Source: a virus
Taxonomy: Duplodnaviria; Caudoviricetes
Strand: one strand, 5' to 3'
DNA: 64,000 nt
IMG/VR virus record: IMGVR_UViG_3300046689_000961
Span: 575-64,574 of that record
The notes below the pieces were generated by a model that was given only the letters and a program-made list of their open reading frames with translations, searched no databases and had not been told where the DNA came from. A program made the position numbers and the translations under genes. Below, piece after piece: positions 1 to 64,000 of this stretch (the stretch's first letter is position 1; each line of letters opens with the position of its first letter).

Positions 1-1
1 C

Positions 2-2536
2 CCGACGTATCACCCGAGCCATCTGCAGCGCGGCGCCACGAACCTCATGGGGACGGTCGCGTTCGATCTCCGCCGCGCGTTTGACGTGGCGAAGTCGGGC
101 TGGGCGCCTGACCCGGGCCGGCTCGTGATCGACCCGCCGGTCGAGTGGTTCCGCGCGTGGGTGGAGCTGGCGGTCGCCGCCCGTCACCAGTCACCGGACG
201 CCTTCCCGCTGGCGGTCGACATCGAGACGCCGGATAAAGCGACCGACGAGGGCGACTTCTACGGCAAGGCCGACGAGGGCTCCTGGCAGATCAAACGCGT
301 GAACGTCTCGGTCGACCCTGATGAAGGCGTCACCGTGCCGTTCGAGGGCGCCTACATCACGCTCCTGATGCACCTACTGGCCGGCCCGGGCGTCCAGTAC
401 TACTGGTTCAAGGGGTTCGACGTGCCGCGGCTGGTGAAGGCCGGCGCGGCCATCCAGCCCGAGGAAGCCTACGACCTCATGTGGGCGTGGAAGGCGCTGC
501 AGTCGGACCTGCCCGGCGGCCTCGGGTTCGCCGCCCCGTTCTACTCGACCTGGGGCGCCTGGAAGCACCTGGCCGAGACCGATGAGGCCCGCTACGGCGC
601 CATCGACGGGCTGCAAACCCGCCGCGTGGGCGACGGCGTCGTCGGCGACCTCGTGAAGGAAGGCCGGTGGGACGTCTTCAAGCGGCACCAGCACGACTTC
701 CACCGGCTGGTGCTCCAGCCGGCGACCGACGTGGGCGTGCCGATCGACCGGGCGAGACTCCTCGCCTTCAAGGCGACACTCGACACGGAGGCCACGCGCC
801 TGATTGACACGATTGCCGCGCTCGCCCCACCCGAGGTCACCCCGCTCACGCCGAAGCTGGGGCTGACGCGCCCGCCGGCGTCGATCCTCTACACGAAAGC
901 GAATGCGTTCAAGCGGGACGGCACGCCGAAGAAGGAGGCGCCCGACCCGGTGAAGGCGGCGCTCTACACGCGCGCCAAGGTGGTCGAGGCGCTCGTCCTG
1001 CGCGAGGTCACGGTGTGCACGGGCTGCGGGGCGAAGGAGATTGCTAAGACGCACACATGCGCCGCCCCGCAGATCACGAAGGCCGTCGCGACCGTCCGCC
1101 GCTGGTTCTGGCAGGAACCCTTCAACCCGGACTCGCCGCAACAGCTCATGGCGTACGTCCTCGCGAAGGGCCACACGCCGGGGAAGGCCAAAGCGACCGG
1201 GAACGACTCGGTCGATCGTGAGACCTTGTCGCGGCTGATTCGCGAGACCGAGGATCCGTTCTACCAGGCGATTCTCGACTACCGCGCGGTGGGGAAGGTC
1301 CGGTCGACCTACGTCATTGGGACCGAGAAGCGGCTCGATGCCGACGACCGCGTGCACCCGACGTTCAGCTTCAAGCCGTCGACGATGCGCCTCAGCGCGC
1401 AGAATCCCAACATCCAGAACGTCGTCCATGGCGACGACGAGGGGAAGTCGCTGGCGAGTGGCTACCGGCTGTGCGTCGTCGCGAAGCGCAGTAGCTGGAT
1501 GATGGAGTTTGACTACTCCGCGATCGAGTCGGTGGTGAGTGGCTGGTGCATGCGAGACCCGCGGTTCATCCGGTACGCCAAGCTCGGCGTGCACGCGATT
1601 GTGGCGAGCCACTCGCTGGGCCGGCCCGCCGACCTCACCCAGCCCGACCGGGAGATTGCGGCGTACCTGAAGTCGCTCAAGACGTCGCACGAACCGGCGG
1701 TGCAGATCGCCTACAAGCGCAGTAAGCGCGTCGTCCACGGCACGACCTACGGGATGACCACGCACGGGATGATGCGGAACTACCCGACGACGTTCCCGAC
1801 GGTGAAATCCGCCGAGGCGATTCGCGCGGTGTACTTCGCGCTCGCCCCGGGCGTGCCGCTGTTCCAAACGGCGGTGCACGCGACCGCGCACGAGACGCAC
1901 CATCTGGGCGGGCCGCCGCCGTATGTGTATGACCTCACGACGCGCCGGGTCAGCGGCCATCCGTTCGGGTACCAACATTGGTTCTGGTCGGTCGTCAGCT
2001 ACGAGCGGCTCACCGTGAGCCAGCGGCTCTGGCGTGAGAAGCGGGGGCTGCCGACGATCGAGATTAACGGCATCTGGTACGGCGTCGCGCTCGGGGAAGA
2101 CGCGAAGCGCGGGTCGGCGTTTTACGGCCAGTCGATTGCGCGGGGCGTCCTCACCGAGGCGTGCTTTCCGCTGTTCGATCCGGCCGACGTGATGACCGAC
2201 GGCGCCTCCTACATCGGCGACGCCTACTACGGGGAGACGCCGCTGCGCGCGCCCATCCACGACTCGCTGCTGCTCGAAGTCCCGACCGGCTCGGTCGAGC
2301 GCGTGGCCGAGAAAGTCATCGGGGCCATGAGCCGGCCGATTCAGGCGCTCCCGTGCCCGGCCGAGTGGGGGATGGGCGACTCCTTGACCATTGGCGTCGA
2401 CGCGAAGATCGGCCCCGACTGGGGGACGATGACGTCGCTCACGCACGACGTGAGTGTCGCCGCGGACGCGCGCGCCGTGAGCGACGAGGCCGAGGATGAG
2501 GATGACGTCCTCGACTTGGAAACGCGAACCGCCTGA
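2..2536 (+). CDS. polA: Family A DNA polymerase with 3'-5' exonuclease and an upstream UDG-like domain (5'-truncated by the window edge)
   Basis: Frame is open from nt 2 (PTYHPSHLQRGATNL-M). ExoI LAVDIET, ExoII FKGFDVPRL, ExoIII RYGAIDG; FNPDSPQQL; TMRLSAQNPNIQN; motif A EFDYSAIE; motif B RSKRVVHGTTYG; motif C PIHDSLLLEV. Confidence 0.93.
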   Translation, partial: PTYHPSHLQRGATNLMGTVAFDLRRAFDVAKSGWAPDPGRLVIDPPVEWFRAWVELAVAARHQSPDAFPLAVDIETPDKATDEGDFYGKADEGSWQIKRVNVSVDPDEGVTVPFEGAYITLLMHLLAGPGVQYYWFKGFDVPRLVKAGAAIQPEEAYDLMWAWKALQSDLPGGLGFAAPFYSTWGAWKHLAETDEARYGAIDGLQTRRVGDGVVGDLVKEGRWDVFKRHQHDFHRLVLQPATDVGVPIDRARLLAFKATLDTEATRLIDTIAALAPPEVTPLTPKLGLTRPPASILYTKANAFKRDGTPKKEAPDPVKAALYTRAKVVEALVLREVTVCTGCGAKEIAKTHTCAAPQITKAVATVRRWFWQEPFNPDSPQQLMAYVLAKGHTPGKAKATGNDSVDRETLSRLIRETEDPFYQAILDYRAVGKVRSTYVIGTEKRLDADDRVHPTFSFKPSTMRLSAQNPNIQNVVHGDDEGKSLASGYRLCVVAKRSSWMMEFDYSAIESVVSGWCMRDPRFIRYAKLGVHAIVASHSLGRPADLTQPDREIAAYLKSLKTSHEPAVQIAYKRSKRVVHGTTYGMTTHGMMRNYPTTFPTVKSAEAIRAVYFALAPGVPLFQTAVHATAHETHHLGGPPPYVYDLTTRRVSGHPFGYQHWFWSVVSYERLTVSQRLWREKRGLPTIEINGIWYGVALGEDAKRGSAFYGQSIARGVLTEACFPLFDPADVMTDGASYIGDAYYGETPLRAPIHDSLLLEVPTGSVERVAEKVIGAMSRPIQALPCPAEWGMGDSLTIGVDAKIGPDWGTMTSLTHDVSVAADARAVSDEAEDEDDVLDLETRTA

Positions 2537-2850
2537 TGCACCTGGTGACGCTCGGCCTGGACGACGACGAGTACCGTGCCCTCTTCGAGATGATGCGCGT
2601 GACCGGGTGCGCCACCCCGGCCGCGGTCGTGAAGCAGGCGCTCTGGAAGCAGGCGCGGTTTCTCGAGGTGGACGTCGCCGCGGATGCGTTTGCCGGGTAC
2701 CGCACGCCGGGCGAGCGCGCTACCCGCCGCCGCGTCCGCCGGTCGCGAGGCCGGCCGGGAGTGGCGGCGGTCCCCCCGCCCGACCCCCCGGCCCCGGTTG
2801 ATTCGCCCCCGGTCCCGCCACCTGCGGCGGGGCCGTCCCGGGCGCGGTGA
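2536..2850 (+). CDS. Small hypothetical protein, possibly ribbon-helix-helix-like
   Basis: Coupled to the pol stop codon (TGATG). N-terminus has a beta-alpha-alpha pattern; the Pro-rich tail overlaps the convergent gene. Confidence 0.5.
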   Translation: MHLVTLGLDDDEYRALFEMMRVTGCATPAAVVKQALWKQARFLEVDVAADAFAGYRTPGERATRRRVRRSRGRPGVAAVPPPDPPAPVDSPPVPPPAAGPSRAR

Positions 2851-5695
2851 GGAGATTCTCGCGGAGGAGCCACGACGTGAGCTGCCCCGCCATGCGCCCA
2901 GCCAGCCCGGTGTCGCCCGCAGCTTTCGCCGCCAGCCCGGTCGTGAGCCACGCGCGCGCCGCCGGGTTCATCATGATCTTCGTGACCATGGGTGGGGAGA
3001 GGAGCGCCGTCCCGATCCCGATCATTTCGCTCGCGCCGGCCGCGTGGCCCGTGGCCATGCGCACGGGCATCGAGATGAGGTCGAGGAGTGCCGCGCCCTG
3101 GCCGTACCGGAGGGCCACGTTGAACTTGCTGGCGTTTTTCGGCGAGATGATCGCCAGGGACCGCTGGATCGACTTGAGCTGCTCGACGGTGGCCGGGTCG
3201 TAGATGGCCCCGAGCGTCGTGTCGGTGTACTTGCCCAGCTCGTTCTTCAGCTGCTCGGCCGTGCGGAGCGTGCCGCCATCGCTGAAGAGGAGGTCCTGCA
3301 GATGCGCCGACTGGACCTGCTGCCAGTCCGAGGCGCCGACGAGCGTGCGGAGCTTGCGCACCCCGACCGTGTCGCCTTCCTTCAGGGCATTCGCGAAGAA
3401 GGTAATCGGCGTCTTCTCCTGATGGCGGAGGAGGTCGGCCGCAAACCCCGCGTGCTCGGCCTCGGCGGCGGCGGTCGCCTTGTCGGCGGCGGCGGTGGCT
3501 TTCGCGAGCGTCTGCTGGGCGGCCGTGTGGCCGGCGGCCGCCGCGTCAGCCGCCTCGGCTTTCGCGCCCGACTCGGCAAAGGCCGGGGCCAGGTCGGTGA
3601 GCTGCTGCGTCGTCGCCCGGTCGAAAATCGACGCCAACGTCTCGGTCCCCATCTTGTTGACCCACGCCATGATGGCCTTGGGCGTTTTCGGGACGGTCCC
3701 GCCGTCGACAAAGAGCGCGTCACGAAGCACCTGCGCCTGCACGGCTTGTTTCGCCGCTGGCGAGACGAACTTCCACAGTTGCTGCGTCTCGGCGGCCCGG
3801 CCCGGCTGCACGATCATCGCGACGACGCGGCGCGGGTCGACCTTGCCGGTTTCGATCGCCTTCGAGAGGATGCCACGCGAGTAGGCGCCGACTTGGTCGC
3901 GCCAGTGGTTGGTCGCCGCGTCATACGCCTGGCGCAGGGCCGACTCGGGACCGCCGGCCGCCTCGGTCATCGACGCGTCGATCGAGTTCCGGAGCATCGT
4001 GAGGAACCGCACGTTCACGTCGGCGTTGGCGGCGGCCGAGTTCTTCGCCTCGTAGATCATCTGGCCGAGGGTCGACCGGAGCTGATGCGCCTGGCTGAAG
4101 GTGATGTCGCCCGAGGCCATGTCGGCGGCCGAGATCCCGGCGTCGTGAATGGCCATGGCGGCGGCCTGGTACTTCGGGTCGTTGAGAAGCGCCTGCGTGC
4201 CGGCCGGGTTGGTGAGCGGGGCGCCCTTGCCACTGGCCCCGGCGGCTTCGGCAGAGGCGGCTTCATCGGCCGCCTCCCCCGCGCGCGCGATGACCTTGGT
4301 CGCCCCGGCGCCCTGGCCCCGCGTGAGCGTTTGCGTGATCGGGTCGTACTCGCCGAGGAGGCCGCGCGCCACGTCCATCGTCGGCCCGAGCGGGACGCGC
4401 GTGTCGCCAGCCAGCTGGTCGACCGTGCCGAAGAGTTGGTTGCCGACCTGGCGCGCCGCCTTCTCCCCCGCATTCGCGGCGGCCGTGAAGAGCTGGCCGG
4501 TGCGTTCCCGGGCGCCGGCGGGACCGGCCCGCGTCGCAAGCGTCGCCCGCTGGCCCTCGGCCGCTGAAGCGGCCGACTGGGAGGCGGTCCCCGCCTCCCG
4601 GGCACTGAGCCCGGCGCGCGTCGCCCCGGCCTGCGCCCCCTGGAGTTCCGGGGGCGCCCCGGCCTGGGCCGGCGACACGGTCGGCGGCGTCATCGCGCGC
4701 CCGGTCGCGTCCTTGATCGCCTGGCCGGCTTCCTCGTTGGACGCCTTCGGGCCGAACTGATCGACCAGGTCGTTGGCGTACTGCTCGATGACGCGTGTGT
4801 TGGCGGCGTCCTCGGCCTCGAACGTGCCGCCGAGGCCCGCCCGACCGTACGCCTCGGCGAACTGGACGGCGCGGTTCGGGTTGAGCTGCGCCGGGGTCGG
4901 CTTCACGCCCGGGAGCGGCGGCCCGCCGTAGGTATTCTGGACGTGCTCGCTGACGCGCGAGGCGAAGGGCGCGGCCCAGCTGGGCGGGACCAGGCCCCGC
5001 TTGGCTAGGAAGTTCAATCCCCCACGCATCATCCCGGTGAGCGGGATCCCCAAGGCGTCGCCGGCCGCGAACTGGCCGAAGTCGCTCGCCATCGACGCGG
5101 GCGTCGGGTTCTCGCCGCCGATGGTCGCGTGCTGGGCGGCTTGCGAGGCGGCGCCGGCGGTGGCCGCGCCCACCCCGGTCGCCATGGCGTGCGTGCCCAT
5201 GCGCACCATCTGCTGCAGCGGCGCGCGGAGCCACGGGGCGAGTTCCGTCGCCGCGGCGGTGATCCCCAGCTTGGCCGGGAGGAACTCGCCGCCGGCGACC
5301 ATTGCGGCGCCGTTGATCGCCATGCCCAGCCAGTCTTTCTCCTTGTCGGAGGCGGCCGTCATCAGCCGGTCGGCCAGGCCCTTCACCGCGGCGTCGGCGG
5401 GGTTAATCTGCTGGATCTCCTCGGGCGAGAGCTTGCGCGTGTTCGGCGGCGGCGCCCCGGTCGATGGGCGGCTGGCCGGGTCACGAATGGCGGCAATCTC
5501 GTCGGCGCCCAGCGGACGCGCCTGTCCGGTGGGCGGCGTCTGAGCGGGCGGCCCGGGGTTCTTCAGCGAGAGCGAGACTTCGGCCGGCCCGGTCGGTCCA
5601 CTCGGCTGCGTCACCTTGGGCGGCGCCTGGGGCGGCGGCGTCCCGGGAGCCTGCGGGAGGGTCGGGGGCGGCGTGGCAGCGAACGGCTCAGCCAT
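2720..5695 (-). CDS. Large internal virion / DNA ejection protein
   Basis: 991 aa, Ala/Gly-rich and helical; last gene of the virion operon, the usual position of podovirus ejection proteins. Confidence 0.6.
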   Translation of the reverse strand: MAEPFAATPPPTLPQAPGTPPPQAPPKVTQPSGPTGPAEVSLSLKNPGPPAQTPPTGQARPLGADEIAAIRDPASRPSTGAPPPNTRKLSPEEIQQINPADAAVKGLADRLMTAASDKEKDWLGMAINGAAMVAGGEFLPAKLGITAAATELAPWLRAPLQQMVRMGTHAMATGVGAATAGAASQAAQHATIGGENPTPASMASDFGQFAAGDALGIPLTGMMRGGLNFLAKRGLVPPSWAAPFASRVSEHVQNTYGGPPLPGVKPTPAQLNPNRAVQFAEAYGRAGLGGTFEAEDAANTRVIEQYANDLVDQFGPKASNEEAGQAIKDATGRAMTPPTVSPAQAGAPPELQGAQAGATRAGLSAREAGTASQSAASAAEGQRATLATRAGPAGARERTGQLFTAAANAGEKAARQVGNQLFGTVDQLAGDTRVPLGPTMDVARGLLGEYDPITQTLTRGQGAGATKVIARAGEAADEAASAEAAGASGKGAPLTNPAGTQALLNDPKYQAAAMAIHDAGISAADMASGDITFSQAHQLRSTLGQMIYEAKNSAAANADVNVRFLTMLRNSIDASMTEAAGGPESALRQAYDAATNHWRDQVGAYSRGILSKAIETGKVDPRRVVAMIVQPGRAAETQQLWKFVSPAAKQAVQAQVLRDALFVDGGTVPKTPKAIMAWVNKMGTETLASIFDRATTQQLTDLAPAFAESGAKAEAADAAAAGHTAAQQTLAKATAAADKATAAAEAEHAGFAADLLRHQEKTPITFFANALKEGDTVGVRKLRTLVGASDWQQVQSAHLQDLLFSDGGTLRTAEQLKNELGKYTDTTLGAIYDPATVEQLKSIQRSLAIISPKNASKFNVALRYGQGAALLDLISMPVRMATGHAAGASEMIGIGTALLSPPMVTKIMMNPAARAWLTTGLAAKAAGDTGLAGRMAGQLTSWLLRENLLTAPGTAPPQVAGPGANQPGPGGRAGGPPPLPAGLATGGRGGG

Positions 5696-5707
5696 CGTGG
5701 GCCGATC

Positions 5708-8053
5708 CTACTTGATGCGGTGGTACGTCAGGTCGTCCAGGTACGCCCATTCCTCGCCCGTGTGCGACCCAGCGGCGATCGTCCAGCCGTAGCCAGGCTT
5801 GAGGGCGCCCGTGCGCTGGGCGTCCAGGACCTCGCGCGGCGGCGGGAGGATGGCGTTCTCGGCCCGGTCGAACGTGCCGGTGAGGTTGCGCATCTTCTGG
5901 AGGACGGTCGCGATCGTGTCCGACTGTTCGGGCAGGCCCGTGAGCGACTGCTTGATCTCGGGGAACGTGATGCGCATCTGCGGCCCACGCACCGTGTCAA
6001 TCGCGGTCGTCCACTCCGAGACCATCGCGGCCAGCTCGGGGGTGGTCTGCAGCGTCTCACTCACCCAGTTGTTGAAGCTGGTCTTCAGCCGGTTGGCCGG
6101 CGACTTGGCCAGGTAGGGCAGGAGCTGCTTGGTGTAGTTCAGCACGTTCTCGCGCGCCTTCTGGAAGTCCTGCAGGCCCTGCGCCTGGGTCGGGCTGAGC
6201 ACACGAATCCCCTTGGCGGTCGCGTCCCGAACGGCCAGCGTCTTCTGCTCGCCTGAGAGGCCGGTCGGGTCGAGGTACTCGGCCCCGGTCCCGCCCATGC
6301 GCGAGTATTCCTTCACGTCGACCGCGACGTCGGGCTTGGTCTGGACGACACGCTCACCCGGCCGGGCCTGCGGCCCAGTGGCGGGGGGCGGGGCCCCCGC
6401 GGGTGGCGCCCCTGCCGCCGTGGCCACCCCTTGGGGCTGGTCCGGCGAGGTAATCCCTTCCGGCACATTCACCGGCTTCTCCGGCTGCCCGGGCGCCGAC
6501 CCGACCTGCGTCCCGACCGTGGGCGGGGCGGCTGCGCCACCCCCAGGCGCCGCCAGCGGCGCGGCCGTGACGCCTCCACTGCCGGCCACCGGCTGTGGAG
6601 CGGCCGCGACCGGCGCGACCGGGGCCGCAGCCGACGCGCCAGCGGCGGCGCTGGGCGGCGCACTCCCGCCGCCCACTTTCGGCACGAAGGCCGGGGGCGG
6701 CCCGGGCAGGTGCTGCGTCATGCCGCCCTCGGGGGTCGTCTCCTGATACGGGGCCTGCGCGGCGGTCGCCGCCGCCTTCAAGCCGGTGGCCGCGGCTTGC
6801 TGGCGCATGAACTCCTGGTTGAGCTGGCCGAGCTGCTCGGGGCTGAGCGCCTGCTCGATCTGGAGGCCCGTCATGTTCGGCCCGAAGAGGTGCCCGAACA
6901 TCTGCTTGGCGAGCAGGCCCCGGTCGGTCGGGGTCTTGGCCGCCATGGGGTTCGGCGCGGCGAGCTTGGCGACCTCGTCCCAGCTGCCGGTCACCTGATT
7001 GAACGACCGGAGCGACGTGTAGTACTGGCCCGTGTCCGGGTCGATGGCGAGCACCTTCTCGGGCTTCTGCATCGCCGCGGGCAGCCCCGCCCAGCGCAGG
7101 CCCTCGAGGTGGGACGCGTTCTCGAGGTCCTCGGGCGAGATGTCCGGGTGCGAGACCTGGAGCGACGCCTTGGCGTTGTCGTAGCCGGCCTGGTAGTCCT
7201 GACCGCGCTTCCGCGACTCGGCCCCGGACGCCCAGACGTCCTGTTGCATGGGCGTCATCAGCCCGAAGCCACTCTGCGGGTTGAAGGGCGGCGGCTGGCC
7301 GGCCATCGACGCCGTCGGCATGGCCGGCGGGGGCGCCCCTGCTGGGGGCGCTGAGGCGGTCGGCTTGACCTGCGTCACCGCCTTCGCGTTCGAGGCCGTC
7401 GGCGCCATCGTCTCGGGGATGGTCGTCCCGCGTGACGACGACGGGGACGCCCCGCCGCCCCCGGCCGGGGCGGTCGAGGATCCGGGCGGCGCGACTGACG
7501 ATGGGAGGGCAGGCGGTGGGGCGCCGGCCATGGCGGCGCCGCCACTGGGAGCGCCTGATGGGGCCTGCGGCGCTGGCAGCGGGCCGCCCATGTCCTTCGG
7601 GCCCATACCGCCGCCGGTGGCGACCGACGCGGGCGAGGGCGACGGGAGCGGGGCGGCCGTCCCACCGCGCTCGGTCACGGTTTCAGCCGGCTGGGCCGCC
7701 GACCCGGGTACGGGCGGCGGCGCCCCGCCGGTCGCGGCGCCGGCTGACGGCGAGGCGCCGCGCGAGCGCACGAAGTCGAGCAGGCTCTGGACATCGGGCG
7801 AGGTTCCGGTGAGCCCCTTGCCGCCGAGGAACCGGGCGAGGCCGCCGGCGTGGTACTTCCCCTGGTTCATCGAGACCAGGCCGCTCATCGCGCGGTTCTG
7901 GATCTCGGGGTCGTTCGAGTGCTCGACGAGCGTGGTGAGGGTGTCGTGGTCGCGCTGAAACGCCTTGTCGGCTTCTTCCTGCGACTGCTTGCGGTTGGCG
8001 GCAATCGTGTCGCCGAACCCCGAGAGGAAGCCCGAGAGAATGGGATGCGGCAT
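5708..8053 (-). CDS. Internal virion / ejection protein, Pro/Ala/Gly low complexity
   Basis: 781 aa, N-terminus ILSGFLSGFG, long PAG-rich tracts; lies between the pilot-like gene and the large ejection gene. Confidence 0.55.
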   Translation of the reverse strand: MPHPILSGFLSGFGDTIAANRKQSQEEADKAFQRDHDTLTTLVEHSNDPEIQNRAMSGLVSMNQGKYHAGGLARFLGGKGLTGTSPDVQSLLDFVRSRGASPSAGAATGGAPPPVPGSAAQPAETVTERGGTAAPLPSPSPASVATGGGMGPKDMGGPLPAPQAPSGAPSGGAAMAGAPPPALPSSVAPPGSSTAPAGGGGASPSSSRGTTIPETMAPTASNAKAVTQVKPTASAPPAGAPPPAMPTASMAGQPPPFNPQSGFGLMTPMQQDVWASGAESRKRGQDYQAGYDNAKASLQVSHPDISPEDLENASHLEGLRWAGLPAAMQKPEKVLAIDPDTGQYYTSLRSFNQVTGSWDEVAKLAAPNPMAAKTPTDRGLLAKQMFGHLFGPNMTGLQIEQALSPEQLGQLNQEFMRQQAAATGLKAAATAAQAPYQETTPEGGMTQHLPGPPPAFVPKVGGGSAPPSAAAGASAAAPVAPVAAAPQPVAGSGGVTAAPLAAPGGGAAAPPTVGTQVGSAPGQPEKPVNVPEGITSPDQPQGVATAAGAPPAGAPPPATGPQARPGERVVQTKPDVAVDVKEYSRMGGTGAEYLDPTGLSGEQKTLAVRDATAKGIRVLSPTQAQGLQDFQKARENVLNYTKQLLPYLAKSPANRLKTSFNNWVSETLQTTPELAAMVSEWTTAIDTVRGPQMRITFPEIKQSLTGLPEQSDTIATVLQKMRNLTGTFDRAENAILPPPREVLDAQRTGALKPGYGWTIAAGSHTGEEWAYLDDLTYHRIK

Positions 8054-8056
8054 GAG

Positions 8057-8701
8057 CTAGCCTCCGCCCCCGCCGCTGCCGCCGCCGCCGAACATCCCCT
8101 TGAAGGGGTTCACGAACTTGCCGCCGGGGCCGGAGAACAACCCGCCGCCGACCTGGCCGAAGATTTTGCCGAGGCCCTCGCCGAGCGCAGCCGATTCCTT
8201 GTCGTTGAACTGGCGCGACTTCTCGCCCTCGCCCATGAGGTCGCTGAAGAGTCCCGCGCCCGTTTTCGACGCGTCCATGCCGAGCGCGCTGGCCCCCTCA
8301 AGCGCCTGCGTCCGCGCCTGGAAGGGGAGCAGGCCCACCCGGCCGGCCGTATCCCGCGAGAGGTTCGCCTCGGCCTGGTCGCGCTGCGGGCCGCGCATCG
8401 TCGCTTCGATGGAGGACCGGGCACCCTTGGCCGCGTCGGTCACCCCAGCCACCGCAGGCGCGATAGCGGACTGGACGCCGGACTTGCTCGTCCCGAGGAG
8501 GTTCCGATAGTAGGTGGCCGCCTGGGTGAGGAGCGGCTGGCCGGTCGAGGAGAGAAAGTTGGCGCCCTGGAGCGTGCCGGCGATTCCGGGCTTGAGCCCG
8601 GCCTGCGCGCCGGTGTTGGAGCCGCCCCCGCCGCCGCCGCCAAAGAGCTTCCCGATGAGCGACCCACCCAGCGTGAAGGCCGGAACGGCGAGCGCGCCCA
8701 T
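8057..8701 (-). CDS. Pilot/ejection protein (P22 gp7 / T7 gp14-like position)
   Basis: Gly-rich hydrophobic N- and C-termini (LGGSLIGKLFGGGGG); directly follows the GNAT gene. Confidence 0.6.
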   Translation of the reverse strand: MGALAVPAFTLGGSLIGKLFGGGGGGGSNTGAQAGLKPGIAGTLQGANFLSSTGQPLLTQAATYYRNLLGTSKSGVQSAIAPAVAGVTDAAKGARSSIEATMRGPQRDQAEANLSRDTAGRVGLLPFQARTQALEGASALGMDASKTGAGLFSDLMGEGEKSRQFNDKESAALGEGLGKIFGQVGGGLFSGPGGKFVNPFKGMFGGGGSGGGGG

Positions 8702-8704
8702 CAG

Positions 8705-9112
8705 CTACTCCTTCGGGGGCACAGGCCCCACGTAGAGTCGGCCCGGGAGCGCCGTGAGCCCCAGCTTCTCGGCCATCGCGGCCGATTCGGGCGTGTCGGT
8801 GAGCGCGTAGACGACCGCGACGCCGGCGTCTTGGAGTTTCGTGACGACCGCGCCGACCATGGCGGCCACGAGCCGGGGATTGCCGCGGACGTCGGGGGCC
8901 AGATACACGCCGTCGATATGGACCGTGTTGAAGACGGGCCAGCGGCCGACGAGGCGCCCGGTCTCGGGATCCTCGGCGACGAACATGATCATCTGCGGGT
9001 CGGGCGGCGGCACGGGGAGTGGGAGCGCGGCGAGCTTGTCCCACTCCCACGGCTGGAGTTCGCGCACCCGATGTGTGCCGACCGTGACCGACCCCACCAT
9101 ATGGGGCCTCAT
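8705..9112 (-). CDS. GNAT-fold acetyltransferase-like virion-operon protein (start may be 9100)
   Basis: HIDGVYLAPDVRG...VVYALTDTPESAAMAEKLG resembles GNAT motif A/B; typical position before ejection genes. Confidence 0.6.
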   Translation of the reverse strand: MRPHMVGSVTVGTHRVRELQPWEWDKLAALPLPVPPPDPQMIMFVAEDPETGRLVGRWPVFNTVHIDGVYLAPDVRGNPRLVAAMVGAVVTKLQDAGVAVVYALTDTPESAAMAEKLGLTALPGRLYVGPVPPKE

Positions 9113-9127
9113 TCTACGCTAGTCGGG

Positions 9128-9814
9128 CTAGTCGGCGATCCCTGCGTCCGGCACGGTCGCCCCACCGACGGTCGTCCCGCCGAAGACGACGGTCGTCTGC
9201 ATGGCGTCGGGCGCATCGGCGTAGTCGATGACCCGGTAGGCGAACTGGGTATCGCCGATTTGCACGAGGAGGTCGAACGGGTTCCCCGGGTACCGACTGA
9301 CGGCCGTGAAGCCGGCCAGGTTGAGGTGCCAGATCATCCGGCCGAGCAGCTCGAAGCGTTGGGCGTCACGCTCGGGCTGGGTGGCGACCGAGATGAGGAG
9401 GTTCGGGAACTCCTTGCCGACCCCGCAGGTAATCTGGCCCATCGTGAACGGGGTGACCGGGGCGTCGGGCGGGACGTGGCCGTTCGAGCCGGACGACGAG
9501 CACCCCTGCTCGCCCATGCCGTTGTCCAGATCCGTCGTCGGCGTTTGCGGCGTGCCGATCGGGATGTTGTTCGGGGAGGCCGAGACGGTCTTGCCGGTCG
9601 TCGACTGCGCCTGCTGGGCGAGGAAGGTCGCGTCGTCAATCGCCGCCTGCTGCGAGGTCAGCGTCGCCGCGTGCGTGTCGACGGTCGTCGAGAGCGCCGC
9701 CTGGCTCGCCTGGAGTTCCCGGTGGGCGTCCCAGAGGAGGCGCAGGCTCATCTTCGCGAACGGATCGGTAATCTGTTCGAGGTGCGGGTACTGCGGCTTC
9801 TGCGGCCCGGCCAT
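9128..9814 (-). CDS. Hypothetical virion protein with N-terminal coiled coil
   Basis: 228 aa in the co-oriented operon with tight spacing. Confidence 0.6.
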   Translation of the reverse strand: MAGPQKPQYPHLEQITDPFAKMSLRLLWDAHRELQASQAALSTTVDTHAATLTSQQAAIDDATFLAQQAQSTTGKTVSASPNNIPIGTPQTPTTDLDNGMGEQGCSSSGSNGHVPPDAPVTPFTMGQITCGVGKEFPNLLISVATQPERDAQRFELLGRMIWHLNLAGFTAVSRYPGNPFDLLVQIGDTQFAYRVIDYADAPDAMQTTVVFGGTTVGGATVPDAGIAD

Positions 9815-9817
9815 GGG

Positions 9818-12800
9818 CTAGGCCGTCCCGCCGCCACTGCGTTGCGCGGCGCCGACCGCGTTGGTCATCGAGCGCGTGAGGTCGAGGTCGTCATCGCCCC
9901 ACGGCTTCTTCAGCTGCGGGTCGCCGCCATTCCACGGCTGCACGGTGACCTCGCTCTCCTCCCGGTACAGCCAGAACGGCGTGGGCGCGGTGAAGACGTA
10001 CTTGTAGAGGATCCCCTTCCGCGCGCCGACCGCGGTCGCGCCAAACGGCAGGAACGTCTTCACCTTGAGGTTGTTGGTCGACGGGATGACGTAGGTGTCG
10101 ACCGCCGCGGCGCCGTGCTGGTTGAGATACGTCGTGAGCGTGAGCAGCACGTCGGTCGTCGACTTGATCGTGATGTTGGCCGCGACGAGCGTGTGGAACC
10201 CCGGCTGGTCGTGGTCGATTTCCTGCGTCTCCCAGCGTGCGAGGGCAAACGGCTCCTCGTCGAAGATCGGCTGGAGCGAGTACAGCCGGCTGGGCTGATG
10301 GTCGACCGGGAAGAAGCGCCAGACGCGGCCGAGCTTCTCGCCGGAGGGGAGTGCGAGCTGGACCACCTTGCGGCCGTTGGTGTTCACGACGAGCGTCTCG
10401 ACGACGACGCCATCGGCCTCGATCGTCACCGACTTGTCCTGGCCGAACGTGTCGCACTCGAAGACCACCGCCTTCAGCCATTTATCCGCGCGTGAGCCGA
10501 GGATCGTGAACGGCTGATTCCAGTTGTGCTGCTCACTGGGCTCGTCGACGAGGAACCAGCGGTGCTCGAAAAGCTGCCCCGGGTTGGCGTCGGTCGCGAC
10601 GAAATGGAACACGTGGCCGCGGCCCCACGGGAGCGTCAGGTGGACGACTTTCCGGCCATCGGTCTGGACCGGGAAGAAGCCCAAGCCCGTCGCCGGGTCG
10701 TTCAAGGTCACGCCGTCGACTTGGATGACGATCGTCTTGAGCAGGCCCAGCGTGTCGACCTCGAGGTCGAGCCCCGTGTAGTACTGGTCCCACTTGTTCT
10801 CGAAGTAGATGTCCCAGCCGGCGATCATCGGCGGCTCGTTGACCGCGATCCAGTCGGCCCGGTACAGCAACCACGCCAGACAGTCGTCGTTCGGGCGGAT
10901 GCGCACCTGATGACAGCGCACGGCCGGCCAGGTGAAGGCCACCTTGTGGCGGCCGGTCGTGTTGACGAGGAGGGTGGCCGCCAGACTCACGACCCCCAGC
11001 CAGTCGTACTCGATGAGGATCGTGCGGTCGACGCCGCCTGTGTCGACGTCAAAGGTCACCCCCGTGAGGTACTTCGGATCGGGATGGCCGAGGTCATCCC
11101 AGTTGGTGACGCGGTTCACCGTGAGGTCGGGCTGCAGCGTAATCGACGTGCCCATGAGGTACGCGATGGGCGAGCCGACCGAGGACGTGCCGGCGATGTC
11201 GATGGCGAGGTTGCGGCCGATCTGCGGGCCGATGCCGAAGCCGTCGAAGATGATGCGCGACCGGCCGGTGCCGGCGTCAATGGTGACCGCCGGGTTCACG
11301 ACCGTTTCCGAGTTCACGTAGTTCGTCCACGTGAGCGCGTTCCCTTGCAGGTCGATGTCGAGAATCTGATCGCCGAAGAGTTTCTCCTCGCGCGGCTTGC
11401 CCCAGTCCCACGAGCCGGTACGGAGCGTCCACGCGATGGCGGCGCCGTCGTCGCTCGTGCCGTCGTGGGTGTACGCCTTGCCGGTCGACGCGCCGCCCAG
11501 ATACAGCGTGGACCGCTCGCCGCCACCCTGATCCTCGTACAAGGCCGACGGGGCGGCGCCGAACAGGTAGTGCCGCCACTGCTCGGTCAGAATCTCGAAG
11601 ACCCAGACGTGCTGGCGGCCGTCGGTCCCCTGGAAGCTCATCCAGATTTCCTGCTGGAAGGCGACCATGCGCATCTGGCCCTGGAAGAAGAAGTCGATCG
11701 GGGCGTACCCGTTGACGGTCTGGCCCTCAAAGAGCGGCTGAATCTTCGTCGTGAAGAGCGTCTGGCCGGCCCCCGCGGTCGAGTACCCGCCGTCGCGACT
11801 CATGAACCAGATGCGGCCGTACCCGGTGCACAGCGACCAATAGCCGGCCAGGCCCCGGACGCAATCGGTCGGGTTGGCGGTGAGGCCGTTCGCGCCAAAG
11901 AGGTTCAGGTACACGACGTACATGCGCTCGCGCGAGAAGACGTACGGCTGGCTGCCGATGATGGCGCCGTTCATCAGCTCTTCACTCGGCGGACAGGCTT
12001 CGACTGAGAGGTCCGAGGGCCAGAGGTCGGGGTTGTCGGGTCGGCTGGCGTAGACGGTGCCCGGGCGGAGCGCGTCGCCGAGCGCGAGGAGCTGACCGTT
12101 CACGGGCCCGAGGAGCACGCGCACGTTCGATTGGGTCGTGAGGCCGGCGTCGTTGGTGGACGCCACCGGCTGGTAGTGGTCGATTTCCAGCGTTTGCGCG
12201 GCGGCAATCTCCTGGTCGGAGAGGATGTCGATGTACGGCGCCCCGTCGGCGGTGTTCTGCCCGAGGAAGAACCAGTCGGTGGGGAGGGTTCCCCCGCGCC
12301 GGTAGAAGCGTTGGACGATGTCGGGCAGCGTCTTCGGGGTGGGCGTGAGCGTGACGGCGTTCCGCGCCGCATCGACCAGCTGGCTCGTCACCATGATGGG
12401 CGACGGGTTGGACTCGACCCCGCACCGCGTGTCGAAGTGGGTGTAGCGGTAGTCGTAGGAGCTGGCCGCCACGTCGGTCGTGTCCGGACCGTACCCGCCG
12501 GTGAGCCACCAATCCTTGAGCGTGACCGAGGGGAAGTTCGAGACCGCGGAACTCCCGGTGTAGTGGATGTAGACGAACAGGCCGACCACCGTGCCCCAGC
12601 CGACGTTCACGTTGTTGCCGAAGCGTTGGAAGTCGCCGCGCCGGAGCGGGTTGCCGGAGATGCCAAATTCCACGGTCGCGCCCGACGACGCGCCGGCCTG
12701 AATCGACTCGATGAGCGACGGATCGAACTGCGCGAGGAACGTGTCGGACTTCTTGATGACCTGGCCGGCCTGGACTTTCGCGAAGCCTTGCGCGGTCGCC

Positions 12801-13849
12801 TGCCGGTTGAGCGCGTCGTTGCGCACGGCGATGACGCGCGCCAGCTCGGCGACGTCGGCCTGGCTGCCGCCCGGCTGGATCATCACCGAGAAGTCGCCGG
12901 GCCGGAGCGTCTTCAGGTAGAAGTTGGTGTTGTAGGTGGCGTCGGTGCCCGGGAGGATGGACGGCGAGAACGGGCCGCCCACGACGACGTAGAGGCGGAC
13001 CTCGGTGAAGACCCACGGCTGCACGAAGGTGACGGCCAGGTGCATCAGGTCATCGTCACTGGCGCGCACAATGACCGGCGGTGAGCCGATGGCGCCGTAG
13101 TCGTCGAGATTCGCCGTGAGCGCGATGCCCCACGACGTCCACGCACCCAGCGTGCCGAAGAACGGCGAGGATAGCGTCGGGAAGAGGCCGTTGATCGCGG
13201 CCGGCGGCGTACCCGTCGACTCCCCGGGCGTTTTCGCGTTGGGGTCGTCGACGACGCCGGCGTTCGGCGTCCAGCCGTTACTGGTCGGCGGCGTCGTGAA
13301 GTCCGCGATGACCTTCTTCAGCGGCGTCGAGACGGCGGTGGTCGGGACAAACGGCGGGGCGCCCACGCCGATCTCCTTGACCGTGCCGTCGGGGGCGACC
13401 TTGCTCATCTTGTTGAAGTCGCCGATGTACGCCCAGGCGGTGCCCGAGAACGGCGGCCGCGCCGAGACGATCGTGAGCGGGTAGCCGGAGTAGCCCGAGT
13501 CGACCGCCGAGAGGCCGCCCGATTCGCCGACGTAGAGCGCGCCGTCCACGCCCCACACGCGCGTGAACATCGCGTGCTCGGGGTCGTTCAGCCGGAAGAT
13601 GGAGTGGATGTCGGTGCCGGCGGCGGCCACCGCGGTTTGTCCCGGTCGGCCAGTAAGCGCGCGCGGGTTGTCGAGCGTCTGGGACCAATTCGTCAGCCGG
13701 GTGAAGTCGCCGACCGCGACCGCGTCAATCGCGTGGATGAGGTCGACCCCGCCCACGCCAATCGGGAAGATCGGCGTCTCAAACGGCGTCTCGAAGCCCG
13801 AGGTGGTAATCGGGTTGCCCCGGCGGGAGACGTCATCGGGCTCAGCCAT
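9818..13849 (-). CDS. Tail tubular/nozzle protein (P22 gp10 / T7 gp12-like) with C-terminal repeats
   Basis: 1343 aa beta-rich; YDYRYT...ESNPSP and FYRRGG segments, propeller-like middle, WTLRTG; follows the adaptor genes. Confidence 0.65.
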   Translation of the reverse strand: MAEPDDVSRRGNPITTSGFETPFETPIFPIGVGGVDLIHAIDAVAVGDFTRLTNWSQTLDNPRALTGRPGQTAVAAAGTDIHSIFRLNDPEHAMFTRVWGVDGALYVGESGGLSAVDSGYSGYPLTIVSARPPFSGTAWAYIGDFNKMSKVAPDGTVKEIGVGAPPFVPTTAVSTPLKKVIADFTTPPTSNGWTPNAGVVDDPNAKTPGESTGTPPAAINGLFPTLSSPFFGTLGAWTSWGIALTANLDDYGAIGSPPVIVRASDDDLMHLAVTFVQPWVFTEVRLYVVVGGPFSPSILPGTDATYNTNFYLKTLRPGDFSVMIQPGGSQADVAELARVIAVRNDALNRQATAQGFAKVQAGQVIKKSDTFLAQFDPSLIESIQAGASSGATVEFGISGNPLRRGDFQRFGNNVNVGWGTVVGLFVYIHYTGSSAVSNFPSVTLKDWWLTGGYGPDTTDVAASSYDYRYTHFDTRCGVESNPSPIMVTSQLVDAARNAVTLTPTPKTLPDIVQRFYRRGGTLPTDWFFLGQNTADGAPYIDILSDQEIAAAQTLEIDHYQPVASTNDAGLTTQSNVRVLLGPVNGQLLALGDALRPGTVYASRPDNPDLWPSDLSVEACPPSEELMNGAIIGSQPYVFSRERMYVVYLNLFGANGLTANPTDCVRGLAGYWSLCTGYGRIWFMSRDGGYSTAGAGQTLFTTKIQPLFEGQTVNGYAPIDFFFQGQMRMVAFQQEIWMSFQGTDGRQHVWVFEILTEQWRHYLFGAAPSALYEDQGGGERSTLYLGGASTGKAYTHDGTSDDGAAIAWTLRTGSWDWGKPREEKLFGDQILDIDLQGNALTWTNYVNSETVVNPAVTIDAGTGRSRIIFDGFGIGPQIGRNLAIDIAGTSSVGSPIAYLMGTSITLQPDLTVNRVTNWDDLGHPDPKYLTGVTFDVDTGGVDRTILIEYDWLGVVSLAATLLVNTTGRHKVAFTWPAVRCHQVRIRPNDDCLAWLLYRADWIAVNEPPMIAGWDIYFENKWDQYYTGLDLEVDTLGLLKTIVIQVDGVTLNDPATGLGFFPVQTDGRKVVHLTLPWGRGHVFHFVATDANPGQLFEHRWFLVDEPSEQHNWNQPFTILGSRADKWLKAVVFECDTFGQDKSVTIEADGVVVETLVVNTNGRKVVQLALPSGEKLGRVWRFFPVDHQPSRLYSLQPIFDEEPFALARWETQEIDHDQPGFHTLVAANITIKSTTDVLLTLTTYLNQHGAAAVDTYVIPSTNNLKVKTFLPFGATAVGARKGILYKYVFTAPTPFWLYREESEVTVQPWNGGDPQLKKPWGDDDLDLTRSMTNAVGAAQRSGGGTA

Positions 13850-13875
13850 GCCGGGATTTTACTCCCGCCGGCCGG

Positions 13876-14508
13876 TTACACCCAGCCGAGGAGGATGATG
13901 TTGGCGATCTGCTGGTCGAGCGCGTACCGCATCTCGCAGTAGGTCGCGCGCGTCGGGTCGGCCCCGCGGCCGTCTTTCCCGAAGGCGTCGGCGAGCGTGC
14001 CGTACTTGAGGGCCGTGTAGGAGACTTCGGGGACGGTGAGCGGGTTCCCCGTGCCGTCCATGGGAAAGCCCTGGGCGACGTAGAGGGGGACCAGCACGCC
14101 GTTGACCGCCGGGACCGGGCCGATCGCGACGACCAGCACCGGCGCGTCATAGTCCTGGTAGGTGCGCGGCACCCCGCGGGTGTACTCCCAGGTCGGGTCG
14201 CCGTGATCCATCTCGAAGCTGTCGACGCGGCTGAGTTCGCGGGTGACCCCGTCCTGGCCGTACCAGTAGAGGGAGAGCGTCGCCAGCCAGTCCTGCGGGA
14301 GCGCCACGCGGGACTGGCCGGCGGACACCACAATCGGCGCCCCTTCGACCACCACGCAATGCGTCGTCGTGAGGAAGCGGTTCCCGCGCTCGTTGAGGCG
14401 ATGGAGGATTTCCTCCGGCGTCCACAGGCCCGACGGGTAGGTGAGCCCACCGTCGGGCGCCTCCATGAGCACCGTCTGGATGTCACTGAGGAGGTCGGTG
14501 TCCGTCAT
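13876..14508 (-). CDS. Head-tail adaptor / tail tubular protein A-like
   Basis: LWTPEEILHRLNE, VALPQDWL, IGPVPAVNG, ALKYGTLADAF fit the phage adaptor pattern. Confidence 0.6.
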   Translation of the reverse strand: MTDTDLLSDIQTVLMEAPDGGLTYPSGLWTPEEILHRLNERGNRFLTTTHCVVVEGAPIVVSAGQSRVALPQDWLATLSLYWYGQDGVTRELSRVDSFEMDHGDPTWEYTRGVPRTYQDYDAPVLVVAIGPVPAVNGVLVPLYVAQGFPMDGTGNPLTVPEVSYTALKYGTLADAFGKDGRGADPTRATYCEMRYALDQQIANIILLGWV

Positions 14509-15254
14509 GGCGTGTTGATGATGGGCGTGGCGCCGAAGGTCTGGGCGAGCGCGGCGGTCGAGTTGGCGACGCCGGCCGAGACCACTGGCTTGAGCGCCTG
14601 ATTATCGAGGCCCATGACGCGCCGGTAGATCGACGCGGTCGTGATGGCTTGGTTCTCGTCGGCCGCGTGCGCGAGAAACAGCTTGAAGTACTTCAGCGAC
14701 GTCTGGAACCACGGGCCGCCCTTCTTCAGGCTGATCGTGTGCAGCGACTGGCCGAGGAGCGCCGAGACGTCGGCTTCCGAGAGATTCACGAAGGCGGCGT
14801 CGGTGAGGAGCACGGGCGTCGCCATCACGCCGTCGATGAGCAGCGAATTGTGGCCGGCGGCATCCGCCGGCCAGAGGTCGATGAGCTGGAGCGACCGCGG
14901 CGCCCAGAGCGTGACGACGGTCGGGACGTCGTAGCCGGACGCGGTCGTCTCGGTGTACCACAGCCGCCGACCCAGGTTGAGGTCCTCGCGGCTGGTCGGC
15001 GAGAGCGGCTTGCCATTGAACGCGACGCGGGTCGTGTAGGTGAGGCCGGCTGAGACGAACGCCGTGCGCATGCCGGGGGTGGTCTCGAGCGTCTCGCGCG
15101 TCTTCCACCGGCCGGTGAGCGCGTTGTAGAAGCGCAGGTTCTCGTTGAGTGCGGTGTTGGCCTCGTCGGCCGTCCAGAAGGGGACGCCCTCGTAGAACTC
15201 GGTGAGGCGCTGGCGGAGCTGCGCGCGCGTGATCGCCTGGTAGCCCGACGGCAT
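14505..15254 (-). CDS. Head-tail adaptor paralog
   Basis: TRAQLRQRL...FWTADEANTALNE, LWPAD; ATGA overlap with the next gene. Confidence 0.6.
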   Translation of the reverse strand: MPSGYQAITRAQLRQRLTEFYEGVPFWTADEANTALNENLRFYNALTGRWKTRETLETTPGMRTAFVSAGLTYTTRVAFNGKPLSPTSREDLNLGRRLWYTETTASGYDVPTVVTLWAPRSLQLIDLWPADAAGHNSLLIDGVMATPVLLTDAAFVNLSEADVSALLGQSLHTISLKKGGPWFQTSLKYFKLFLAHAADENQAITTASIYRRVMGLDNQALKPVVSAGVANSTAALAQTFGATPIINTP

Positions 15255-15263
15255 GGGCGCAGT

Positions 15264-15401
15264 TTACCGCCGAACGATGCCGGCGTCCTTGTCGTGGTCC
15301 TTGAGCGCGTGGCGGACCGCCGTGCGGATGACCACGTACCCGATGAGGGTGGCCAGCGCCGCGACGAGCATCCAGCCGGTCCAGTACATCTCGACCGTCA
15401 T
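15264..15401 (-). CDS. 45-aa membrane microprotein (not in the ORF track)
   Basis: Hand translation MTVEMYWTGWMLVAALATLIGYVVIRTAVRHALKDHDKDAGIVRR; ATGA overlap with the upstream fibre gene. Confidence 0.6.
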   Translation of the reverse strand: MTVEMYWTGWMLVAALATLIGYVVIRTAVRHALKDHDKDAGIVRR

Positions 15402-16381
15402 TGGGCGGCGCCGAGGAGGAGGTAGCCGAGGGTGATGGTCGCCGTGTTGGCGGCGTTGCCCCCCGTGAAGGCGCCTGAGCCGTTGTTATCCGCCTTGATC
15501 ACGATGGTCGCGTTGTCGGTGTCGGCGCGCGGGTGGCTGCGGGTAATCGGCCCCCACTCGTCGACGTCCTCGGTGTCGGCCGTCGGCGTGAAGAGTTGCC
15601 GTTTCGGCGTCGTCGAGCCGAGCAGGTCGGTGAGCCGCGTCGTCGATCCGGTCGTGATGAGGGTGTCGTTCGGGATGTAGCTCAGGAGGTCGACCACCGG
15701 CGTCGACGCGATGAGGATCCCCAGCCACGCCGCCGCGTCGATATTCGTGTACGCCCCGGCGGCGAAGTTGGTCGTGATCGCCCCGAAGAGGGGAATGCCC
15801 ATGACTCCGGCGCCAGCTTGGACGATGGCGGTGACGGGCGTGTCGGCCCCGAGGGCCTTGATCTGGGCGTCGGAGAGGGTGATCGTCACGAGCCGAATCG
15901 CCGCCATCGACGTGGCCATCTTCGCGGCGGTCACCGAGGCGTCGGTCGGCACGCGCGTGTCGGAGAGCCGAGGGTCGTCGCCTTCCGCGGCGGTCCCGGC
16001 GGTGGTCCCGATGACGAGCGGCGCCCCGCCATCCTCAATCGCGCCGTCGCCCACCCAGACCGCGGCGTGGCCGGCGACCACCGCGCCCTGCTGGACGACT
16101 GCGCCGACAATCACCGCCACCTGGATGTTCGGCAGCGTGTAGCTGGTCGCCCCGACTTTCGTCACCGTGAGGTCGTAGGCGCCGGCCGCGACGAAGAAGG
16201 TGAACTGGCCGGTGTCGGCGTCTGAGGTGAAGGGGTTCGCGAGCGGCGTGACTTCCCCGGCGTCCGCCCAGAGGACCGCGAACGTCTGCGTGCCGGTCTC
16301 GTACACGGCGACCGTCGCGCCCGGGAGCGCCTGGTTGGTCAGGACGTCGACGGTGACGCCGGAGTACTGCGGCAGGCTCAT
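15398..16381 (-). CDS. Tail fibre/spike protein
   Basis: N-terminal head-binding-like domain (LPGATVAVYETGT...LANPFTSD) and fibre motif GTTAGTAAEGDDPRLSD; start at 16381 by ATGA coupling. Confidence 0.7.
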   Translation of the reverse strand: MSLPQYSGVTVDVLTNQALPGATVAVYETGTQTFAVLWADAGEVTPLANPFTSDADTGQFTFFVAAGAYDLTVTKVGATSYTLPNIQVAVIVGAVVQQGAVVAGHAAVWVGDGAIEDGGAPLVIGTTAGTAAEGDDPRLSDTRVPTDASVTAAKMATSMAAIRLVTITLSDAQIKALGADTPVTAIVQAGAGVMGIPLFGAITTNFAAGAYTNIDAAAWLGILIASTPVVDLLSYIPNDTLITTGSTTRLTDLLGSTTPKRQLFTPTADTEDVDEWGPITRSHPRADTDNATIVIKADNNGSGAFTGGNAANTATITLGYLLLGAAQ

Positions 16382-16578
16382 TTCGCCGCTCCGAGGAGCA
16401 TCGCCTTGCAATCAGGCCGGGACAGACAGCCGTTGATGAGGTCGACCACTTGGTGATGCGTCACGTGGTCGGTGTAGAGGTGCAGCGCCACGACGCCGAT
16501 GAAGACGCCCACGACACTCACGAGGAGCGTGAGCGCGAGGAAGGTTTTCGGGCGGCTGTGCGCGAGGGTCATCAGCAT
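16378..16578 (-). CDS. Small single-pass membrane protein
   Basis: Hydrophobic stretch FLALTLLVSVVGVFIGVVAL. Confidence 0.6.
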   Translation of the reverse strand: MLMTLAHSRPKTFLALTLLVSVVGVFIGVVALHLYTDHVTHHQVVDLINGCLSRPDCKAMLLGAAK

Positions 16579-16583
16579 GGGGG

Positions 16584-18671
16584 TTACAGGGTCGGGAGAA
16601 TCACGTACAGGAGCATCACGCGCAAGGCGTTGGCGGCATTCCCACCGGTGAAGGCGCCCGAGCCGCCGTTATCACAGGTGAACTGGAGCGGCGTGTTCAC
16701 CCCGCCGGTGCCGGTCACGGCGAAGGGAATGAGACCCCAGTTGCCGCTGGTGTCGACGTCGTAGTACTGCTGCATCCGCATCCGGGTCACGCGCGCATTG
16801 CCGAGGAGCCGCGTGAGACTGTCGGCGGCCGCCCCCGTGATCGCCACGTCGTTCACGATGAACGACATGGCCCCTGTCGTATCGCCGTACTGAATCCCGC
16901 ACCACCCCGCGGCGTTGATGTTGGTGTAGGCGCCGCTCGTCGTAGTGGCCTGCACCAGCGCGGCCAGGGGTTGGAGCACGGTATTGGGAGCGGCGGGCGC
17001 AAGCACGATCGGCGTGGTCGGCAGCGCCTTCACCTGCGCATCGGTGAGCGTCACGATGGACGTGAGCACCGTCCCGGCGCCGGTCGCCAGCTGACAGCTC
17101 GAGAGGTAGACCGACCCGTTCCACGTGAACGAGCAGACGTCAATCGCGTTCGGCGTCGTCGAGAGGACCGGCGCCACCCCGCCAAACCACGTCACCGTCC
17201 CCGGCCACACGACAATCCGGCCGCCGGTCCCATCCTGCGCGACGACCAGCCGGTACGTGCTCCCGGCCAGCGGATTCGTGAAGGTGTACGTGCACGAGGC
17301 GGCTGAGAGCGTCGACGTGTGGATGACGCTCAGGTTGAAGTTGATCGTCTGGGCGGCGCCGCAGTTCCCGTCGGCGACAAGCCCGAGGTTCGGCTGGCCG
17401 CTGTAGTGGAGGACTTCCGAGCCCGTGCAGCCGGTCCCGAGGCCCACGCAGGCGAACTGCGGCAGGGACGTCGTCGCGATCGACTGCGGCGTCGCGAGGG
17501 TGATCGTGCCGGCGCCGTTGGTGACCGTGATCTGGTTGGCCGTGCCGGTGAGGGTCCCGAGCACGTAGGCCGAGCCGTTGCCGATGAGGAGCTGGCCGTT
17601 GGTGGGGACGGTCGACAGGGCCGTGCCGCCGTTGGCGATCGGGAGGACGCCCGAGACGTGCGTCGTGAGGCCAATTTTGCCCCAGCTCGGCGCAATGCCG
17701 ATCCCACCAGAGATCACGGCGCTCCCGGGCGCCACGTCCGCGAGTTTCGAGAGGGTCGTCGAGGCCGTCGCGTAGAGGAGGTCGCCGATCGCGTAGGAGG
17801 TGATCCCCGTGCCGCCGTTGGCGACCCCGGTCGTGCCGCCGGGCGTGATGGAGGTCTGGCTGGCGGCGGTGATCCGCCCCTTGCTATCAATCGCGATCGT
17901 GACCGAGTGCGTGCCGTCCCCGTAGGTCGCCGGCGTGACGGCGGTATTCGCGAGCGTGGCCGCACAGGCCGAGGTCGTCACGTCGCCGGTGAGGGCCGGC
18001 AGGCGCGCGCAGGCCAGCGTGCCGGTCGTGATCGCGCCGGCGGCCAGATTCGTGAGGTTCGCGCCTGAGATGGCCGGCAGCACGGCCGGGAAGACGCCGT
18101 CTTGGAGCGTCCCCGAGGTGAGGTCGGTCGCCGACCGGGTGATGAGGTCGCCGAGGGACGAGCCCGTCTTACTGACTGAGTTCCACGTGACCGTGCCGGT
18201 CGAGTTGATGGTGATGCCGTCCGGGATGTCGTTGTCGACGAGCGCGCGGAAGGCCGGCGTGCCGGGGGATCCACTCTGCGGGCCAGCCCAGACCGTGTTG
18301 GCGGCTTGATTAGCGGCGGTCAGCGTCAGCGTCCCGGACGAGACGACCGGCGAGCCGGAGACCGTGAAGATGTTCGGGGCGGCCAGGCCGACCGAGGTGA
18401 CCGTGCCGGCGCCGGCGGTCGGCGTCACGAGCGCACAGTTGAAGTAGAGGTTCCCGCCGAGGTTGCTGAACCGGTCGGCGCACCCCGTCTGGAGGACGTT
18501 GCCGCGCTCGAGGGCGACGCCGACCGACCGGCTGTAGGTATTGACGCCCGACCAGTAGTTGTTGCGCGTGAGGAGCGCGAGGACCGAACTGGGCAGGTCC
18601 TGGACGGCACCCCACGCCGCGGCGGCGCCGAGCGTGGCCGTGAGGAGCACCCCGACCATGAGTTTCCGCAT
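16584..18671 (-). CDS. Ser/Thr/Gly-rich tail fibre-like protein with N-terminal signal peptide
   Basis: GTVTSVGL, LTGDVT and VANGGTG / LPIANGGT fibre repeats, QDGTGGR...WPGTVTW domain; starts MRKLMVGVLLTATLGAAAAWGA. Confidence 0.7.
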   Translation of the reverse strand: MRKLMVGVLLTATLGAAAAWGAVQDLPSSVLALLTRNNYWSGVNTYSRSVGVALERGNVLQTGCADRFSNLGGNLYFNCALVTPTAGAGTVTSVGLAAPNIFTVSGSPVVSSGTLTLTAANQAANTVWAGPQSGSPGTPAFRALVDNDIPDGITINSTGTVTWNSVSKTGSSLGDLITRSATDLTSGTLQDGVFPAVLPAISGANLTNLAAGAITTGTLACARLPALTGDVTTSACAATLANTAVTPATYGDGTHSVTIAIDSKGRITAASQTSITPGGTTGVANGGTGITSYAIGDLLYATASTTLSKLADVAPGSAVISGGIGIAPSWGKIGLTTHVSGVLPIANGGTALSTVPTNGQLLIGNGSAYVLGTLTGTANQITVTNGAGTITLATPQSIATTSLPQFACVGLGTGCTGSEVLHYSGQPNLGLVADGNCGAAQTINFNLSVIHTSTLSAASCTYTFTNPLAGSTYRLVVAQDGTGGRIVVWPGTVTWFGGVAPVLSTTPNAIDVCSFTWNGSVYLSSCQLATGAGTVLTSIVTLTDAQVKALPTTPIVLAPAAPNTVLQPLAALVQATTTSGAYTNINAAGWCGIQYGDTTGAMSFIVNDVAITGAAADSLTRLLGNARVTRMRMQQYYDVDTSGNWGLIPFAVTGTGGVNTPLQFTCDNGGSGAFTGGNAANALRVMLLYVILPTL

Positions 18672-18697
18672 GGTCGGCGATTCTACCACCCGAGCCC

Positions 18698-21181
18698 CTA
18701 CAGCTTCTGGTCGTCGACCGCGCAGCCGGTGGTGGGCGTCGCCCCGCCGAGGCCGATCGAGGCGGCCGCCCGGAAGTGTTGCGAGGGCGGCGGCTGGGGC
18801 GGCCCGGGGACGTTTTCGAGGATGTTGCAGGGGTTCTTCGGCGCCACCGCCCCGTCGATCGGCGTGTCGCCGACCGGGTGCCCGGCCAGCCCCGCCCCCG
18901 GCGTGTCGCTGCCGAAGTTGGTGAGGTCGGTCGCGTCACGCAGCTTCCACCAGAGGGCCGGGAGGGTGCCGGCCGTGCAGTCGCACTCGGCCGCCATGTG
19001 GGCCTCGCTGATGCCGCCGGGGTTACTGGACGGGTTCCCCAGGAAGAGCTTGAAGTCGTAAAGGGAGATAGCCGTCGGCGCCTGGCCGGCCAGGAGCGTC
19101 GGGTTCGGGATCCCGCCGACGAAGACGGTGCGGGTGCCCGGGCCGATCGCGTCGGGCGAGACGGTGAGGTTCGCGTACGGCAGGAAGAACTTCGAGTAGC
19201 CGTCCGAGCGCGAGTTGACCGGGATGGTCGTCGAGGCGACGAGGGTACACCCGACCCACAGCTCGAGCGTCGACGAGGCGATCTGCGGCGTGAGTGGGCC
19301 GGTCGTGAGCGTCACCCAGCGCCACGCCACGCGCACCCAGCGGCCGGGGGGAATGACCGGGCCGGTGAGCGTCACCTTCTGGGCGTAGGAGGTCCCGGGC
19401 GGCGGCACCGAGGGCATCCCGAAGCCGACCGGGTAGGCCGAGTAGAACTCCGTCGTCTGGGCCGGGAAGCCCGGGCGGTTGTCACACGAGAGGGTCGTCT
19501 CGGTGGGACTCCCGATCGAGAAACACGGCTCAGGCAACCCGGTGAGGTAGATGATCTCGTAGCTGCCGACTTGGGCGTCGCGCGCGGCCGAGAGAGCCGG
19601 GAAGCCGAAGTCGCAATTCGGCGGCACATTCGGATCGATGCCGAAAATGGGCGGGATGCCGATGTACCACTGTGAGACGCAATCGTGCCACGTCCCCGAG
19701 AACGGCGGGAACATCGCCGACGGCTGCACGTTGCCAAAGAGGGGACCGGCGTCGAGCACCACGCAGCCCGAGCCGCCGGCCGGGCTGAGGGTGATGTCGG
19801 ACGGGCCGCCCGGGTTGGGCCCCGACGTGATGTACCCGGTGACGCGGCCGTCCTGCACCTCGCAAACGAGCCGCCCATTCCGCACGCCGAACCACCAGTA
19901 CGAGAACAGCGGGTTGAGGTAGGCCCACTCCCACGTATCGCCCGAGGGCGGGACATTGGGCGGCAGCCCCGGCGGCGGGATCGGGAGCGTCTTCCTGAAG
20001 TCGTCCTGAAACGGCCAGGCCCGATGGCGAATCGTCGAGTAGATGGTCGCCGAGCCGGTGTTGTCGAGCCGGATGTACGCCTCACAGGTGAGGTTGCCGT
20101 TCGTGTCGGCAATGGCTTGGGGGGAGGCCCCGCCGACGGCGAGCGTGCGTGACTGCGCGAGCGGGGTATCGGGGATGGTGAGGTAGCTGCGCGGCCCGCT
20201 CGTCAGACGGATGGACAGATTCTGCCGGGAATGTGACGGGCCGGCGACCGCAAACGACGAGTCCCCAATGAGGTTGAACGCGGCCACGCGCGCGAAGTAC
20301 AGCTGATCGGGCGAGACCGGGAGCGTGATCGTCGTCACGTTCGGGCCGACCCCATGGACCGTGCCCCAGACGACGTTGTCGACCGAGAGCTGAATCTTGA
20401 AGCCGTCCTCGTTGGTCGAGTTATCCGCCCAGGTGATCGTCGCCTGCTCGAACTGGCTCATGTCGATCGCGACATCCGACGGGGTATTCGGAATGACGCC
20501 GCCGCCGCCCCCGAGCACGGCCGGCCCGGCGACCGTTTGCGCGAGGCCCCCGACGCGCAGGAAGGGATGCCCCTGGCCGGAGGCATCGGCCGTGTCCATG
20601 TCGTTCGAGAGATTGGTCGCGCTGTAAATGCCGGTGGTGTTCGTAATCGCGTAGGCGTCACGCTCCTGCGCGATCTGGGTGGGCGTCAGGTTCACGCCGA
20701 TCCACACCTTGCAGTTCGTCATCGCGCACAGGTGGTCGCAATCAAAGTCGATCTGCCCGAGGTTCGGCAGGAGCGCATCGAACGTCGTCGTGAGGTCGAC
20801 CGAGAGGTTGAGCGTGTGGTCTTCGCTCGTCAGGTACAGCGTGTGCGCGCCGGCGTTGTAATTCCACGCCAGGTGGTACCACATGGTCGGCGAGAGGCTG
20901 TCAAAGTCGAACGCCCCGATGGGCGCGACAAACGTCGTGCCGTCGTAGCCGCTGTAGACGAGATGCGTCCCATGCGGCGGTCCGAAGATGCCCTCGATGT
21001 CAAAGAAATGCTGGTGGACGCCGCTCGTGTCGAAGATGTCGAAGATGCTGGGGTTGAAGCTGGTCGCCCCCCGGAACCAGCACATGAGGGTCCAGACGGT
21101 CGGTGGCCCGGCGGGCAGGCCGCCCGGGTCGGTCGAGAAGCGGCTGAAGCTGAAGCTCCCGGCGCCCGCGGCGACCGCCAT
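18698..21181 (-). CDS. LamG/concanavalin-like plus fibronectin type III virion protein
   Basis: WYHLAWNY and WVRVAWRW LamG-like strands; ITWADNSTNEDGFKIQ...YFARVAAFN is an Fn3 signature. Confidence 0.7.
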   Translation of the reverse strand: MAVAAGAGSFSFSRFSTDPGGLPAGPPTVWTLMCWFRGATSFNPSIFDIFDTSGVHQHFFDIEGIFGPPHGTHLVYSGYDGTTFVAPIGAFDFDSLSPTMWYHLAWNYNAGAHTLYLTSEDHTLNLSVDLTTTFDALLPNLGQIDFDCDHLCAMTNCKVWIGVNLTPTQIAQERDAYAITNTTGIYSATNLSNDMDTADASGQGHPFLRVGGLAQTVAGPAVLGGGGGVIPNTPSDVAIDMSQFEQATITWADNSTNEDGFKIQLSVDNVVWGTVHGVGPNVTTITLPVSPDQLYFARVAAFNLIGDSSFAVAGPSHSRQNLSIRLTSGPRSYLTIPDTPLAQSRTLAVGGASPQAIADTNGNLTCEAYIRLDNTGSATIYSTIRHRAWPFQDDFRKTLPIPPPGLPPNVPPSGDTWEWAYLNPLFSYWWFGVRNGRLVCEVQDGRVTGYITSGPNPGGPSDITLSPAGGSGCVVLDAGPLFGNVQPSAMFPPFSGTWHDCVSQWYIGIPPIFGIDPNVPPNCDFGFPALSAARDAQVGSYEIIYLTGLPEPCFSIGSPTETTLSCDNRPGFPAQTTEFYSAYPVGFGMPSVPPPGTSYAQKVTLTGPVIPPGRWVRVAWRWVTLTTGPLTPQIASSTLELWVGCTLVASTTIPVNSRSDGYSKFFLPYANLTVSPDAIGPGTRTVFVGGIPNPTLLAGQAPTAISLYDFKLFLGNPSSNPGGISEAHMAAECDCTAGTLPALWWKLRDATDLTNFGSDTPGAGLAGHPVGDTPIDGAVAPKNPCNILENVPGPPQPPPSQHFRAAASIGLGGATPTTGCAVDDQKL

Positions 21182-21184
21182 CAG

Positions 21185-21670
21185 TTACCGCCCGTAGGAC
21201 GGTTCGGCGTGCAGGATGATTTGAATCGCGCCGGTCGTCTTGCCGGACGCGGAGCGGTTGCACAGCACGAGGTGGATCTTGCCCGCGCCGGCCGCGTCGA
21301 AGTACGGGATGTCCAGGCCGCCCTTGTAGTAGTAGTAGCTGCCCGCGCCAGCGAACTGCTTCCCGTCGGCGGCGATGAACCGCCAGCCGCCGAGGAAGCT
21401 CGCGCTGGCAATGGCCGAGGCGACGGCCGCTGAGAACACGTCGATTTCCCAGTCGAGGTTGTCGACCGAGACGACCGTGATGCCACGAATCCGGCAGGCG
21501 ACGCTCGTCCCGCCCAGACCCTGGTCGACGTAGCCGACCGGGGGGTTGGCCGCGACGCCGGTCGCGGGCACCGGCGGGAGGTCGACGCCGAGCGTCGCGT
21601 TCTGGGCGAGCGTCGCCGTGAACTGCGTCGCCGGGTCGGTCTGGACGAGGATGATCTGGCCGACTTGCAT
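21185..21670 (-). CDS. Hypothetical structural protein
   Basis: 161 aa beta-rich, RBS GAGGGG, in operon. Confidence 0.6.
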   Translation of the reverse strand: MQVGQIILVQTDPATQFTATLAQNATLGVDLPPVPATGVAANPPVGYVDQGLGGTSVACRIRGITVVSVDNLDWEIDVFSAAVASAIASASFLGGWRFIAADGKQFAGAGSYYYYKGGLDIPYFDAAGAGKIHLVLCNRSASGKTTGAIQIILHAEPSYGR

Positions 21671-21688
21671 GGACGGGGGTCCCCTCGC

Positions 21689-21934
21689 CTACTCGGTCTG
21701 GAACGTGCCGGGGGACGCGACCGGCGGCATGTCGACCTGGGTGCCCGGGCCGTTCTCGCCACCCGTCACGCCGAAGGTGGTGATCTGGGCGGGGAGGCCC
21801 GACATCGAATTGGCCGACTCTTTCTCGGCGCCACCCGGCAGGTCGAAGCCGCCGGTGGTGTCGCCTGAGCCGGAGGGGCTGCCCGACGGGGCGCTCGCCA
21901 CGGCCTTCTCGAACGGGGTCTGGAGTTCAGCCAT
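21689..21934 (-). CDS. Hypothetical small protein
   Basis: 81 aa with RBS GAGG and an upstream TAGAAT box. Confidence 0.55.
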   Translation of the reverse strand: MAELQTPFEKAVASAPSGSPSGSGDTTGGFDLPGGAEKESANSMSGLPAQITTFGVTGGENGPGTQVDMPPVASPGTFQTE

Positions 21935-21964
21935 AAGGTCCTCGTCGGGGATTCTACACGAAGC

Positions 21965-22588
21965 TCAGTCGTGCTGCATCGGGAGCATCCCGGTGCCTTG
22001 GTCGAGCCGCACGCCGCGATGCGTCCATTGCCCAGTCAGCCAGAGTTCAAGATTATCGGGGTGATTATCTCCCCGGTCGCCGTTGCGATGATGCACATCC
22101 TCGTGGCGCGTCAGCGGTCGCCCGAGCTTCTCGGCCATCACGAGGCGGTGTTCCTTCTCCCAGCCGCGCGGCGTCTTCACCGAGACGTAGCCATTTTTAT
22201 CGACTTGGCGGTCACCGAGAGGCCGATAACGCGAACGGCCCACGACCAGCTTCTGCGCGCGGATGAGCCGGTTACGGTGCCGGGTCGCGCACGACCGCGA
22301 ACACAGTTGATGCTTGGGGAGCTTGCACGGCCGTCCGCACTCGCTACACGGTGGAAGGGCGACACGAAGCGAGGCGCCATAGCAAGCCCGCGAACAAAAG
22401 CGGCGGCGGACCCAACCGCCATGTACGGGCTGTCCGCACTGCTGACAGGGACGCGGTTTCTTGCGCGATCTGATGTGTGCGTACGCGCATGTTGGCGAGC
22501 AGTACTTGGTGCTGGCGTGCCATGGATGAAATTCCACACGACACTGCCCGCAGACCACGAGCCTGCCCTGCGTGCGCTTACCAGCCAA
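21965..22588 (-). CDS. HNH homing endonuclease with three N-terminal Cys4 zinc-finger-like repeats
   Basis: EHRLVMAEKLGRPL...VHHRNGDRGDNHPDNLEL; CxxC...(Y/F/L)CSxxC repeated three times; probable TTG start at 22588 after GAGGGGG; locally lower GC. Confidence 0.85.
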   Translation of the reverse strand: MAGKRTQGRLVVCGQCRVEFHPWHASTKYCSPTCAYAHIRSRKKPRPCQQCGQPVHGGWVRRRFCSRACYGASLRVALPPCSECGRPCKLPKHQLCSRSCATRHRNRLIRAQKLVVGRSRYRPLGDRQVDKNGYVSVKTPRGWEKEHRLVMAEKLGRPLTRHEDVHHRNGDRGDNHPDNLELWLTGQWTHRGVRLDQGTGMLPMQHD

Positions 22589-23900
22589 GACTTCCCCCTC
22601 CCCAGTTCGCGTAGGAAGAAAGCGTCGCGTCGGATGCTTGCAGCAAATGTGTACTGTACGCCCACGTGTACATCGACCACCGCTGCCAGGGGATCGTATC
22701 GAAGGACTGCTGCCATTGGTCGTCGTCGCGCAAGTCGAGCTGCTGGGCCGCCAGCTCGAAGTCGGCGTCGAGCGTGCGCGCCAGCATGAGGTTGAAGTAC
22801 GGGTTCTTCTGGTCGAGCGTGCCGGGCCACTTGGCCGCGCGCGCCAGCGCCCCGGTCTCGAGGATGTCGACGCGGGACTGGAGGAGGCCCGGGATGGCGT
22901 CGGTATCGGCGAGGAGCCCCGGCCGGCGCGCGTAGTAGTACTGCAGGGCCCCGGCGGCGGTCGGCTTCGGCCAGTACTCGTACTGCATCTGGCCGCGCGT
23001 CGCGCTGAAGACGCTGTTCGAGGACGGCACGAGCAGCCGCGGGGTCGCATCGGCCGCCGTGCGGTTCGGGTCGATGAGGTCCAGCTCCATCTGCGTGCCC
23101 CACCACGGGACCATCCGCTGATAGATCGGGTCGACGACGACGACAAACGCGCCGAAGTCGACGGGCATCGTGGCGTAGCAATCCGAGATGGTCGCCGAAA
23201 CGACGCCGGCTGAGAGGCCCTGGTACGCCAGCGAGAGGGTGACGGAACTCCCGTCGGCTGCCACCGAGAGGATCGTGTAGATCGGCCACGTCCCTTGGCG
23301 GAATTGCCGGCCGGCGTCGCCCGCGACAAACGTCGCGACCGCGGCCGTGACCAGCGTCGAGCCGAGGGTCACCACACAGTCGACCTGGCGGGCGGCCGCG
23401 AAGGTGATCTGGTCCTGCGCGACGACCCAGCCCCACTGCCGCTTCATCACGAGCGCGCGGAAGGCGTCCTGGACCCACGTGCGGACGAGATGGAGCGGCG
23501 CGTTCGGCGCGTAGAGGCGCACCTTGCGCCACACGTCCTCGAAGGTGAGGACGCCCGGGCCGGCGGCCGGGGTGACGACTTGTGGCGCGGTCGGGACGAC
23601 CTGGAGGGGCGAGAACGAGACGACGGCGTACTGGGTGTCGACCGGGTCGGCCCCGGTCGCCGAGGCGTGGAGGATGAGTGGGCCGAGCGTGTTGGCGTCG
23701 CCCGCGTTCGGCGCGACTTGATACCAGCCGTTGCCGATCTCGCTCACGGCGCCGGCGGCCGGGGTGAACGGGCTGCCGGCCTTCGAGAGCACCACCGTCG
23801 GCGTCGCCCCGACGACGGGCGAAATGTGGTCGGCGGCCGCGATGAGGATGAAGACGAGCGGCTGGGTCAGGTTGTACTGCTGGAGGTTCTCAGCCGGCAT
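22578..23900 (-). CDS. Multidomain adaptor-like virion protein
   Basis: N-terminal Ig-like module (SEIGNGWYQV), then LTFEDVWRKVR...YATMPVDF...YWPKPT adaptor pattern with an inserted beta module. Confidence 0.6.
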   Translation of the reverse strand: MPAENLQQYNLTQPLVFILIAAADHISPVVGATPTVVLSKAGSPFTPAAGAVSEIGNGWYQVAPNAGDANTLGPLILHASATGADPVDTQYAVVSFSPLQVVPTAPQVVTPAAGPGVLTFEDVWRKVRLYAPNAPLHLVRTWVQDAFRALVMKRQWGWVVAQDQITFAAARQVDCVVTLGSTLVTAAVATFVAGDAGRQFRQGTWPIYTILSVAADGSSVTLSLAYQGLSAGVVSATISDCYATMPVDFGAFVVVVDPIYQRMVPWWGTQMELDLIDPNRTAADATPRLLVPSSNSVFSATRGQMQYEYWPKPTAAGALQYYYARRPGLLADTDAIPGLLQSRVDILETGALARAAKWPGTLDQKNPYFNLMLARTLDADFELAAQQLDLRDDDQWQQSFDTIPWQRWSMYTWAYSTHLLQASDATLSSYANWGGGSLGW

Positions 23901-23909
23901 GGGGGCATC

Positions 23910-25730
23910 CTATAGCTTTTCGGGTTCGGTGCGGCTGCCGATGCGCAGCTGCAGACTCCGGCGATAGAGCGGCCGCTCGTGCGGCGGCGGCGTCGGGCCG
24001 TACGGGGCATGGTAGGCCGCCCCGAGGAGCGCGGCCGACCGCACGACGGTGAGATGGTCTGGGTAGATGACCCCCCACGACAGCGGCGGCACCGGGTTCT
24101 GGATGATGCGGAGCGGCTCGGTATAGTCGGTGAGGTCGCGCCACGACACGCGCGGGTGCAGCGGCTCGGTCTGGCCCCATTCGGTGTACGGCACTGGCGG
24201 CGGCAGGATCGGCTCGGTCAGCCAATCAGGCGCCGCGTGGCCCGCGCGGCGCACCTGATCGGGGAAGACGTCCACGAAGTAGGTAGGCGCTGGGGCGGCG
24301 GGCGGCGTGACCGGGGCGGTATACGTCGTCCGCGGGACGGCCACCCCAAACCGGGCCCCAGGCAGACTCGTGTCGATGATCGGCGGGGCCGGCGGGGGCG
24401 CAGGGGGCGCGGTGAACCAGCCCTCGGCGGCCTTGGTCCCGGCCCGCACCTGATCCGGGTAGGTGTCAGTGAAGTAGGTCGGGGCCGGCGTCGTCGGGAC
24501 CGTCGCCGGGATCGTGAACCAGCCGGGGGCCGTCCGGGTGGGGAGGACCGGGTCGACGCGCACCGAGGCGAACCAGGTCGGGAGGATCGGCGGCCCGAGC
24601 GGATCGGCGAGGACCCAGCCGTGAGGCGGCGGCGGCGCCGGGGCGACCGGATCCCCCACCTGACTCCAGCCCCAGACGACGGTCGACGGCGTGTACGGCG
24701 TGAAGGTAAGGAAGGACGAGCCGGTCTTCTGGTTGTTGTAGGTGGCGGTGACCCAGTCGGCCGAGCGGGTGGTCACGGCGAAGGTGATCTCATCGAGCAC
24801 GGCATTCAAGTAATTCGAGGGCGTCGAGTAGGCGCCCATCGCGATCGTCGTGTCCGAATTGTCGAGCGTGCCGGTCAGGGCCGCCGTGACGTCGGCCGCG
24901 CCGTCCACGTACGCCTGGACCGTCGTGCCGTCCCACGTGAGGACGACATGATGCGCGACCCCGCCGAAATCGAAGACCGCGGCTGTCGTCGCGGTGTTGC
25001 CGGTGTTGCCGCCAATCGAGTTCTGAATGTAGAAGACGACTTTCTGGAAGTCGCCCGTTTGCCCCTTGGCGATCACGAAATCGGAGAAGCCACCCGTGCC
25101 CTTGCTGAGGACTCCCTCAAACCCGCCCGCGTTTGGAAAGCCGTTCGCCCAGAAGGTGATCGTGAAGGCGGTGATGCCGCCAAACCCGGCCGGGGCCGAG
25201 AGGTACTGACTGTTCGCGGCGATAAAGGACGCCCCGCCGTCGATCTGGCCGGCCGCTGCCGCGACCGCGTTGTGATTGGTCGCGTCGTTAGCGTTGCCGG
25301 TCGAGTCGAGGGTGGCCAGGGTGGTCCCATCGGGCAGGTGGTACACGCCCTTGTAGTTCGACTCCCACGTCCCGGAGACATTCCCTTGGAAGGTCGAGAC
25401 CGAGGCGTCACCGTACCCGAGGTAGAAGAGGAGATCGATCGCGTGCGTGAGGGTCGGCACCTGGACGTGCGCCACGAGCGTCCCGGCGACGCCATCGTAG
25501 AACTCGATCTCGAAATTGAGGAGGCTGGTGATCGCCGGGTCACTCGCGAAGGCGAGATCGGCCGGGACGACCTGGCCGTGCGACGTGACCGTGTGCTGGA
25601 TGAGGCCGCCGTTCCCGACGGTTTTCAGGTTCGGGTCGGAGATTCCGACCTTGACGACGAAGTTGGACGAGTCGGTCCCGCCACACTGGGTGTGGTCGAC
25701 CGCGATTTCGACGAAGTGGGCATAGGCCAT
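23910..25730 (-). CDS. DUF2341/LamG-domain virion protein with Pro-rich C-terminal repeats
   Basis: DLAF...LNFEIEFYD...AHVQVP...FYLGYGD (DUF2341-like), HHVVLTWDGTTVQAYVDG, LDEI, RSADWV (LamG). Confidence 0.75.
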   Translation of the reverse strand: MAYAHFVEIAVDHTQCGGTDSSNFVVKVGISDPNLKTVGNGGLIQHTVTSHGQVVPADLAFASDPAITSLLNFEIEFYDGVAGTLVAHVQVPTLTHAIDLLFYLGYGDASVSTFQGNVSGTWESNYKGVYHLPDGTTLATLDSTGNANDATNHNAVAAAAGQIDGGASFIAANSQYLSAPAGFGGITAFTITFWANGFPNAGGFEGVLSKGTGGFSDFVIAKGQTGDFQKVVFYIQNSIGGNTGNTATTAAVFDFGGVAHHVVLTWDGTTVQAYVDGAADVTAALTGTLDNSDTTIAMGAYSTPSNYLNAVLDEITFAVTTRSADWVTATYNNQKTGSSFLTFTPYTPSTVVWGWSQVGDPVAPAPPPPHGWVLADPLGPPILPTWFASVRVDPVLPTRTAPGWFTIPATVPTTPAPTYFTDTYPDQVRAGTKAAEGWFTAPPAPPPAPPIIDTSLPGARFGVAVPRTTYTAPVTPPAAPAPTYFVDVFPDQVRRAGHAAPDWLTEPILPPPVPYTEWGQTEPLHPRVSWRDLTDYTEPLRIIQNPVPPLSWGVIYPDHLTVVRSAALLGAAYHAPYGPTPPPHERPLYRRSLQLRIGSRTEPEKL

Positions 25731-25733
25731 CGG

Positions 25734-26057
25734 CTAGACGCCGACGGTACGAAGCAGCCGAGCGCGCGCCTCCATCCGATCGAGCTGCTGCTCCCACGGG
25801 TCACAGCCGCCCTTCTCAATACAGGCGAGGCAGAGCGGACGCTGGCAGGTGTAGCAGCCGCCGCCCATTTCTTCCCGCCACGGGGTGCCCAGCGGCGCCC
25901 CGAGGTGCGGCGGGAGGAGGTACACCGTCTGGGCCGAACCGGGCTTGACGTGAATCACGTGCTGACAGTGGAAGCACGTGATCGTGTCACGCTCGATGGA
26001 CGGGCCGTCTGGGTCGGTCCAGACGGCGTAGCCGCGCGCGACACGAGGGTCGGGCAT
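25734..26057 (-). CDS. Cys-rich zinc-binding protein
   Basis: TCFHCQH, CYTCQRPLCLAC. Confidence 0.6.
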   Translation of the reverse strand: MPDPRVARGYAVWTDPDGPSIERDTITCFHCQHVIHVKPGSAQTVYLLPPHLGAPLGTPWREEMGGGCYTCQRPLCLACIEKGGCDPWEQQLDRMEARARLLRTVGV

Positions 26058-26071
26058 CGTCGGCCCCGACC

Positions 26072-26518
26072 CTACTGCGAATCGACCATGAGCGTGGCCG
26101 AGAAGTCGACGGCCGAGGCCGAGGCCAAAGCGCCGGTGATGCCGTTGTTCGCGGTGACCGGCCAGACCAGTTCGCCGCCCGGCTGGGCGGCCCAGCGGTA
26201 GGTACCGCGCTGGTTCACCGGCACGCGCAGGAGCAGGACGCCGAGCGTCGGGTCAGCCGTGTAGGTGTCCGAGGCCAAGAAGCCGGTCGCGGCCAGGTCG
26301 GCCACGTCGAGCGGGCTCGGCGTGTTCGAGGCGCCGGTGCCGGCGGTCGAACTGCGCACGAGGGTGTGATCGAACGCGTTGTCGGCCGGCGTCGCGGGAC
26401 TGCCGACCATGTAGTCGTAGACGCGGCCACGCGCGCTGGCCGAGGCGGCCGCCCGCGCGTTCACGATCGACTTCACCGACGCCGTGCCTTTGTTACCCGC
26501 CACCGCAAACTTGGCCAT
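26072..26518 (-). CDS. Hypothetical structural protein
   Basis: 148 aa, strong RBS AAGGAG. Confidence 0.65.
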   Translation of the reverse strand: MAKFAVAGNKGTASVKSIVNARAAASASARGRVYDYMVGSPATPADNAFDHTLVRSSTAGTGASNTPSPLDVADLAATGFLASDTYTADPTLGVLLLRVPVNQRGTYRWAAQPGGELVWPVTANNGITGALASASAVDFSATLMVDSQ

Positions 26519-26552
26519 GCGAGTCTCCTTGGGGAGGGATTCTACAACGAAC

Positions 26553-26583
26553 GACGCCGGTGAGGGGGATCCCCACCGGCGTC
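26553..26583 (-). terminator. Hairpin downstream of the capsid genes, possible terminator or processing site
   Basis: GACGCCGGTG...CACCGGCGTC 10-bp inverted repeat in an intergenic gap; U-tract is weak. Confidence 0.4.
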
Positions 26584-26626
26584 CAGGGTCGTCCGGCGGC
26601 GCCCGTAGCGTCGCCGCGTGATCGGC

Positions 26627-26947
26627 CTACTGGCCGATCACTTCGATGTAGGCCGTGTAGGTGCTGAGATTGGTCAGGGCGGCGATTTCCGCCCCGGCCA
26701 TGTCGAACACCTGGAAGGCGTCGGTCGACGGCTCGTAGCGCCCGATGAGAATGGCCGTCCCGTTCGACAGGATGAAGCCGTTCACCACGAACACCTTGCC
26801 GATGCCCAGCGCGTCCTTCACGCCGATGTCGCCGCCGGTCGTATAGCTGGCCGGGCCGACATAGGAGCAGAGATACCGCCGAGTGGTCGACCCCGCGTCT
26901 TGCGGGGCCTTGCCACTCTGCGTCTTGTCGAGGGTACCTGCGAGCAT
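26627..26947 (-). CDS. Putative head decoration protein
   Basis: GPASYTTGG motif; downstream of the capsid gene. Confidence 0.55.
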   Translation of the reverse strand: MLAGTLDKTQSGKAPQDAGSTTRRYLCSYVGPASYTTGGDIGVKDALGIGKVFVVNGFILSNGTAILIGRYEPSTDAFQVFDMAGAEIAALTNLSTYTAYIEVIGQ

Positions 26948-26956
26948 GGATCCCCC

Positions 26957-27514
26957 TTATGGATTCTCGTCGACGTCGATGTCGACGAGGCCGAAGTGGC
27001 TCGTGGCGGCGCCCGCCGACATGCCGATCTTCGGGTAGGACGACGCGGTGCCCGCGGCCAGGCAGTCGGCCTTGGCATCGGTCGCGCTCGGCGTCACGAA
27101 CAGACCCGTGGCGTCGGGCGAGGCGGTCGGCGAGTCGATGTAGTTGACGTTGCCGATGCCCTTCACCTGGATGCACACGATGTTCTGGGCGGTGACATCC
27201 GCGGTGACCGGGGCCGTGGCGGCCGTCGACTGGAAGACGCCGGCGACCTGGCCGCGGCCCGGCGCCGAGGCGCTGGTCGTGACGAGGTACTTGGCGCGAT
27301 CCTTCCACCAGGCGACGGCGCCGGCGTACGGCAGGACCGACATCGTCGAGTCGAGCTGGACGACCTGCCACCCTTTGGCGCGGTTGGAGTCGCTCTTGTC
27401 GACGAGGATGGCCCGCTGGCCGAGCTGGCCCGGGTAGACGGTCGCCGCGCGGTTCTCGGTCTGCGGGCTGCCGCTGACGAGGTAGAGCGTCTGCTGCGGG
27501 AAGTTGTTGGGCAT
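26957..27514 (-). CDS. Putative capsid cement/decoration protein
   Basis: 185 aa immediately after the major capsid gene, RBS GGAGG, PGQLG and CIQVKG pattern. Confidence 0.55.
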   Translation of the reverse strand: MPNNFPQQTLYLVSGSPQTENRAATVYPGQLGQRAILVDKSDSNRAKGWQVVQLDSTMSVLPYAGAVAWWKDRAKYLVTTSASAPGRGQVAGVFQSTAATAPVTADVTAQNIVCIQVKGIGNVNYIDSPTASPDATGLFVTPSATDAKADCLAAGTASSYPKIGMSAGAATSHFGLVDIDVDENP

Positions 27515-27532
27515 GATGTCCTCCGTCTCCCC

Positions 27533-28582
27533 TTAGCTGGTGAGGCCGTAGAGGCCCCGGTTGAGGCGCGGGCTGCGGCAGGTGAGATTGCCGCCGAAGA
27601 GAATCTGCCCGCTGACCTGGTTGTCATCGCGCGCGCCCTTGAAGCCGGTGAAGCCGAAGGCGAACTTGGGCGAGGCCGCGATGTAGAGGCGGAGGTACGC
27701 GTCGTCGCCCTGGGGGCCGGGATTGAGCCACCAGAAGGTCTCCGACGTGTTCGAGTAGTTGCCCAGGTCGGCGTCATTCACGCCATCCTGCCCGGGACAG
27801 TACTGGGAGACGACGATCGTCGCCTGGTTGAACTTCAGGCCGGGCCAGTTGATCTCCGGGTCGAGCACGTCGATCTTCTGCTGCGGCGTGAAGGTCTCGG
27901 CGATGAAGCCCATCTCGCGGTTGGTCGTGATGCCGAGCTTGGGCCGTTCGGCCCCGATGACGCACGACATGTACGTCTGCTCGAGCATGCGGAAGGACGT
28001 CGTCGCGATGTTGGCGCCGATGAGTCCGGTCGGGCTGTTGAGCGCCGGCGAGACGGCGGCGCGCGTCTGCAGGCCGTAGCTCGGGAAGGTCTTCCCGCTC
28101 CAGGTCGCATCGGTGCCGTTGGTGAACGCTTCCTCAAGGCCGTTGATTTCGGCCGTGCGGTCCACCCCGCCGACGTTCTGGCCGTTCTGGAAGGCAGCGA
28201 TTTCGAGAATCGCCGACATCGTGAGGGCCGCGTTCGCCATGTCGACCTTGAGGGTCGAGAAGACGGCGGTCGGGCCGGCCATTTCGACTTCGAGGTCTTC
28301 CAGGAACTCGGTGATGTTCACCTCGTAGTAGCGCGGGGTGAACTGAATGCCCGAGCGGGTCTGCTGGCGGGTGATGTTGAAGGTCGAGCCCTTCTTGTAC
28401 GCGCCACCCTTCAGCGCCTTGAACTCGTAGTTCTCCTGGATGAGCGGGCCGGTCCACTTCTGGTTGAAGCGGGTCTTGAGGTACGCGATGAGCGGCCCCG
28501 CCTTGAAGTAGTTGTCGACTACGCCGCGATTGATCTTCTTGGTCGCGACCGTGTTGACTTCGTCGAGCAGAATGTTAGCCAT
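27533..28582 (-). CDS. Major capsid protein (HK97 fold)
   Basis: 349 aa, VVDNYFKAGPLIAYL, INGLEE, GQILFGGNLTCRSPR; RBS AGGAGG; portal-scaffold-capsid gene order. Confidence 0.85.
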   Translation of the reverse strand: MANILLDEVNTVATKKINRGVVDNYFKAGPLIAYLKTRFNQKWTGPLIQENYEFKALKGGAYKKGSTFNITRQQTRSGIQFTPRYYEVNITEFLEDLEVEMAGPTAVFSTLKVDMANAALTMSAILEIAAFQNGQNVGGVDRTAEINGLEEAFTNGTDATWSGKTFPSYGLQTRAAVSPALNSPTGLIGANIATTSFRMLEQTYMSCVIGAERPKLGITTNREMGFIAETFTPQQKIDVLDPEINWPGLKFNQATIVVSQYCPGQDGVNDADLGNYSNTSETFWWLNPGPQGDDAYLRLYIAASPKFAFGFTGFKGARDDNQVSGQILFGGNLTCRSPRLNRGLYGLTS

Positions 28583-28631
28583 GCTGAGAGCGCCTCCTGG
28601 GCGCGGTCAGCGATGGGAAGGCCCGAGCGAG

Positions 28632-29390
28632 CTAGTGCGTCCGCGCGGCGACGAGGGCTTCGTACTCGGCGACGGCGTCTTGCACCAGCCCCGGCTTCCC
28701 ATCGGAAACGGGAGCCAGCGCGTCCAGCGGCGAGGGGGCTTGACCATTGACCGGAACGATGGGCCGATCGGCGCCGCGGCGGCGCTCTTCCCCGAGGCGC
28801 TTCTGCACCTCGGCTTCGATCAGCTTGGTCCGGTCGGTCGTAGCCTTCTCGTCAAGGCGCTCCTTGAAGCGGGCCTGGTACACCCCGTCGAGCCCGAGCT
28901 GACCCACACGCGGGTCGGTCACGAGTTCACGGAGGTTCAGGGCCTCGCCAAAGGTCGCCAGATGCTGGTCACGCAGGCGGTTGGATTCGAGATAGAAGGC
29001 CAGCTGGCCCTCTTCCCGAAGATTGAGGGCCTGCTCAAATTCCTTCTTGCGAAGGACGTCGGCGGGGACCTCGGGGGTCGTGGTCGAGCCTCCCTCGGGG
29101 GTCCAGCCTTTGTCGAGCGCGGCGGCGCCAAGTTTGGCGGCGGCTTCGTTCTGCGTCCACCAGGCGTCGAGCTTGGCTTGGTGGTCGCGCAGGCGGGCCT
29201 CCGATTGCTTGACTTCGTCGAGCGCGCGCGAGTGATCAGCCCGGCGCAAGGCGGCGTTCCCGAGTTCTTCGAGCGCAGGCGCAGCCGCAGGGTCATTCCA
29301 GATGGCCCGAGCCGCGTCGGCTTTGTCCTGGGGGAGCTTCCCGAGGACGGTTTCAAGGACGGATTTACCCGCCTGGAGGAGATCAGCCAC
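28632..29390 (-). CDS. Capsid scaffolding protein
   Basis: Charged and helical, LRRADHSR motif, directly upstream of the capsid gene. Confidence 0.7.
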   Translation of the reverse strand: MADLLQAGKSVLETVLGKLPQDKADAARAIWNDPAAAPALEELGNAALRRADHSRALDEVKQSEARLRDHQAKLDAWWTQNEAAAKLGAAALDKGWTPEGGSTTTPEVPADVLRKKEFEQALNLREEGQLAFYLESNRLRDQHLATFGEALNLRELVTDPRVGQLGLDGVYQARFKERLDEKATTDRTKLIEAEVQKRLGEERRRGADRPIVPVNGQAPSPLDALAPVSDGKPGLVQDAVAEYEALVAARTH

Positions 29391-29397
29391 AGTCTAC

Positions 29398-29820
29398 CTA
29401 CCCTTGCTGGGGCAAGCGTGGGGGGCCGTTCTGGTCGATCCCACCGCCGGGGAATCCCGGGCCAGTGGAGGTCGGAGAGGTCGGCCCCGCGCCGGCCAGT
29501 TGGAGTTTGCTCATTGCACTTTGGAGGGCCGTGAGGACGGCCGCCCAATCTTGGGCCAGGTCTGGGGTCGCCTGGGCGAAACTGTTGAGGGTCTGCACCA
29601 TCGCGTCGGCGGCCGACTGCATCCCGGAGAGCATCTCGGGCGGCAGCTGGGCGGACGCGATCGGCGGGGCCATCTGCCCCATCGGGGGCATCGGGTTGCC
29701 GTTGCCCTGACCGAGCGACTGCGTCATGGACGGGGGCGGCCCGTCGAGTTGATTAGCGCCCGGGGTCGTCCCGGGGACCGGGAGACCGGCGCCGACTGAG
29801 CCGCCGCCACCGCCGAACAT
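29398..29820 (-). CDS. Hypothetical Pro/Gly/Gln-rich protein
   Basis: 140 aa between portal and scaffold. Confidence 0.6.
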   Translation of the reverse strand: MFGGGGGSVGAGLPVPGTTPGANQLDGPPPSMTQSLGQGNGNPMPPMGQMAPPIASAQLPPEMLSGMQSAADAMVQTLNSFAQATPDLAQDWAAVLTALQSAMSKLQLAGAGPTSPTSTGPGFPGGGIDQNGPPRLPQQG

Positions 29821-29985
29821 CTAGCGCCGTCCCTTCATGCCGCCCATCGAGCGGCCGGGGGAGGTGAGCGTGCCGGGCTTGGCCGGTGGCTTCTTGCCGC
29901 CGGGGGTCGTCGGCTTCCGGACCGACGACAGAATGCCCGTCGGGCCGGTCGGCTTGTCCATCACGGTCGGGCGAGGGGTCGGCAT
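29821..29985 (-). CDS. Tiny basic protein (54 aa)
   Basis: Hand translation MPTPRPTVMDKPTG...GRSMGGMKGRR. Confidence 0.55.
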   Translation of the reverse strand: MPTPRPTVMDKPTGPTGILSSVRKPTTPGGKKPPAKPGTLTSPGRSMGGMKGRR

Positions 29986-29988
29986 GGG

Positions 29989-30168
29989 CTAGCGTCCTTT
30001 GCTCATCGACTTGGGCGCGGCCGGCGCCTTGCCGCCGTGCTTGCGCGCTTCCGAGAGGCTGATCGCGATCGCCTGCTTGCGCGAGGTGACCTTCGGGCCG
30101 CCCTTGCCCGAGTGCAGGTCGCCCGACTTGAACTCTTTCATGCCCTGCTCGACGGTGGAGAACGGCAT
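29989..30168 (-). CDS. Tiny basic protein, DUF6496-like (59 aa)
   Basis: Hand translation contains MKEFKSGDLHSGKGGPKVTSRKQAIAISLSEARK. Confidence 0.7.
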   Translation of the reverse strand: MPFSTVEQGMKEFKSGDLHSGKGGPKVTSRKQAIAISLSEARKHGGKAPAAPKSMSKGR

Positions 30169-30172
30169 GGCG

Positions 30173-30373
30173 CTACCGCGTCCCGGCGATCTTGCGCATG
30201 TGTCGCGCCTTGCTCGCCGCGTGCTTCTTGATGGCGCCGTGCAGGCCGGGCTTCGACTTGATCGCCTCGGCCTGTTCCATCGTCCGCAGGCCGTCCTCGA
30301 CGTCGTACTTGTCGTGGCCGTGCAGCTGCGGCGGCTTGTGCGACGACGGCATGCCGACGGGTGAACTGCCCAT
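30173..30373 (-). CDS. Tiny basic His/Lys-rich protein
   Basis: 66 aa, YDVEDGLRTMEQAEAIK; in a tandem array. Confidence 0.6.
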   Translation of the reverse strand: MGSSPVGMPSSHKPPQLHGHDKYDVEDGLRTMEQAEAIKSKPGLHGAIKKHAASKARHMRKIAGTR

Positions 30374-30378
30374 GGCCG

Positions 30379-30570
30379 TTACCGCTTCCCCGACATGTGG
30401 CCGGCGCCCATCGGGTGGTGGCCCGAGGCTTTGTGGGCCGCGTGCTTGCCCGACTTCCCGCCGCGCTTGCCGCCCTTGTCGAGGTTGATCGCGGGCGCCT
30501 TGATTTCATTCCCCTTGGAGGAGGCGCCAGGAATCGTGTGCAGCTCTTTCCCGTAGGTGGGTGCGGCCAT
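30379..30570 (-). CDS. Tiny basic His/Lys/Gly-rich protein
   Basis: 63 aa, KGGKRGGKSGKHAAHK. Confidence 0.6.
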   Translation of the reverse strand: MAAPTYGKELHTIPGASSKGNEIKAPAINLDKGGKRGGKSGKHAAHKASGHHPMGAGHMSGKR

Positions 30571-30572
30571 TG

Positions 30573-30749
30573 CTAGCGTCCCTTCGCCATGGGCTTGGCG
30601 CCCTTGAGAGAGTGGCCGGAGGCGGCGGCCGACGCCATCTTCTTGGCGCCGTACTTCTTGCGACCCACGGCAGCGGCAACCGCGCCGGGGTTGCGCGCGC
30701 CGGATTTCGCGGCGGATGCCTCGACGGCCTTGAAGCCTTCGTACGCCAT
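30573..30749 (-). CDS. Tiny basic protein (58 aa)
   Basis: Hand translation MAYEGFKAVEASAAKSGARNPGAVAAAVGRKKYGAKKM...KPMAKGR. Confidence 0.65.
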   Translation of the reverse strand: MAYEGFKAVEASAAKSGARNPGAVAAAVGRKKYGAKKMASAAASGHSLKGAKPMAKGR

Positions 30750-30757
30750 GGGACGGG

Positions 30758-30787
30758 ATTGTGCGCGACTAATAGTGGCTGTGTCAA
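30758..30787 (-). promoter_or_regulatory. Sigma70-like promoter for the microprotein array
   Basis: TTGACA-N18-CACAAT, 8 nt before the ATG at 30749. Confidence 0.5.
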
Positions 30788-30797
30788 CAACCGACCA

Positions 30798-32951
30798 CTA
30801 GGTACCGGGGCCGGGACGGGAATTCGGTCCCTTGTCGTGCGTCGACTCGGCGACGGTGGTGCGGCCGTCCGACTTCTGCTCCATGTGCGGCGGGGCTTGC
30901 GCGGAGGCGGGACGGCCGGCGGCCGATTGGGTCATGCCGATCCCGAGCTGCGCCTGCGCTTGCAGCCGCTCGACAATCGTCACCGGCTCGCGGATCTCGA
31001 GAATCTGGCCGGTCGCCGGGTCGATGGTGTACTGCTGCGACAGCTGCGCGGCGAGCGCCGGGTCCTGCTGCGCCTGGAGCATCACCTGCTGGACGATCTG
31101 CGGGTCGAGCGGCTTCAGCGGCGGCAGCGGAATCTTCGGCGGCGCCCCAGCGTTCGGGATTTCGAGCGCCTCCCAGAGCGACCAGACATCCATCATGCCC
31201 ATGCGGGAGAGCTGGAGCTTCATCAGCTTCCCCTCCATGGCGTTGAGCGAGAGGATGGAATTGGGCGCCAGCACGAAGACGATCTTCTTGTGGACGCCCT
31301 GCGCCCGCTGGTCCCGCGTGAGCTGGGCGTCGATGAGCGGCGAGTACCCCGGCGTGCCGGGCGTGAGCGCCGGGACGAGCACCTCGGGGTCGAAGTCGAA
31401 GTCCTGGAGGAGCGTGCCGGCGTCGCCGAGGATCGTGACGCGGCGCGCGGACGACTCGTACTGGAAGCGCAGGACTTTGGACTGCTCGCCCACGTCGCGC
31501 AGGAAGGCTTCGACTTGCCGGCCCTCTTGACGCAGCTCGGGCGTGAGGGCCTGGAGCGCCTTGTCGATCGTGTCGGCGGCGGGCAGCTGCCGGAGCGCGA
31601 GAATCTCCTGGAGGTTCGGCGTACCCGAGAGCGAGTCGAATCGCTGCAGGAGGAACTGGATAATTTCCAGCGAGAGCTGCATCACCTGCGGCGGCGGCCC
31701 CTCGAGCGGCTTGAACCCTTCCTTGCTGCCGGTCGGGTTGAGCTTCACCTTGCTACCGGGCCGGCGCGCGTCGTACAGGCGCATGAAGGATTCGCTGACG
31801 GCCCCGCGGTCGTAGACGACGGCCGGGTCCATCCACTTGCGAATGCCGAGCAGCACGTCCTGAATCGACTGGTTGATCCCGTCCTGCATGGGAATCAGGT
31901 CGTTCAGGAGCCCCTGCCCGAGGAAATGCCACGGCAGGTCCCACATTTTGAGGCGGCTGACCGGGTACTGGCCGTGCCAGTACGGGGAGGGGCCGTCGTA
32001 GAGGATCTGCTCGGGGGTCGACACGACCATGCGCTTGTACGGGTAGAGGTACCCGCCGGGCGGCACGATGTACGACCAGGACGCGCCGGGCGTGCCCATG
32101 GGAATCGCTTTGGTCGTGAGGTTCTGCGAGCGGTCGTTGAGATAGGTCCGGTAGAGGAGGATCTCGCCACTGCGCACGCGCGAGGCCATGGCCGGCGCGT
32201 TCAGGCCCGAGAGCGTGTCGTTGGCGGGGGACAAGAAGCGGCCAGAGATTTGACGGAACCGGCCCATGAGGGTACTGAGCATCGAGTCGGTGGTGGGCCG
32301 GAAGGCCGAGGCGTACTGCGGGTAGAGCGACCGCAGGACGTTCACCGTGTGCGATTCGCGCAGAATGAGCCCTTCCCAGTTCTGGACCGAGCGGCCGTGT
32401 GGGGCCGGGCGAATCGGGAGGGTGTCGCGGAAGTCGCGCGCCTGGATCGCGATGTCGCCGCCGAGGGTGGTGTACGGGTTCCACTCGGTGACCAGATCCC
32501 CGGTGCCGGCCGCCTCGGCGTACTTGATGACGTAGCCCAGTTCGATGTCGGCCATGGCGGTGACCCACCAGGCGACGGTCAGCTTGTTGAGATAGTCGGC
32601 CTGGAGCGTGAAGGCCGGGTCCATCGACTTGTAGGAGAAGAGCGGCTTCAGGTCCGTGAGGGCCGAGACGTGGGCGTTCACGACGCGGCGCGATTCGTTG
32701 AGCGTCGTCCGCGGGAGGTAGGCCGGCGGCTCGGCGGCGTTCTCGGCATTCACGCGCTGGTCGCCCGAGACGTACCGCATCCCGATTTCGGCGCGGTCGT
32801 AGAAGGGGTCCGAGCGGTTGATCCGGTCGCCCTCCATGACGGCTTCCTTGATCCAGCCGAGGACGCGCGGGTCGCCGGTGCCGCTGACCGCATCGTGCGT
32901 GAGGGAGGGAAGGCCCATGCCTTCGAGGCCCGAGGACGAGTAATCCGCCAT
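30798..32951 (-). CDS. Portal protein
   Basis: 717 aa between terminase and scaffold; LYDGPSPYWHGQYP, GQGLLNDLIPMQDGIN; Gln-rich tail. Confidence 0.85.
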   Translation of the reverse strand: MADYSSSGLEGMGLPSLTHDAVSGTGDPRVLGWIKEAVMEGDRINRSDPFYDRAEIGMRYVSGDQRVNAENAAEPPAYLPRTTLNESRRVVNAHVSALTDLKPLFSYKSMDPAFTLQADYLNKLTVAWWVTAMADIELGYVIKYAEAAGTGDLVTEWNPYTTLGGDIAIQARDFRDTLPIRPAPHGRSVQNWEGLILRESHTVNVLRSLYPQYASAFRPTTDSMLSTLMGRFRQISGRFLSPANDTLSGLNAPAMASRVRSGEILLYRTYLNDRSQNLTTKAIPMGTPGASWSYIVPPGGYLYPYKRMVVSTPEQILYDGPSPYWHGQYPVSRLKMWDLPWHFLGQGLLNDLIPMQDGINQSIQDVLLGIRKWMDPAVVYDRGAVSESFMRLYDARRPGSKVKLNPTGSKEGFKPLEGPPPQVMQLSLEIIQFLLQRFDSLSGTPNLQEILALRQLPAADTIDKALQALTPELRQEGRQVEAFLRDVGEQSKVLRFQYESSARRVTILGDAGTLLQDFDFDPEVLVPALTPGTPGYSPLIDAQLTRDQRAQGVHKKIVFVLAPNSILSLNAMEGKLMKLQLSRMGMMDVWSLWEALEIPNAGAPPKIPLPPLKPLDPQIVQQVMLQAQQDPALAAQLSQQYTIDPATGQILEIREPVTIVERLQAQAQLGIGMTQSAAGRPASAQAPPHMEQKSDGRTTVAESTHDKGPNSRPGPGT

Positions 32952-32960
32952 GAGCGGAGA

Positions 32961-33473
32961 CTATAGCGCGTCGAGGGGCGAGGGTGTCGACTCGGTGACG
33001 CCCGGGCCGAGGTCGCCGGTCGGCTCGCCGCCCACCGCGCGCACCTTCAGCTTGGAAGATTTCGTCGGCGCTTCCGACGGGTCGGCCATGAGCGAGTGCA
33101 CGTCGCGGTTCGAGCGGTCCTGGGAATAGTCGCGCCACGCCATCGGGCGGCCCTCGCCGTTCCGGTACCGCTGCTCGGATTCGCGCTCGACCTTGCGGAG
33201 CTTGGCGAGCGAGTCGATATGCTCGGTGCGGTAGCCGCCGCGGCCGTCTTCGACCGAGGTGGAAAACTCGCCGAAGGGCTCGTAGGCGTCGACGGCGACA
33301 CGTGGGGGGAGGATGACGAGCGGGTCGCCACACGTCCCGCAGGTCGGCCGCTCGAAGTCCTGCGTCACGCGGTAGCCGTCACGGACGCGCGGTTCGGGGA
33401 GCGTGTACAGGCGGCTGTAGACGTTCCGCGAGACGGCCCCGCAGCTTGGGCATTGATAATCGTGGTTCGGCAC
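32961..33473 (-). CDS. FmdB-like zinc-ribbon protein
   Basis: MPNHDYQCPSCG...PTCGTCG. Confidence 0.65.
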   Translation of the reverse strand: MPNHDYQCPSCGAVSRNVYSRLYTLPEPRVRDGYRVTQDFERPTCGTCGDPLVILPPRVAVDAYEPFGEFSTSVEDGRGGYRTEHIDSLAKLRKVERESEQRYRNGEGRPMAWRDYSQDRSNRDVHSLMADPSEAPTKSSKLKVRAVGGEPTGDLGPGVTESTPSPLDAL

Positions 33474-33476
33474 GGG

Positions 33477-33989
33477 CTAGGCTCGCGCGGCCTTCGGGGC
33501 CTTGGCGGCGGGCTTGAGCGCCGGCGGCGGCACGCCAATCGCCGCATCCAACCGCGCGTCCTCGTCCGCCTGCGCCGCTTCCCGCACGAGCACCGGCAGG
33601 TCGCCCGTCGCCTTCCAGAAGAACTGGTCGTTGAAGGTGCGCAGGATCTCGCGGATGAGGCGCTCGACGGGCAGCCCTTGGCGGGCGGCGCGCGTCTCGA
33701 GTTCCACCAGCTGCGACGGCGTGAAGTCGAGGTCGACCCGGTGGAAGCGGATCCCGGCCAGCTGCGACACGCGGATGACGAGGTCGGCCACGCTGGTAAA
33801 CGTCACCGCGCCGAGCTTCTTGGCGAGGAGTTCGAGGGTGGCCTGATCGAGCGTGAGATGCGGGCGGCCGAGCGTCGGGGCGGCATGGACCAGCTGGTCG
33901 GCGATGACCGATTCGACCGGCAGCGCGTGGGCGTCGGCGTACTGGGAGTAGAGGTCGACCAGGTCGTCAGGGAGGGAGACGCGCATCAC
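33477..33989 (-). CDS. Putative tandem ribbon-helix-helix DNA-binding protein
   Basis: MRVSLPDDLVDLY...LPVESVI and VDLDFTPSQLVELETRAARQGLPVERLIREIL. Confidence 0.5.
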   Translation of the reverse strand: MMRVSLPDDLVDLYSQYADAHALPVESVIADQLVHAAPTLGRPHLTLDQATLELLAKKLGAVTFTSVADLVIRVSQLAGIRFHRVDLDFTPSQLVELETRAARQGLPVERLIREILRTFNDQFFWKATGDLPVLVREAAQADEDARLDAAIGVPPPALKPAAKAPKAARA

Positions 33990-34001
33990 ACACCTCGCGG
34001 G

Positions 34002-34958
34002 CTAGATAGTGAAGAACCCGTCATGGGCACTCACGTCCGTCGCGCGCAGATCATACAACGCCTCTTCGTCGGCCGCCTCGGTCGCGTCCGGGCCGGTCGG
34101 GAGCGAGGTGGCTTCCTCGGCCGTGCAGGCCGTGTTGCGAAAGTCGGGGGTGCCGGCCTGGGTGGCTTCAGCCACCCGAGCGAGCACGCTTTTCTGCTCG
34201 CTCCGCCGACGGCGCCGATCTTCGAGCGGTTCCTGCTCCCCCGCTCGAAGCCGCCAGGTGCAGTAGTAGGCGATCGCCGCCGCCATGATGCGGTCGTCAT
34301 GGGCGCCCTTGGCGGCCTCGGCTTCCCAGAGCGCGCCCTGCGTCTGGAAGTCTTTGAGTTCCTCGTGCAGGTGCGGCGAGTGCGTGATGAGGTCCGGGAG
34401 GCCGGTGACCGCGTCGCGGGTCGTGAGCGCCGTGCGGAACTTGTCGAGGAGGATCGGGCGGGTGCGCGTCGTCGTCATCCAGCCGATCTTGGTCGAGAAC
34501 CGCGCCGACGGGTCGGCCGAGTCGTAGTACTCCCACCGGTAGAAGTGGGTGTACCCCAGGTGGAGTTGCAGCGTGTCCTGGGTCGACAGGCCGTGGTTGT
34601 TGCACTCGATGGCGACGAGCGCCTCGTACCCGGACTCGTCGCGGTACCAGTCGCCGAGCGCGAGGAGAATCGACGCGAATTCGGCCGGCGCGATGGTGTC
34701 ACTGGCAAACTCGGCGACCTGCTCGTCGGGCTCGTCGATCGATCCCTGGCGCACGACTTGGGCGACCGAGCGATCGAGCCCGAGGCCGTCGCCGATGTCG
34801 GCGCCGATGACGTAGCGGTAGGTGCCACGCCGGCGGGGCGGTTCATAGCAGAGGAGGAGATCCAGACCGAGGGACGTGGCCTCGGCGGTCTCGCGGAGTT
34901 CCTGCGCCGAGGGCACGCGGAAGCCCATGCCGGCTGGGAGGATCAGGGGCTCGCTCAT
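34002..34958 (-). CDS. terL: Terminase large subunit, RNase H-like nuclease half
   Basis: YVIGADIGDGLGLDRS, AIECNNHG, IGWMTT..TRP, GAHDDRIMAAAIA; starts at an ATGA overlap (34955-34958). Confidence 0.88.
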   Translation of the reverse strand: MSEPLILPAGMGFRVPSAQELRETAEATSLGLDLLLCYEPPRRRGTYRYVIGADIGDGLGLDRSVAQVVRQGSIDEPDEQVAEFASDTIAPAEFASILLALGDWYRDESGYEALVAIECNNHGLSTQDTLQLHLGYTHFYRWEYYDSADPSARFSTKIGWMTTTRTRPILLDKFRTALTTRDAVTGLPDLITHSPHLHEELKDFQTQGALWEAEAAKGAHDDRIMAAAIAYYCTWRLRAGEQEPLEDRRRRRSEQKSVLARVAEATQAGTPDFRNTACTAEEATSLPTGPDATEAADEEALYDLRATDVSAHDGFFTI

Positions 34959-36268
34959 GGGCGTGGGGCGCCTGAGCGCCCCTCGTCGCTGCGTTCCCAC
35001 GCTCTGAGGGTCGCGATGTCCTTAGCCGGCTCGATTTTCAGAATCCGCGGCGCGGTCTCCTGCCGGCGGACGGCCTCGAGGGTGGCGGCGGTAAAGACCG
35101 AGCGGCCCGAGTACTGAAACATCTCGGCGGGCGTCGCCGGGTACTCCTCGTAAAACTTGTACAGGTCGCCCTTCTCGGTGTACATGTCGCGCGTCTGCTC
35201 GTACCAGGCCAGCTGCTCACGCGTGAGCCGGATGGTCTTGCCGAAGAGCCACTCGGGGGATTCGCGCTCGACGGCCACCGCATGGGCGAGCGTGCCCGCG
35301 TCGGGCTGCCACGAGAGACTCGTCGGGACGGCCCAGTACTTCTCGGGCTCGACGTACCACGGGATGAAGATGTTGCGGAACCGCGTCTTCCCCCGCGCGG
35401 TCGCCGTCCAGTGCGTGTGCCACCAGTCGTGCCGGCCCTTGGCGGTGGATTCAAACCCGGCGAAGGACCGCGGGCGACGAGGAATCGCTGGGATTAACCC
35501 ATCGTCGATCTGGTCGGGCTTCTCCCAGGTCGAGAGTTCCGAGAGGTGCACCCGGCCGAAGGTTTTGCCGCGGCCGATGTTGCCCTTGGCTTTGGCGTCG
35601 TCGGCCAAGCCGCCGCGAGACGACTTGCCCCAGGCGGTGCGGACTTCCGTCCGGTTGGTTGCGGTCGACCAGAACCGGCCGGTGTCGTAGGCCCCAAGCG
35701 TCGGCAGCAGCCACCACGGGAGTTCCTTGACGATGCCCTCGAAGAGGCTGAAGAGGTACTTCGACTGGTCCTCGACGTCGGCGGCGACGAGTCCCCGCAA
35801 GGCCGTTTGCGTCGTCGCGCCGTGCGCCATGATGACTTCCAGTTCGGTGGAGAGGCCCAGCTGGCGGGCTTTGCCGACGTTCACGAGGACGCCGTTTTGG
35901 CTGCCCGCGCGGAACTGGTCGATCTCCATGGCGGCGACGTGGTCGAGGAAGAGCTGCTGGCTCGCCCAGCGCGGATGGATGGGCGCGGCGTCCTGGGTCT
36001 CCTTCGTGATGACGGCCCAGGCGTCGCTCCAGTAGCGGTAGTCGAGCTTGGCGAGGAGCAGCTCGTGCGTGATGAAGTCGGACTCGGCTGACGTGAGGGC
36101 GCGCGAGGCGGGCTCGCCCTTTTTCTTCGGGGCGGCTGAGGCGAGCTGGTCGCGCATCGTCCAGCGTTCGTCGAGCGAGCGGCGGACGAGACGGCCGCCG
36201 GGCAGCGTCCCCTTCAGGGACGCACTGACCGCGCGTTCAGCGCGGTCGATGACCTCGGGGTGGAACAC
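34955..36268 (-). CDS. terL: Terminase large subunit, ATPase half
   Basis: Walker A-like GKARQLGLST, GRGKT, Walker B VHLSE, coupling motif FESTAKG, IFIPWY, EEYPATPAEMF. Confidence 0.88.
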   Translation of the reverse strand: MFHPEVIDRAERAVSASLKGTLPGGRLVRRSLDERWTMRDQLASAAPKKKGEPASRALTSAESDFITHELLLAKLDYRYWSDAWAVITKETQDAAPIHPRWASQQLFLDHVAAMEIDQFRAGSQNGVLVNVGKARQLGLSTELEVIMAHGATTQTALRGLVAADVEDQSKYLFSLFEGIVKELPWWLLPTLGAYDTGRFWSTATNRTEVRTAWGKSSRGGLADDAKAKGNIGRGKTFGRVHLSELSTWEKPDQIDDGLIPAIPRRPRSFAGFESTAKGRHDWWHTHWTATARGKTRFRNIFIPWYVEPEKYWAVPTSLSWQPDAGTLAHAVAVERESPEWLFGKTIRLTREQLAWYEQTRDMYTEKGDLYKFYEEYPATPAEMFQYSGRSVFTAATLEAVRRQETAPRILKIEPAKDIATLRAWERSDEGRSGAPRP

Positions 36269-36277
36269 GCGGCCAGT

Positions 36278-36478
36278 CTACGCTTTTGGATGGGCGGCGA
36301 GCCACGCCTCGTCGGTGGCAATCGACGACGCGCAGGCCGAGAGGTACGCCGCGATGACCTCGGCGTCGGTCGGCGGGGCGACGCCGGGATTGCGCGACGC
36401 GAAGGCGGCCTTGAGGAAGCCGATGAGGGCCGGCAGCTCCTGGATGGCGATCGTGACGAGCGGGGCGGCGGCGCCCAT
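36278..36478 (-). CDS. Small hypothetical protein in lysis-like cluster
   Basis: 66 aa, TAATG coupling to the upstream lipoprotein gene. Confidence 0.55.
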   Translation of the reverse strand: MGAAAPLVTIAIQELPALIGFLKAAFASRNPGVAPPTDAEVIAAYLSACASSIATDEAWLAAHPKA

Positions 36479-36912
36479 TAGCTGAGTCCTGCGATGAGGG
36501 TCTGGAGGAGGACGAGGTACGGCGCGATGACGTGCTGCTGGGCCGGGGTGAGCGTCTTACTGAACTCGGTCACGGCGGTCGAGACGGCCACCTGCCAACC
36601 CTGATCGGTCGCCTGCAACGTCTTGATCGTCGCCTCGTGGAACTGCACCACCAGCCGCGTGTCGTCGGTCGAGAGCACGGGCGGCGTCTGCGCATTGGCG
36701 AGGATGGCGGTGTCCCGCACGAGGTCGAGCGCCTTCACGACGCGCGTCTTGTTGAAGGCGGTCGCGCCGGCCGGCGAGAGGTTCGGGGGCGTCGTCGGGC
36801 AGGCCGTGAAGACGATCACGCTGAAGAGGATGAACGCCGCCAGCGGCGCGGCGACCAGCACCTCGGGGCGACGGCCGATGAGGGTATCGAGTCGGCGCAA
36901 TAGGAGACGCAT
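36478..36912 (-). CDS. Putative lipoprotein (spanin-like candidate)
   Basis: Basic N-region, hydrophobic helix, lipobox-like FTAC. Confidence 0.55.
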   Translation of the reverse strand: MRLLLRRLDTLIGRRPEVLVAAPLAAFILFSVIVFTACPTTPPNLSPAGATAFNKTRVVKALDLVRDTAILANAQTPPVLSTDDTRLVVQFHEATIKTLQATDQGWQVAVSTAVTEFSKTLTPAQQHVIAPYLVLLQTLIAGLS

Positions 36913-36914
36913 AA

Positions 36915-37142
36915 CTACTGCCCATCCTTCGGCATGAGGTGGAGCGACTGAGCGACGGCCGCCGTGGCCGACCCTTCGGTCGGGGCGCCGGCGACGAGCG
37001 CCACGACGAACGAGCCGATCATGCCAATCACCGCGCCGATGAACGGCGGGTGCGTGGCCTCGACCCAGGTGGGGAGCGTCGAGACGAGGGCCGACAGCGC
37101 GGTGAAGAAGGCCCCGAGGGCCACCCAGTGCAAGGTGCGCAT
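36915..37142 (-). CDS. Putative holin (two transmembrane helices)
   Basis: 75 aa with two hydrophobic segments. Confidence 0.55.
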   Translation of the reverse strand: MRTLHWVALGAFFTALSALVSTLPTWVEATHPPFIGAVIGMIGSFVVALVAGAPTEGSATAAVAQSLHLMPKDGQ

Positions 37143-37263
37143 ATGGGCCGAGAGTCTACCAGAGATGCGACGGAAGGGAAGCCCCCCGGGGGGCCGTCCA
37201 TGGGGTCCGCCTCGGGGTGAGGTGGCCCAGTCCCGTCGGCGACCCGCCCGGGGGAAGGCGAAC

Positions 37264-37464
37264 CTAGCGCAACCGGGGAATCTGCGGGTCGTAGTGGGTG
37301 AGGCCGAGCGCGGTCGCCAGCGTCACCAGAATCACGAGAATCGCGACGCCCCAGATGACCTGCTGGACCAGCACCGGCGCCTCGAACTTCTTCGCGATGA
37401 GGACAGCGAACCACGCGAGGACCACACACACGATGACGAGGAGGAAGAACTCGACGATGCCCAT
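37264..37464 (-). CDS. Small two-helix membrane protein
   Basis: MGIVEFFLLVIVCVVLAWF...VIWGVAILVILV; RBS AGGAG. Confidence 0.65.
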   Translation of the reverse strand: MGIVEFFLLVIVCVVLAWFAVLIAKKFEAPVLVQQVIWGVAILVILVTLATALGLTHYDPQIPRLR

Positions 37465-37495
37465 GGGGTCTCCTGTCCGGGGATGCGGGGGCAGT

Positions 37496-38509
37496 CTACG
37501 CGATGAGGCTGTTCGGGACCATGGCCCGGAGATACGCCCGGTCGTGCTCGATGCCGGCCGGGGTACACCACCCGCGCACGTCGTAATACGTCGCCCACTC
37601 CATGCACTCATGGAGGATGGGGCCGCGGGCGCTGTCGGCGAAGTACCCCGGCGGGTTCGGGTCGTCGTGCGCGGGCTGGTCGGGCGGCCGATTGTACGGG
37701 TCGTCGGGATAGCGCAGCCGGCCGTTAATCTGCCACACGTTGTCGTCGTGGACCAAGCACTGGGTGTCGCCGCCCTGGCCGTTGTACTCGCTCGCGACGA
37801 TGTCGTAGGCGGCCATCTGCGTGCCGACGCCGTAGTTGAGCGCGCCGTCGCCGAGCGGCGGGTGGCCGATGTCGTGCTCGAGCGCGAGCACCGCGTGCGG
37901 GTATTTCACCCGCACGGTGGCCTCGAAGAGGGCCCCGAAGGCCGCGACCTGCTCGGGCGACCAGCCGTAGAAGATGGCGTCGTACCCCGGGATGAACTGG
38001 ATGAACTGGGCCCGCCAGCCGAGCGAGGCGACCACGCGCTCGAAGTTCGCCATGAGCCAGGCGTGGCCGTAGGTCCGGCCGACCGGGTCGTTGTACCCCG
38101 GGCCGGCGCCTTGGCCGTCACCGGCGAGGAACAACCGGACGTACCCGTACGGGAGAATCTCGTCGATGAGCGCGTTGAGGCTCGGGAGGTCCTGGCTGAA
38201 GTCGACGCCCGGGAACTGCGCATACGGCTGGTCCGATTCCAGATACGCGCCCGACAGCGACACGCCATAGAGGCGGTCGCCGGCGGCCTGCTTGACGGCG
38301 TACACCTTCGGGCGGTCGGCCTTCGCAATCCACGCGAGCGCCGGCTCGAACCAGCCGGTGTTCGGCGGCATGGGGAGCCCTGGGACGCGCAGCCCCTGGA
38401 AATGCCACGGGGCGCGCATGAGGGTCATCCGGTCGGGTGGGGCGGGGGGCCGAGGCCCGCGGCCGTGCCCCCGACCCATGTAGTACGGCGCCAGTGAGAG
38501 GAGCGCCAC
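37496..38509 (-). CDS. Putative glycoside-hydrolase-like (TIM-barrel) protein, endolysin candidate
   Basis: 337 aa with alternating beta/alpha pattern and acidic residues at strand ends; next to holin-like genes; no canonical lysin motif. Confidence 0.35.
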   Translation of the reverse strand: MALLSLAPYYMGRGHGRGPRPPAPPDRMTLMRAPWHFQGLRVPGLPMPPNTGWFEPALAWIAKADRPKVYAVKQAAGDRLYGVSLSGAYLESDQPYAQFPGVDFSQDLPSLNALIDEILPYGYVRLFLAGDGQGAGPGYNDPVGRTYGHAWLMANFERVVASLGWRAQFIQFIPGYDAIFYGWSPEQVAAFGALFEATVRVKYPHAVLALEHDIGHPPLGDGALNYGVGTQMAAYDIVASEYNGQGGDTQCLVHDDNVWQINGRLRYPDDPYNRPPDQPAHDDPNPPGYFADSARGPILHECMEWATYYDVRGWCTPAGIEHDRAYLRAMVPNSLIA

Positions 38510-38512
38510 GGG

Positions 38513-38914
38513 CTAGACCGCGCCGGCGACCTGGTCGCTCCGCGTCACCGAGTAATCGAACGCCGGCGGGTTCCCGCCCGTGAGCGCGAACCAGTCGAAG
38601 CCCGGCTGGGCGGTGACCTTCGCCCCATCGAACACGAGAATGGCTTCCTGCGGGAAGCTCGGCGCGGTGTCCGGGCCGCCCACCCGCCCGGCGCCGGTCT
38701 TCGCGTCGAACACGTAGAAGCTGCCGTCCGAGATGAAGACGTACCGGGCCCCGCCGCCGGCGCCTGAGTTGGCCTCGCCGACGTAAAACAACCCGCCGCG
38801 CAGTTTCGTCTGCGGGTAGGTGAGACTGCCGTCAATCTTCGGCGTGAAGGGATTCACCTGCATGAGGCAGGGAATCGACGGCCCGAGCGGCGACGGGGCG
38901 AGGTGGTCGGCCAT
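38513..38914 (-). CDS. Hypothetical protein
   Basis: 133 aa in operon. Confidence 0.55.
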   Translation of the reverse strand: MADHLAPSPLGPSIPCLMQVNPFTPKIDGSLTYPQTKLRGGLFYVGEANSGAGGGARYVFISDGSFYVFDAKTGAGRVGGPDTAPSFPQEAILVFDGAKVTAQPGFDWFALTGGNPPAFDYSVTRSDQVAGAV

Positions 38915-38926
38915 GGAGGGGCTCGC

Positions 38927-39112
38927 CTACGGCGTGGTCGTGACGGGCGGCACGAGCTGGTTGATGGACGCGGTGTTGGCGTCGATGCCGGCCTTGACCG
39001 TATCGAGGTCCGCTTCGGTGGCCGCGCCGGGGGTTGGAATGCGGGCGGCGAGCGCCACGATGGCGGCCGTCTGGGTGGTGATCGCGTCGTTCACGTCTGC
39101 GAGCTTGGCCAT
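38927..39112 (-). CDS. Small coiled-coil protein
   Basis: MAKLADVNDAITTQTAAI..., RBS GGAG. Confidence 0.55.
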   Translation of the reverse strand: MAKLADVNDAITTQTAAIVALAARIPTPGAATEADLDTVKAGIDANTASINQLVPPVTTTP

Positions 39113-39216
39113 GGTGAGCACTCCAAAGACGATGACGGTGAGGAGAATGGCGGCGAGGAAGCCGACAACCACGATGGCGGGAGGATAACGCGCGCGTGTG
39201 ACGATTGTCTAGCGGG

Positions 39217-39546
39217 CTACGTGTGCCGTTCAGATCGGGGCGCGTACCGCTCGCTCAGCCACCCGCCGCGCAGCCGGATTTCCGTCGTGAGCGTCGTAAT
39301 CGCCGACGTGTTTTCCTTCACCACGTCGGTGAGCAGATCCGTCTGCTGCTGCTGATTGGCGAGCCGGTCTTTCATGTCGCGCCGGTAGAACATGAACATG
39401 AAGGCGGCCAGGATCCCGCCGACCCCGAGCGAGGCGCACCACTTCGCAAAGTCGGTCCAGTCCTGCGACATCAGCCACCGCTCCATCGCGACGAGGGCTA
39501 CGACGGCGATGGACCCGACCGCGTAGCGCGTGGCCCTCGCGGTCAT
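39217..39546 (-). CDS. Membrane protein with C-terminal coiled coil (holin-like)
   Basis: Hydrophobic LGVGGILAAFMFMFYRR followed by VVKENTSAITTL. Confidence 0.55.
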   Translation of the reverse strand: MTARATRYAVGSIAVVALVAMERWLMSQDWTDFAKWCASLGVGGILAAFMFMFYRRDMKDRLANQQQQTDLLTDVVKENTSAITTLTTEIRLRGGWLSERYAPRSERHT

Positions 39547-40397
39547 GGGAGCGACTCCGATGACGACAACGACGCTGAGGGTGCGGTCGTTGTATCACAG
39601 GTAAGGTTTCGGTTGGACGCGTCGGGCGCTTCTGTCATGTCAGCCTCGGCGACGACGGTGCCGTCCACGACGCCACGGGCGTCGGCCTCGGGCGAGTCGT
39701 CCTCGCTCGCCCGTCCATACAAGATGCGGTCCACGGCCGTGATCAGCCGATCGTAGGCTTGGCTGGGCACGAGGGGCGCCGCCGGTGCGACATTCACCCC
39801 CACGTTGGTGGTAATGCCCCCACCGCCTTTGCTCACGAGCTTCGTCATCTCGAAGAAGAGCTTCTGGCGCTCGAGTTCGGGGAGCTGGCGGATCGTGCCA
39901 AGCGCGTTACAGGTCTCGCAGGGGGACGGGCGACCGTCGGGCGTGGTCGGCGCGAGCGAGCCCGTGCCGTTACACGCGCGACACGTCTCGTCGTACGGCG
40001 CCGACCGGGTGGCCAGATCCTCGACGGCCGCCGGGGCCGCCTGCGCGAGCCGGTAGACCGAGAGGACCGCCATCTTGGCGTAGGTGCCTTGCTTGAAGGC
40101 TTCGAGGAGTTCGCCGAGCGTCACCCCGCCACGCGCGCACAGGACCGCGAGATCGGTCGCGTCTTCCCGGGGGTCGGCGATGAGGCCGACCACATAGTCG
40201 AGCGCGCTCGACGGCGGCGCTTGGAGCATCGCCTCGATGAGTTTCACGCGGCCACCGACCGCCGCTTCAAAGGCGCGGACCGCGGCGACCGCGCCCGGCT
40301 GGGCGTAGACCCGGCTGGTCTCGCGAGCGGCCAAGGCGTCGCCCTCGCGCTTCGAGGCGGTGGAGACGAGGGAGAGCGCGCGGGTGGGCGGCCGCAT
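39543..40397 (-). CDS. Terminase small subunit candidate with DnaJ-type zinc finger
   Basis: Helical protein with CRACNGTG and CETCNALG; near the head of the late operon. Confidence 0.4.
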   Translation of the reverse strand: MRPPTRALSLVSTASKREGDALAARETSRVYAQPGAVAAVRAFEAAVGGRVKLIEAMLQAPPSSALDYVVGLIADPREDATDLAVLCARGGVTLGELLEAFKQGTYAKMAVLSVYRLAQAAPAAVEDLATRSAPYDETCRACNGTGSLAPTTPDGRPSPCETCNALGTIRQLPELERQKLFFEMTKLVSKGGGGITTNVGVNVAPAAPLVPSQAYDRLITAVDRILYGRASEDDSPEADARGVVDGTVVAEADMTEAPDASNRNLTCDTTTAPSASLSSSESLP

Positions 40398-40415
40398 CGG
40401 TGGGGCATTCTACCG

Positions 40416-40733
40416 CTACTCGCGCGCGCGAGGCGAGATCGGTGGGAGCGGCGCGGCGGCCGTTTCACTCAGCGCGCCGATCAACGTGTAGCCGGCCTCA
40501 AACGCGGCGGCTGGCGAGAACGATTGGTACCCGTCCTCGTACACGACGAAGTAGCCGCCGACCTGCGGGTCGTGCTTGGCCGCGTAGCTGGGCGGCACGA
40601 GCCACGGTACCGTCGTCCCATCCGGCCATCCCAGCAGGAGCCGCCCCAAGCCGCCCATCGTCGGATGCAGGTCGATGCGGACGATCTTGGCGGCGCGCAC
40701 GACTTTGTGGCAGCGGTACTGCGGTAACTCCAT
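40416..40733 (-). CDS. Conserved phage hypothetical protein
   Basis: LPQYRCHKVVRAAKI...PQVGGYFVVYEDGYQSFSPAAAFEAGYT; RBS AAGGAG. Confidence 0.75.
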   Translation of the reverse strand: MELPQYRCHKVVRAAKIVRIDLHPTMGGLGRLLLGWPDGTTVPWLVPPSYAAKHDPQVGGYFVVYEDGYQSFSPAAAFEAGYTLIGALSETAAAPLPPISPRARE

Positions 40734-40742
40734 GGCCTCTCC

Positions 40743-41054
40743 TTAGCGACGCACGAACGGCAGCGGCGACACGTCTTCGGGCGGAATCTCCTCCCGCGCG
40801 GTCAGGCCGTCCAGCTCCCGCAGGATTTCCTCGGGCTCGGGGTCGCGATTGAGGTGCCGGCGCAGCCGCGTCTCAATCTCGTACGCCGCGGCCATGCGCC
40901 GGTCGTCCACGTAGGTAATGGCGGCGGTCGCTTCGTCTTCCGGGGAGACGGGGAGCGGGACGAACTTCCCCTCGGCCACGTTGGCGAGCCGTTCGAGCGC
41001 GTCGGCGATCCGGTCGAGGCTGCGCGAACTGCGGAGGAGGTCGGCCAGGCTCAT
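40743..41054 (-). CDS. Hypothetical protein
   Basis: ATGA-coupled; LDRIADALERLA. Confidence 0.55.
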   Translation of the reverse strand: MSLADLLRSSRSLDRIADALERLANVAEGKFVPLPVSPEDEATAAITYVDDRRMAAAYEIETRLRRHLNRDPEPEEILRELDGLTAREEIPPEDVSPLPFVRR

Positions 41055-41320
41055 GGCGTGGGCGGGCGATAGGCCGTGTGCCAAGCACACGCCGTCCGTT
41101 CGGTGCAGCCACAGTCACGAAAGCTCGTGAGCAGGTCGAAGGCCGCGTCAAGGTCGTGGGCGAACTCCGGCGACCGTTCGAGGTGTGTCAGCTCCGTGAG
41201 CGGCGGCGCCCCCGGGTCAATGGGCACGTTGACGAAGAAGGCCGTGCCATCGCTGCGGCGCGCCCAGAGTTTCAGATGCGTCCACGTCCGATCCGCCACT
41301 TTCACCAGGTCGGCGCTCAT
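41051..41320 (-). CDS. Hypothetical protein
   Basis: ATGA-coupled on both sides. Confidence 0.55.
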   Translation of the reverse strand: MSADLVKVADRTWTHLKLWARRSDGTAFFVNVPIDPGAPPLTELTHLERSPEFAHDLDAAFDLLTSFRDCGCTERTACAWHTAYRPPTP

Positions 41321-41640
41321 CTGATCGTCTCGTCGAGCGTCACACCCTCGGGCGGCGTGGCCGTGATCCTCGGCGCCGGCCGCGAGAGGCGCAGCTCCAC
41401 GCCGAACCCGTACGCCGCGGCCACCTTGATAATCGTCTGGAGCTTCGCGCGGCCGTGTTCCACGCGGAACCGATGGGCCGAGTTCAGCCCGGCCGGGTGG
41501 CCGTACAGCCGGTACAGCTGCCGGAACTCGTCACCCAGTTTGGCGAGGACCGCATCGGCGGCCGGGTCGGGCGCGGCTGGGCCCCGGCGACGGGGCCCCC
41601 CGCGAGGCGTCCGCGCCTCGCCCGCCTCACGCGTGGACAT
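41317..41640 (-). CDS. HTH (XRE-like) protein
   Basis: RVEHGRAKLQTIIKVAAAYGFGVELRL resembles the XRE C-terminal half. Confidence 0.45.
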   Translation of the reverse strand: MSTREAGEARTPRGGPRRRGPAAPDPAADAVLAKLGDEFRQLYRLYGHPAGLNSAHRFRVEHGRAKLQTIIKVAAAYGFGVELRLSRPAPRITATPPEGVTLDETIR

Positions 41641-41938
41641 GAATCCCTTCGTCCTCAAGCGCGCTCACCGGATGGAGCACGCCCGGCCGCAGCGCGAAGA
41701 GCTTCCCATGCGTTGCGCAGCAATCCCCCACCGGCGCGACGCGCTCAATCCCGTACTCGACGCCCGGCGGGATCCAGGCGGCCTGCTCCACGAGGCGGAC
41801 CACCGCCTCGAGGTCGTCGGGCCCGCCCCGCACGACCATGACCTTCGGCTCGGCCCAGTCGACATGGGACAGCGCGACCCAATAGAGGTGGGTCGGCGTC
41901 GCCAGGTCGATGGCGTCGGGCGTCTTGTAGACGGTCAT
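41627..41938 (-). CDS. Hypothetical protein
   Basis: MTVYKTPDAIDL..., overlaps the next gene. Confidence 0.45.
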   Translation of the reverse strand: MTVYKTPDAIDLATPTHLYWVALSHVDWAEPKVMVVRGGPDDLEAVVRLVEQAAWIPPGVEYGIERVAPVGDCCATHGKLFALRPGVLHPVSALEDEGIHVHA

Positions 41939-42031
41939 GGTCGTGGGCGACTCAGGTGGTTGCACAGCGAATGCCAGCGTCGCGGGTGGACGCCCCGTGA
42001 GGGGCGTCACCGAGTGGGCGTCCTCGCCCCT

Positions 42032-42154
42032 CGCTTCGACTGAGCCCACCGAACCATCCAAGGTGTTCCCCGGAGACGACGCAGCCCTCAGCCGGCGCCT
42101 TCGGTCCCTGGTCAGGTGCAGCCATGCCCCCGAACGGTGGGCTCAGTCGAAGCG
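42032..42154. repeat. Perfect 20-bp inverted repeat with 83-nt spacer
   Basis: CGCTTCGACTGAGCCCACCG (42032-42051) and CGGTGGGCTCAGTCGAAGCG (42135-42154). Confidence 0.9.
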
Positions 42155-42275
42155 TCGCGCGCGTCGGTGGGGTCGTCGGCAGGCGATCCGGCTCCCCAGC
42201 TCTTCGGCTCATCCTCGAAAGAATGTGCCTAGACGGCGTGCGACGAGGGTCCCTTCCCGCGCGCGCGACGAGGGA

Positions 42276-42305
42276 ACGATACGCGACTGTAATTACGATT
42301 GTCAA
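42276..42305 (-). promoter_or_regulatory. Sigma70-like leftward promoter
   Basis: TTGACA-N18-TATCGT on the minus strand. Confidence 0.55.
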
Positions 42306-42327
42306 GTCCCGCGAGGACCGCGGGACA

Positions 42328-42367
42328 GTGGGGGCGCGAGCCCCCACGGCTTTGGCGAAGCCAAAGC
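42328..42367. repeat. Tandem hairpins
   Basis: GTGGGGGC-GCGA-GCCCCCAC and GCTTTGGC-GAA-GCCAAAGC. Confidence 0.85.
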
Positions 42368-42545
42368 GCACGTCGTCGGAGTCGGCCCGCGGAGCGCCTG
42401 AAGGGATTCGACGAGTCGGCCCGGGGCGAGCCAGGCCAACGCGAAACCACCTTCGTCGTTGAACGCCGCTGACGTCGGCGCGGGAGTGACCGGCGGAGTC
42501 GGCGGGCGGAGCGACGACGTGCTGGCGGCTAGCGTAGCACAGCCA

Positions 42546-42899
42546 CTACCGCGGCCGGCGACTCGGCCGTCCCGGCATCGCCATCCCAGCCTGTTGCAGC
42601 TTCCAGCGCAGCCAGCGCAGCACGACGAGTCGCCGCTGTTTCGGCGACGCGCTCGCCGGCACCGAGTCATTGACCATGGCGACCTCGTCGATGAAGTCGA
42701 ACTTCAGCGCGAGTGGCGCGGTCTTGTTGGCGAACACCCACCCGATGGCGCAGTGCTCGCCTTGGGCGCCATCGAGCTTGCCGCGAATCAACCCCGGCGC
42801 CGCGAGCACCGCGTTGTAGGTCATCAGGTAGGCCGTCCCATTCGAGGGGCAGGGCGTGTCGGGTGAGGCGGTGCGCATCTCGGGTCGCAGGGTACTCAT
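42546..42899 (-). CDS. Hypothetical protein
   Basis: MSTLRPEMR...LIRGKL..GEHCAIG; RBS GAGGAG. Confidence 0.6.
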   Translation of the reverse strand: MSTLRPEMRTASPDTPCPSNGTAYLMTYNAVLAAPGLIRGKLDGAQGEHCAIGWVFANKTAPLALKFDFIDEVAMVNDSVPASASPKQRRLVVLRWLRWKLQQAGMAMPGRPSRRPR

Positions 42900-43354
42900 G
42901 GGTCGCTCCTCGTCGGGGTGGTGGGTGGGTGACGTCGTCAGACGACCACTACGATAGCGTAATCGAGAGAGGCAGGCAAGAGGGCGACAAAAAATTTGCG
43001 TCGGCCACTGGCCATGGACGAGGCCCCCACCCCCGGCCCCGTCGGACAATTCCGCCGGTTCGCCCCTGGTATGACTATTGCATGCGACAAGCGCCGGCCG
43101 TCCTGGTGCGCACGACCTAGCCGGCCGGATAGCGTGAACTCGAGGTGGAGGGTACAGGCCGGCGACGCGACGCGAGCTGGACGCCTATCCTTATGTAGGG
43201 CCGGCGACAATGCTTGGCGACGTCGCCGGCAATGCCTAGCAGGTCCTCGACTCCCAGTGTCGCCAGTGTCGCCGGCGTCGACGGCCGTACGCAGCACGGG
43301 CCCAGCGACGCGAGAGTCAGCTGGGCCCGTGAGACTCGCGACGCGACGACGTCC

Positions 43355-43876
43355 TTAGACCACAGCCCAGCATTCCACCCAACGGCCGCGCACACCCGCG
43401 CGGCGATACAACGTCGCATTCCCATGGTCGTTGACGTGCAAGGCGTACGGCGTCGCGACGTTGGTACGCTCACTCGTGTCGCTAATCTTCGTCACGCCGG
43501 CGTCACGATCGCGGTAGTCCTTCGGATCAAGGTACCCATGATGCGCGCGCGTATCGTCCTCCAGCTGCTCCCAGCATGGCCACACGCCGATACAGGCGCC
43601 GTCGCCTTCGATGCTGCCAAAGTAGCAGTAATCGGGCACGTGACTCTCCGCGATGTTGCACAACGTTTCGTAGTCCTCGGATGCACCTTCAGCCCAGTAC
43701 GGCGCATCTTCGGAGGCGTGATCAGACGTCGCCGCGATCGTACGGCAGGTAATCCGCTCACTCTTCGTGAGTCGAATCGTCGATAAGGCGCCTAAAACGG
43801 CCGGAATCAGGTCCTCGAGTCGCAACGTCGCCTCCGAAACGGTGCCGAGGGGTAACGTCGATGTTCGCGTACGCAT
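43355..43876 (-). CDS. Early hypothetical protein
   Basis: GTVSEATLRLEDLIP...YFGSIEGDGACIGVW; RBS GGGAGG and its own promoter. Confidence 0.7.
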   Translation of the reverse strand: MRTRTSTLPLGTVSEATLRLEDLIPAVLGALSTIRLTKSERITCRTIAATSDHASEDAPYWAEGASEDYETLCNIAESHVPDYCYFGSIEGDGACIGVWPCWEQLEDDTRAHHGYLDPKDYRDRDAGVTKISDTSERTNVATPYALHVNDHGNATLYRRAGVRGRWVECWAVV

Positions 43877-43910
43877 GGTGTCAGTCCTCCCAAACAGGTT
43901 GCCTACTGAA

Positions 43911-43939
43911 AGCATACACGCGCACGCGGTAGCAGTCAA
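43911..43939 (-). promoter_or_regulatory. Sigma70-like early promoter
   Basis: TTGACT-N17-TATGCT. Confidence 0.65.
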
Positions 43940-44020
43940 TACCCTTATCGGGAGTCGATGCTACCGCGTGTTAGGCGTGCGCTCGAGCTGGACGACGTGT
44001 GTCGACGCGTCGACGGTCGA

Positions 44021-44260
44021 CTAGTCCCTCGGATCACTCGGCCACAGCTCCGCGAGCTGCAGCATGGCTAGACGTTGCCGGACGTGTCGCGTGCGCTCGC
44101 GCGCGGCATGCTGGGACTGGCCACACTGGCCCCAAGTCTCAAGGAGATAGGCGCGGCACTGATCGGCCGTCCAGCTCGCGACGGTCGACGCGTCAATGAG
44201 TGTGTAGATGTCCTCGGACGTGTCGACGGTCGACGTAATGCCGCGATGGGTGACGCGCAT
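44021..44260 (-). CDS. Early hypothetical protein
   Basis: MRVTHRGITSTV..., TAATG coupling. Confidence 0.5.
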   Translation of the reverse strand: MRVTHRGITSTVDTSEDIYTLIDASTVASWTADQCRAYLLETWGQCGQSQHAARERTRHVRQRLAMLQLAELWPSDPRD

Positions 44261-44514
44261 TAGGCGTCGACCTCGGCGCGCGCATTGCCGTACGTGAGGC
44301 CCATGAGGAGCAGCTCCTCGGCGCCGTACACCTTGGCGGCGCCGCACGTCTCGCACGTGTAACGGCGTGCATCGGGTTCGCAGCCACCTTGGGTATTCCC
44401 GCACGCGAGACAGAATCCCTCGCAGTTATCGCCTTCGATCACCGACTGTACCCATCGAAGGGACGGTTTGTACTGCGTCACTCCCGCAAGTGTCTTGTAC
44501 GTGTGCTTCGCCAT
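44260..44514 (-). CDS. Small zinc-finger protein
   Basis: GFCLACG...CEPDARRYTCETCG...VYGAEELL; RBS GGAGG. Confidence 0.7.
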   Translation of the reverse strand: MAKHTYKTLAGVTQYKPSLRWVQSVIEGDNCEGFCLACGNTQGGCEPDARRYTCETCGAAKVYGAEELLLMGLTYGNARAEVDA

Positions 44515-44534
44515 ATGCCTAACCTCCAGTGCTA

Positions 44535-44606
44535 AGCCTAGCAGGGTATCGGCTGAGAGTCAATGGAAGGATAGGGGTTGACTGGCGATAGGGGATGGGG
44601 TATCGT
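44535..44606. promoter_or_regulatory. Back-to-back divergent sigma70-like promoters
   Basis: Minus strand TTGACT-N17-TAGGCT; plus strand TTGACT-N17-TATCGT. Confidence 0.65.
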
Positions 44607-44626
44607 TCGCGCTGGGAGGACACCTC

Positions 44627-45082
44627 ATGTCAGACGCTCACGAAACACTCACCGATGTACTCCGCCAGTCCCTGGCCCGGCCGGCGCATTGCTACTCGGC
44701 GCACGTCCCTGGACAGGGGTACGTGAATGACGGGTCGACCGTCGCGACGCGCGCCGACTACGATCGCCAGCGCCGGCGCGCCGGTGAAGCGGAGATCGAT
44801 AACCTGGGGTACGCCCCTGTGTACGCGGAGCCCGGGTACACCCAACCGCGCGCGGGTGTCTTAATGGCCGATTGGAACGTGTTTCCCTCGGATATCGCGG
44901 ATGTCCTCGAGGACCTGGGCTACGCGGTCGAATGGTCGGATGAGTGGATCACCTGCGAGGATTGCGGCGGCGCCGTACGGACGCAGCCCGATAGCTACAG
45001 CTGGACGCCCGCGTATCAGATCGTCGACGGCGCCGTCCTGTGTCGCGCGTGTGTCCCGGCGCCTGAGACGGAGGAGGCGTAA
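44627..45082 (+). CDS. Early hypothetical zinc-binding protein
   Basis: EWSDEWITCEDCG...RTQPDSYSW; RBS GGGAGG. Confidence 0.7.
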   Translation: MSDAHETLTDVLRQSLARPAHCYSAHVPGQGYVNDGSTVATRADYDRQRRRAGEAEIDNLGYAPVYAEPGYTQPRAGVLMADWNVFPSDIADVLEDLGYAVEWSDEWITCEDCGGAVRTQPDSYSWTPAYQIVDGAVLCRACVPAPETEEA

Positions 45083-45379
45083 ATGGTGGCCTATCTACCT
45101 GATTGGACACTCACCGCGCCGTACAGCCGCGTTGAATCGGCATGGCGCGCCGGACAGCTCACCGACGACACGTGGATCGCCTATCGCGCGGCGTGGCGCT
45201 ATGGCGCCGCGCGTTTGTCGGACATCGTGCCGTGGCCGCCCGTGCGGGCGATCCATGCCTACCTAGATCGCGGCGCCATGCCGGGCGACACGATCCGCGT
45301 GACGTGGGCGGGCGCCGGTACGCAGGATCACTGTACGCAGCACTGGCCGCCGACGTTCGCGAACGCTGGGAGCTGGTAA
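45083..45379 (+). CDS. Early hypothetical protein
   Basis: RBS GGAGGAGG; abuts the upstream stop codon. Confidence 0.55.
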   Translation: MVAYLPDWTLTAPYSRVESAWRAGQLTDDTWIAYRAAWRYGAARLSDIVPWPPVRAIHAYLDRGAMPGDTIRVTWAGAGTQDHCTQHWPPTFANAGSW

Positions 45380-45403
45380 GCCGGCGCACGACTACTCTAC
45401 CCA

Positions 45404-45433
45404 TTGACAAGCGATACCGGCCCGCACTAGTAT
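45404..45433 (+). promoter_or_regulatory. Sigma70-like promoter
   Basis: TTGACA-N18-TAGTAT upstream of 45483. Confidence 0.55.
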
Positions 45434-45482
45434 TGACGGTGCGGGCCGTTTGCACGTTTGGCGGCCTGGGGAGGGTGACAGG

Positions 45483-46208
45483 ATGCACAGCACACAAAGC
45501 ACGGCGGCGCGCGGGTACACCTTCGCGCCGGCGGTACAGGGTGACGGGATGGACCCGCGGCGCGCGCGGATCGCGCGAGACTGGGCCAAGGTCGACGGGC
45601 GCCGGGATGCGGCGGCCGCCAAACCTGATCCGCGGACGCCGGCGGTCCAGACGGTGACGGCCAAGGGCCGGCCGGCGGCCGTGATCCTGGCCGGCTTGCG
45701 CGAGCTGGGCGATCCCAAGTACGCCGACAAGTACCACGGCCGGCCGGTGATCGACGGGTACTGGCTTGGCGTGACCGATGGCCACTTCGCGTTACTCGAG
45801 CCCGGGCCGGGGATCGCGGGGCTGTCCCGCGCGCCGATCGTGCGGGAGGACCTGCCACGCGTGGCCACGCTGGGGATCGACTTCTTTGACGTCGTGCGCC
45901 GCGTCGCCACGTGCGCCCCCAAGACGGGCCGGATCACCCTCACGCCGTGCACGGCGGGCGTGCGCGTAAGCGCCGAGGACGTCAGCGCCGGCGTGAGCGC
46001 CGCCGAGGTCTATCCCTGCGAGTCGTGCGGGGAGGACCTGGCCGCGCCGACGGCCGCCTTCGACGTGACGTATCTGCGCGCGATGGCCGGCGCGGCCTGG
46101 ACCTGGCAGCACGGCACGGGTGAAGCGGCCGGCGGGGCGGCGCTCTTTACGGCGGTCGACCGGTTCGCGGCCGTCGTGATGATGCCGATGGCGCCGACGA
46201 AGGGGTAA
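45483..46208 (+). CDS. Divergent truncated sliding-clamp (DnaN-like) protein
   Basis: VTDGH, VRVSAED, GEDL..AFDVTYL and terminal VVMMPM parallel beta-clamp domains II-III. Confidence 0.5.
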   Translation: MHSTQSTAARGYTFAPAVQGDGMDPRRARIARDWAKVDGRRDAAAAKPDPRTPAVQTVTAKGRPAAVILAGLRELGDPKYADKYHGRPVIDGYWLGVTDGHFALLEPGPGIAGLSRAPIVREDLPRVATLGIDFFDVVRRVATCAPKTGRITLTPCTAGVRVSAEDVSAGVSAAEVYPCESCGEDLAAPTAAFDVTYLRAMAGAAWTWQHGTGEAAGGAALFTAVDRFAAVVMMPMAPTKG

Positions 46209-46309
46209 ACGGCCGGCCGCGTGACGGGAGGTACGGACAGCCGGGACGTACCTCCCAGCCGGTACTTAGTACAGCCGGTACAGCGAGTACAGCTAAGAGG
46301 GAGGGCGAG

Positions 46310-46516
46310 ATGTTCACACTGACGATCACGACGGACAACGCGGCATTTGAGGAGGACGCCCGCGGCGAGGTGGCGCGGATTCTCCGCACGGCGGCCGCGG
46401 CGATTGAGGCCGGCCGCGATACCGCCCGGTTGCGGGATGCGAACGGGAACACGGTCGGGAGCTTTGACCTGGACGTGCGCGCGGCCGACGGTGACGGCGC
46501 CACGGGGAGGGACTGA
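46310..46516 (+). CDS. Conserved small phage protein
   Basis: FTLTITTDNAAF...EVARILR...LRDANGNTVG; RBS GAGGGAGG. Confidence 0.75.
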   Translation: MFTLTITTDNAAFEEDARGEVARILRTAAAAIEAGRDTARLRDANGNTVGSFDLDVRAADGDGATGRD

Positions 46517-46518
46517 TC

Positions 46519-46923
46519 ATGCTGCTTAAGGGGATCGATCTGACCGACCGCCAGCGCGCGCAAGTCCTGGCGGCGTACGTCCAGCGGTGGACGCATGAGA
46601 ACGCCCGGCAGACCTACGGCGGCCGGTGTCCGGGCTGCGCGCAGTCCGGGCCGTTTCCGGGGGTGCTCAGGGGGCAGCCGTCAGACGGCCGCATCTGGAC
46701 CGAGGCCGAGTGGCACGCCTACCACGTGCCGCTTATGAGTGACGCGGCCTGGGTGGCCGCGCATGCGTTCGAGTTCCTCAAGGACGGTTCACGGCTGAGC
46801 ACACGCGCGCATGATGCGCGGCCGGCGTACCGTACCGAGTGGGCGCGGCCGGTGGGCCCGGCCGCCCCAGCCGGTACGGTACGTACAGCCGGGACAGCCG
46901 TACAGGGAGGCCGCCATGAGTAA
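46519..46923 (+). CDS. Early hypothetical protein
   Basis: LTDRQRAQVLAAYVQRWTHEN; RBS GGAGG. Confidence 0.6.
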   Translation: MLLKGIDLTDRQRAQVLAAYVQRWTHENARQTYGGRCPGCAQSGPFPGVLRGQPSDGRIWTEAEWHAYHVPLMSDAAWVAAHAFEFLKDGSRLSTRAHDARPAYRTEWARPVGPAAPAGTVRTAGTAVQGGRHE

Positions 46924-47377
46924 AGCCAGCCAGCGCGACGAGTTCCTCGTGGCGTTTGTCCGCGACCGGGTGTGTCAGGGCGATCAGCCCGTACACCTGG
47001 CCGTGGCCGACGGCCGGACGATGCTCCGGTACGCGGCCACGCTGCAGCGCCTGGCCGAAGCGCAGTGTAACGGCGACTGGCCGGCCGACAACGGCGAGCG
47101 CCGGACGGTGGTGTGCTCGAGCTGCGAAGGCGGGTGGGCGCCGGTCGCCATGATGCGGGCGCCGGAGCTGGCCAAGGCTAACGACGATCCCCCGGCGACG
47201 AAGTACTGCCCGGACTGCCGTACGGCGTTCCGAGTGAAACGCCTGGCCGCCCAGTACGGGTACCTCGCGCGCGTCGGCGGCGACCCGCGCGGGTACGTCG
47301 TGCAGCTCGTCCCGCTGGGGACCAGCCATGAGGACGCCGAGAGTGGGCGGGTGCGGGGGATCGGCGTTCCCGCCTAG
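46916..47377 (+). CDS. Early hypothetical protein with zinc-finger insertion
   Basis: LQRLAEAQCNG...GDPRGY; RBS GGGAGG. Confidence 0.65.
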   Translation: MSKASQRDEFLVAFVRDRVCQGDQPVHLAVADGRTMLRYAATLQRLAEAQCNGDWPADNGERRTVVCSSCEGGWAPVAMMRAPELAKANDDPPATKYCPDCRTAFRVKRLAAQYGYLARVGGDPRGYVVQLVPLGTSHEDAESGRVRGIGVPA

Positions 47378-47465
47378 GATGCCCTCAGACAGGCGATCGG
47401 CCCCCCGGTCGCCTGTCTCCCTGTCGCGGGGGGCCGATCGCCCCGCCTGCCAAGGACCGGCGCCT

Positions 47466-47951
47466 ATGAGTGACGACCTGGACGACGACCCCAAGCCCCC
47501 GCACGGCCCGCGCATCTACGGCCACATCGCCGCGGCCGAGCTGACGTGCCCGCGCTGTGGCACGTTTCACCGTTTCGGCAATAGCGGCGCCCGGGCGCGC
47601 GTGACGGCGCAGAATCCCTACGATTACAAAACCGGCGTGTTTCGCTGTGGGGTGGGGAGCTGCAAGTACCGCGCGTACCTCGGGATTGTGTGCTGGCCGA
47701 TTAAGCCGACGCGCCATTCCCTCACCCGGCCGCCTGATCACGTGCCCACGCCTGGCGAGGCGGCGCAGATGCGCATCCTCGGGTCGTTCGCGTCCGGCGG
47801 GAGACTCGGCGCCCGGCGCGAGCAAAAGACGCACCTCGAGTGCATTTGCGGCACGCCGTGCCCGGTCCACACGGCGCCGCCTGAACCGACCGGGCTGAAG
47901 GACGCCACCCCGCGTCGAGCCCCGGTGACGCGCTCGGACGCTGACGAGTAG
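47466..47951 (+). CDS. Cys-rich zinc-binding protein
   Basis: TCPRCG, FRCGVGSC, CICGTPCPVH. Confidence 0.5.
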   Translation: MSDDLDDDPKPPHGPRIYGHIAAAELTCPRCGTFHRFGNSGARARVTAQNPYDYKTGVFRCGVGSCKYRAYLGIVCWPIKPTRHSLTRPPDHVPTPGEAAQMRILGSFASGGRLGARREQKTHLECICGTPCPVHTAPPEPTGLKDATPRRAPVTRSDADE

Positions 47952-47984
47952 CCGGGGCGACTTTCGCCCTCGCCGGCCATCCCG

Positions 47985-48240
47985 TTTATGCATGCAATGT
48001 ATGCATACGATATTGTAACCCCTTATAGAGGTTAGTGGCAGGTGGCACATGGTGGGTTAACTCTATGATTCTGCTCGTCTAACTCGTCTGCCACTCTATT
48101 ATTGTAATAGTGGCAGGTGGCACATGGTGACTGCCACGGCGTACCATCTGCCACAGTACCTGCCACCCCTCGTGGCAGATGGTTAACGCTTTTAATTGGA
48201 TATAGATAGGTGTGGTTGGGGGTGTCACCTGCCACCACTT
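47985..48240. repeat. AT-rich iteron-like region, putative replication origin
   Basis: 22-bp direct repeat TAGTGGCAGGTGGCACATGGTG (48033, 48108) and eight GTGGCAG/CTGCCAC heptamers in low-GC intergenic DNA. Confidence 0.65.
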
Positions 48241-48298
48241 CCCCCCCTTAGCGGGGGGTCTGTATAGTGGCGGTGGGGGTCTTGAGGGGGTCTTTCGC

Positions 48299-49258
48299 CT
48301 AGCCGATCGTGAGTGTTCCGGTCGGCATCCACAGCCCTTTATCGGGCTGGGAGATGAGCCCCTTGGCCTCGAGCGCACGGAGGCGACGGTAGAGCGTGCG
48401 CGGCGGAATCTTGGCCCGCTCGAGGATCTCGGCCGTAGCCGTCGGGGTCGGCGGCTCGTTGAGGAGCGCGTAGACGGCCATGAGGTCCTCGGCCGGGATC
48501 TGGGTGACGCCCGGGTCGTCGCTGGCCGTCTCGTCGACGGTCGTGAAGCTGAGGAGCCCGGTCGTCTCGTCCCGTTTGAGGTACCACGTCTCGGCTTTGG
48601 CCAGATGGGGATTCACGTAGCACTGCAGGAGCCCATCGTCGCGTCCCGTCTCGTCCGGGCCGGCGAGGTTCATTTGGGTACTGGTGAAGCCGAGGAGCGC
48701 CCCGGTCCCGTTGATACGATCCTGCATCCGCAGGTACCGCTCGCCCTTGTCCGCTTTCTGCTTGGACGTGTGACACACGCCGACCAGGCAGTGCCCGTGG
48801 TCCATGGCGTACCGTTGGATCTCGATACAGCTCAACGCGACCGTGTGGTAGTCGAGGAGGTTCCCGCCCATGAACAAGGCGGCCGGATCAATGAAGATGA
48901 TCCCCGGTTCGGCCAGCTCGAGGCGGTCCACGCATTCGATGAGCGCGGCCGGCCCGCTGGCGCGCTTACTGATTTTCATGAGGTCGAACGTGCGGTCATC
49001 GACGAGCGAGTACTGGGCAATCTCGGAGAAGCCCACGCGATCGAACCACTGGCGGGACTCCTGCCAGCTGCGGTCCCCGGTGATGTAGCCGACCAGGCTG
49101 CGCGTGGCCTGGTGGCCGCCAATCTGGCCGCCCTCGTGGAACGTGCGCGCCAACATGGCGATAAAGGCCGTCTTCCCGACGCCGCTGGCGCCGGAGAGCA
49201 GCGAGAGCGAGCCGGCCGTGAAGAAGTGGGGCAGCGGATCGGGCGTCGTCGTGGGCAT
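48299..49258 (-). CDS. RepA/AAA_25-type helicase-like ATPase with C-terminal HTH
   Basis: Walker A GASGVGKT, Walker B IIFIDP, VCHTSK, INGTGAL; HTH IPPRTLYRRLRAL. Confidence 0.75.
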   Translation of the reverse strand: MPTTTPDPLPHFFTAGSLSLLSGASGVGKTAFIAMLARTFHEGGQIGGHQATRSLVGYITGDRSWQESRQWFDRVGFSEIAQYSLVDDRTFDLMKISKRASGPAALIECVDRLELAEPGIIFIDPAALFMGGNLLDYHTVALSCIEIQRYAMDHGHCLVGVCHTSKQKADKGERYLRMQDRINGTGALLGFTSTQMNLAGPDETGRDDGLLQCYVNPHLAKAETWYLKRDETTGLLSFTTVDETASDDPGVTQIPAEDLMAVYALLNEPPTPTATAEILERAKIPPRTLYRRLRALEAKGLISQPDKGLWMPTGTLTIG

Positions 49259-49268
49259 GGCCGCGGCT

Positions 49269-49417
49269 ACAGTATCTCCGCGACGGCGCCACGTCAATAG
49301 TGTGGTAACTGCGCGACACCCCCACATTTAGTGGCTTGACTGCCAGATGGGACATGGCGCACCATGTCACCCGTGTCACATAACCACTTGACAGCCGTTG
49401 CGGCCCTCGACTAGGAT
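49269..49417. promoter_or_regulatory. Divergent promoters between the helicase gene and the replication operon
   Basis: Minus strand TTGACG-N17-TACTGT; plus strand TTGACA-N18-TAGGAT 7 nt before ATG 49425 (leaderless). Confidence 0.55.
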
Positions 49418-49424
49418 TCAATCC

Positions 49425-49718
49425 ATGCCTGATACCGCCGCAGTTACCGCCGCCGTACTCGTCCCGACGATTGAACGAGTCGGCCAGAACCCCTACCCCG
49501 ACAAGCCGCTCGAGGAGCGCGCCGCCGCACTCCAGCCCGGCGAGCCGCTGAAGATTCAGATTCGCCCACTCATCTACACGAATCCGGGGAACCCGACGCC
49601 GTTCGTGTTCATGAGCGGCGTGAGCTGGACGCTGCTGTTCCCGAAGCTCGAGGAGGCCAAGGCGTTCCGGGCTGACCTGGACGCGTGGATTCGGGCGTGG
49701 GTCGAGGCGAGGCAGTAA
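49425..49718 (+). CDS. Hypothetical protein
   Basis: First gene after the promoter, TAATG coupling. Confidence 0.6.
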   Translation: MPDTAAVTAAVLVPTIERVGQNPYPDKPLEERAAALQPGEPLKIQIRPLIYTNPGNPTPFVFMSGVSWTLLFPKLEEAKAFRADLDAWIRAWVEARQ

Positions 49719-50005
49719 TGGCCGGCCTCCTCTACACGAATACGCAGGTGAACGGCGCGACCGTCGCGACGAGTTCGTGCGTCCTCAGCGGCAGCGCCGA
49801 GGCGCCCGACGAGCACCATGTCGCGTTTGCGAGGCAGCTCGGTGAGGGATCTCCCGTGTTGACGCTCCACGTCGATACGTGGGTGCCGGAGCGGAACCGG
49901 CGAGACCGGCTCTCGTGCTCCTTCGCAGACTTCGTGGCGTGGCTCGAGGCGCGCGAGGCGGCGGCGGCGAGTGTGCTGGACGCCTCGGGCGACGACGGCG
50001 CGTAG
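49718..50005 (+). CDS. Hypothetical protein
   Basis: Coupled start MAGLLY. Confidence 0.55.
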   Translation: MAGLLYTNTQVNGATVATSSCVLSGSAEAPDEHHVAFARQLGEGSPVLTLHVDTWVPERNRRDRLSCSFADFVAWLEAREAAAASVLDASGDDGA

Positions 50006-50007
50006 CC

Positions 50008-51387
50008 ATGGCCCTCACCCTTTGGCTTGTCGACCGCTCGCGGTACGAGACCGGCACCGGCCACTGTGCCTGGGACCGCTACCTCACCTATCACGCCGGC
50101 CCGAACGGGTACGGGTACGCGCGCCTGGCCCAGTCGGTGCCGACGGTCACCGGGACGCTGATTCACGAGCCGATTGCGGCGATTCTGCAATGGTGTGAGG
50201 AGTACGACCGGTTGCCGACCGACACGTTCGTCTACGCGGCCATTCGCCAAGCGATCGAGACGTACGACCGCCTCGTCGAGACGCGCGGGTTGACGACGCT
50301 CGGTGACCCCGAGGCCCTCGCCAAGCGGACGAAGGAGCAGACGCAGCTGCTCGAGGGCCTCGTCTGGGCGTGGGCACGCGTGACGCTCCCCGCCTTCCTC
50401 ACCGAGTGGCAAGTGGTCCAAGTCGAGACCGAACGGGTGACCGTCATCGGATGTACCTGTGGGCTGGGCGACCGCATCGGCGAGGCCGAGGCCCACGACG
50501 CGCGCGAGTGCCAAGGCATCGGCTGGATGACGCGCGGAGACTGCATCGCGCGCCGGCGGCAGACGGGGGGCCTGGCCTACCACGACGTGAAGACGGCCTC
50601 GATGCTGTCGGCGAACTGGGAGGCGGCCTATAACTACCGCGTGCAGCTCATCGCGGGCGTGCTCGGCGACGAGCGCGTGCTCGGCCAGACCATCGACGAG
50701 GTGTACCTCTGGCCGCTGCTCAAGGGGAAGTACGAGTCGACCTGGAATGCCGAGGAGGGGAAGGCCAGCGGGCCCAAGTTTCAGAACTCGCCGCTCGTCT
50801 ACGGCTGGAAGAAGGCCGCCAACCCGCCGCTCTGGGACGAGGAGTGGGCGACCAGCTTCTACTACGTGGGCGACGACGGCAAACGCCACCGGCTGGGGAA
50901 GCTCTTCGAGCGGACGCCGCTCTGGGAGATGGACGTGGCCACCTGGGCCGGGTGCCTGTCGCCGGGGGATTACTGGACGCGCGTGCTGCTCAACGAGGGC
51001 AAGCTCGGCGAGACGAGCCGCGTGATTGGCCCGATTCACCGGGATGACTGGAAGCTCGAGAGTTTCCTGCGCGAGCTGCGCGGCGAGGAACGTCGGTGGC
51101 AAGAGACGCTGTGGGCGCTGCACGAGACGGGCGGCGTCTGGGGCGAGGCGGCCTTTATGGCGGCGCTCGAAGCGCGCGTCACGCAGAACCGCGGCGACGC
51201 CTGCCACCAGTACTTCGGCGAGACGTGTAGCAAGCTGGCGCTGTGCGAGCGCACGCCGGGCTGGGAACGGCCTGAGACGATCGGGTACATCGCGCGCCGG
51301 CCGCATCACCAGCCCGAGCTGGAGCAAGCGATTAGCCGAGGACTCCTGCCGCCCACTGACGGCGCGGCAGATACCGTAGAGGAGTGA
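50008..51387 (+). CDS. PD-(D/E)XK (Cas4/RecB-like) exonuclease
   Basis: DRSR..C..RY, GTLIHE, VETE, RGDCI, YHDVKT, VQL, C-terminal C...C..C cluster. Confidence 0.75.
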   Translation: MALTLWLVDRSRYETGTGHCAWDRYLTYHAGPNGYGYARLAQSVPTVTGTLIHEPIAAILQWCEEYDRLPTDTFVYAAIRQAIETYDRLVETRGLTTLGDPEALAKRTKEQTQLLEGLVWAWARVTLPAFLTEWQVVQVETERVTVIGCTCGLGDRIGEAEAHDARECQGIGWMTRGDCIARRRQTGGLAYHDVKTASMLSANWEAAYNYRVQLIAGVLGDERVLGQTIDEVYLWPLLKGKYESTWNAEEGKASGPKFQNSPLVYGWKKAANPPLWDEEWATSFYYVGDDGKRHRLGKLFERTPLWEMDVATWAGCLSPGDYWTRVLLNEGKLGETSRVIGPIHRDDWKLESFLRELRGEERRWQETLWALHETGGVWGEAAFMAALEARVTQNRGDACHQYFGETCSKLALCERTPGWERPETIGYIARRPHHQPELEQAISRGLLPPTDGAADTVEE

Positions 51388-51641
51388 CGGACATGGCGAG
51401 ACGACTGACGAAGACGAGACGACGGACGACGACGGTGCCGAACGGGGGCACGGTGACGTACCCCACGATGCCCGAGCTGATTCACCCGCTGCCGCCGCCG
51501 CGCGGGTTCTTCACGCAGCTCCCGTCGACCGAGCTGGTGGCGTCGCTGCACGGGGCGCTCATCCAGACGATTAACTACGGGGTGAAGCCGAGCGACCTCG
51601 ACCTGCTGCGCGACGAGTGCGTGCGCCGGGGCCTCCTGTAG
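51384..51641 (+). CDS. Hypothetical protein
   Basis: 85 aa with RBS GAGGAG. Confidence 0.5.
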   Translation: MTDMARRLTKTRRRTTTVPNGGTVTYPTMPELIHPLPPPRGFFTQLPSTELVASLHGALIQTINYGVKPSDLDLLRDECVRRGLL

Positions 51642-51643
51642 CC

Positions 51644-51859
51644 ATGGCCACCGACTACACCCAGGGCGTCTTCCGTCGCGTGAAGTACGAGCTGATCTAC
51701 GAAGGCACCGAGACGTGGGTCGGCGAGACGCTCATGCGATCACTGATGAACACCGACCGGTCGCCCACCCCGCCGGCGGCCGTGCGCTATACGACGCCGT
51801 ACGGGGAGATTCGCCGGCTGCTGGTGAGCGACGAGACGATCGACGGGAGGACGCTGTGA
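51644..51859 (+). CDS. Hypothetical protein
   Basis: MATDYTQG..., in operon. Confidence 0.5.
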   Translation: MATDYTQGVFRRVKYELIYEGTETWVGETLMRSLMNTDRSPTPPAAVRYTTPYGEIRRLLVSDETIDGRTL

Positions 51860-52290
51860 GCGATCCCATCGTCCCGCCGCCCGGGTTCCGCGGCCGGCAA
51901 CCTCACGAGCGTGAGGCGCTCGAGCGGGCGCCGTTCAAGTGGCGCTGCGGGACGTGCGGGACCGAGCACTACACGCCGCCCGAGGACGGCTGTCAGAGCT
52001 GTGGCATGGGCACGCAGGCCGAGGTCGCGCGTGCGGTCGCCAGTCGCGAAGCCGAGACGGTGACTGATGCGGAGTTCACGCGCACGGTGTTCGCGCCGGC
52101 GAACGACGACGGCGAGGTCTTCAGCGCGAAGGCGTGGAAGACGATCGCGGCCGCCCTGGCCTTCTATCTGGCGCAGGGGCCGCCGCCTGAAGCCGAGGAA
52201 CTCCCGCGGGTGTACGTGCGGGCGTGGCTCACGCGCATCCTCGAGGACGACGACCCGGCGAAGGACGACGAGGATCCGACGACCGACTGA
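51856..52290 (+). CDS. Zinc-ribbon hypothetical protein
   Basis: GTGA coupling; WRCGTCG...GCQSCG. Confidence 0.55.
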   Translation: MSDPIVPPPGFRGRQPHEREALERAPFKWRCGTCGTEHYTPPEDGCQSCGMGTQAEVARAVASREAETVTDAEFTRTVFAPANDDGEVFSAKAWKTIAAALAFYLAQGPPPEAEELPRVYVRAWLTRILEDDDPAKDDEDPTTD

Positions 52291-52325
52291 CCGGCCCTGT
52301 CACGGGCCACGGAGAGACTGACGAC

Positions 52326-53840
52326 ATGACTGAAACCGTAACGACCCCAGCGGACGCGACGCCAAAAACCGACGAGACGAGTGCCGCCTCGCCCTCGGCC
52401 ACCCTCGTGATGGGCCCGAGTGGCTCAGGCAAGTCGAGCCTGCTCGCCACGGCGGCCGAGTACTGCTGGGAGACCTTCAAGAAGGTGTCCCTCTACTACT
52501 GCGCCGACGGCGGAGGCTACCCGACGCAGATGCAGGCGCTCATCAACCACGGCATCGTGCGCGTGTGGCGCGTGCGCTCGCGGAGCGGGCCGGGACTCGT
52601 GCCCGAGACGATCCACCGGGCCAGCCAAGGCTGGTGGCCGGTGTCGGTCGACCCGCGAACCGGCGAGACGGCCGCCTCGGTGAAGCTCGTGCCGCCGATG
52701 ACCGAGACCTACGAGACGCGCTGCCCCAACGGCCACCTCGTGCAGGTGTCGCCGATGCAGGCGTTCCCGCCGGCGGGGAAACCGTGCCCGACCTGCGCGG
52801 TGCTCGTGAGCGCGGCCAACATGCAGGTGACGCGTACCAGCCGGCGCACCAAGGGGTTCGAGACCGTGGGCGCGGTGCTCCACGACGGGCTCACGTCCTA
52901 CTCCAGCTGGCTCATGGACGACTTGAGTCGCCGGAACCTCGGCGGCGAGCAGAGCAACCTCGGCGGGATTGTCGAGTCGGGCAGCCTGCGGTTTGGCAGC
53001 AACAACCGGGCCCAGTACGGGTTCACCCAGGCGCGGGCGGAGAACTGGATCCTCAATGCCCAGTCGATTCCCGGCATGGTCATGTCGCCCATCTGGACGG
53101 CCCTGCCCAAGGAAGGCGACGACGAGAGTCTCACCGTCGTCGGCCCAGACTTCGCCGGGAGCGCCAAGATCGCGGCCGCGCTCCAGTGGTTCGGGAACAC
53201 GTTCGAGGTGATGGAGGTCGAGCGGGACGGGAAGAAGTACCGACGCATCATGCTGTCGCCCTACGTCGACGCGGCCGGCCGCCGGCACATGTGTAAGACG
53301 CGCAGCGCGCCGGGCTATCTCCCCGCCTACGTCGAAGACGAGGTCGTCACCGAGACGGGCAAGCGGCCGGACGGCCGGACGTTTGTCGACTTCAGCCTCG
53401 GCTCGGTCTTCCGCATGATCGACCGCGTGCGCGTCGAACTCGAGTCCGACTACAAGGGGAAGTACCCCGACGCCCCGGGGTTGGGCGCCGGCGAGGTCGG
53501 GGACGCGGCGCCGGAGGGTCCGGCCTCGAGCGGGGTGACAGCCGCCGGAGTGACACCCGCGTCTCCGATCGCGCCGGCCGTCGGCAGCGGAGGGGGACGA
53601 CCGCTCAGCCCGGCCGAGCTGGTCGCCCAGCGCCAGAAGAAGGCGGTCGTGGCGGCCGCCCCGGTGGCGACGCCGGCCGTAGTGGCCGAGTCGACGACCG
53701 CGCAGACGGCGACCGCCGGCCCGACCGCACCGCCGCCAGTCTTGGCCGCGCCGACCGGGCCCAAGCCGATTAGTGTCAGCCCTCCCGGACGACGGCCGTC
53801 GACGTCGACGCCGCCGCCTGCGGAGACGAAAGTCGAGTAG
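52326..53840 (+). CDS. AAA_24/Sak4-like P-loop ATPase (recombination) with zinc-finger insertion
   Basis: LVMGPSGSGKSS, LHDGLT, CPNGH...CPTC insertion, Pro/Ala tail; flanked by an exonuclease and an SSB-like gene. Confidence 0.7.
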   Translation: MTETVTTPADATPKTDETSAASPSATLVMGPSGSGKSSLLATAAEYCWETFKKVSLYYCADGGGYPTQMQALINHGIVRVWRVRSRSGPGLVPETIHRASQGWWPVSVDPRTGETAASVKLVPPMTETYETRCPNGHLVQVSPMQAFPPAGKPCPTCAVLVSAANMQVTRTSRRTKGFETVGAVLHDGLTSYSSWLMDDLSRRNLGGEQSNLGGIVESGSLRFGSNNRAQYGFTQARAENWILNAQSIPGMVMSPIWTALPKEGDDESLTVVGPDFAGSAKIAAALQWFGNTFEVMEVERDGKKYRRIMLSPYVDAAGRRHMCKTRSAPGYLPAYVEDEVVTETGKRPDGRTFVDFSLGSVFRMIDRVRVELESDYKGKYPDAPGLGAGEVGDAAPEGPASSGVTAAGVTPASPIAPAVGSGGGRPLSPAELVAQRQKKAVVAAAPVATPAVVAESTTAQTATAGPTAPPPVLAAPTGPKPISVSPPGRRPSTSTPPPAETKVE

Positions 53841-53900
53841 TCTCACGCGTTCACGTTCGCTGTAGCAGGTACGACCGGCCGCAAAGGAGCGGCCTCTCCC

Positions 53901-54584
53901 ATGAGTCTCCAGGACATCGGTTCCGAAAAGCTGCAAGACACCGTCGACGTCGAGAATTTGCCCGAGCAGGGACGCCAGTTCCCCGACCCGCCCCAGCCCG
54001 GGACGTATCGGTTCGCGCTGTCCCCGCTCGACGACGAGAACTTCAGCGCCATCGACAGCCAGAAGGGCAAGCGCGTCCAGGTGCGCTTCAACGAAGACGC
54101 CCCGCTCGTCATCGTCCAGTCGCCGGCCGGCACGAAGAACGGCGAGACGTTCGAGACGTCGATTTCCAACATCACGCGCGAGCGCGGGAAGAAGGGCAGT
54201 GGCGTCGAGGCGAGCGACTGGGACTACCTCAACAAGGCGTTGAAGGAAGCGGGCCCGCGGCCGGCCAGTAACAAGGAGTTCGCCACCCGGCTCATGGCGA
54301 AGGCCGCGGCGAAGGCCGAGTTTGCGGCCGACGTCGAGTGGAGCTGGCGCTGCACGGCGACCCGTGACGCGTACTTCGCGGCCGCCGACGGCTCGACCCA
54401 GACGGTCCCCGAGACCGACCCGGCGACCGGCCAGCCGACCGGCCGGAACGTCCCGGGCTGCGGCAAGAAGCTCTACCAGAAGGACGTACCCAAGGTGAAC
54501 GGGGTGTACCCGGCCCGCATCACCTGCCCGGACTGCCAGGCCAGCGTGCGGGCGTTCGGCAACCTCACGCGGATTCGGGAGTAG
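53901..54584 (+). CDS. Putative ssDNA-binding protein
   Basis: PPQPGTYRF start motif, position after the Sak4-like gene, RBS AAGGAG. Confidence 0.5.
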   Translation: MSLQDIGSEKLQDTVDVENLPEQGRQFPDPPQPGTYRFALSPLDDENFSAIDSQKGKRVQVRFNEDAPLVIVQSPAGTKNGETFETSISNITRERGKKGSGVEASDWDYLNKALKEAGPRPASNKEFATRLMAKAAAKAEFAADVEWSWRCTATRDAYFAAADGSTQTVPETDPATGQPTGRNVPGCGKKLYQKDVPKVNGVYPARITCPDCQASVRAFGNLTRIRE

Positions 54585-54594
54585 GGGAGGGGTC

Positions 54595-54807
54595 ATGCCA
54601 CGCAGCCGTCTCTCACCGCAACAGAAGCTCATCCACGCCTTCCTCGACTTGAACGGCGCCGAGCAGGCGTCGCTCATCGAGACGTTCATCGCGCTCCAGC
54701 GCCGGGGGGCCCAGGTGCATGGGGCCACCCCGCGGACGCCGGCGGCGAAGACGACGCGCAAGCCGCGTAAGCCGGCCCAGCCGACCCTTCCGGGGACCGG
54801 GGCCTAG
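54595..54807 (+). CDS. Small basic hypothetical protein
   Basis: 70 aa, RBS GGAGG. Confidence 0.55.
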   Translation: MPRSRLSPQQKLIHAFLDLNGAEQASLIETFIALQRRGAQVHGATPRTPAAKTTRKPRKPAQPTLPGTGA

Positions 54808-54808
54808 C

Positions 54809-56014
54809 ATGGCCCGCGTCCCGTTCTTGATCGTTGGCGACGCGCCCGAGGGCCACTCTGGCCTCGGGCGCATCCTGAGAGACCTCCGTCGGCGGCTGAG
54901 TGACGCCGCCGAGGCCGACGCCTTGGGCGTCGACGTGAAGACCTGCGCCTGGGTGGCCGACCCCAAGTACCGCGGCACGCCGCCCTGTGGGCTGGTCACG
55001 GGCCTGGCCGACTGGCGGTTCATGAATATCGAGACGTGGGGCCGGGAAGCGGTGGAGTCGGCATGGCAGTACTTCTACGGCGACCGCCCGGGGATCGTCT
55101 TCACGATCTGGGACCCGGCCCGGTGCCATGCGTTTTTGGAGCTGCCGGCGCACCTGGCCAAGTGGGGCTACTTCGCGGTGGATGGGCATAACCGGCGCAG
55201 CACGTTTGGCGGGCCAGCGGCCGAGGCGGTGAAGGGGTACCAGGGCGTGCTCGCTTACGGGCTGTACGGTGCACAGACGCTCGCGCGTGTCTTCGACGCG
55301 GGTTCACGCGTGGTCGAGTACTTGCCGCACGGCATCGACACGTCGGTCTTCAAGCCGACGATGACGGCCGCCGCGCGGGCGGCCGCCGAGCGCATCATCG
55401 GGGCGCGGCTGACGGACCAGACGCGCGTCATCGGCTGTGTCGCGACCAATCAAGCGAGGAAGGACCTCGGGCTGGTCTTCGAGACGATGGCGAGCCTCAT
55501 CATGCGCGGACAGGACGTCCACCTCTGGTTGCATATCGACGAGCAGGTGACCGAGGCGTGGTCGGTCCCGCAGCTCTATGAAGACTACCCGGCACTGCGC
55601 GGCCGGCTGAGCGTGAGCCAGTCGGTCACGGATGAAGTCCTAGCCGCCTGCTACGCCAGCTGTAGCGTGACGATCGCCCCCGGACGCGGCGAGGGGTTCG
55701 GGTACCCGATCCTCGAGAGCCAGTGGTGCGGGACGCCGGTCGTCGGGTTCGACTACGCCGGCGGGGCCGAGTACCTGCCAGACGCTGGGCGGGCCCGCAC
55801 GCACATGTACCGGCCCGAGGGGCCGTACAACCTGCTGCGCCCGATCGGGGACGCCGGACACTGGGCGAGCCTCATCGAGCGGCTTCTCACGACAGACAAC
55901 GCGTGGACGATGCCCCCGGCCGCCCACCGCACTCGCTGGTCGACCCTCTGGCCCGAGTGGCGCGAGTGGGTGGCGGCCGGCCTCACCGATTGGAGAGAGA
56001 CCCATGGCCACTAA
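54809..56014 (+). CDS. GT-B (GT4-like) glycosyltransferase
   Basis: VGDAP..SGLGRI, LPHGIDTSVF, VATNQARKD, GEGFGYPILESQWCGTPVV. Confidence 0.88.
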   Translation: MARVPFLIVGDAPEGHSGLGRILRDLRRRLSDAAEADALGVDVKTCAWVADPKYRGTPPCGLVTGLADWRFMNIETWGREAVESAWQYFYGDRPGIVFTIWDPARCHAFLELPAHLAKWGYFAVDGHNRRSTFGGPAAEAVKGYQGVLAYGLYGAQTLARVFDAGSRVVEYLPHGIDTSVFKPTMTAAARAAAERIIGARLTDQTRVIGCVATNQARKDLGLVFETMASLIMRGQDVHLWLHIDEQVTEAWSVPQLYEDYPALRGRLSVSQSVTDEVLAACYASCSVTIAPGRGEGFGYPILESQWCGTPVVGFDYAGGAEYLPDAGRARTHMYRPEGPYNLLRPIGDAGHWASLIERLLTTDNAWTMPPAAHRTRWSTLWPEWREWVAAGLTDWRETHGH

Positions 56015-56240
56015 GCAGGTCATCGTGTGCGACCACTGCGGGCTTGTCATGCCGTCATTCGAGGGGGCCGAGGGCGTCAAGTTTCAGGACAAGCCGTACG
56101 CCGGGATTAACAGCTTTCACCTCTGTGTGGGCTGTGCGAAGACCCTCACCGTCTGGGACGCCATCGAGACGGTGTGCATTCCCCTCGCCACGGCCGCCAA
56201 GGCCGCGCATCAGGCCGCGAAGGCCAGAAATGTCAGGTAG
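56004..56240 (+). CDS. Small zinc-finger protein
   Basis: VCDHCG...HLCVGC. Confidence 0.6.
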   Translation: MATKQVIVCDHCGLVMPSFEGAEGVKFQDKPYAGINSFHLCVGCAKTLTVWDAIETVCIPLATAAKAAHQAAKARNVR

Positions 56241-56242
56241 TC

Positions 56243-56563
56243 ATGGCTGAGATTCTCAAGATGGACGGCACGCCCGCGACCCCACCGGCCGCGCTCACCG
56301 TACGGGACGCCTTCGGGCGCGCACTCGCGGTCGGCGACGAGGTGATTCTCCGCAACGCGCTCGCCCCGTCGGCGGTCGTCCTCGAGATGACGCCCGTCCT
56401 GCACCCGCAGGCGCCGCCGAACCTCATCGCGGTCACGTTTCAGATCACGCTCCAGCTCCAGGTGTCGGGGCTCCGGCCGGTCGGCGAGTTCGTCCTGGCG
56501 CGGACCCAAGCCGAGCGCGAGGCGTACCTGGCCACGCAGGTACCGGTCGGCGGCCAGCCATGA
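56243..56563 (+). CDS. Hypothetical protein
   Basis: RDAFGRALAVGDEV SH3-like start. Confidence 0.55.
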   Translation: MAEILKMDGTPATPPAALTVRDAFGRALAVGDEVILRNALAPSAVVLEMTPVLHPQAPPNLIAVTFQITLQLQVSGLRPVGEFVLARTQAEREAYLATQVPVGGQP

Positions 56564-57957
56564 GCGAGACCCCCGACGCCCCGACGCCCGTCGCCCCGCC
56601 GCCCGACCTGGTCATCCCAGCCCCGCTCGAGGCAGGCACGAGCTTCCTCTGCGGCCCGGCCGGCACGGGGAAGACGTACCTCGCCAAGGCGATCGTCCGC
56701 CAGAAGCCGGGGACGCTCCTCTGTGCGACGACCGGCATCGCCAGTGTGAACCTGGGCGAAGGCACGACCGTGAACGCCGCGCTCGGCTACTACGACACGG
56801 CCAGCCTCATCGACAGCTACACGAGCGGTCGGCTCACCGGCCGGCTGGGCAAGCTCTGGCGCAGTGGCGTCCGCCGGCTGCTGATTGACGAGGTCAGCAT
56901 GATGGACGCCGAGCAGCTCACCATCATCACGCGTGCGATTGACGAACTCTCCGGCCGCGGCTACGTGCTCGACCACCAGCTGGCCGACGAGATTGACGAG
57001 GACTTCAAGACGACCGGCGAGGGCGACGTCGCGCGCCGGGCGGCGATTAAAGTCATCCTAGTCGGGGACTTCTGCCAGCTCCCGCCGGTGAAGGCCCCGT
57101 GGGCGTTCACCTCGGGCGAGTGGCCGCGGTTTGCGGCGAACCAGCACCTCCTCACCGAGGTGAAGCGTCAAGTCGACCCCGGGTTCATCGCCGCGATGGC
57201 GGCCGCCCGGAAGGGCGACAAGGACACGGTCGTCGACTACTTCCGCGACCGGCTCGTCGACACGCCCGACCACCACTACGAGGGCATGACGGTCGTCGCG
57301 ACCAATGACGCCGCCGACCGGCTGAACCAGCTGCGGCTCGACCGCGTCCCGCACCCGCTCATGTACTGGGAGTCGGCGACGTGGGGCAAGCCGCGCGGTG
57401 ACTGGAAGAACATTCCCACGCGCCTCGGGCTGAAGGTCGGCGCGCTCGTGATGATCCTGGCCAACCGCCGACTGGCGGTGGACGGCCTCCCGAGTTACCT
57501 CTGGCCGATCGACTACGCCAATGGCGACCTGGCGACGGTCGTCGCGATGGACCCGGAGAAAGCCCGCGTGACCGTGCGGCTGGACCGGGGCGCGCGCGAG
57601 GTCAGTGTCGACTGGGTGACCCGCCAGAACACCATCCCGATGGAACCCGGTCGGAAGACGGCCTTGCGCGCGGCCAACCAGGACCACCTCATCAGCGAAG
57701 ACGGCAAGTGGGAAACGATCGGCGAACTCACGTATCTCCCGCTGCGCCTCGCCTACGCGTCGACCGTGCACAAGGTGCAGGGGCTCTCGATGGACAAGGT
57801 GCAGGTGGCGACGCGCGAGGGGATGTTCAAACAGCCGGGGATGCTCTACGTGGCGCTCACGCGGGCGCGCACGCCCGAGGGGCTGCGCCTGGTCGGCAAC
57901 GTCGATGGGCTGCGCGAGCGCGTGACCGTGCACCCGGATCTGGGGGCCTGGCTATGA
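56560..57957 (+). CDS. Pif1/RecD-like SF1B helicase
   Basis: GPAGTGKT, ATTGIA, IDEVSM, GDFCQLPPV, LTEVKRQ, PLRLAYASTVHKVQGLS, YVALTRAR. Confidence 0.93.
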   Translation: MSETPDAPTPVAPPPDLVIPAPLEAGTSFLCGPAGTGKTYLAKAIVRQKPGTLLCATTGIASVNLGEGTTVNAALGYYDTASLIDSYTSGRLTGRLGKLWRSGVRRLLIDEVSMMDAEQLTIITRAIDELSGRGYVLDHQLADEIDEDFKTTGEGDVARRAAIKVILVGDFCQLPPVKAPWAFTSGEWPRFAANQHLLTEVKRQVDPGFIAAMAAARKGDKDTVVDYFRDRLVDTPDHHYEGMTVVATNDAADRLNQLRLDRVPHPLMYWESATWGKPRGDWKNIPTRLGLKVGALVMILANRRLAVDGLPSYLWPIDYANGDLATVVAMDPEKARVTVRLDRGAREVSVDWVTRQNTIPMEPGRKTALRAANQDHLISEDGKWETIGELTYLPLRLAYASTVHKVQGLSMDKVQVATREGMFKQPGMLYVALTRARTPEGLRLVGNVDGLRERVTVHPDLGAWL

Positions 57958-58280
57958 CACTCGGCGATTGGCTGCTCGTGGCGATTCTGCTCGTCCCAGT
58001 CGTGTTCGCGGCGCTTAGGCTCGACGCGCGGAGTCGCCCCGGCGGCGGGAAAACCGACGTGGTCGAACTGTGCGTTGACCTGGGCTGGGATAGCGAGGCG
58101 GTCTACACGCTCGCCCCGCCGATCGAGTGCCCGGCGTGCGCGACGCGGCTGCTCAAGGTCGACGTCGTGCGCTACCCGAACGAGGATTTGACGGTGAGCT
58201 GCCCGCATTGTGACGAGCGGCTGCCGGTTCAGCGCGTCGAGATTCATGGCGGGTTGACGTTTCTGGAGGTCGTCTCGTGA
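57954..58280 (+). CDS. Membrane-anchored zinc-ribbon protein
   Basis: N-terminal hydrophobic helix, ECPACA...SCPHCD. Confidence 0.5.
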   Translation: MTLGDWLLVAILLVPVVFAALRLDARSRPGGGKTDVVELCVDLGWDSEAVYTLAPPIECPACATRLLKVDVVRYPNEDLTVSCPHCDERLPVQRVEIHGGLTFLEVVS

Positions 58281-59377
58281 GCGGGCTGGCGAGGAAGCCG
58301 TACCGGATCCCGGTGAGCCGGCCGGCGTACTTCGGGAACGAGATTGACTACGTCATGGGCGCCGTCGCGCGTCGCGAACTCTCCATGGGCGACTACGTGG
58401 AGTCCTTCGAGTGGCGCTGCGCCCAGTACCTGCAGGTGAAGCACGCCATCGCGGTCAGTAGCGGCACGGCCGGCCTACACCTGGCGGCACTCGTCGCCGG
58501 GGGCGGCTGGGATTGCCTGCCGGCGCCGACGATTCTCACGACGCCGCTGACCTACGTCGCCAGCGCGAATGCGATCTGGTACTGCGGCGCATCCAAGCAC
58601 TTCGTCGACGTCGCCCCGGGAACGTGGCTCGCGACCGTCGCCGACGGCACGAACATGGGCGACGGCTTCCTCCCGGTCGACCTCTACGGGCTGCCGGGCC
58701 TCTGGCGCAGCGACGCCGCCGACTACGCCATCGTGTATGACGCCTGCGAAGCCTTCGGCGCGACGATCGACGGCCGGCCGCTGACGATGCGCGGCGGGAT
58801 CCACGTCTTCAGCTTCTACGGGAACAAGATCGTGACGACCGGTGAGGGCGGCCTCGTGACGACCGACGACGACGACGACGCGCGGTTGATTCGCCAGCTC
58901 CGCGGCCAAGGCCAGTCGCTCACCCAGCGGTACGTGCACCCGGTCGTTGGGTATAACTACCGCATGACGAACCTGCAGGCGGCGCTGGGCCTCGCGCAGG
59001 TCGAGACGATCGAGACGCACCTCGACCGCCGGCGCACGCGTGAGCACCAGTACTTCGACCGGCTGGGGGACACGCTCGCGACGCAGGTCGCCCCGGTCGG
59101 GGTGGAAGCCGCCCCGTGGGTCTTCGCCGGCCTCGTCCCGCCGCACGTCTCACGCGACGGGCTGATGGCCGCGCTCGACGCGCGCGGGATCGAGAGTCGG
59201 CCGGTCTTCCCGTGCCTGCACCGCGAGGGCGTCCATGCGACGCGCCAGCGGCTGCCGGTGGCCGAGGACATCAGCGCCCGTGGGATCGTGCTGCCGTTGT
59301 ACGCCGAGATGACCGAGGGCGAGTGTGACGAAGTGTGCGACGTCGTCCTCGGCTGGCTGGAGGAACAATCCCGATGA
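58277..59377 (+). CDS. DegT/DnrJ/EryC1/StrS PLP-dependent sugar aminotransferase (perosamine-synthase-like)
   Basis: AVSSGTAGLHLA, PVDLYG, DACEAFGA, FSFYGNKIVTTGEGG (PLP lysine), GYNYRMTNLQAALG. Confidence 0.93.
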   Translation: MSGLARKPYRIPVSRPAYFGNEIDYVMGAVARRELSMGDYVESFEWRCAQYLQVKHAIAVSSGTAGLHLAALVAGGGWDCLPAPTILTTPLTYVASANAIWYCGASKHFVDVAPGTWLATVADGTNMGDGFLPVDLYGLPGLWRSDAADYAIVYDACEAFGATIDGRPLTMRGGIHVFSFYGNKIVTTGEGGLVTTDDDDDARLIRQLRGQGQSLTQRYVHPVVGYNYRMTNLQAALGLAQVETIETHLDRRRTREHQYFDRLGDTLATQVAPVGVEAAPWVFAGLVPPHVSRDGLMAALDARGIESRPVFPCLHREGVHATRQRLPVAEDISARGIVLPLYAEMTEGECDEVCDVVLGWLEEQSR

Positions 59378-60216
59378 CCCCCATGAAAGAAGGCCGTGTC
59401 GAGCGGCTCGACGACTCGACCGATGCCGTCTATCTCTACGGGACCGAGCACGGCCGGGCGCCGGGCTGGTACCTGCGCGAACGCCGTGCGGGAGGCATCG
59501 GGCGGTTTGTCGCCGGGCCGTTTGAGACGGTCGCGACGGCCGCGACGGGATACGCCGCGTTTCAGCACGCGATGACGCTGCGCGCCTTCCCGGAGCTGCC
59601 GGCGCTCACGATTCACGCCGCCGACAGTCAGCCGGTCGCCGCCCCCGTCGACTGGCGCGCGCTCGCCGCGGCGTACATGGCCATCCGGCACGTCGAGGCG
59701 ACCCAGGACCACGACTACTATTTCGCCGGGACCGCCGCCGGGCCCGCGCACGTCGATACCGGCGGCGCGCAGCTGTTCGTCGTGAACCCGGCGGCGCTCG
59801 TCGTGGCGAAGGCCACGCCCCGGATCGACGACTTCGTGAAGCTCGAGGCCGGCCTGGGCATGGTGCTCGGCCCGCGCGTCCACGTCGCCAGCTTCTGCCA
59901 CCTCGGGATCGGCGGCGGCATCACCATTCTCGAGGAAGGCGCGTCGACCGGCTCAGGCGCGAAGATCGTGTCGGGCTCGGCCGTCCCCTCTGAGGTCGGC
60001 TGCTCGGCCGTCCAGCCCGGCGTCGTGAACGTGCGGAGCTTCGCCTGGATGAAGCCGTTCTCGACGCTGTACGCCGGCGCGATCCTGCTTCCCGGGTGCG
60101 TGCTGGGCGCGCGGAGCGTGCTCGCGGCCGGGAGTGTGCTGAAGGCCGGGACCGTGACGGGTGAGGACGAACTCTGGGCCGGCGTGCCGGCCGTGCTGAA
60201 GCGGCGGGGGCGATGA
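59374..60216 (+). CDS. Hexapeptide-repeat (left-handed beta-helix) acyltransferase with extra N-terminal domain
   Basis: RIDDFVK, LGPRVHVASF, AGAILLPGCVLGARSVLAAGSV, WAGVPA. Confidence 0.8.
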   Translation: MTPMKEGRVERLDDSTDAVYLYGTEHGRAPGWYLRERRAGGIGRFVAGPFETVATAATGYAAFQHAMTLRAFPELPALTIHAADSQPVAAPVDWRALAAAYMAIRHVEATQDHDYYFAGTAAGPAHVDTGGAQLFVVNPAALVVAKATPRIDDFVKLEAGLGMVLGPRVHVASFCHLGIGGGITILEEGASTGSGAKIVSGSAVPSEVGCSAVQPGVVNVRSFAWMKPFSTLYAGAILLPGCVLGARSVLAAGSVLKAGTVTGEDELWAGVPAVLKRRGR

Positions 60217-60362
60217 GGGCGTTCCTCGCGGCCTGGTGGACGCTCTGGCGCCTCCACCCCGTGGAGGCGGCGCTGGGGATGGTCGTCGGGTACAGCCTGG
60301 CCGAAGGCGTGAAATGGGGCTGGCGTCGGTGGAGACGCCACCGCCCACGGAGGCGACGATGA
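60213..60362 (+). CDS. 49-aa membrane microprotein
   Basis: Hand translation MRAFLAAWWTLWRLHPVEAALGMVVGYSLAEGVKWGWRRWRRHRPRRRR; ATGA overlaps at both ends. Confidence 0.5.
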   Translation: MRAFLAAWWTLWRLHPVEAALGMVVGYSLAEGVKWGWRRWRRHRPRRRR

Positions 60363-60676
60363 GTGACGACCAGCGATGGGCCGACGGCCTGATGCCAGAC
60401 GAACCGCTGTGGGTGCGCGACCTCGTGACGGAGGAAGTCGCACGCCTTTGGGAACTCGTGACGACGCGCGATGCGATGCTGGCGGAGCGGGACGCGACGA
60501 TCGCGCGGCTGCAGGAGAACGCGCGTGAGATGCGCGATGCCCTCAGCGACTACGCCACGCCCGGTGAAGGCTGGCGCGACACGTGGCACGCGGACGTCTT
60601 CGAGCGGTCACGACGACTCGCGCCTGACGCAACTGCTCTGACGCCCGCGAAGGAGGCCGACCGTGAAGGAGTTTGA
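60359..60676 (+). CDS. Hypothetical coiled-coil protein
   Basis: MSDDQRW..., RBS GGAGG. Confidence 0.55.
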   Translation: MSDDQRWADGLMPDEPLWVRDLVTEEVARLWELVTTRDAMLAERDATIARLQENAREMRDALSDYATPGEGWRDTWHADVFERSRRLAPDATALTPAKEADREGV

Positions 60677-60900
60677 CGTGCGGGCCTGTCCGACCTGCGG
60701 CGGCGACGGTCGCACGCGGCTGGTGAATCCGGACTGGCTGAGGATGAAGCGGAACGGCGCCGGGCTGACCTTGCGCGACGTGGCGAAGCGACTGCACATC
60801 AGCGCGGTCTACGTCTGCGACATCGAACTCGGCCGACGTGCCGTGCCCGCGCGCCTGCATGACCTGTATCGCACGTTCACCGCGAAGGAGGCCGACCGTG
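60645..60900 (+). repeat. 21-bp direct repeat flanking the HTH gene
   Basis: CCGCGAAGGAGGCCGACCGTG at 60645-60665 and 60880-60900. Confidence 0.9.
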
Positions 60901-60905
60901 GCTAA
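60663..60905 (+). CDS. XRE-family HTH protein with CxxCxG motif
   Basis: LRMKRNGAGLTLRDVAKRLHISAVYVCDIELGRR. Confidence 0.8.
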   Translation: MKEFDVRACPTCGGDGRTRLVNPDWLRMKRNGAGLTLRDVAKRLHISAVYVCDIELGRRAVPARLHDLYRTFTAKEADRG

Positions 60906-61167
60906 GCCCGACGCGCAGACGGACACGCGCTACTCGGCGGAGGAACTGCGGCAGGTGGCCGAGTGGCCTGCCGTCACCACAGGACTGCCAAAGGTCGTCG
61001 CCATGCTCCGCCAAGCCGCCCGAGACGCCGAGACGCTGGCGGGGATTCGGGCGTGGCTGGAGAAACAACAGCACGGCGGCGTGTCTGGCGAATACAGCGA
61101 AGGCTTGGTGTTCTCAGCCAAAGAGGGCCTGCGCGAACTCAACCGGCTCTCCCGAGGTGACGCATGA
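60898..61167 (+). CDS. Hypothetical protein
   Basis: GTG start after AAGGAGG. Confidence 0.55.
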   Translation: MAKPDAQTDTRYSAEELRQVAEWPAVTTGLPKVVAMLRQAARDAETLAGIRAWLEKQQHGGVSGEYSEGLVFSAKEGLRELNRLSRGDA

Positions 61168-61514
61168 CTGACTGGGCGAAACAGCTCACCGACCACGATT
61201 GGCCGAAGACTGACCGGACGCTCTCGGCGGCGGAGTTGGAGGCGCTGATGCCAGACGACTTGACCCTTATCGCGGAACTGCTCCGGCGAGATGCTGCCGG
61301 GGCCGCGGGCGTCTACATGAGTCCGAGCGACGTGCGCCACGAAGCGGCGCGGTTGCTTGACATGCTCGCCGCGGTCCTGCCAATGGCCCGACGCACCGAG
61401 GCCGCCGAGCGGAAGCTGGCCCGCGTTGAAACGCTGATCGCCGGGATTCCCGCCGACGACCCTTACAGCGCCGTGTGCGGCACCGACATCCGCCGTGCCC
61501 TCGCCGAGGACTGA
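61164..61514 (+). CDS. Hypothetical protein
   Basis: ATGA coupling, helical. Confidence 0.55.
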   Translation: MTDWAKQLTDHDWPKTDRTLSAAELEALMPDDLTLIAELLRRDAAGAAGVYMSPSDVRHEAARLLDMLAAVLPMARRTEAAERKLARVETLIAGIPADDPYSAVCGTDIRRALAED

Positions 61515-61527
61515 GGAGACCCTCCCC

Positions 61528-62283
61528 ATGACGCTCACCCTCTGTACGATGGTCCGCGACGCCGCCAGCCGCGGTACGCTCGCCCGCTTCCACCGGCAGG
61601 TGGGGACCCTTGAACGCCGCCTGCACGCCCCGCTCACCGTCGTCATTGCCGAGGGCGACTCGCGGGACCACACGCGCCTCGCCCTCGTGCAGGAAGCTGA
61701 GCGTGCGAAAGCCTGGCATCGACGCACGCTCGTCATGGACGTCTCGCATGGCGGCCCGTTCTGGGGGTCGACCGAGGAACCGGCGCGACTCGCCGGCCTC
61801 TCGACGATTTTCAACCGCGTGCTCGACGTCGCGACCGAGACGAAGGCGGACGTCGTCGTGTGGGTCGAGAGTGACCTGCACTGGACGGCCGACACGATCT
61901 TGCGGCTCGCGTCGCACGTCGACCAGAAGCTCGTCGCCCTCGTCGCGCCGATGACGCACGCGGGCGTCGCGTACTACGATACGTGGGGCTGTCGGCTGCT
62001 TGACGGCCGCCGGATTGATAGCGTGCCGCCGCACCTGCCGGCCGACTATCTGGCCGCGCACGGGGTCGGCGCCCTCGTCGAGATGGCGAGCGTCGGCTCG
62101 GTCGTCGCGATGAGTCGCCCGGTCGCCCGTGACGTGCGCATCAGCGGCGGCGGCGCGATTGTGGAATGGTGCGCGGTGGCGCGGGGGATCGGCCACCGCG
62201 TGTGGCTCGACACCGGGGCGCGCGTCGAGCACCCGCACGACGGATTCATGGGCCTCCCCGAGGCCGAAGGAGCGACGGCATGA
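61528..62283 (+). CDS. GT-A fold (GT2/Anp1-like) glycosyltransferase
   Basis: TMVRD, IAEGDSRDHT, VVWVESD (DxD-like), YYDTW, SVGS, VWLD..ARVEHP. Confidence 0.75.
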   Translation: MTLTLCTMVRDAASRGTLARFHRQVGTLERRLHAPLTVVIAEGDSRDHTRLALVQEAERAKAWHRRTLVMDVSHGGPFWGSTEEPARLAGLSTIFNRVLDVATETKADVVVWVESDLHWTADTILRLASHVDQKLVALVAPMTHAGVAYYDTWGCRLLDGRRIDSVPPHLPADYLAAHGVGALVEMASVGSVVAMSRPVARDVRISGGGAIVEWCAVARGIGHRVWLDTGARVEHPHDGFMGLPEAEGATA

Positions 62284-62480
62284 GTACCCCGCACACATTC
62301 AAAGTCGGCGACCGCGTGACCTACACGCCCGCCTGGGAGTCGGCCACGCGCCGCGACGCGGTCGGCACCGTCGTCGCGGTGCTCGACAAGGGCCGCGTCC
62401 AAGTGGAATGGGATCCGCTGCCGCCCGAGACGTTGATCAAGACGTACGCGGCGACGCAGCTCACGCGAGTCGAGCCATGA
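62280..62480 (+). CDS. Small SH3-like protein
   Basis: FKVGDRV...GTVVAV...VQVEWD. Confidence 0.6.
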   Translation: MSTPHTFKVGDRVTYTPAWESATRRDAVGTVVAVLDKGRVQVEWDPLPPETLIKTYAATQLTRVEP

Positions 62481-62632
62481 GCGTCGGGGGGCTGCTCGCC
62501 TCGTTTCTCTTCGCCGGCCTGACCGGGCTGGCCGTCCATTACGCCGCCTATGGCGCGGCGGTGACGCTCGCGCTGTTCGTCTTCGTCATCGGGATGGCCG
62601 AACTCATGGACGTTCTCGGAGACGCACGATGA
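62477..62632 (+). CDS. Small two-helix membrane protein
   Basis: MSVGGLLASFLFAGL...LALFVFVIGM; ATGA overlaps. Confidence 0.55.
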   Translation: MSVGGLLASFLFAGLTGLAVHYAAYGAAVTLALFVFVIGMAELMDVLGDAR

Positions 62633-63549
62633 AGGTCTGCGTCGCCCCGATCCCCGCCACCCTCTCGCTCTCCATGCACCGGCTCGGCCGGGCACTGGCC
62701 GACCACGCCCCGGCCGGCGTGACGATCGTCCCGACCTGGGAGGCGGCGGATCTCTCGCTGCTGCACCTCATCGGCATCGAGGACGTCGAGACGGTGATGA
62801 CCGGCATCTTCAGCCGCGGCGGGCACGTCGCCCTCTGGCAGCACTGCTACCGCACCGCCCGCGGGACGCCGCTCGATTGGACCGCCCTCTGGTCGCAGGC
62901 CTCGCTCGTCAGTAGCTGCTACGACCTGGCGTGGATGCTCGACGTCGAAGGCATCGACCGCGCCGGCATCGACTTTCACTTGACGCCGCTCGGCGTCGAC
63001 ACGACGGTCTTCCGCCCGTGCGGGTGCGCGCGGCACTTCTCGATTGCGACGAGCGGCTACGTCGCCGACCAGGAGTGCCTGAACGAGGTCGCGCAGGCGG
63101 TCTTCGCCACCCCGCACGCGCTGCCGCAGTTTCACCTCGGGCCGGCCAGTGCCATCACCGTGGCGACGCCGCCCGGCCGGGTCATCATCGCCCAGTCCGG
63201 CATGGACGACACGGAACTGGCCAAGCGGTTCAGTCGCGCCCAGTACGTGAGCGGGTTGCGCCGCAGCGAAGGGTTCGAGCTGCCGGCGTTTGAGGGGTTG
63301 GCCTGTGGCGCCCGGCCGATCATGTTCAACCGGCCGGATGCGCGCATGTGGATGGGTGAGCACGCGCTGTACCTCGAGGAGGGCAGCGCGGCCGACGTCC
63401 AAGCGCAGCTCGAGGCGATCCTCCTCACGCATCCGTACCGGGCCGTCTCGAGTGAGGAACGTGCCTGGGTCCGCGACACGTTTGACTGGGCGACGATCGC
63501 CGCCGGCTGGTGGCGACGCGTGCTCGCCGCGACAGGAGCCTCCCGATGA
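62629..63549 (+). CDS. GT-B (GT4-like) glycosyltransferase
   Basis: TPLGVDTTVF, SGLRRSEGFELPAFEGLACGARP, FDWATIAAGWW. Confidence 0.85.
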   Translation: MKVCVAPIPATLSLSMHRLGRALADHAPAGVTIVPTWEAADLSLLHLIGIEDVETVMTGIFSRGGHVALWQHCYRTARGTPLDWTALWSQASLVSSCYDLAWMLDVEGIDRAGIDFHLTPLGVDTTVFRPCGCARHFSIATSGYVADQECLNEVAQAVFATPHALPQFHLGPASAITVATPPGRVIIAQSGMDDTELAKRFSRAQYVSGLRRSEGFELPAFEGLACGARPIMFNRPDARMWMGEHALYLEEGSAADVQAQLEAILLTHPYRAVSSEERAWVRDTFDWATIAAGWWRRVLAATGASR

Positions 63550-63749
63550 CGGTGGCGCGCGCGGCCTGGATCCGCTGTGATAACTGCGGCGACTTTTGGT
63601 GCACGATTCACGAGGCCCACGTGGCCGACTGCCGCTGCCCGGGGATCGACACGTGGGCGCGCTGGAATCTGGACCCCTACGCCCCCGGGTCGGCGGCCGC
63701 CGGCCGGAAACGCTTGACGCCACGCACGTCCCCCAAGAGGCCCCGCTAA
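63546..63749 (+). CDS. Small Cys/His-rich protein
   Basis: WIRCDNCGDFWCTIHEAHVADCRCP. Confidence 0.6.
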   Translation: MTVARAAWIRCDNCGDFWCTIHEAHVADCRCPGIDTWARWNLDPYAPGSAAAGRKRLTPRTSPKRPR

Positions 63750-63970
63750 TGCCGACGATCACGACCGCCTACGCCGCCGTCTCCTACGACGACTTCTACG
63801 AGGAACGCTGGGCCTACACCCGGACGCAGCTCCGCGCCCGCGCGCGCACCGCCTGGCGACGCCGGCCGCAGGAAGCGGTCGTCCTGATGGGGTCCGACGA
63901 CTACACGCGCTGGCAGGCCGGCGCGTTCTTCCCGCATCGCGTCCCGGCCGGCCGTGCCCAGACCGCCTAA
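63749..63970 (+). CDS. Hypothetical protein
   Basis: TAATG coupling. Confidence 0.45.
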   Translation: MPTITTAYAAVSYDDFYEERWAYTRTQLRARARTAWRRRPQEAVVLMGSDDYTRWQAGAFFPHRVPAGRAQTA

Positions 63971-64000
63971 GTCGCGTCGCGCCTTCACGCCGAAGCTCAT

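Follow-up and report, generated by a model that had tools for sequence, protein, structure and literature searches.

Five sugar enzymes in a nearly complete phage genome

We analyzed a 64,000-base stretch of DNA (the window), which covers nearly the entire genome given by the 64,574-base record IMGVR_UViG_3300046689_000961 (Duplodnaviria; Caudoviricetes). The ends of the genome overlap by 126 bases, and the genome of this uncultured phage is essentially complete. An initial annotation had described five sugar enzymes here and proposed that they build an N-acylated amino sugar and attach a glycan to the phage DNA. Pfam, profile and structure searches located all five enzymes, with the same starts, in the following arrangement.

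54809–56014, + strand: GT4-family (GT-B) glycosyltransferase, 401 aa (Pfam, PHROG, motif)
56560–57957, + strand: SF1 (PIF1/RecD-like) helicase, outside the sugar pathway (Pfam)
57954–58280, + strand: small zinc-ribbon protein, 108 aa (translation, hydropathy)
58277–59377, + strand: DegT/DnrJ/EryC1/StrS sugar aminotransferase (DegT), 366 aa (Pfam PF01041)
59374–60216, + strand: left-handed beta-helix N-acyltransferase, 280 aa (Hexapep, family profile A3)
60217–61527, + strand: variable insert of small ORFs that splits the cassette (tblastn, Pfam)
61528–62283, + strand: GT-A fold glycosyltransferase, 251 aa (AlphaFold model, Foldseek, motifs)
62629–63549, + strand: compact GT-B glycosyltransferase 'G306', 306 aa (AlphaFold model, Foldseek, motif)

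DegT matches Pfam PF01041 (1.8e-73; 248 bits, cut-off 19.8). Its best solved relative is the perosamine synthetase 3bn1 (9.9e-65, residues 10–354), to which the lysine of its GNK motif aligns at the same residue. No NCBIfam equivalog cut-off was reached, the best family being LegC (218 vs 420 bits). The enzyme is predicted to aminate C4 of a 4-keto-6-deoxyhexose. The start of the acyltransferase overlaps the DegT stop as ATGA, and the coupling described earlier can thus be read in the sequence. The acyltransferase core occupies the last ~135 residues and is preceded by an N-terminal extension of ~145 residues. The protein scores just under the Pfam Hexapep cut-off (26.9 bits, cut-off 27), and its family profile A3 matches 3vbp/3vbn/3vbi (3.6e-23, profile positions 37–190) and PerB 4ea7 (2.2e-08) in the PDB, with H170 invariant in 21 sequences. 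Structure 3vbn is described as the AntD N-acyltransferase with CoA and dTDP bound (PMC6031040).

The GT4 protein, whose ATG at 54809 is preceded by TAG, matches Pfam Glyco_trans_1_4 (6.7e-12) and Glycos_transf_1 (1.5e-08) as well as the glycosyltransferase family phrog_2170 (1.4e-22), and its motif E295-x7-E303 is invariant in alignment A5. The only Pfam match of the GT-A protein is a weak one below cut-off (CAP59_mtransfer, 2.6e-05). Its AlphaFold model (pLDDT 90.9) was compared with the PDB by Foldseek; the best structural matches are protein O-glycosyltransferases, headed by the collagen hydroxylysine galactosyltransferase COLGALT1 (1.2e-11), with ppGalNAc-T1, Mimivirus R699 and LH3 among the other top matches. 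Within the GT-A family the GDSxDxT and ESD motifs are conserved; G43, D44, D47 and T49 are invariant, as are E114 and D116, which form a DxD-like motif. The compact GT-B has no Pfam match. Its model (pLDDT 96.1, pTM 0.91) resembles retaining GT4 enzymes of the PDB, with ManT 7qsg (1.2e-11), GlgM, MshA, BshA and PimA among the Foldseek matches, along with SenB and a tetrahydrobiopterin glucosyltransferase, and its EX7E motif (E214-G-F-E...E222) is invariant.

In a hydropathy scan none of the five enzymes showed a transmembrane-like segment (maximum 19-residue value for the GT4 protein, 1.11, without a hydrophobic segment), and all five are predicted to be soluble. The five genes have dN/dS ratios of 0.16–0.39 against a relative of ~82–95% identity; judged from these substitution patterns, purifying selection is acting on all of them.

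A phage-specific glycosylation cassette

The window holds, in rearranged form, a conserved, phage-specific glycosylation cassette. Its genes are contiguous in unrelated uncultured phages, where they follow the order DegT, beta-helix N-acyltransferase, GT-A, compact GT-B and GT4, with the compact GT-B as the marker gene. When the window proteins were compared with 78 other loci by tblastn, the five sugar genes were the only genes of the region to match; the only further match was a tail-region protein, in two loci. The matches were contiguous and in order in six loci or locus pairs (L005, L007, L012/L013, L015, L033 and L053), that of L008 being cut off by the contig end, and in L015 the compact GT-B and GT4 are fused into a single 742-aa ORF. 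The GT4 protein of the window is only 20–25% identical to those of the contiguous cassettes, so its orthology to them is uncertain; its gene is also set apart from the rest, upstream of the helicase. Variant cassettes carry sugar O-methyltransferases (Methyltransf_24 in 10 of 19 members, RMNT_CmcI in 3) and a radical SAM enzyme in place of DegT and the acyltransferase.

The compact GT-B has 336 metagenome homologues, the longest contig carrying one being 72,888 bases among the 120 matches listed. Its ESM Atlas clusters are 95–100% viral; the nearest clusters of the GT-A protein are 95–97% viral and the wider listed set 75–100%. Across 185,579 species genomes we found eight loci, seven of them in MAG records. 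From these counts the compact GT-B and GT-A families appear almost exclusively viral. Neither protein gave a tblastn match in 50,697 GenBank phage records, which include the glycosylated mycobacteriophages.

The position of the cassette in other phages is constant. All five genes occur together in 26 of 83 loci. After removal of the two close relatives of the window and two duplicates 22 loci were left. In 12 of them the cassette is preceded by annotated head genes and followed by annotated tail genes; 8 show just the downstream tail genes, 5 of them beginning at a contig end, and 1 shows just the upstream head genes. Head or tail genes thus flank the cassette in 21 of the 22, the remaining locus being a 5.3 kb fragment with neither. 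In L005, terminase, portal, protease and major head protein genes precede the cassette, and head-tail adaptor, Neck1, tail terminator and major tail genes follow it; the other common type runs portal, decoration, major head/virion structural protein, Ad1 adaptor, cassette, major tail, chaperone. Structural genes in 76 loci lie on the cassette strand in 247 of 247 cases, with none opposite. The census draws on non-independent loci (of 52 proteins of this size class, 44 are distinct), and its gene calls and clusters are our own, one representative being annotated per cluster. The boundary between head and tail genes houses unrelated accessory genes in many phages, so this position is suggestive of a virion role rather than proof of it.

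These data bear on whether the cassette might act on the host envelope, altering a lipid-linked surface glycan in the cytoplasm (O-antigen, capsule, teichoic acid or cell-wall glycolipid) and thereby blocking superinfection or stopping re-adsorption of progeny to debris. The nearest solved relative of DegT is a perosamine synthetase, an enzyme that functions in O-antigen synthesis; the GT4 enzymes PimA and MshA act on membrane-associated or small acceptors; and phage structural modules often house accessory conversion genes. Against this, Pfam found no flippase, polymerase, polyprenyl-phosphate transferase or membrane-spanning transferase in the scanned ORFs, and the five enzymes have no hydrophobic segment. 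Nor was an integrase found in these ORFs, so that a lysogenic-conversion role would be one without a lysogen. Co-orientation with the late structural genes in other phages (247 of 247) would delay expression until remodelling of the surface could no longer matter, and the near confinement of the two transferase families to viruses also fits poorly with a host surface function. We consider an envelope target unlikely.

The acceptor could instead be some other cytoplasmic target, a non-virion protein of phage or host or a small molecule, for example a host defence factor that is inactivated. Consistent with this, the GT4 protein has a weak Pfam match to GT4-conflict (0.0034, below cut-off), the structural neighbours of the compact GT-B in the ESM Atlas include clusters with GT4-conflict, and its structural matches include transferases of small molecules (MshA, BshA, SenB and the tetrahydrobiopterin glucosyltransferase). 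A single inactivating sugar, however, would take fewer than five enzymes; with three transferases among the five, an oligosaccharide is favoured. Such a target would also leave the constant head-tail position unexplained, and we regard it as very unlikely.

Placement within the replication module

Only in the lineage of the window does the cassette lie on the replication strand between the helicase and the DNA polymerase (UDG-PolA). The helicase (Pfam AAA_30 4.2e-17, PIF1 8.2e-12, UvrD_C_2 2e-07) overlaps the next ORF at 57954 by four bases, the stop of that ORF overlaps the DegT start (GTGA), and a run of stop/start overlaps thus extends from the helicase through the zinc-ribbon protein and DegT to the acyltransferase. 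The zinc-ribbon protein has an N-terminal hydrophobic helix (maximum 19-residue hydropathy 2.42) and a CxxC...CxxC ribbon, with weak Pfam zinc-ribbon matches on a longer ORF; among the loci compared it occurs otherwise just in two close relatives (L001/L003/L084 and L002/L004/L083). The variable insert contains an HTH protein (60663–60905; HTH_31 1.2e-07), and its ORFs have weak or no tblastn matches in L001/L002. In the more distant lineage member L169 no such insert intervenes: 232 bases lie between the acyltransferase match (1979–2818) and the GT-A match (3051–3785). The helicase-to-polymerase placement is kept in this member (L169/L170, 52–70% identical), and it is therefore not a recent accident. 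The sugar genes are interleaved with a helicase as first described, but the reported SSB-like gene found no support, with no Pfam, PHROG or NCBIfam match among the small ORFs scanned and no PF00436 match in a six-frame search of the genome.

This placement, with its translational coupling to the helicase, is the main argument that the glycan is attached to phage DNA bases as protection against restriction, the genes being expressed with the replication genes. Phage GT-A/GT-B enzymes are described as placing mono- to trisaccharides on hydroxymethylcytosine (bioRxiv 10.1101/2023.12.21.572611) and arabinose chains on 5-hydroxycytosine (PMC13326640). Three replication-module proteins nearby (502, 538 and 227 aa) have no assignment and could conceal a novel base-modifying enzyme. 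Both documented routes, however, require a thymidylate-synthase homologue or a methyltransferase with a TET-like dioxygenase. Pfam found no thymidylate-synthase-like, TET/JBP or C5-methyltransferase gene among the scanned window ORFs. When the window genome and four full cassette records were searched in six frames, Thymidylat_synt matched one of the five, a non-window record in which the match lies ~30 kb from the cassette; DNA_methylase matched none, and neither did Tet_JBP, searched for without a positive control. The initial annotation had called for this genome-wide search, and its report that the window has neither a dehydratase nor a hydroxymethylase/TET gene extends to the whole genome.

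Other features also separate the cassette from phage DNA glycosylation (T-even glucosyl-hmC, TET/methyltransferase-dependent glycans, arabinosyl-5-hydroxycytosine), with which it shares GT-A and GT-B enzymes, predicted multi-sugar products and a site among replication genes. A survey of DNA glycosyltransferases uses neither 'aminotransferase' nor 'acetyltransferase' in its available text and leaves amino-sugar tailoring enzymes unmentioned, and no match described as a DNA glucosyltransferase is among the structural matches listed for the compact GT-B, down to rank 50 in the PDB and BFVD searches. The location itself is real, but as an argument it is weakened because capsid glycosyltransferase genes of cluster F1 mycobacteriophages likewise lie far from the structural genes (PMC11256854). 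With no base-hydroxylating gene in the genome and 21 of 22 loci beside head or tail genes, DNA is not supported as the preferred target; we consider it unlikely. Virion proteins, which the annotation had listed as an alternative, fit better. The placement away from virion genes in the window lineage counts against a virion target.

Predicted pathway and acceptor

Our preferred reading, held with moderate confidence, is that the cassette converts a host 4-keto-6-deoxy sugar nucleotide into an N-acyl-4-amino-4,6-dideoxyhexose and places a short glycan containing it on virion proteins. The inference that DegT and the acyltransferase make an N-acyl amino-deoxy sugar for a multi-sugar glycan holds, and it gains strength from the joint occurrence of the five genes as one cassette in unrelated phages. 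C4 transamination followed by N-acylation would parallel the bacterial Per/PerB and Ant-operon AntD pathways, to which DegT and the acyltransferase family are related as described above. In contrast to those pathways, which sit in O-antigen or spore-coat loci, the phage has neither the upstream dehydratase nor the nucleotidyltransferase (GDP_Man_Dehyd and NTP_transferase, 0 of 5 records each by six-frame search; controls detected 14 of 14).

Mimivirus provides a viral counterpart. Its fibril cluster contains the R141 4,6-dehydratase, the L136 PLP aminotransferase, the L142 N-acetyltransferase/glycosyltransferase and several GT2 enzymes, and is described as making N-acetylviosamine, which clustered viral glycosyltransferases place on the virion surface (PMC10117803). 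Both viruses pair a DegT-type aminotransferase with an N-acyltransferase for a 4-acylamido-4,6-dideoxyhexose, predicted in the phage. Mimivirus has its own dehydratase, whereas the phage must draw on a host intermediate; the hosts (eukaryote vs bacterium) and transferase families also differ, and the phage version spans ~5 kb.

The closest functional analogy is virion glycosylation in mycobacteriophages Che8 (cluster F1) and the Corndog-type cluster O (Freeman et al. 2023, via PMC11600133, PMC11256854 and PMC12619734), whose own glycosyltransferases and sugar-tailoring enzymes are reported to decorate capsid and tail-tube proteins. Cluster O has three tandem glycosyltransferase genes downstream of an O-methyltransferase gene, and their products modify capsid and tail tube (PMC11600133), an arrangement echoed by the O-methyltransferases of the variant cassettes. 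The analogy is functional only, because the compact GT-B and GT-A have no BLAST-level homologue there; the cassette also adds an amino-sugar branch (DegT plus N-acyltransferase). Counting against a virion acceptor, inspection by eye showed no Ser/Thr-rich tail common to the C-termini of the capsid, decoration and tail-tube proteins that cassette-bearing phages encode.

We propose the following model for the cassette. Lacking a 4,6-dehydratase and a sugar nucleotidyltransferase of its own, the phage would use a host-made NDP-4-keto-6-deoxyhexose, the carrier being GDP or dTDP if this is the product of a GDP-mannose or dTDP-glucose dehydratase. DegT would aminate C4 to give an NDP-4-amino-4,6-dideoxyhexose, of perosamine or viosamine type to judge from its nearest solved relatives, and the translationally coupled beta-helix enzyme would add an acyl group to the amine. 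The three soluble glycosyltransferases would then assemble a short glycan containing this amino sugar on a cytoplasmic acceptor, most likely at least one virion protein of the capsid, decoration or tail, which would be modified during assembly.

Genome layout and the glycosylation genes

Bases 1–126 of the 64,574-base virus record are identical to bases 64448–64573, indicating that the assembly closes on itself and that the window is essentially the whole phage genome; CheckV estimated completeness at 93%. The G+C content is approximately 69% throughout, and third-position G+C was used to tell real genes from the many spurious ORFs. Megablast of positions 54000–64000 against 50,697 GenBank phage records found no near relative, and tblastn with the DNA polymerase gave distant partial matches only, indicating that no cultured relative is available. 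Pfam, PHROG, profile and structure searches located all five sugar enzymes recognized by the initial annotation, and Pfam supported the helicase placed among them (56560–57957). The SSB-like gene of the same annotation received no support from Pfam, PHROG or NCBIfam, nor any match in an SSB search.

Features of the genome considered here
54809–56014, plus strand: GT4-family glycosyltransferase (Pfam above cut-off, PHROG; E295...E303 invariant in 32 sequences)
57954–58280, plus strand: small protein of 108 aa with one N-terminal hydrophobic helix and a CxxC...CxxC zinc ribbon; 4-base overlaps with the helicase and DegT genes
58277–59377, plus strand: DegT-family aminotransferase (PF01041, 1.8e-73)
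59374–60216, plus strand: left-handed beta-helix N-acyltransferase (Hexapep score of 26.9 as a single sequence, against a Pfam cut-off of 27)
61528–62283, plus strand: predicted GT-A fold glycosyltransferase (sub-threshold Pfam match; model pLDDT 90.9)
62629–63549, plus strand: predicted compact GT-B glycosyltransferase (no Pfam match; model pLDDT 96.1)
approximately 2.7–42 kb, minus strand: virion genes (terminase pieces, portal, major head protein, SU10-type adaptor, tail proteins)
27533–28582, minus strand: major head protein
approximately 44.6 kb to the window end, plus strand: replication genes; the module runs on over the junction and takes in a 1009-aa polymerase

The polymerase ORF (81–3110 in coordinates of the whole record; its downstream part is at 47–2536 of the window) begins with approximately 190 residues resembling family-4 uracil-DNA glycosylases (3e-13 to TM0511 and 1e-12 to the T. 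thermophilus UDG), and a domain of family A polymerases (Pfam, 2.6e-32) is fused to them. On the minus strand, the large terminase occupies two ORFs that overlap by 46 bases (34002–36268); that at 34955–36268 weakly matched a large terminase subunit and that at 34002–35000 matched phrog_24361 at 1.7e-09; the gene may be split or frameshifted, or the assembly may be wrong here. Within the plus-strand replication module, the opposite strand encodes a RecA-like ATPase (AAA_25) whose C-terminal part is an HTH_20 domain (48299–49327, minus strand). PDB sequence searches with the replication-module proteins at 49879–51387, 52224–53840 and 53901–54584 returned nothing informative. A scan of 53500–64000 detected no promoters and 3 terminator-like sites, where 3.0 would be expected, and so does not define the transcription units. 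No tRNA genes that might give a clue to the host were found.

Properties of the five enzymes

The DegT protein is a full-length match to PF01041 (248.3 bits against a gathering score of 19.8), with residues 22–357 aligned to profile positions 7–359 of 360. Aminotransferases of the DegT family are separated by a PLP-binding lysine from the dehydratase members, which lack it. In a PDB sequence search the nearest solved relative was perosamine synthetase 3bn1 (9.9e-65), in which 'FSFFGNKIITTGEGG' aligned with 'fsfygnKivttgegg' of the phage protein such that the GNK lysine coincides; we take this lysine to be the Schiff-base former. The protein scored below every NCBIfam equivalog cut-off (LegC family, 218 against 420; PseC, 174 against 423.5; DesI, 117 against 650; ArnB, 111 against 631), and the NCBIfam search returned no perosamine-synthase model.

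The start codon of the acyltransferase gene overlaps the DegT stop codon at 59374, in agreement with the ATGA coupling described initially. Within the acyltransferase core, H170 is invariant and H176 at least 90% conserved among 21 sequences; these are candidates for the catalytic histidine of PerB/PglD-type enzymes. A family profile built from the 21 members matched AntD entries 3vbp, 3vbn and 3vbi over the whole beta-helix core (3.6e-23 to 1.4e-22), and also QdtC (1.8e-14), the WlbB-type enzyme 3mqg (2.5e-12) and the perosamine N-acetyltransferase PerB (2.2e-08). The top matches are described as AntD with bound CoA and dTDP (PMC6031040). The N-terminal 145 or so residues (59374–59810) form an extension with no family match; it is also present in the homologous locus L005 and missing from most cassette acyltransferases, which are 183–215 aa long.

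The proteins at 54809–56014 and 62629–63549 are GT4-like enzymes of the GT-B fold, that at 62629–63549 as judged from its structural model, and the model of 61528–62283 assigns it to the GT-A fold. The best PDB matches of the compact GT-B model were retaining GT4 enzymes (TM by query 0.68–0.74), and its E214...E222 pair is invariant in 55 sequences; this EX7E motif is a mark of retaining GT4 enzymes. For the GT-A model, every PDB match listed was either a GT-A enzyme or a nucleotidyltransferase sharing that fold, with COLGALT1 the best (1.2e-11, TM 0.66). Residues E114/D116 (ESD), which form a DxD-like metal/nucleotide motif, and G43, D44, D47 and T49 (GDSxDxT) of this protein are invariant in 17 sequences. 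When measured against a relative approximately 82–95% identical in protein, the five genes had dN/dS values of 0.16–0.39, like those of neighbouring genes.

Two stretches, 60217–61527 and 62284–62628, interrupt the sugar genes, and close relatives either lack them or show little conservation there; the first contains an HTH protein (60663–60905). In L001 and L002, contigs of the two close relatives, the compact GT-B gene directly follows the GT-A gene.

A conserved cassette in uncultured phages

Co-occurrence in related phages, a check suggested by the initial annotation, was examined, and two close-relative IMG/VR contigs have the five genes split in the way seen in the window. More distant viral contigs were decisive. 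When the window proteins were compared by tblastn with 78 other loci, only the five sugar genes of this region matched, and they adjoin one another in the order DegT, acyltransferase, GT-A, compact GT-B, GT4. The sole other match was a tail-region protein, at 2 loci. Seeding a further scan with the compact GT-B yielded 80 loci. All five genes were present in 26 of 83 loci, and a GT4 homologue in 71 of the 83, mostly directly after the compact GT-B. On one 10 kb viral contig (L015:2323–4551) the compact GT-B and GT4 form a single 742-aa ORF, a lone case that could be a sequencing error. Because of this fused ORF and the adjacency of the two genes, we tried a complex prediction for the pair, and its score of 0.01 against a mark of 0.32 is neutral on binding.

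In metagenomes, 336 homologues of the compact GT-B were recovered; of the 120 matches listed, the longest contig measures 72,888 bases. Its nearest protein-atlas clusters are 95–100% viral, and those of the GT-A protein mostly 93–100% (75–100% among the clusters listed). By tblastn against the 50,697 GenBank phage records, neither protein had a match at 1e-3, which separates them in sequence from the mycobacteriophage glycosyltransferases; the GT4 protein had 3 weak matches, none to a mycobacteriophage. A search of one genome from each of 185,579 species found the compact GT-B at 8 loci, 7 of them in MAG records, within methyltransferase-rich arrays in which no phage structural context was recognized; these loci do not help to assign a host. 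Distant homologues (29–35% identity) at L160–L164 and L166 lie in long arrays of methyltransferase and GT2-like genes. These MAG contigs are labelled Woesebacteria, Saccharibacteria, Microgenomates, Patescibacteria and others, are binned to candidate-phyla-radiation bacteria, and may be cellular or viral.

To describe the surroundings of each locus, ORFs were called, their proteins clustered, and one representative annotated for each frequent neighbouring cluster. L005 carries, in this order, terminase, portal, protease, major head protein and a 160-aa protein ahead of the cassette, and head-tail adaptor, Neck1, tail terminator and major tail protein after it. The other common type has portal, head decoration, major head/virion structural protein and Ad1 adaptor ahead of the cassette, followed by two small proteins, the major tail protein and the tail chaperone. 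Another metagenome contig, with 74% G+C, carries decoration, head protein, Ad1 adaptor and another conserved cluster, c14, immediately ahead of the five genes. After the two close relatives of the window and two duplicates were dropped, 22 five-gene loci remained. Annotated head genes lie upstream and tail genes downstream in 12 of these; 8 have tail genes only (5 of which begin at the contig end), 1 has head genes only, and 1, a 5.3 kb fragment, has neither. Among the 76 loci with a compact GT-B, 28 had both, 25 tail genes only, 7 head genes only and 16 neither. Both counts come from partly redundant loci (44 distinct proteins of this size class among 52), with genes called by our own procedure and clusters named from a single representative apiece. 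Every structural-cluster gene at the 76 loci (247 of 247) is on the strand of the cassette.

Variant cassettes keep both GT-B genes between head and tail genes, without the DegT and acyltransferase genes (L143:7919–9974, L131:6223–7029 and similar loci). The replacing genes encode sugar O-methyltransferases (Methyltransf_24 in 10 of 19 members, RMNT_CmcI in 3 of 19) and GT2-like proteins (4 of 19). A further replacement is a radical SAM enzyme with an invariant CxxxCxxC motif and a C-terminus rich in cysteine.

Source of the sugar and candidate acceptors

Six-frame profile searches covered the window genome together with four other full records that carry the cassette. No member of the GDP-mannose-dehydratase family and no sugar nucleotidyltransferase was found in the five records, while the controls were found in 14 of 14 genomes. 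The host would therefore have to supply the phage with a 4-keto-6-deoxy sugar nucleotide. The DegT enzyme would turn this intermediate into a 4-amino sugar, the coupled beta-helix enzyme would N-acylate it, and the three soluble transferases could then assemble a short glycan on a cytoplasmic acceptor.

We infer the acceptor from genomic position, enzyme resemblance and precedent, and on these grounds virion proteins have a somewhat better than even chance of being the target. In unrelated phages the cassette is regularly flanked by head and tail genes, it is co-oriented with late genes, and the GT-A model resembles protein O-glycosyltransferases. The variant cassettes parallel the cluster O mycobacteriophages, in which an O-methyltransferase and three glycosyltransferases are described as modifying capsid and tail tube (PMC11600133). 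Mimivirus provides a precedent for a virus with its own amino-sugar enzymes, an aminotransferase, an N-acetyltransferase and glycosyltransferases reported to put N-acetylviosamine on its fibrils (PMC10117803). Inspection by eye of the capsid, decoration and tail-tube proteins of cassette-bearing phages revealed no common Ser/Thr-rich C-terminal tail.

The initial annotation had favoured the phage DNA as the glycan target, and the gene order of the window lineage speaks for it. Here the five genes are in the replication operon, and the helicase, the membrane zinc-ribbon protein, DegT and the acyltransferase are joined by overlapping stop and start codons; the zinc-ribbon protein is confined to this lineage among the loci compared. 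A first metagenome scan, with a single-protein query, gave no match, and a second, with an alignment query, recovered a lineage member (L169/L170) only 52–70% identical in which DegT, acyltransferase, GT-A and compact GT-B are contiguous between helicase and polymerase, so that the placement has been kept over a considerable distance. Three neighbouring replication-module proteins without a family assignment could also bear on DNA modification, and phage transferases are reported to put mono- to trisaccharides on DNA (bioRxiv 10.1101/2023.12.21.572611; PMC13326640). However, every DNA route documented in such accounts depends on a base that has first been produced by a thymidylate-synthase homologue or by a TET-type enzyme, the latter acting together with a C5-methyltransferase. 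The six-frame search of the window genome gave 0 matches for PF00303, PF12851 and PF00145 (that for PF12851 being run without a positive control), and across the five full records neither TET/JBP, again without a positive control, nor C5-methyltransferase was found. A thymidylate-synthase homologue is present in 1 of the 5 records, not that of the window: in L159, the full record of locus L100, a partial match (profile positions 57–230) at 55141–55650 on the minus strand lies within a 489-aa open frame approximately 30 kb from the cassette. Pfam scans of the ORFs called in the window also found no base-hydroxylating or precursor-sugar gene, which extends to essentially the whole genome the initial observation that no dehydratase or hydroxymethylase/TET gene is visible. 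A replication-operon position is, moreover, compatible with virion glycosylation, since cluster F1 mycobacteriophages are described as glycosylating their capsids with the products of genes located well away from the structural module, association with virion genes thus not being obligatory (PMC11256854). Given the missing base-forming genes and the position of the cassette beside head and tail genes elsewhere, we rate DNA hypermodification as improbable.

The relocation itself may be read more specifically. The cassette might have moved into the replication operon and become coupled to the helicase since its target is the phage genome, or a protein on the replicating or packaged genome, with an N-acyl amino sugar attached by a route that can do without a hydroxymethyl- or hydroxy-pyrimidine precursor. 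We consider this a long shot; if true, the acceptor chemistry would be new for DNA glycosylation, and one of the three replication-module proteins without an assignment might take part in it.

Modification of the host envelope, listed initially as another alternative, also appears unlikely. None of the Pfam families for a flippase, a bactoprenol-linked transferase, or an integral-membrane transferase or acetyltransferase occurred in the scanned ORFs, so the membrane components of Gtr-type serotype-converting phage systems are missing here. The five enzymes contain no transmembrane-like segment (maximum 19-residue hydropathy 1.11–1.66). Acceptors other than virion proteins, DNA or envelope are given a slight chance.

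Discussion

The enzyme superfamilies described here and virus-encoded glycosylation of virions are already known. Glycosylation of tailed-phage particles has been described for some actinobacteriophages, chiefly mycobacteriophages (PMC11600133, PMC11256854). An association with virion genes is absent in the window, whose sugar genes belong to the replication operon, but is present for the same cassette in 21 of the 22 other five-gene loci. Known phage DNA glycosylation systems differ from this one in having an enzyme that forms the hydroxylated base. What is new is a cassette with two phage-specific transferase families and a host-dependent amino-sugar branch, which is widely spread in uncultured phages at a conserved position in the structural module, together with a lineage in which that cassette has moved next to the replication genes. 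We found no description in literature titles or abstracts, the scope of the search, of a cassette that combines DegT, acyltransferase and glycosyltransferase genes within the structural module of a phage.

The cassette would represent a minimal route to a rare sugar, with two enzymes tapping a 4-keto-6-deoxy intermediate of the host. The window lineage, with these genes beside its helicase and polymerase, offers a natural test case for the same enzymes serving a different target. If the cassette decorates virions, then glycosylated particles would be widespread among phages rather than peculiar to actinobacteriophages, with consequences for the stability of phages, for their adsorption and for their recognition by the immune system during therapy.
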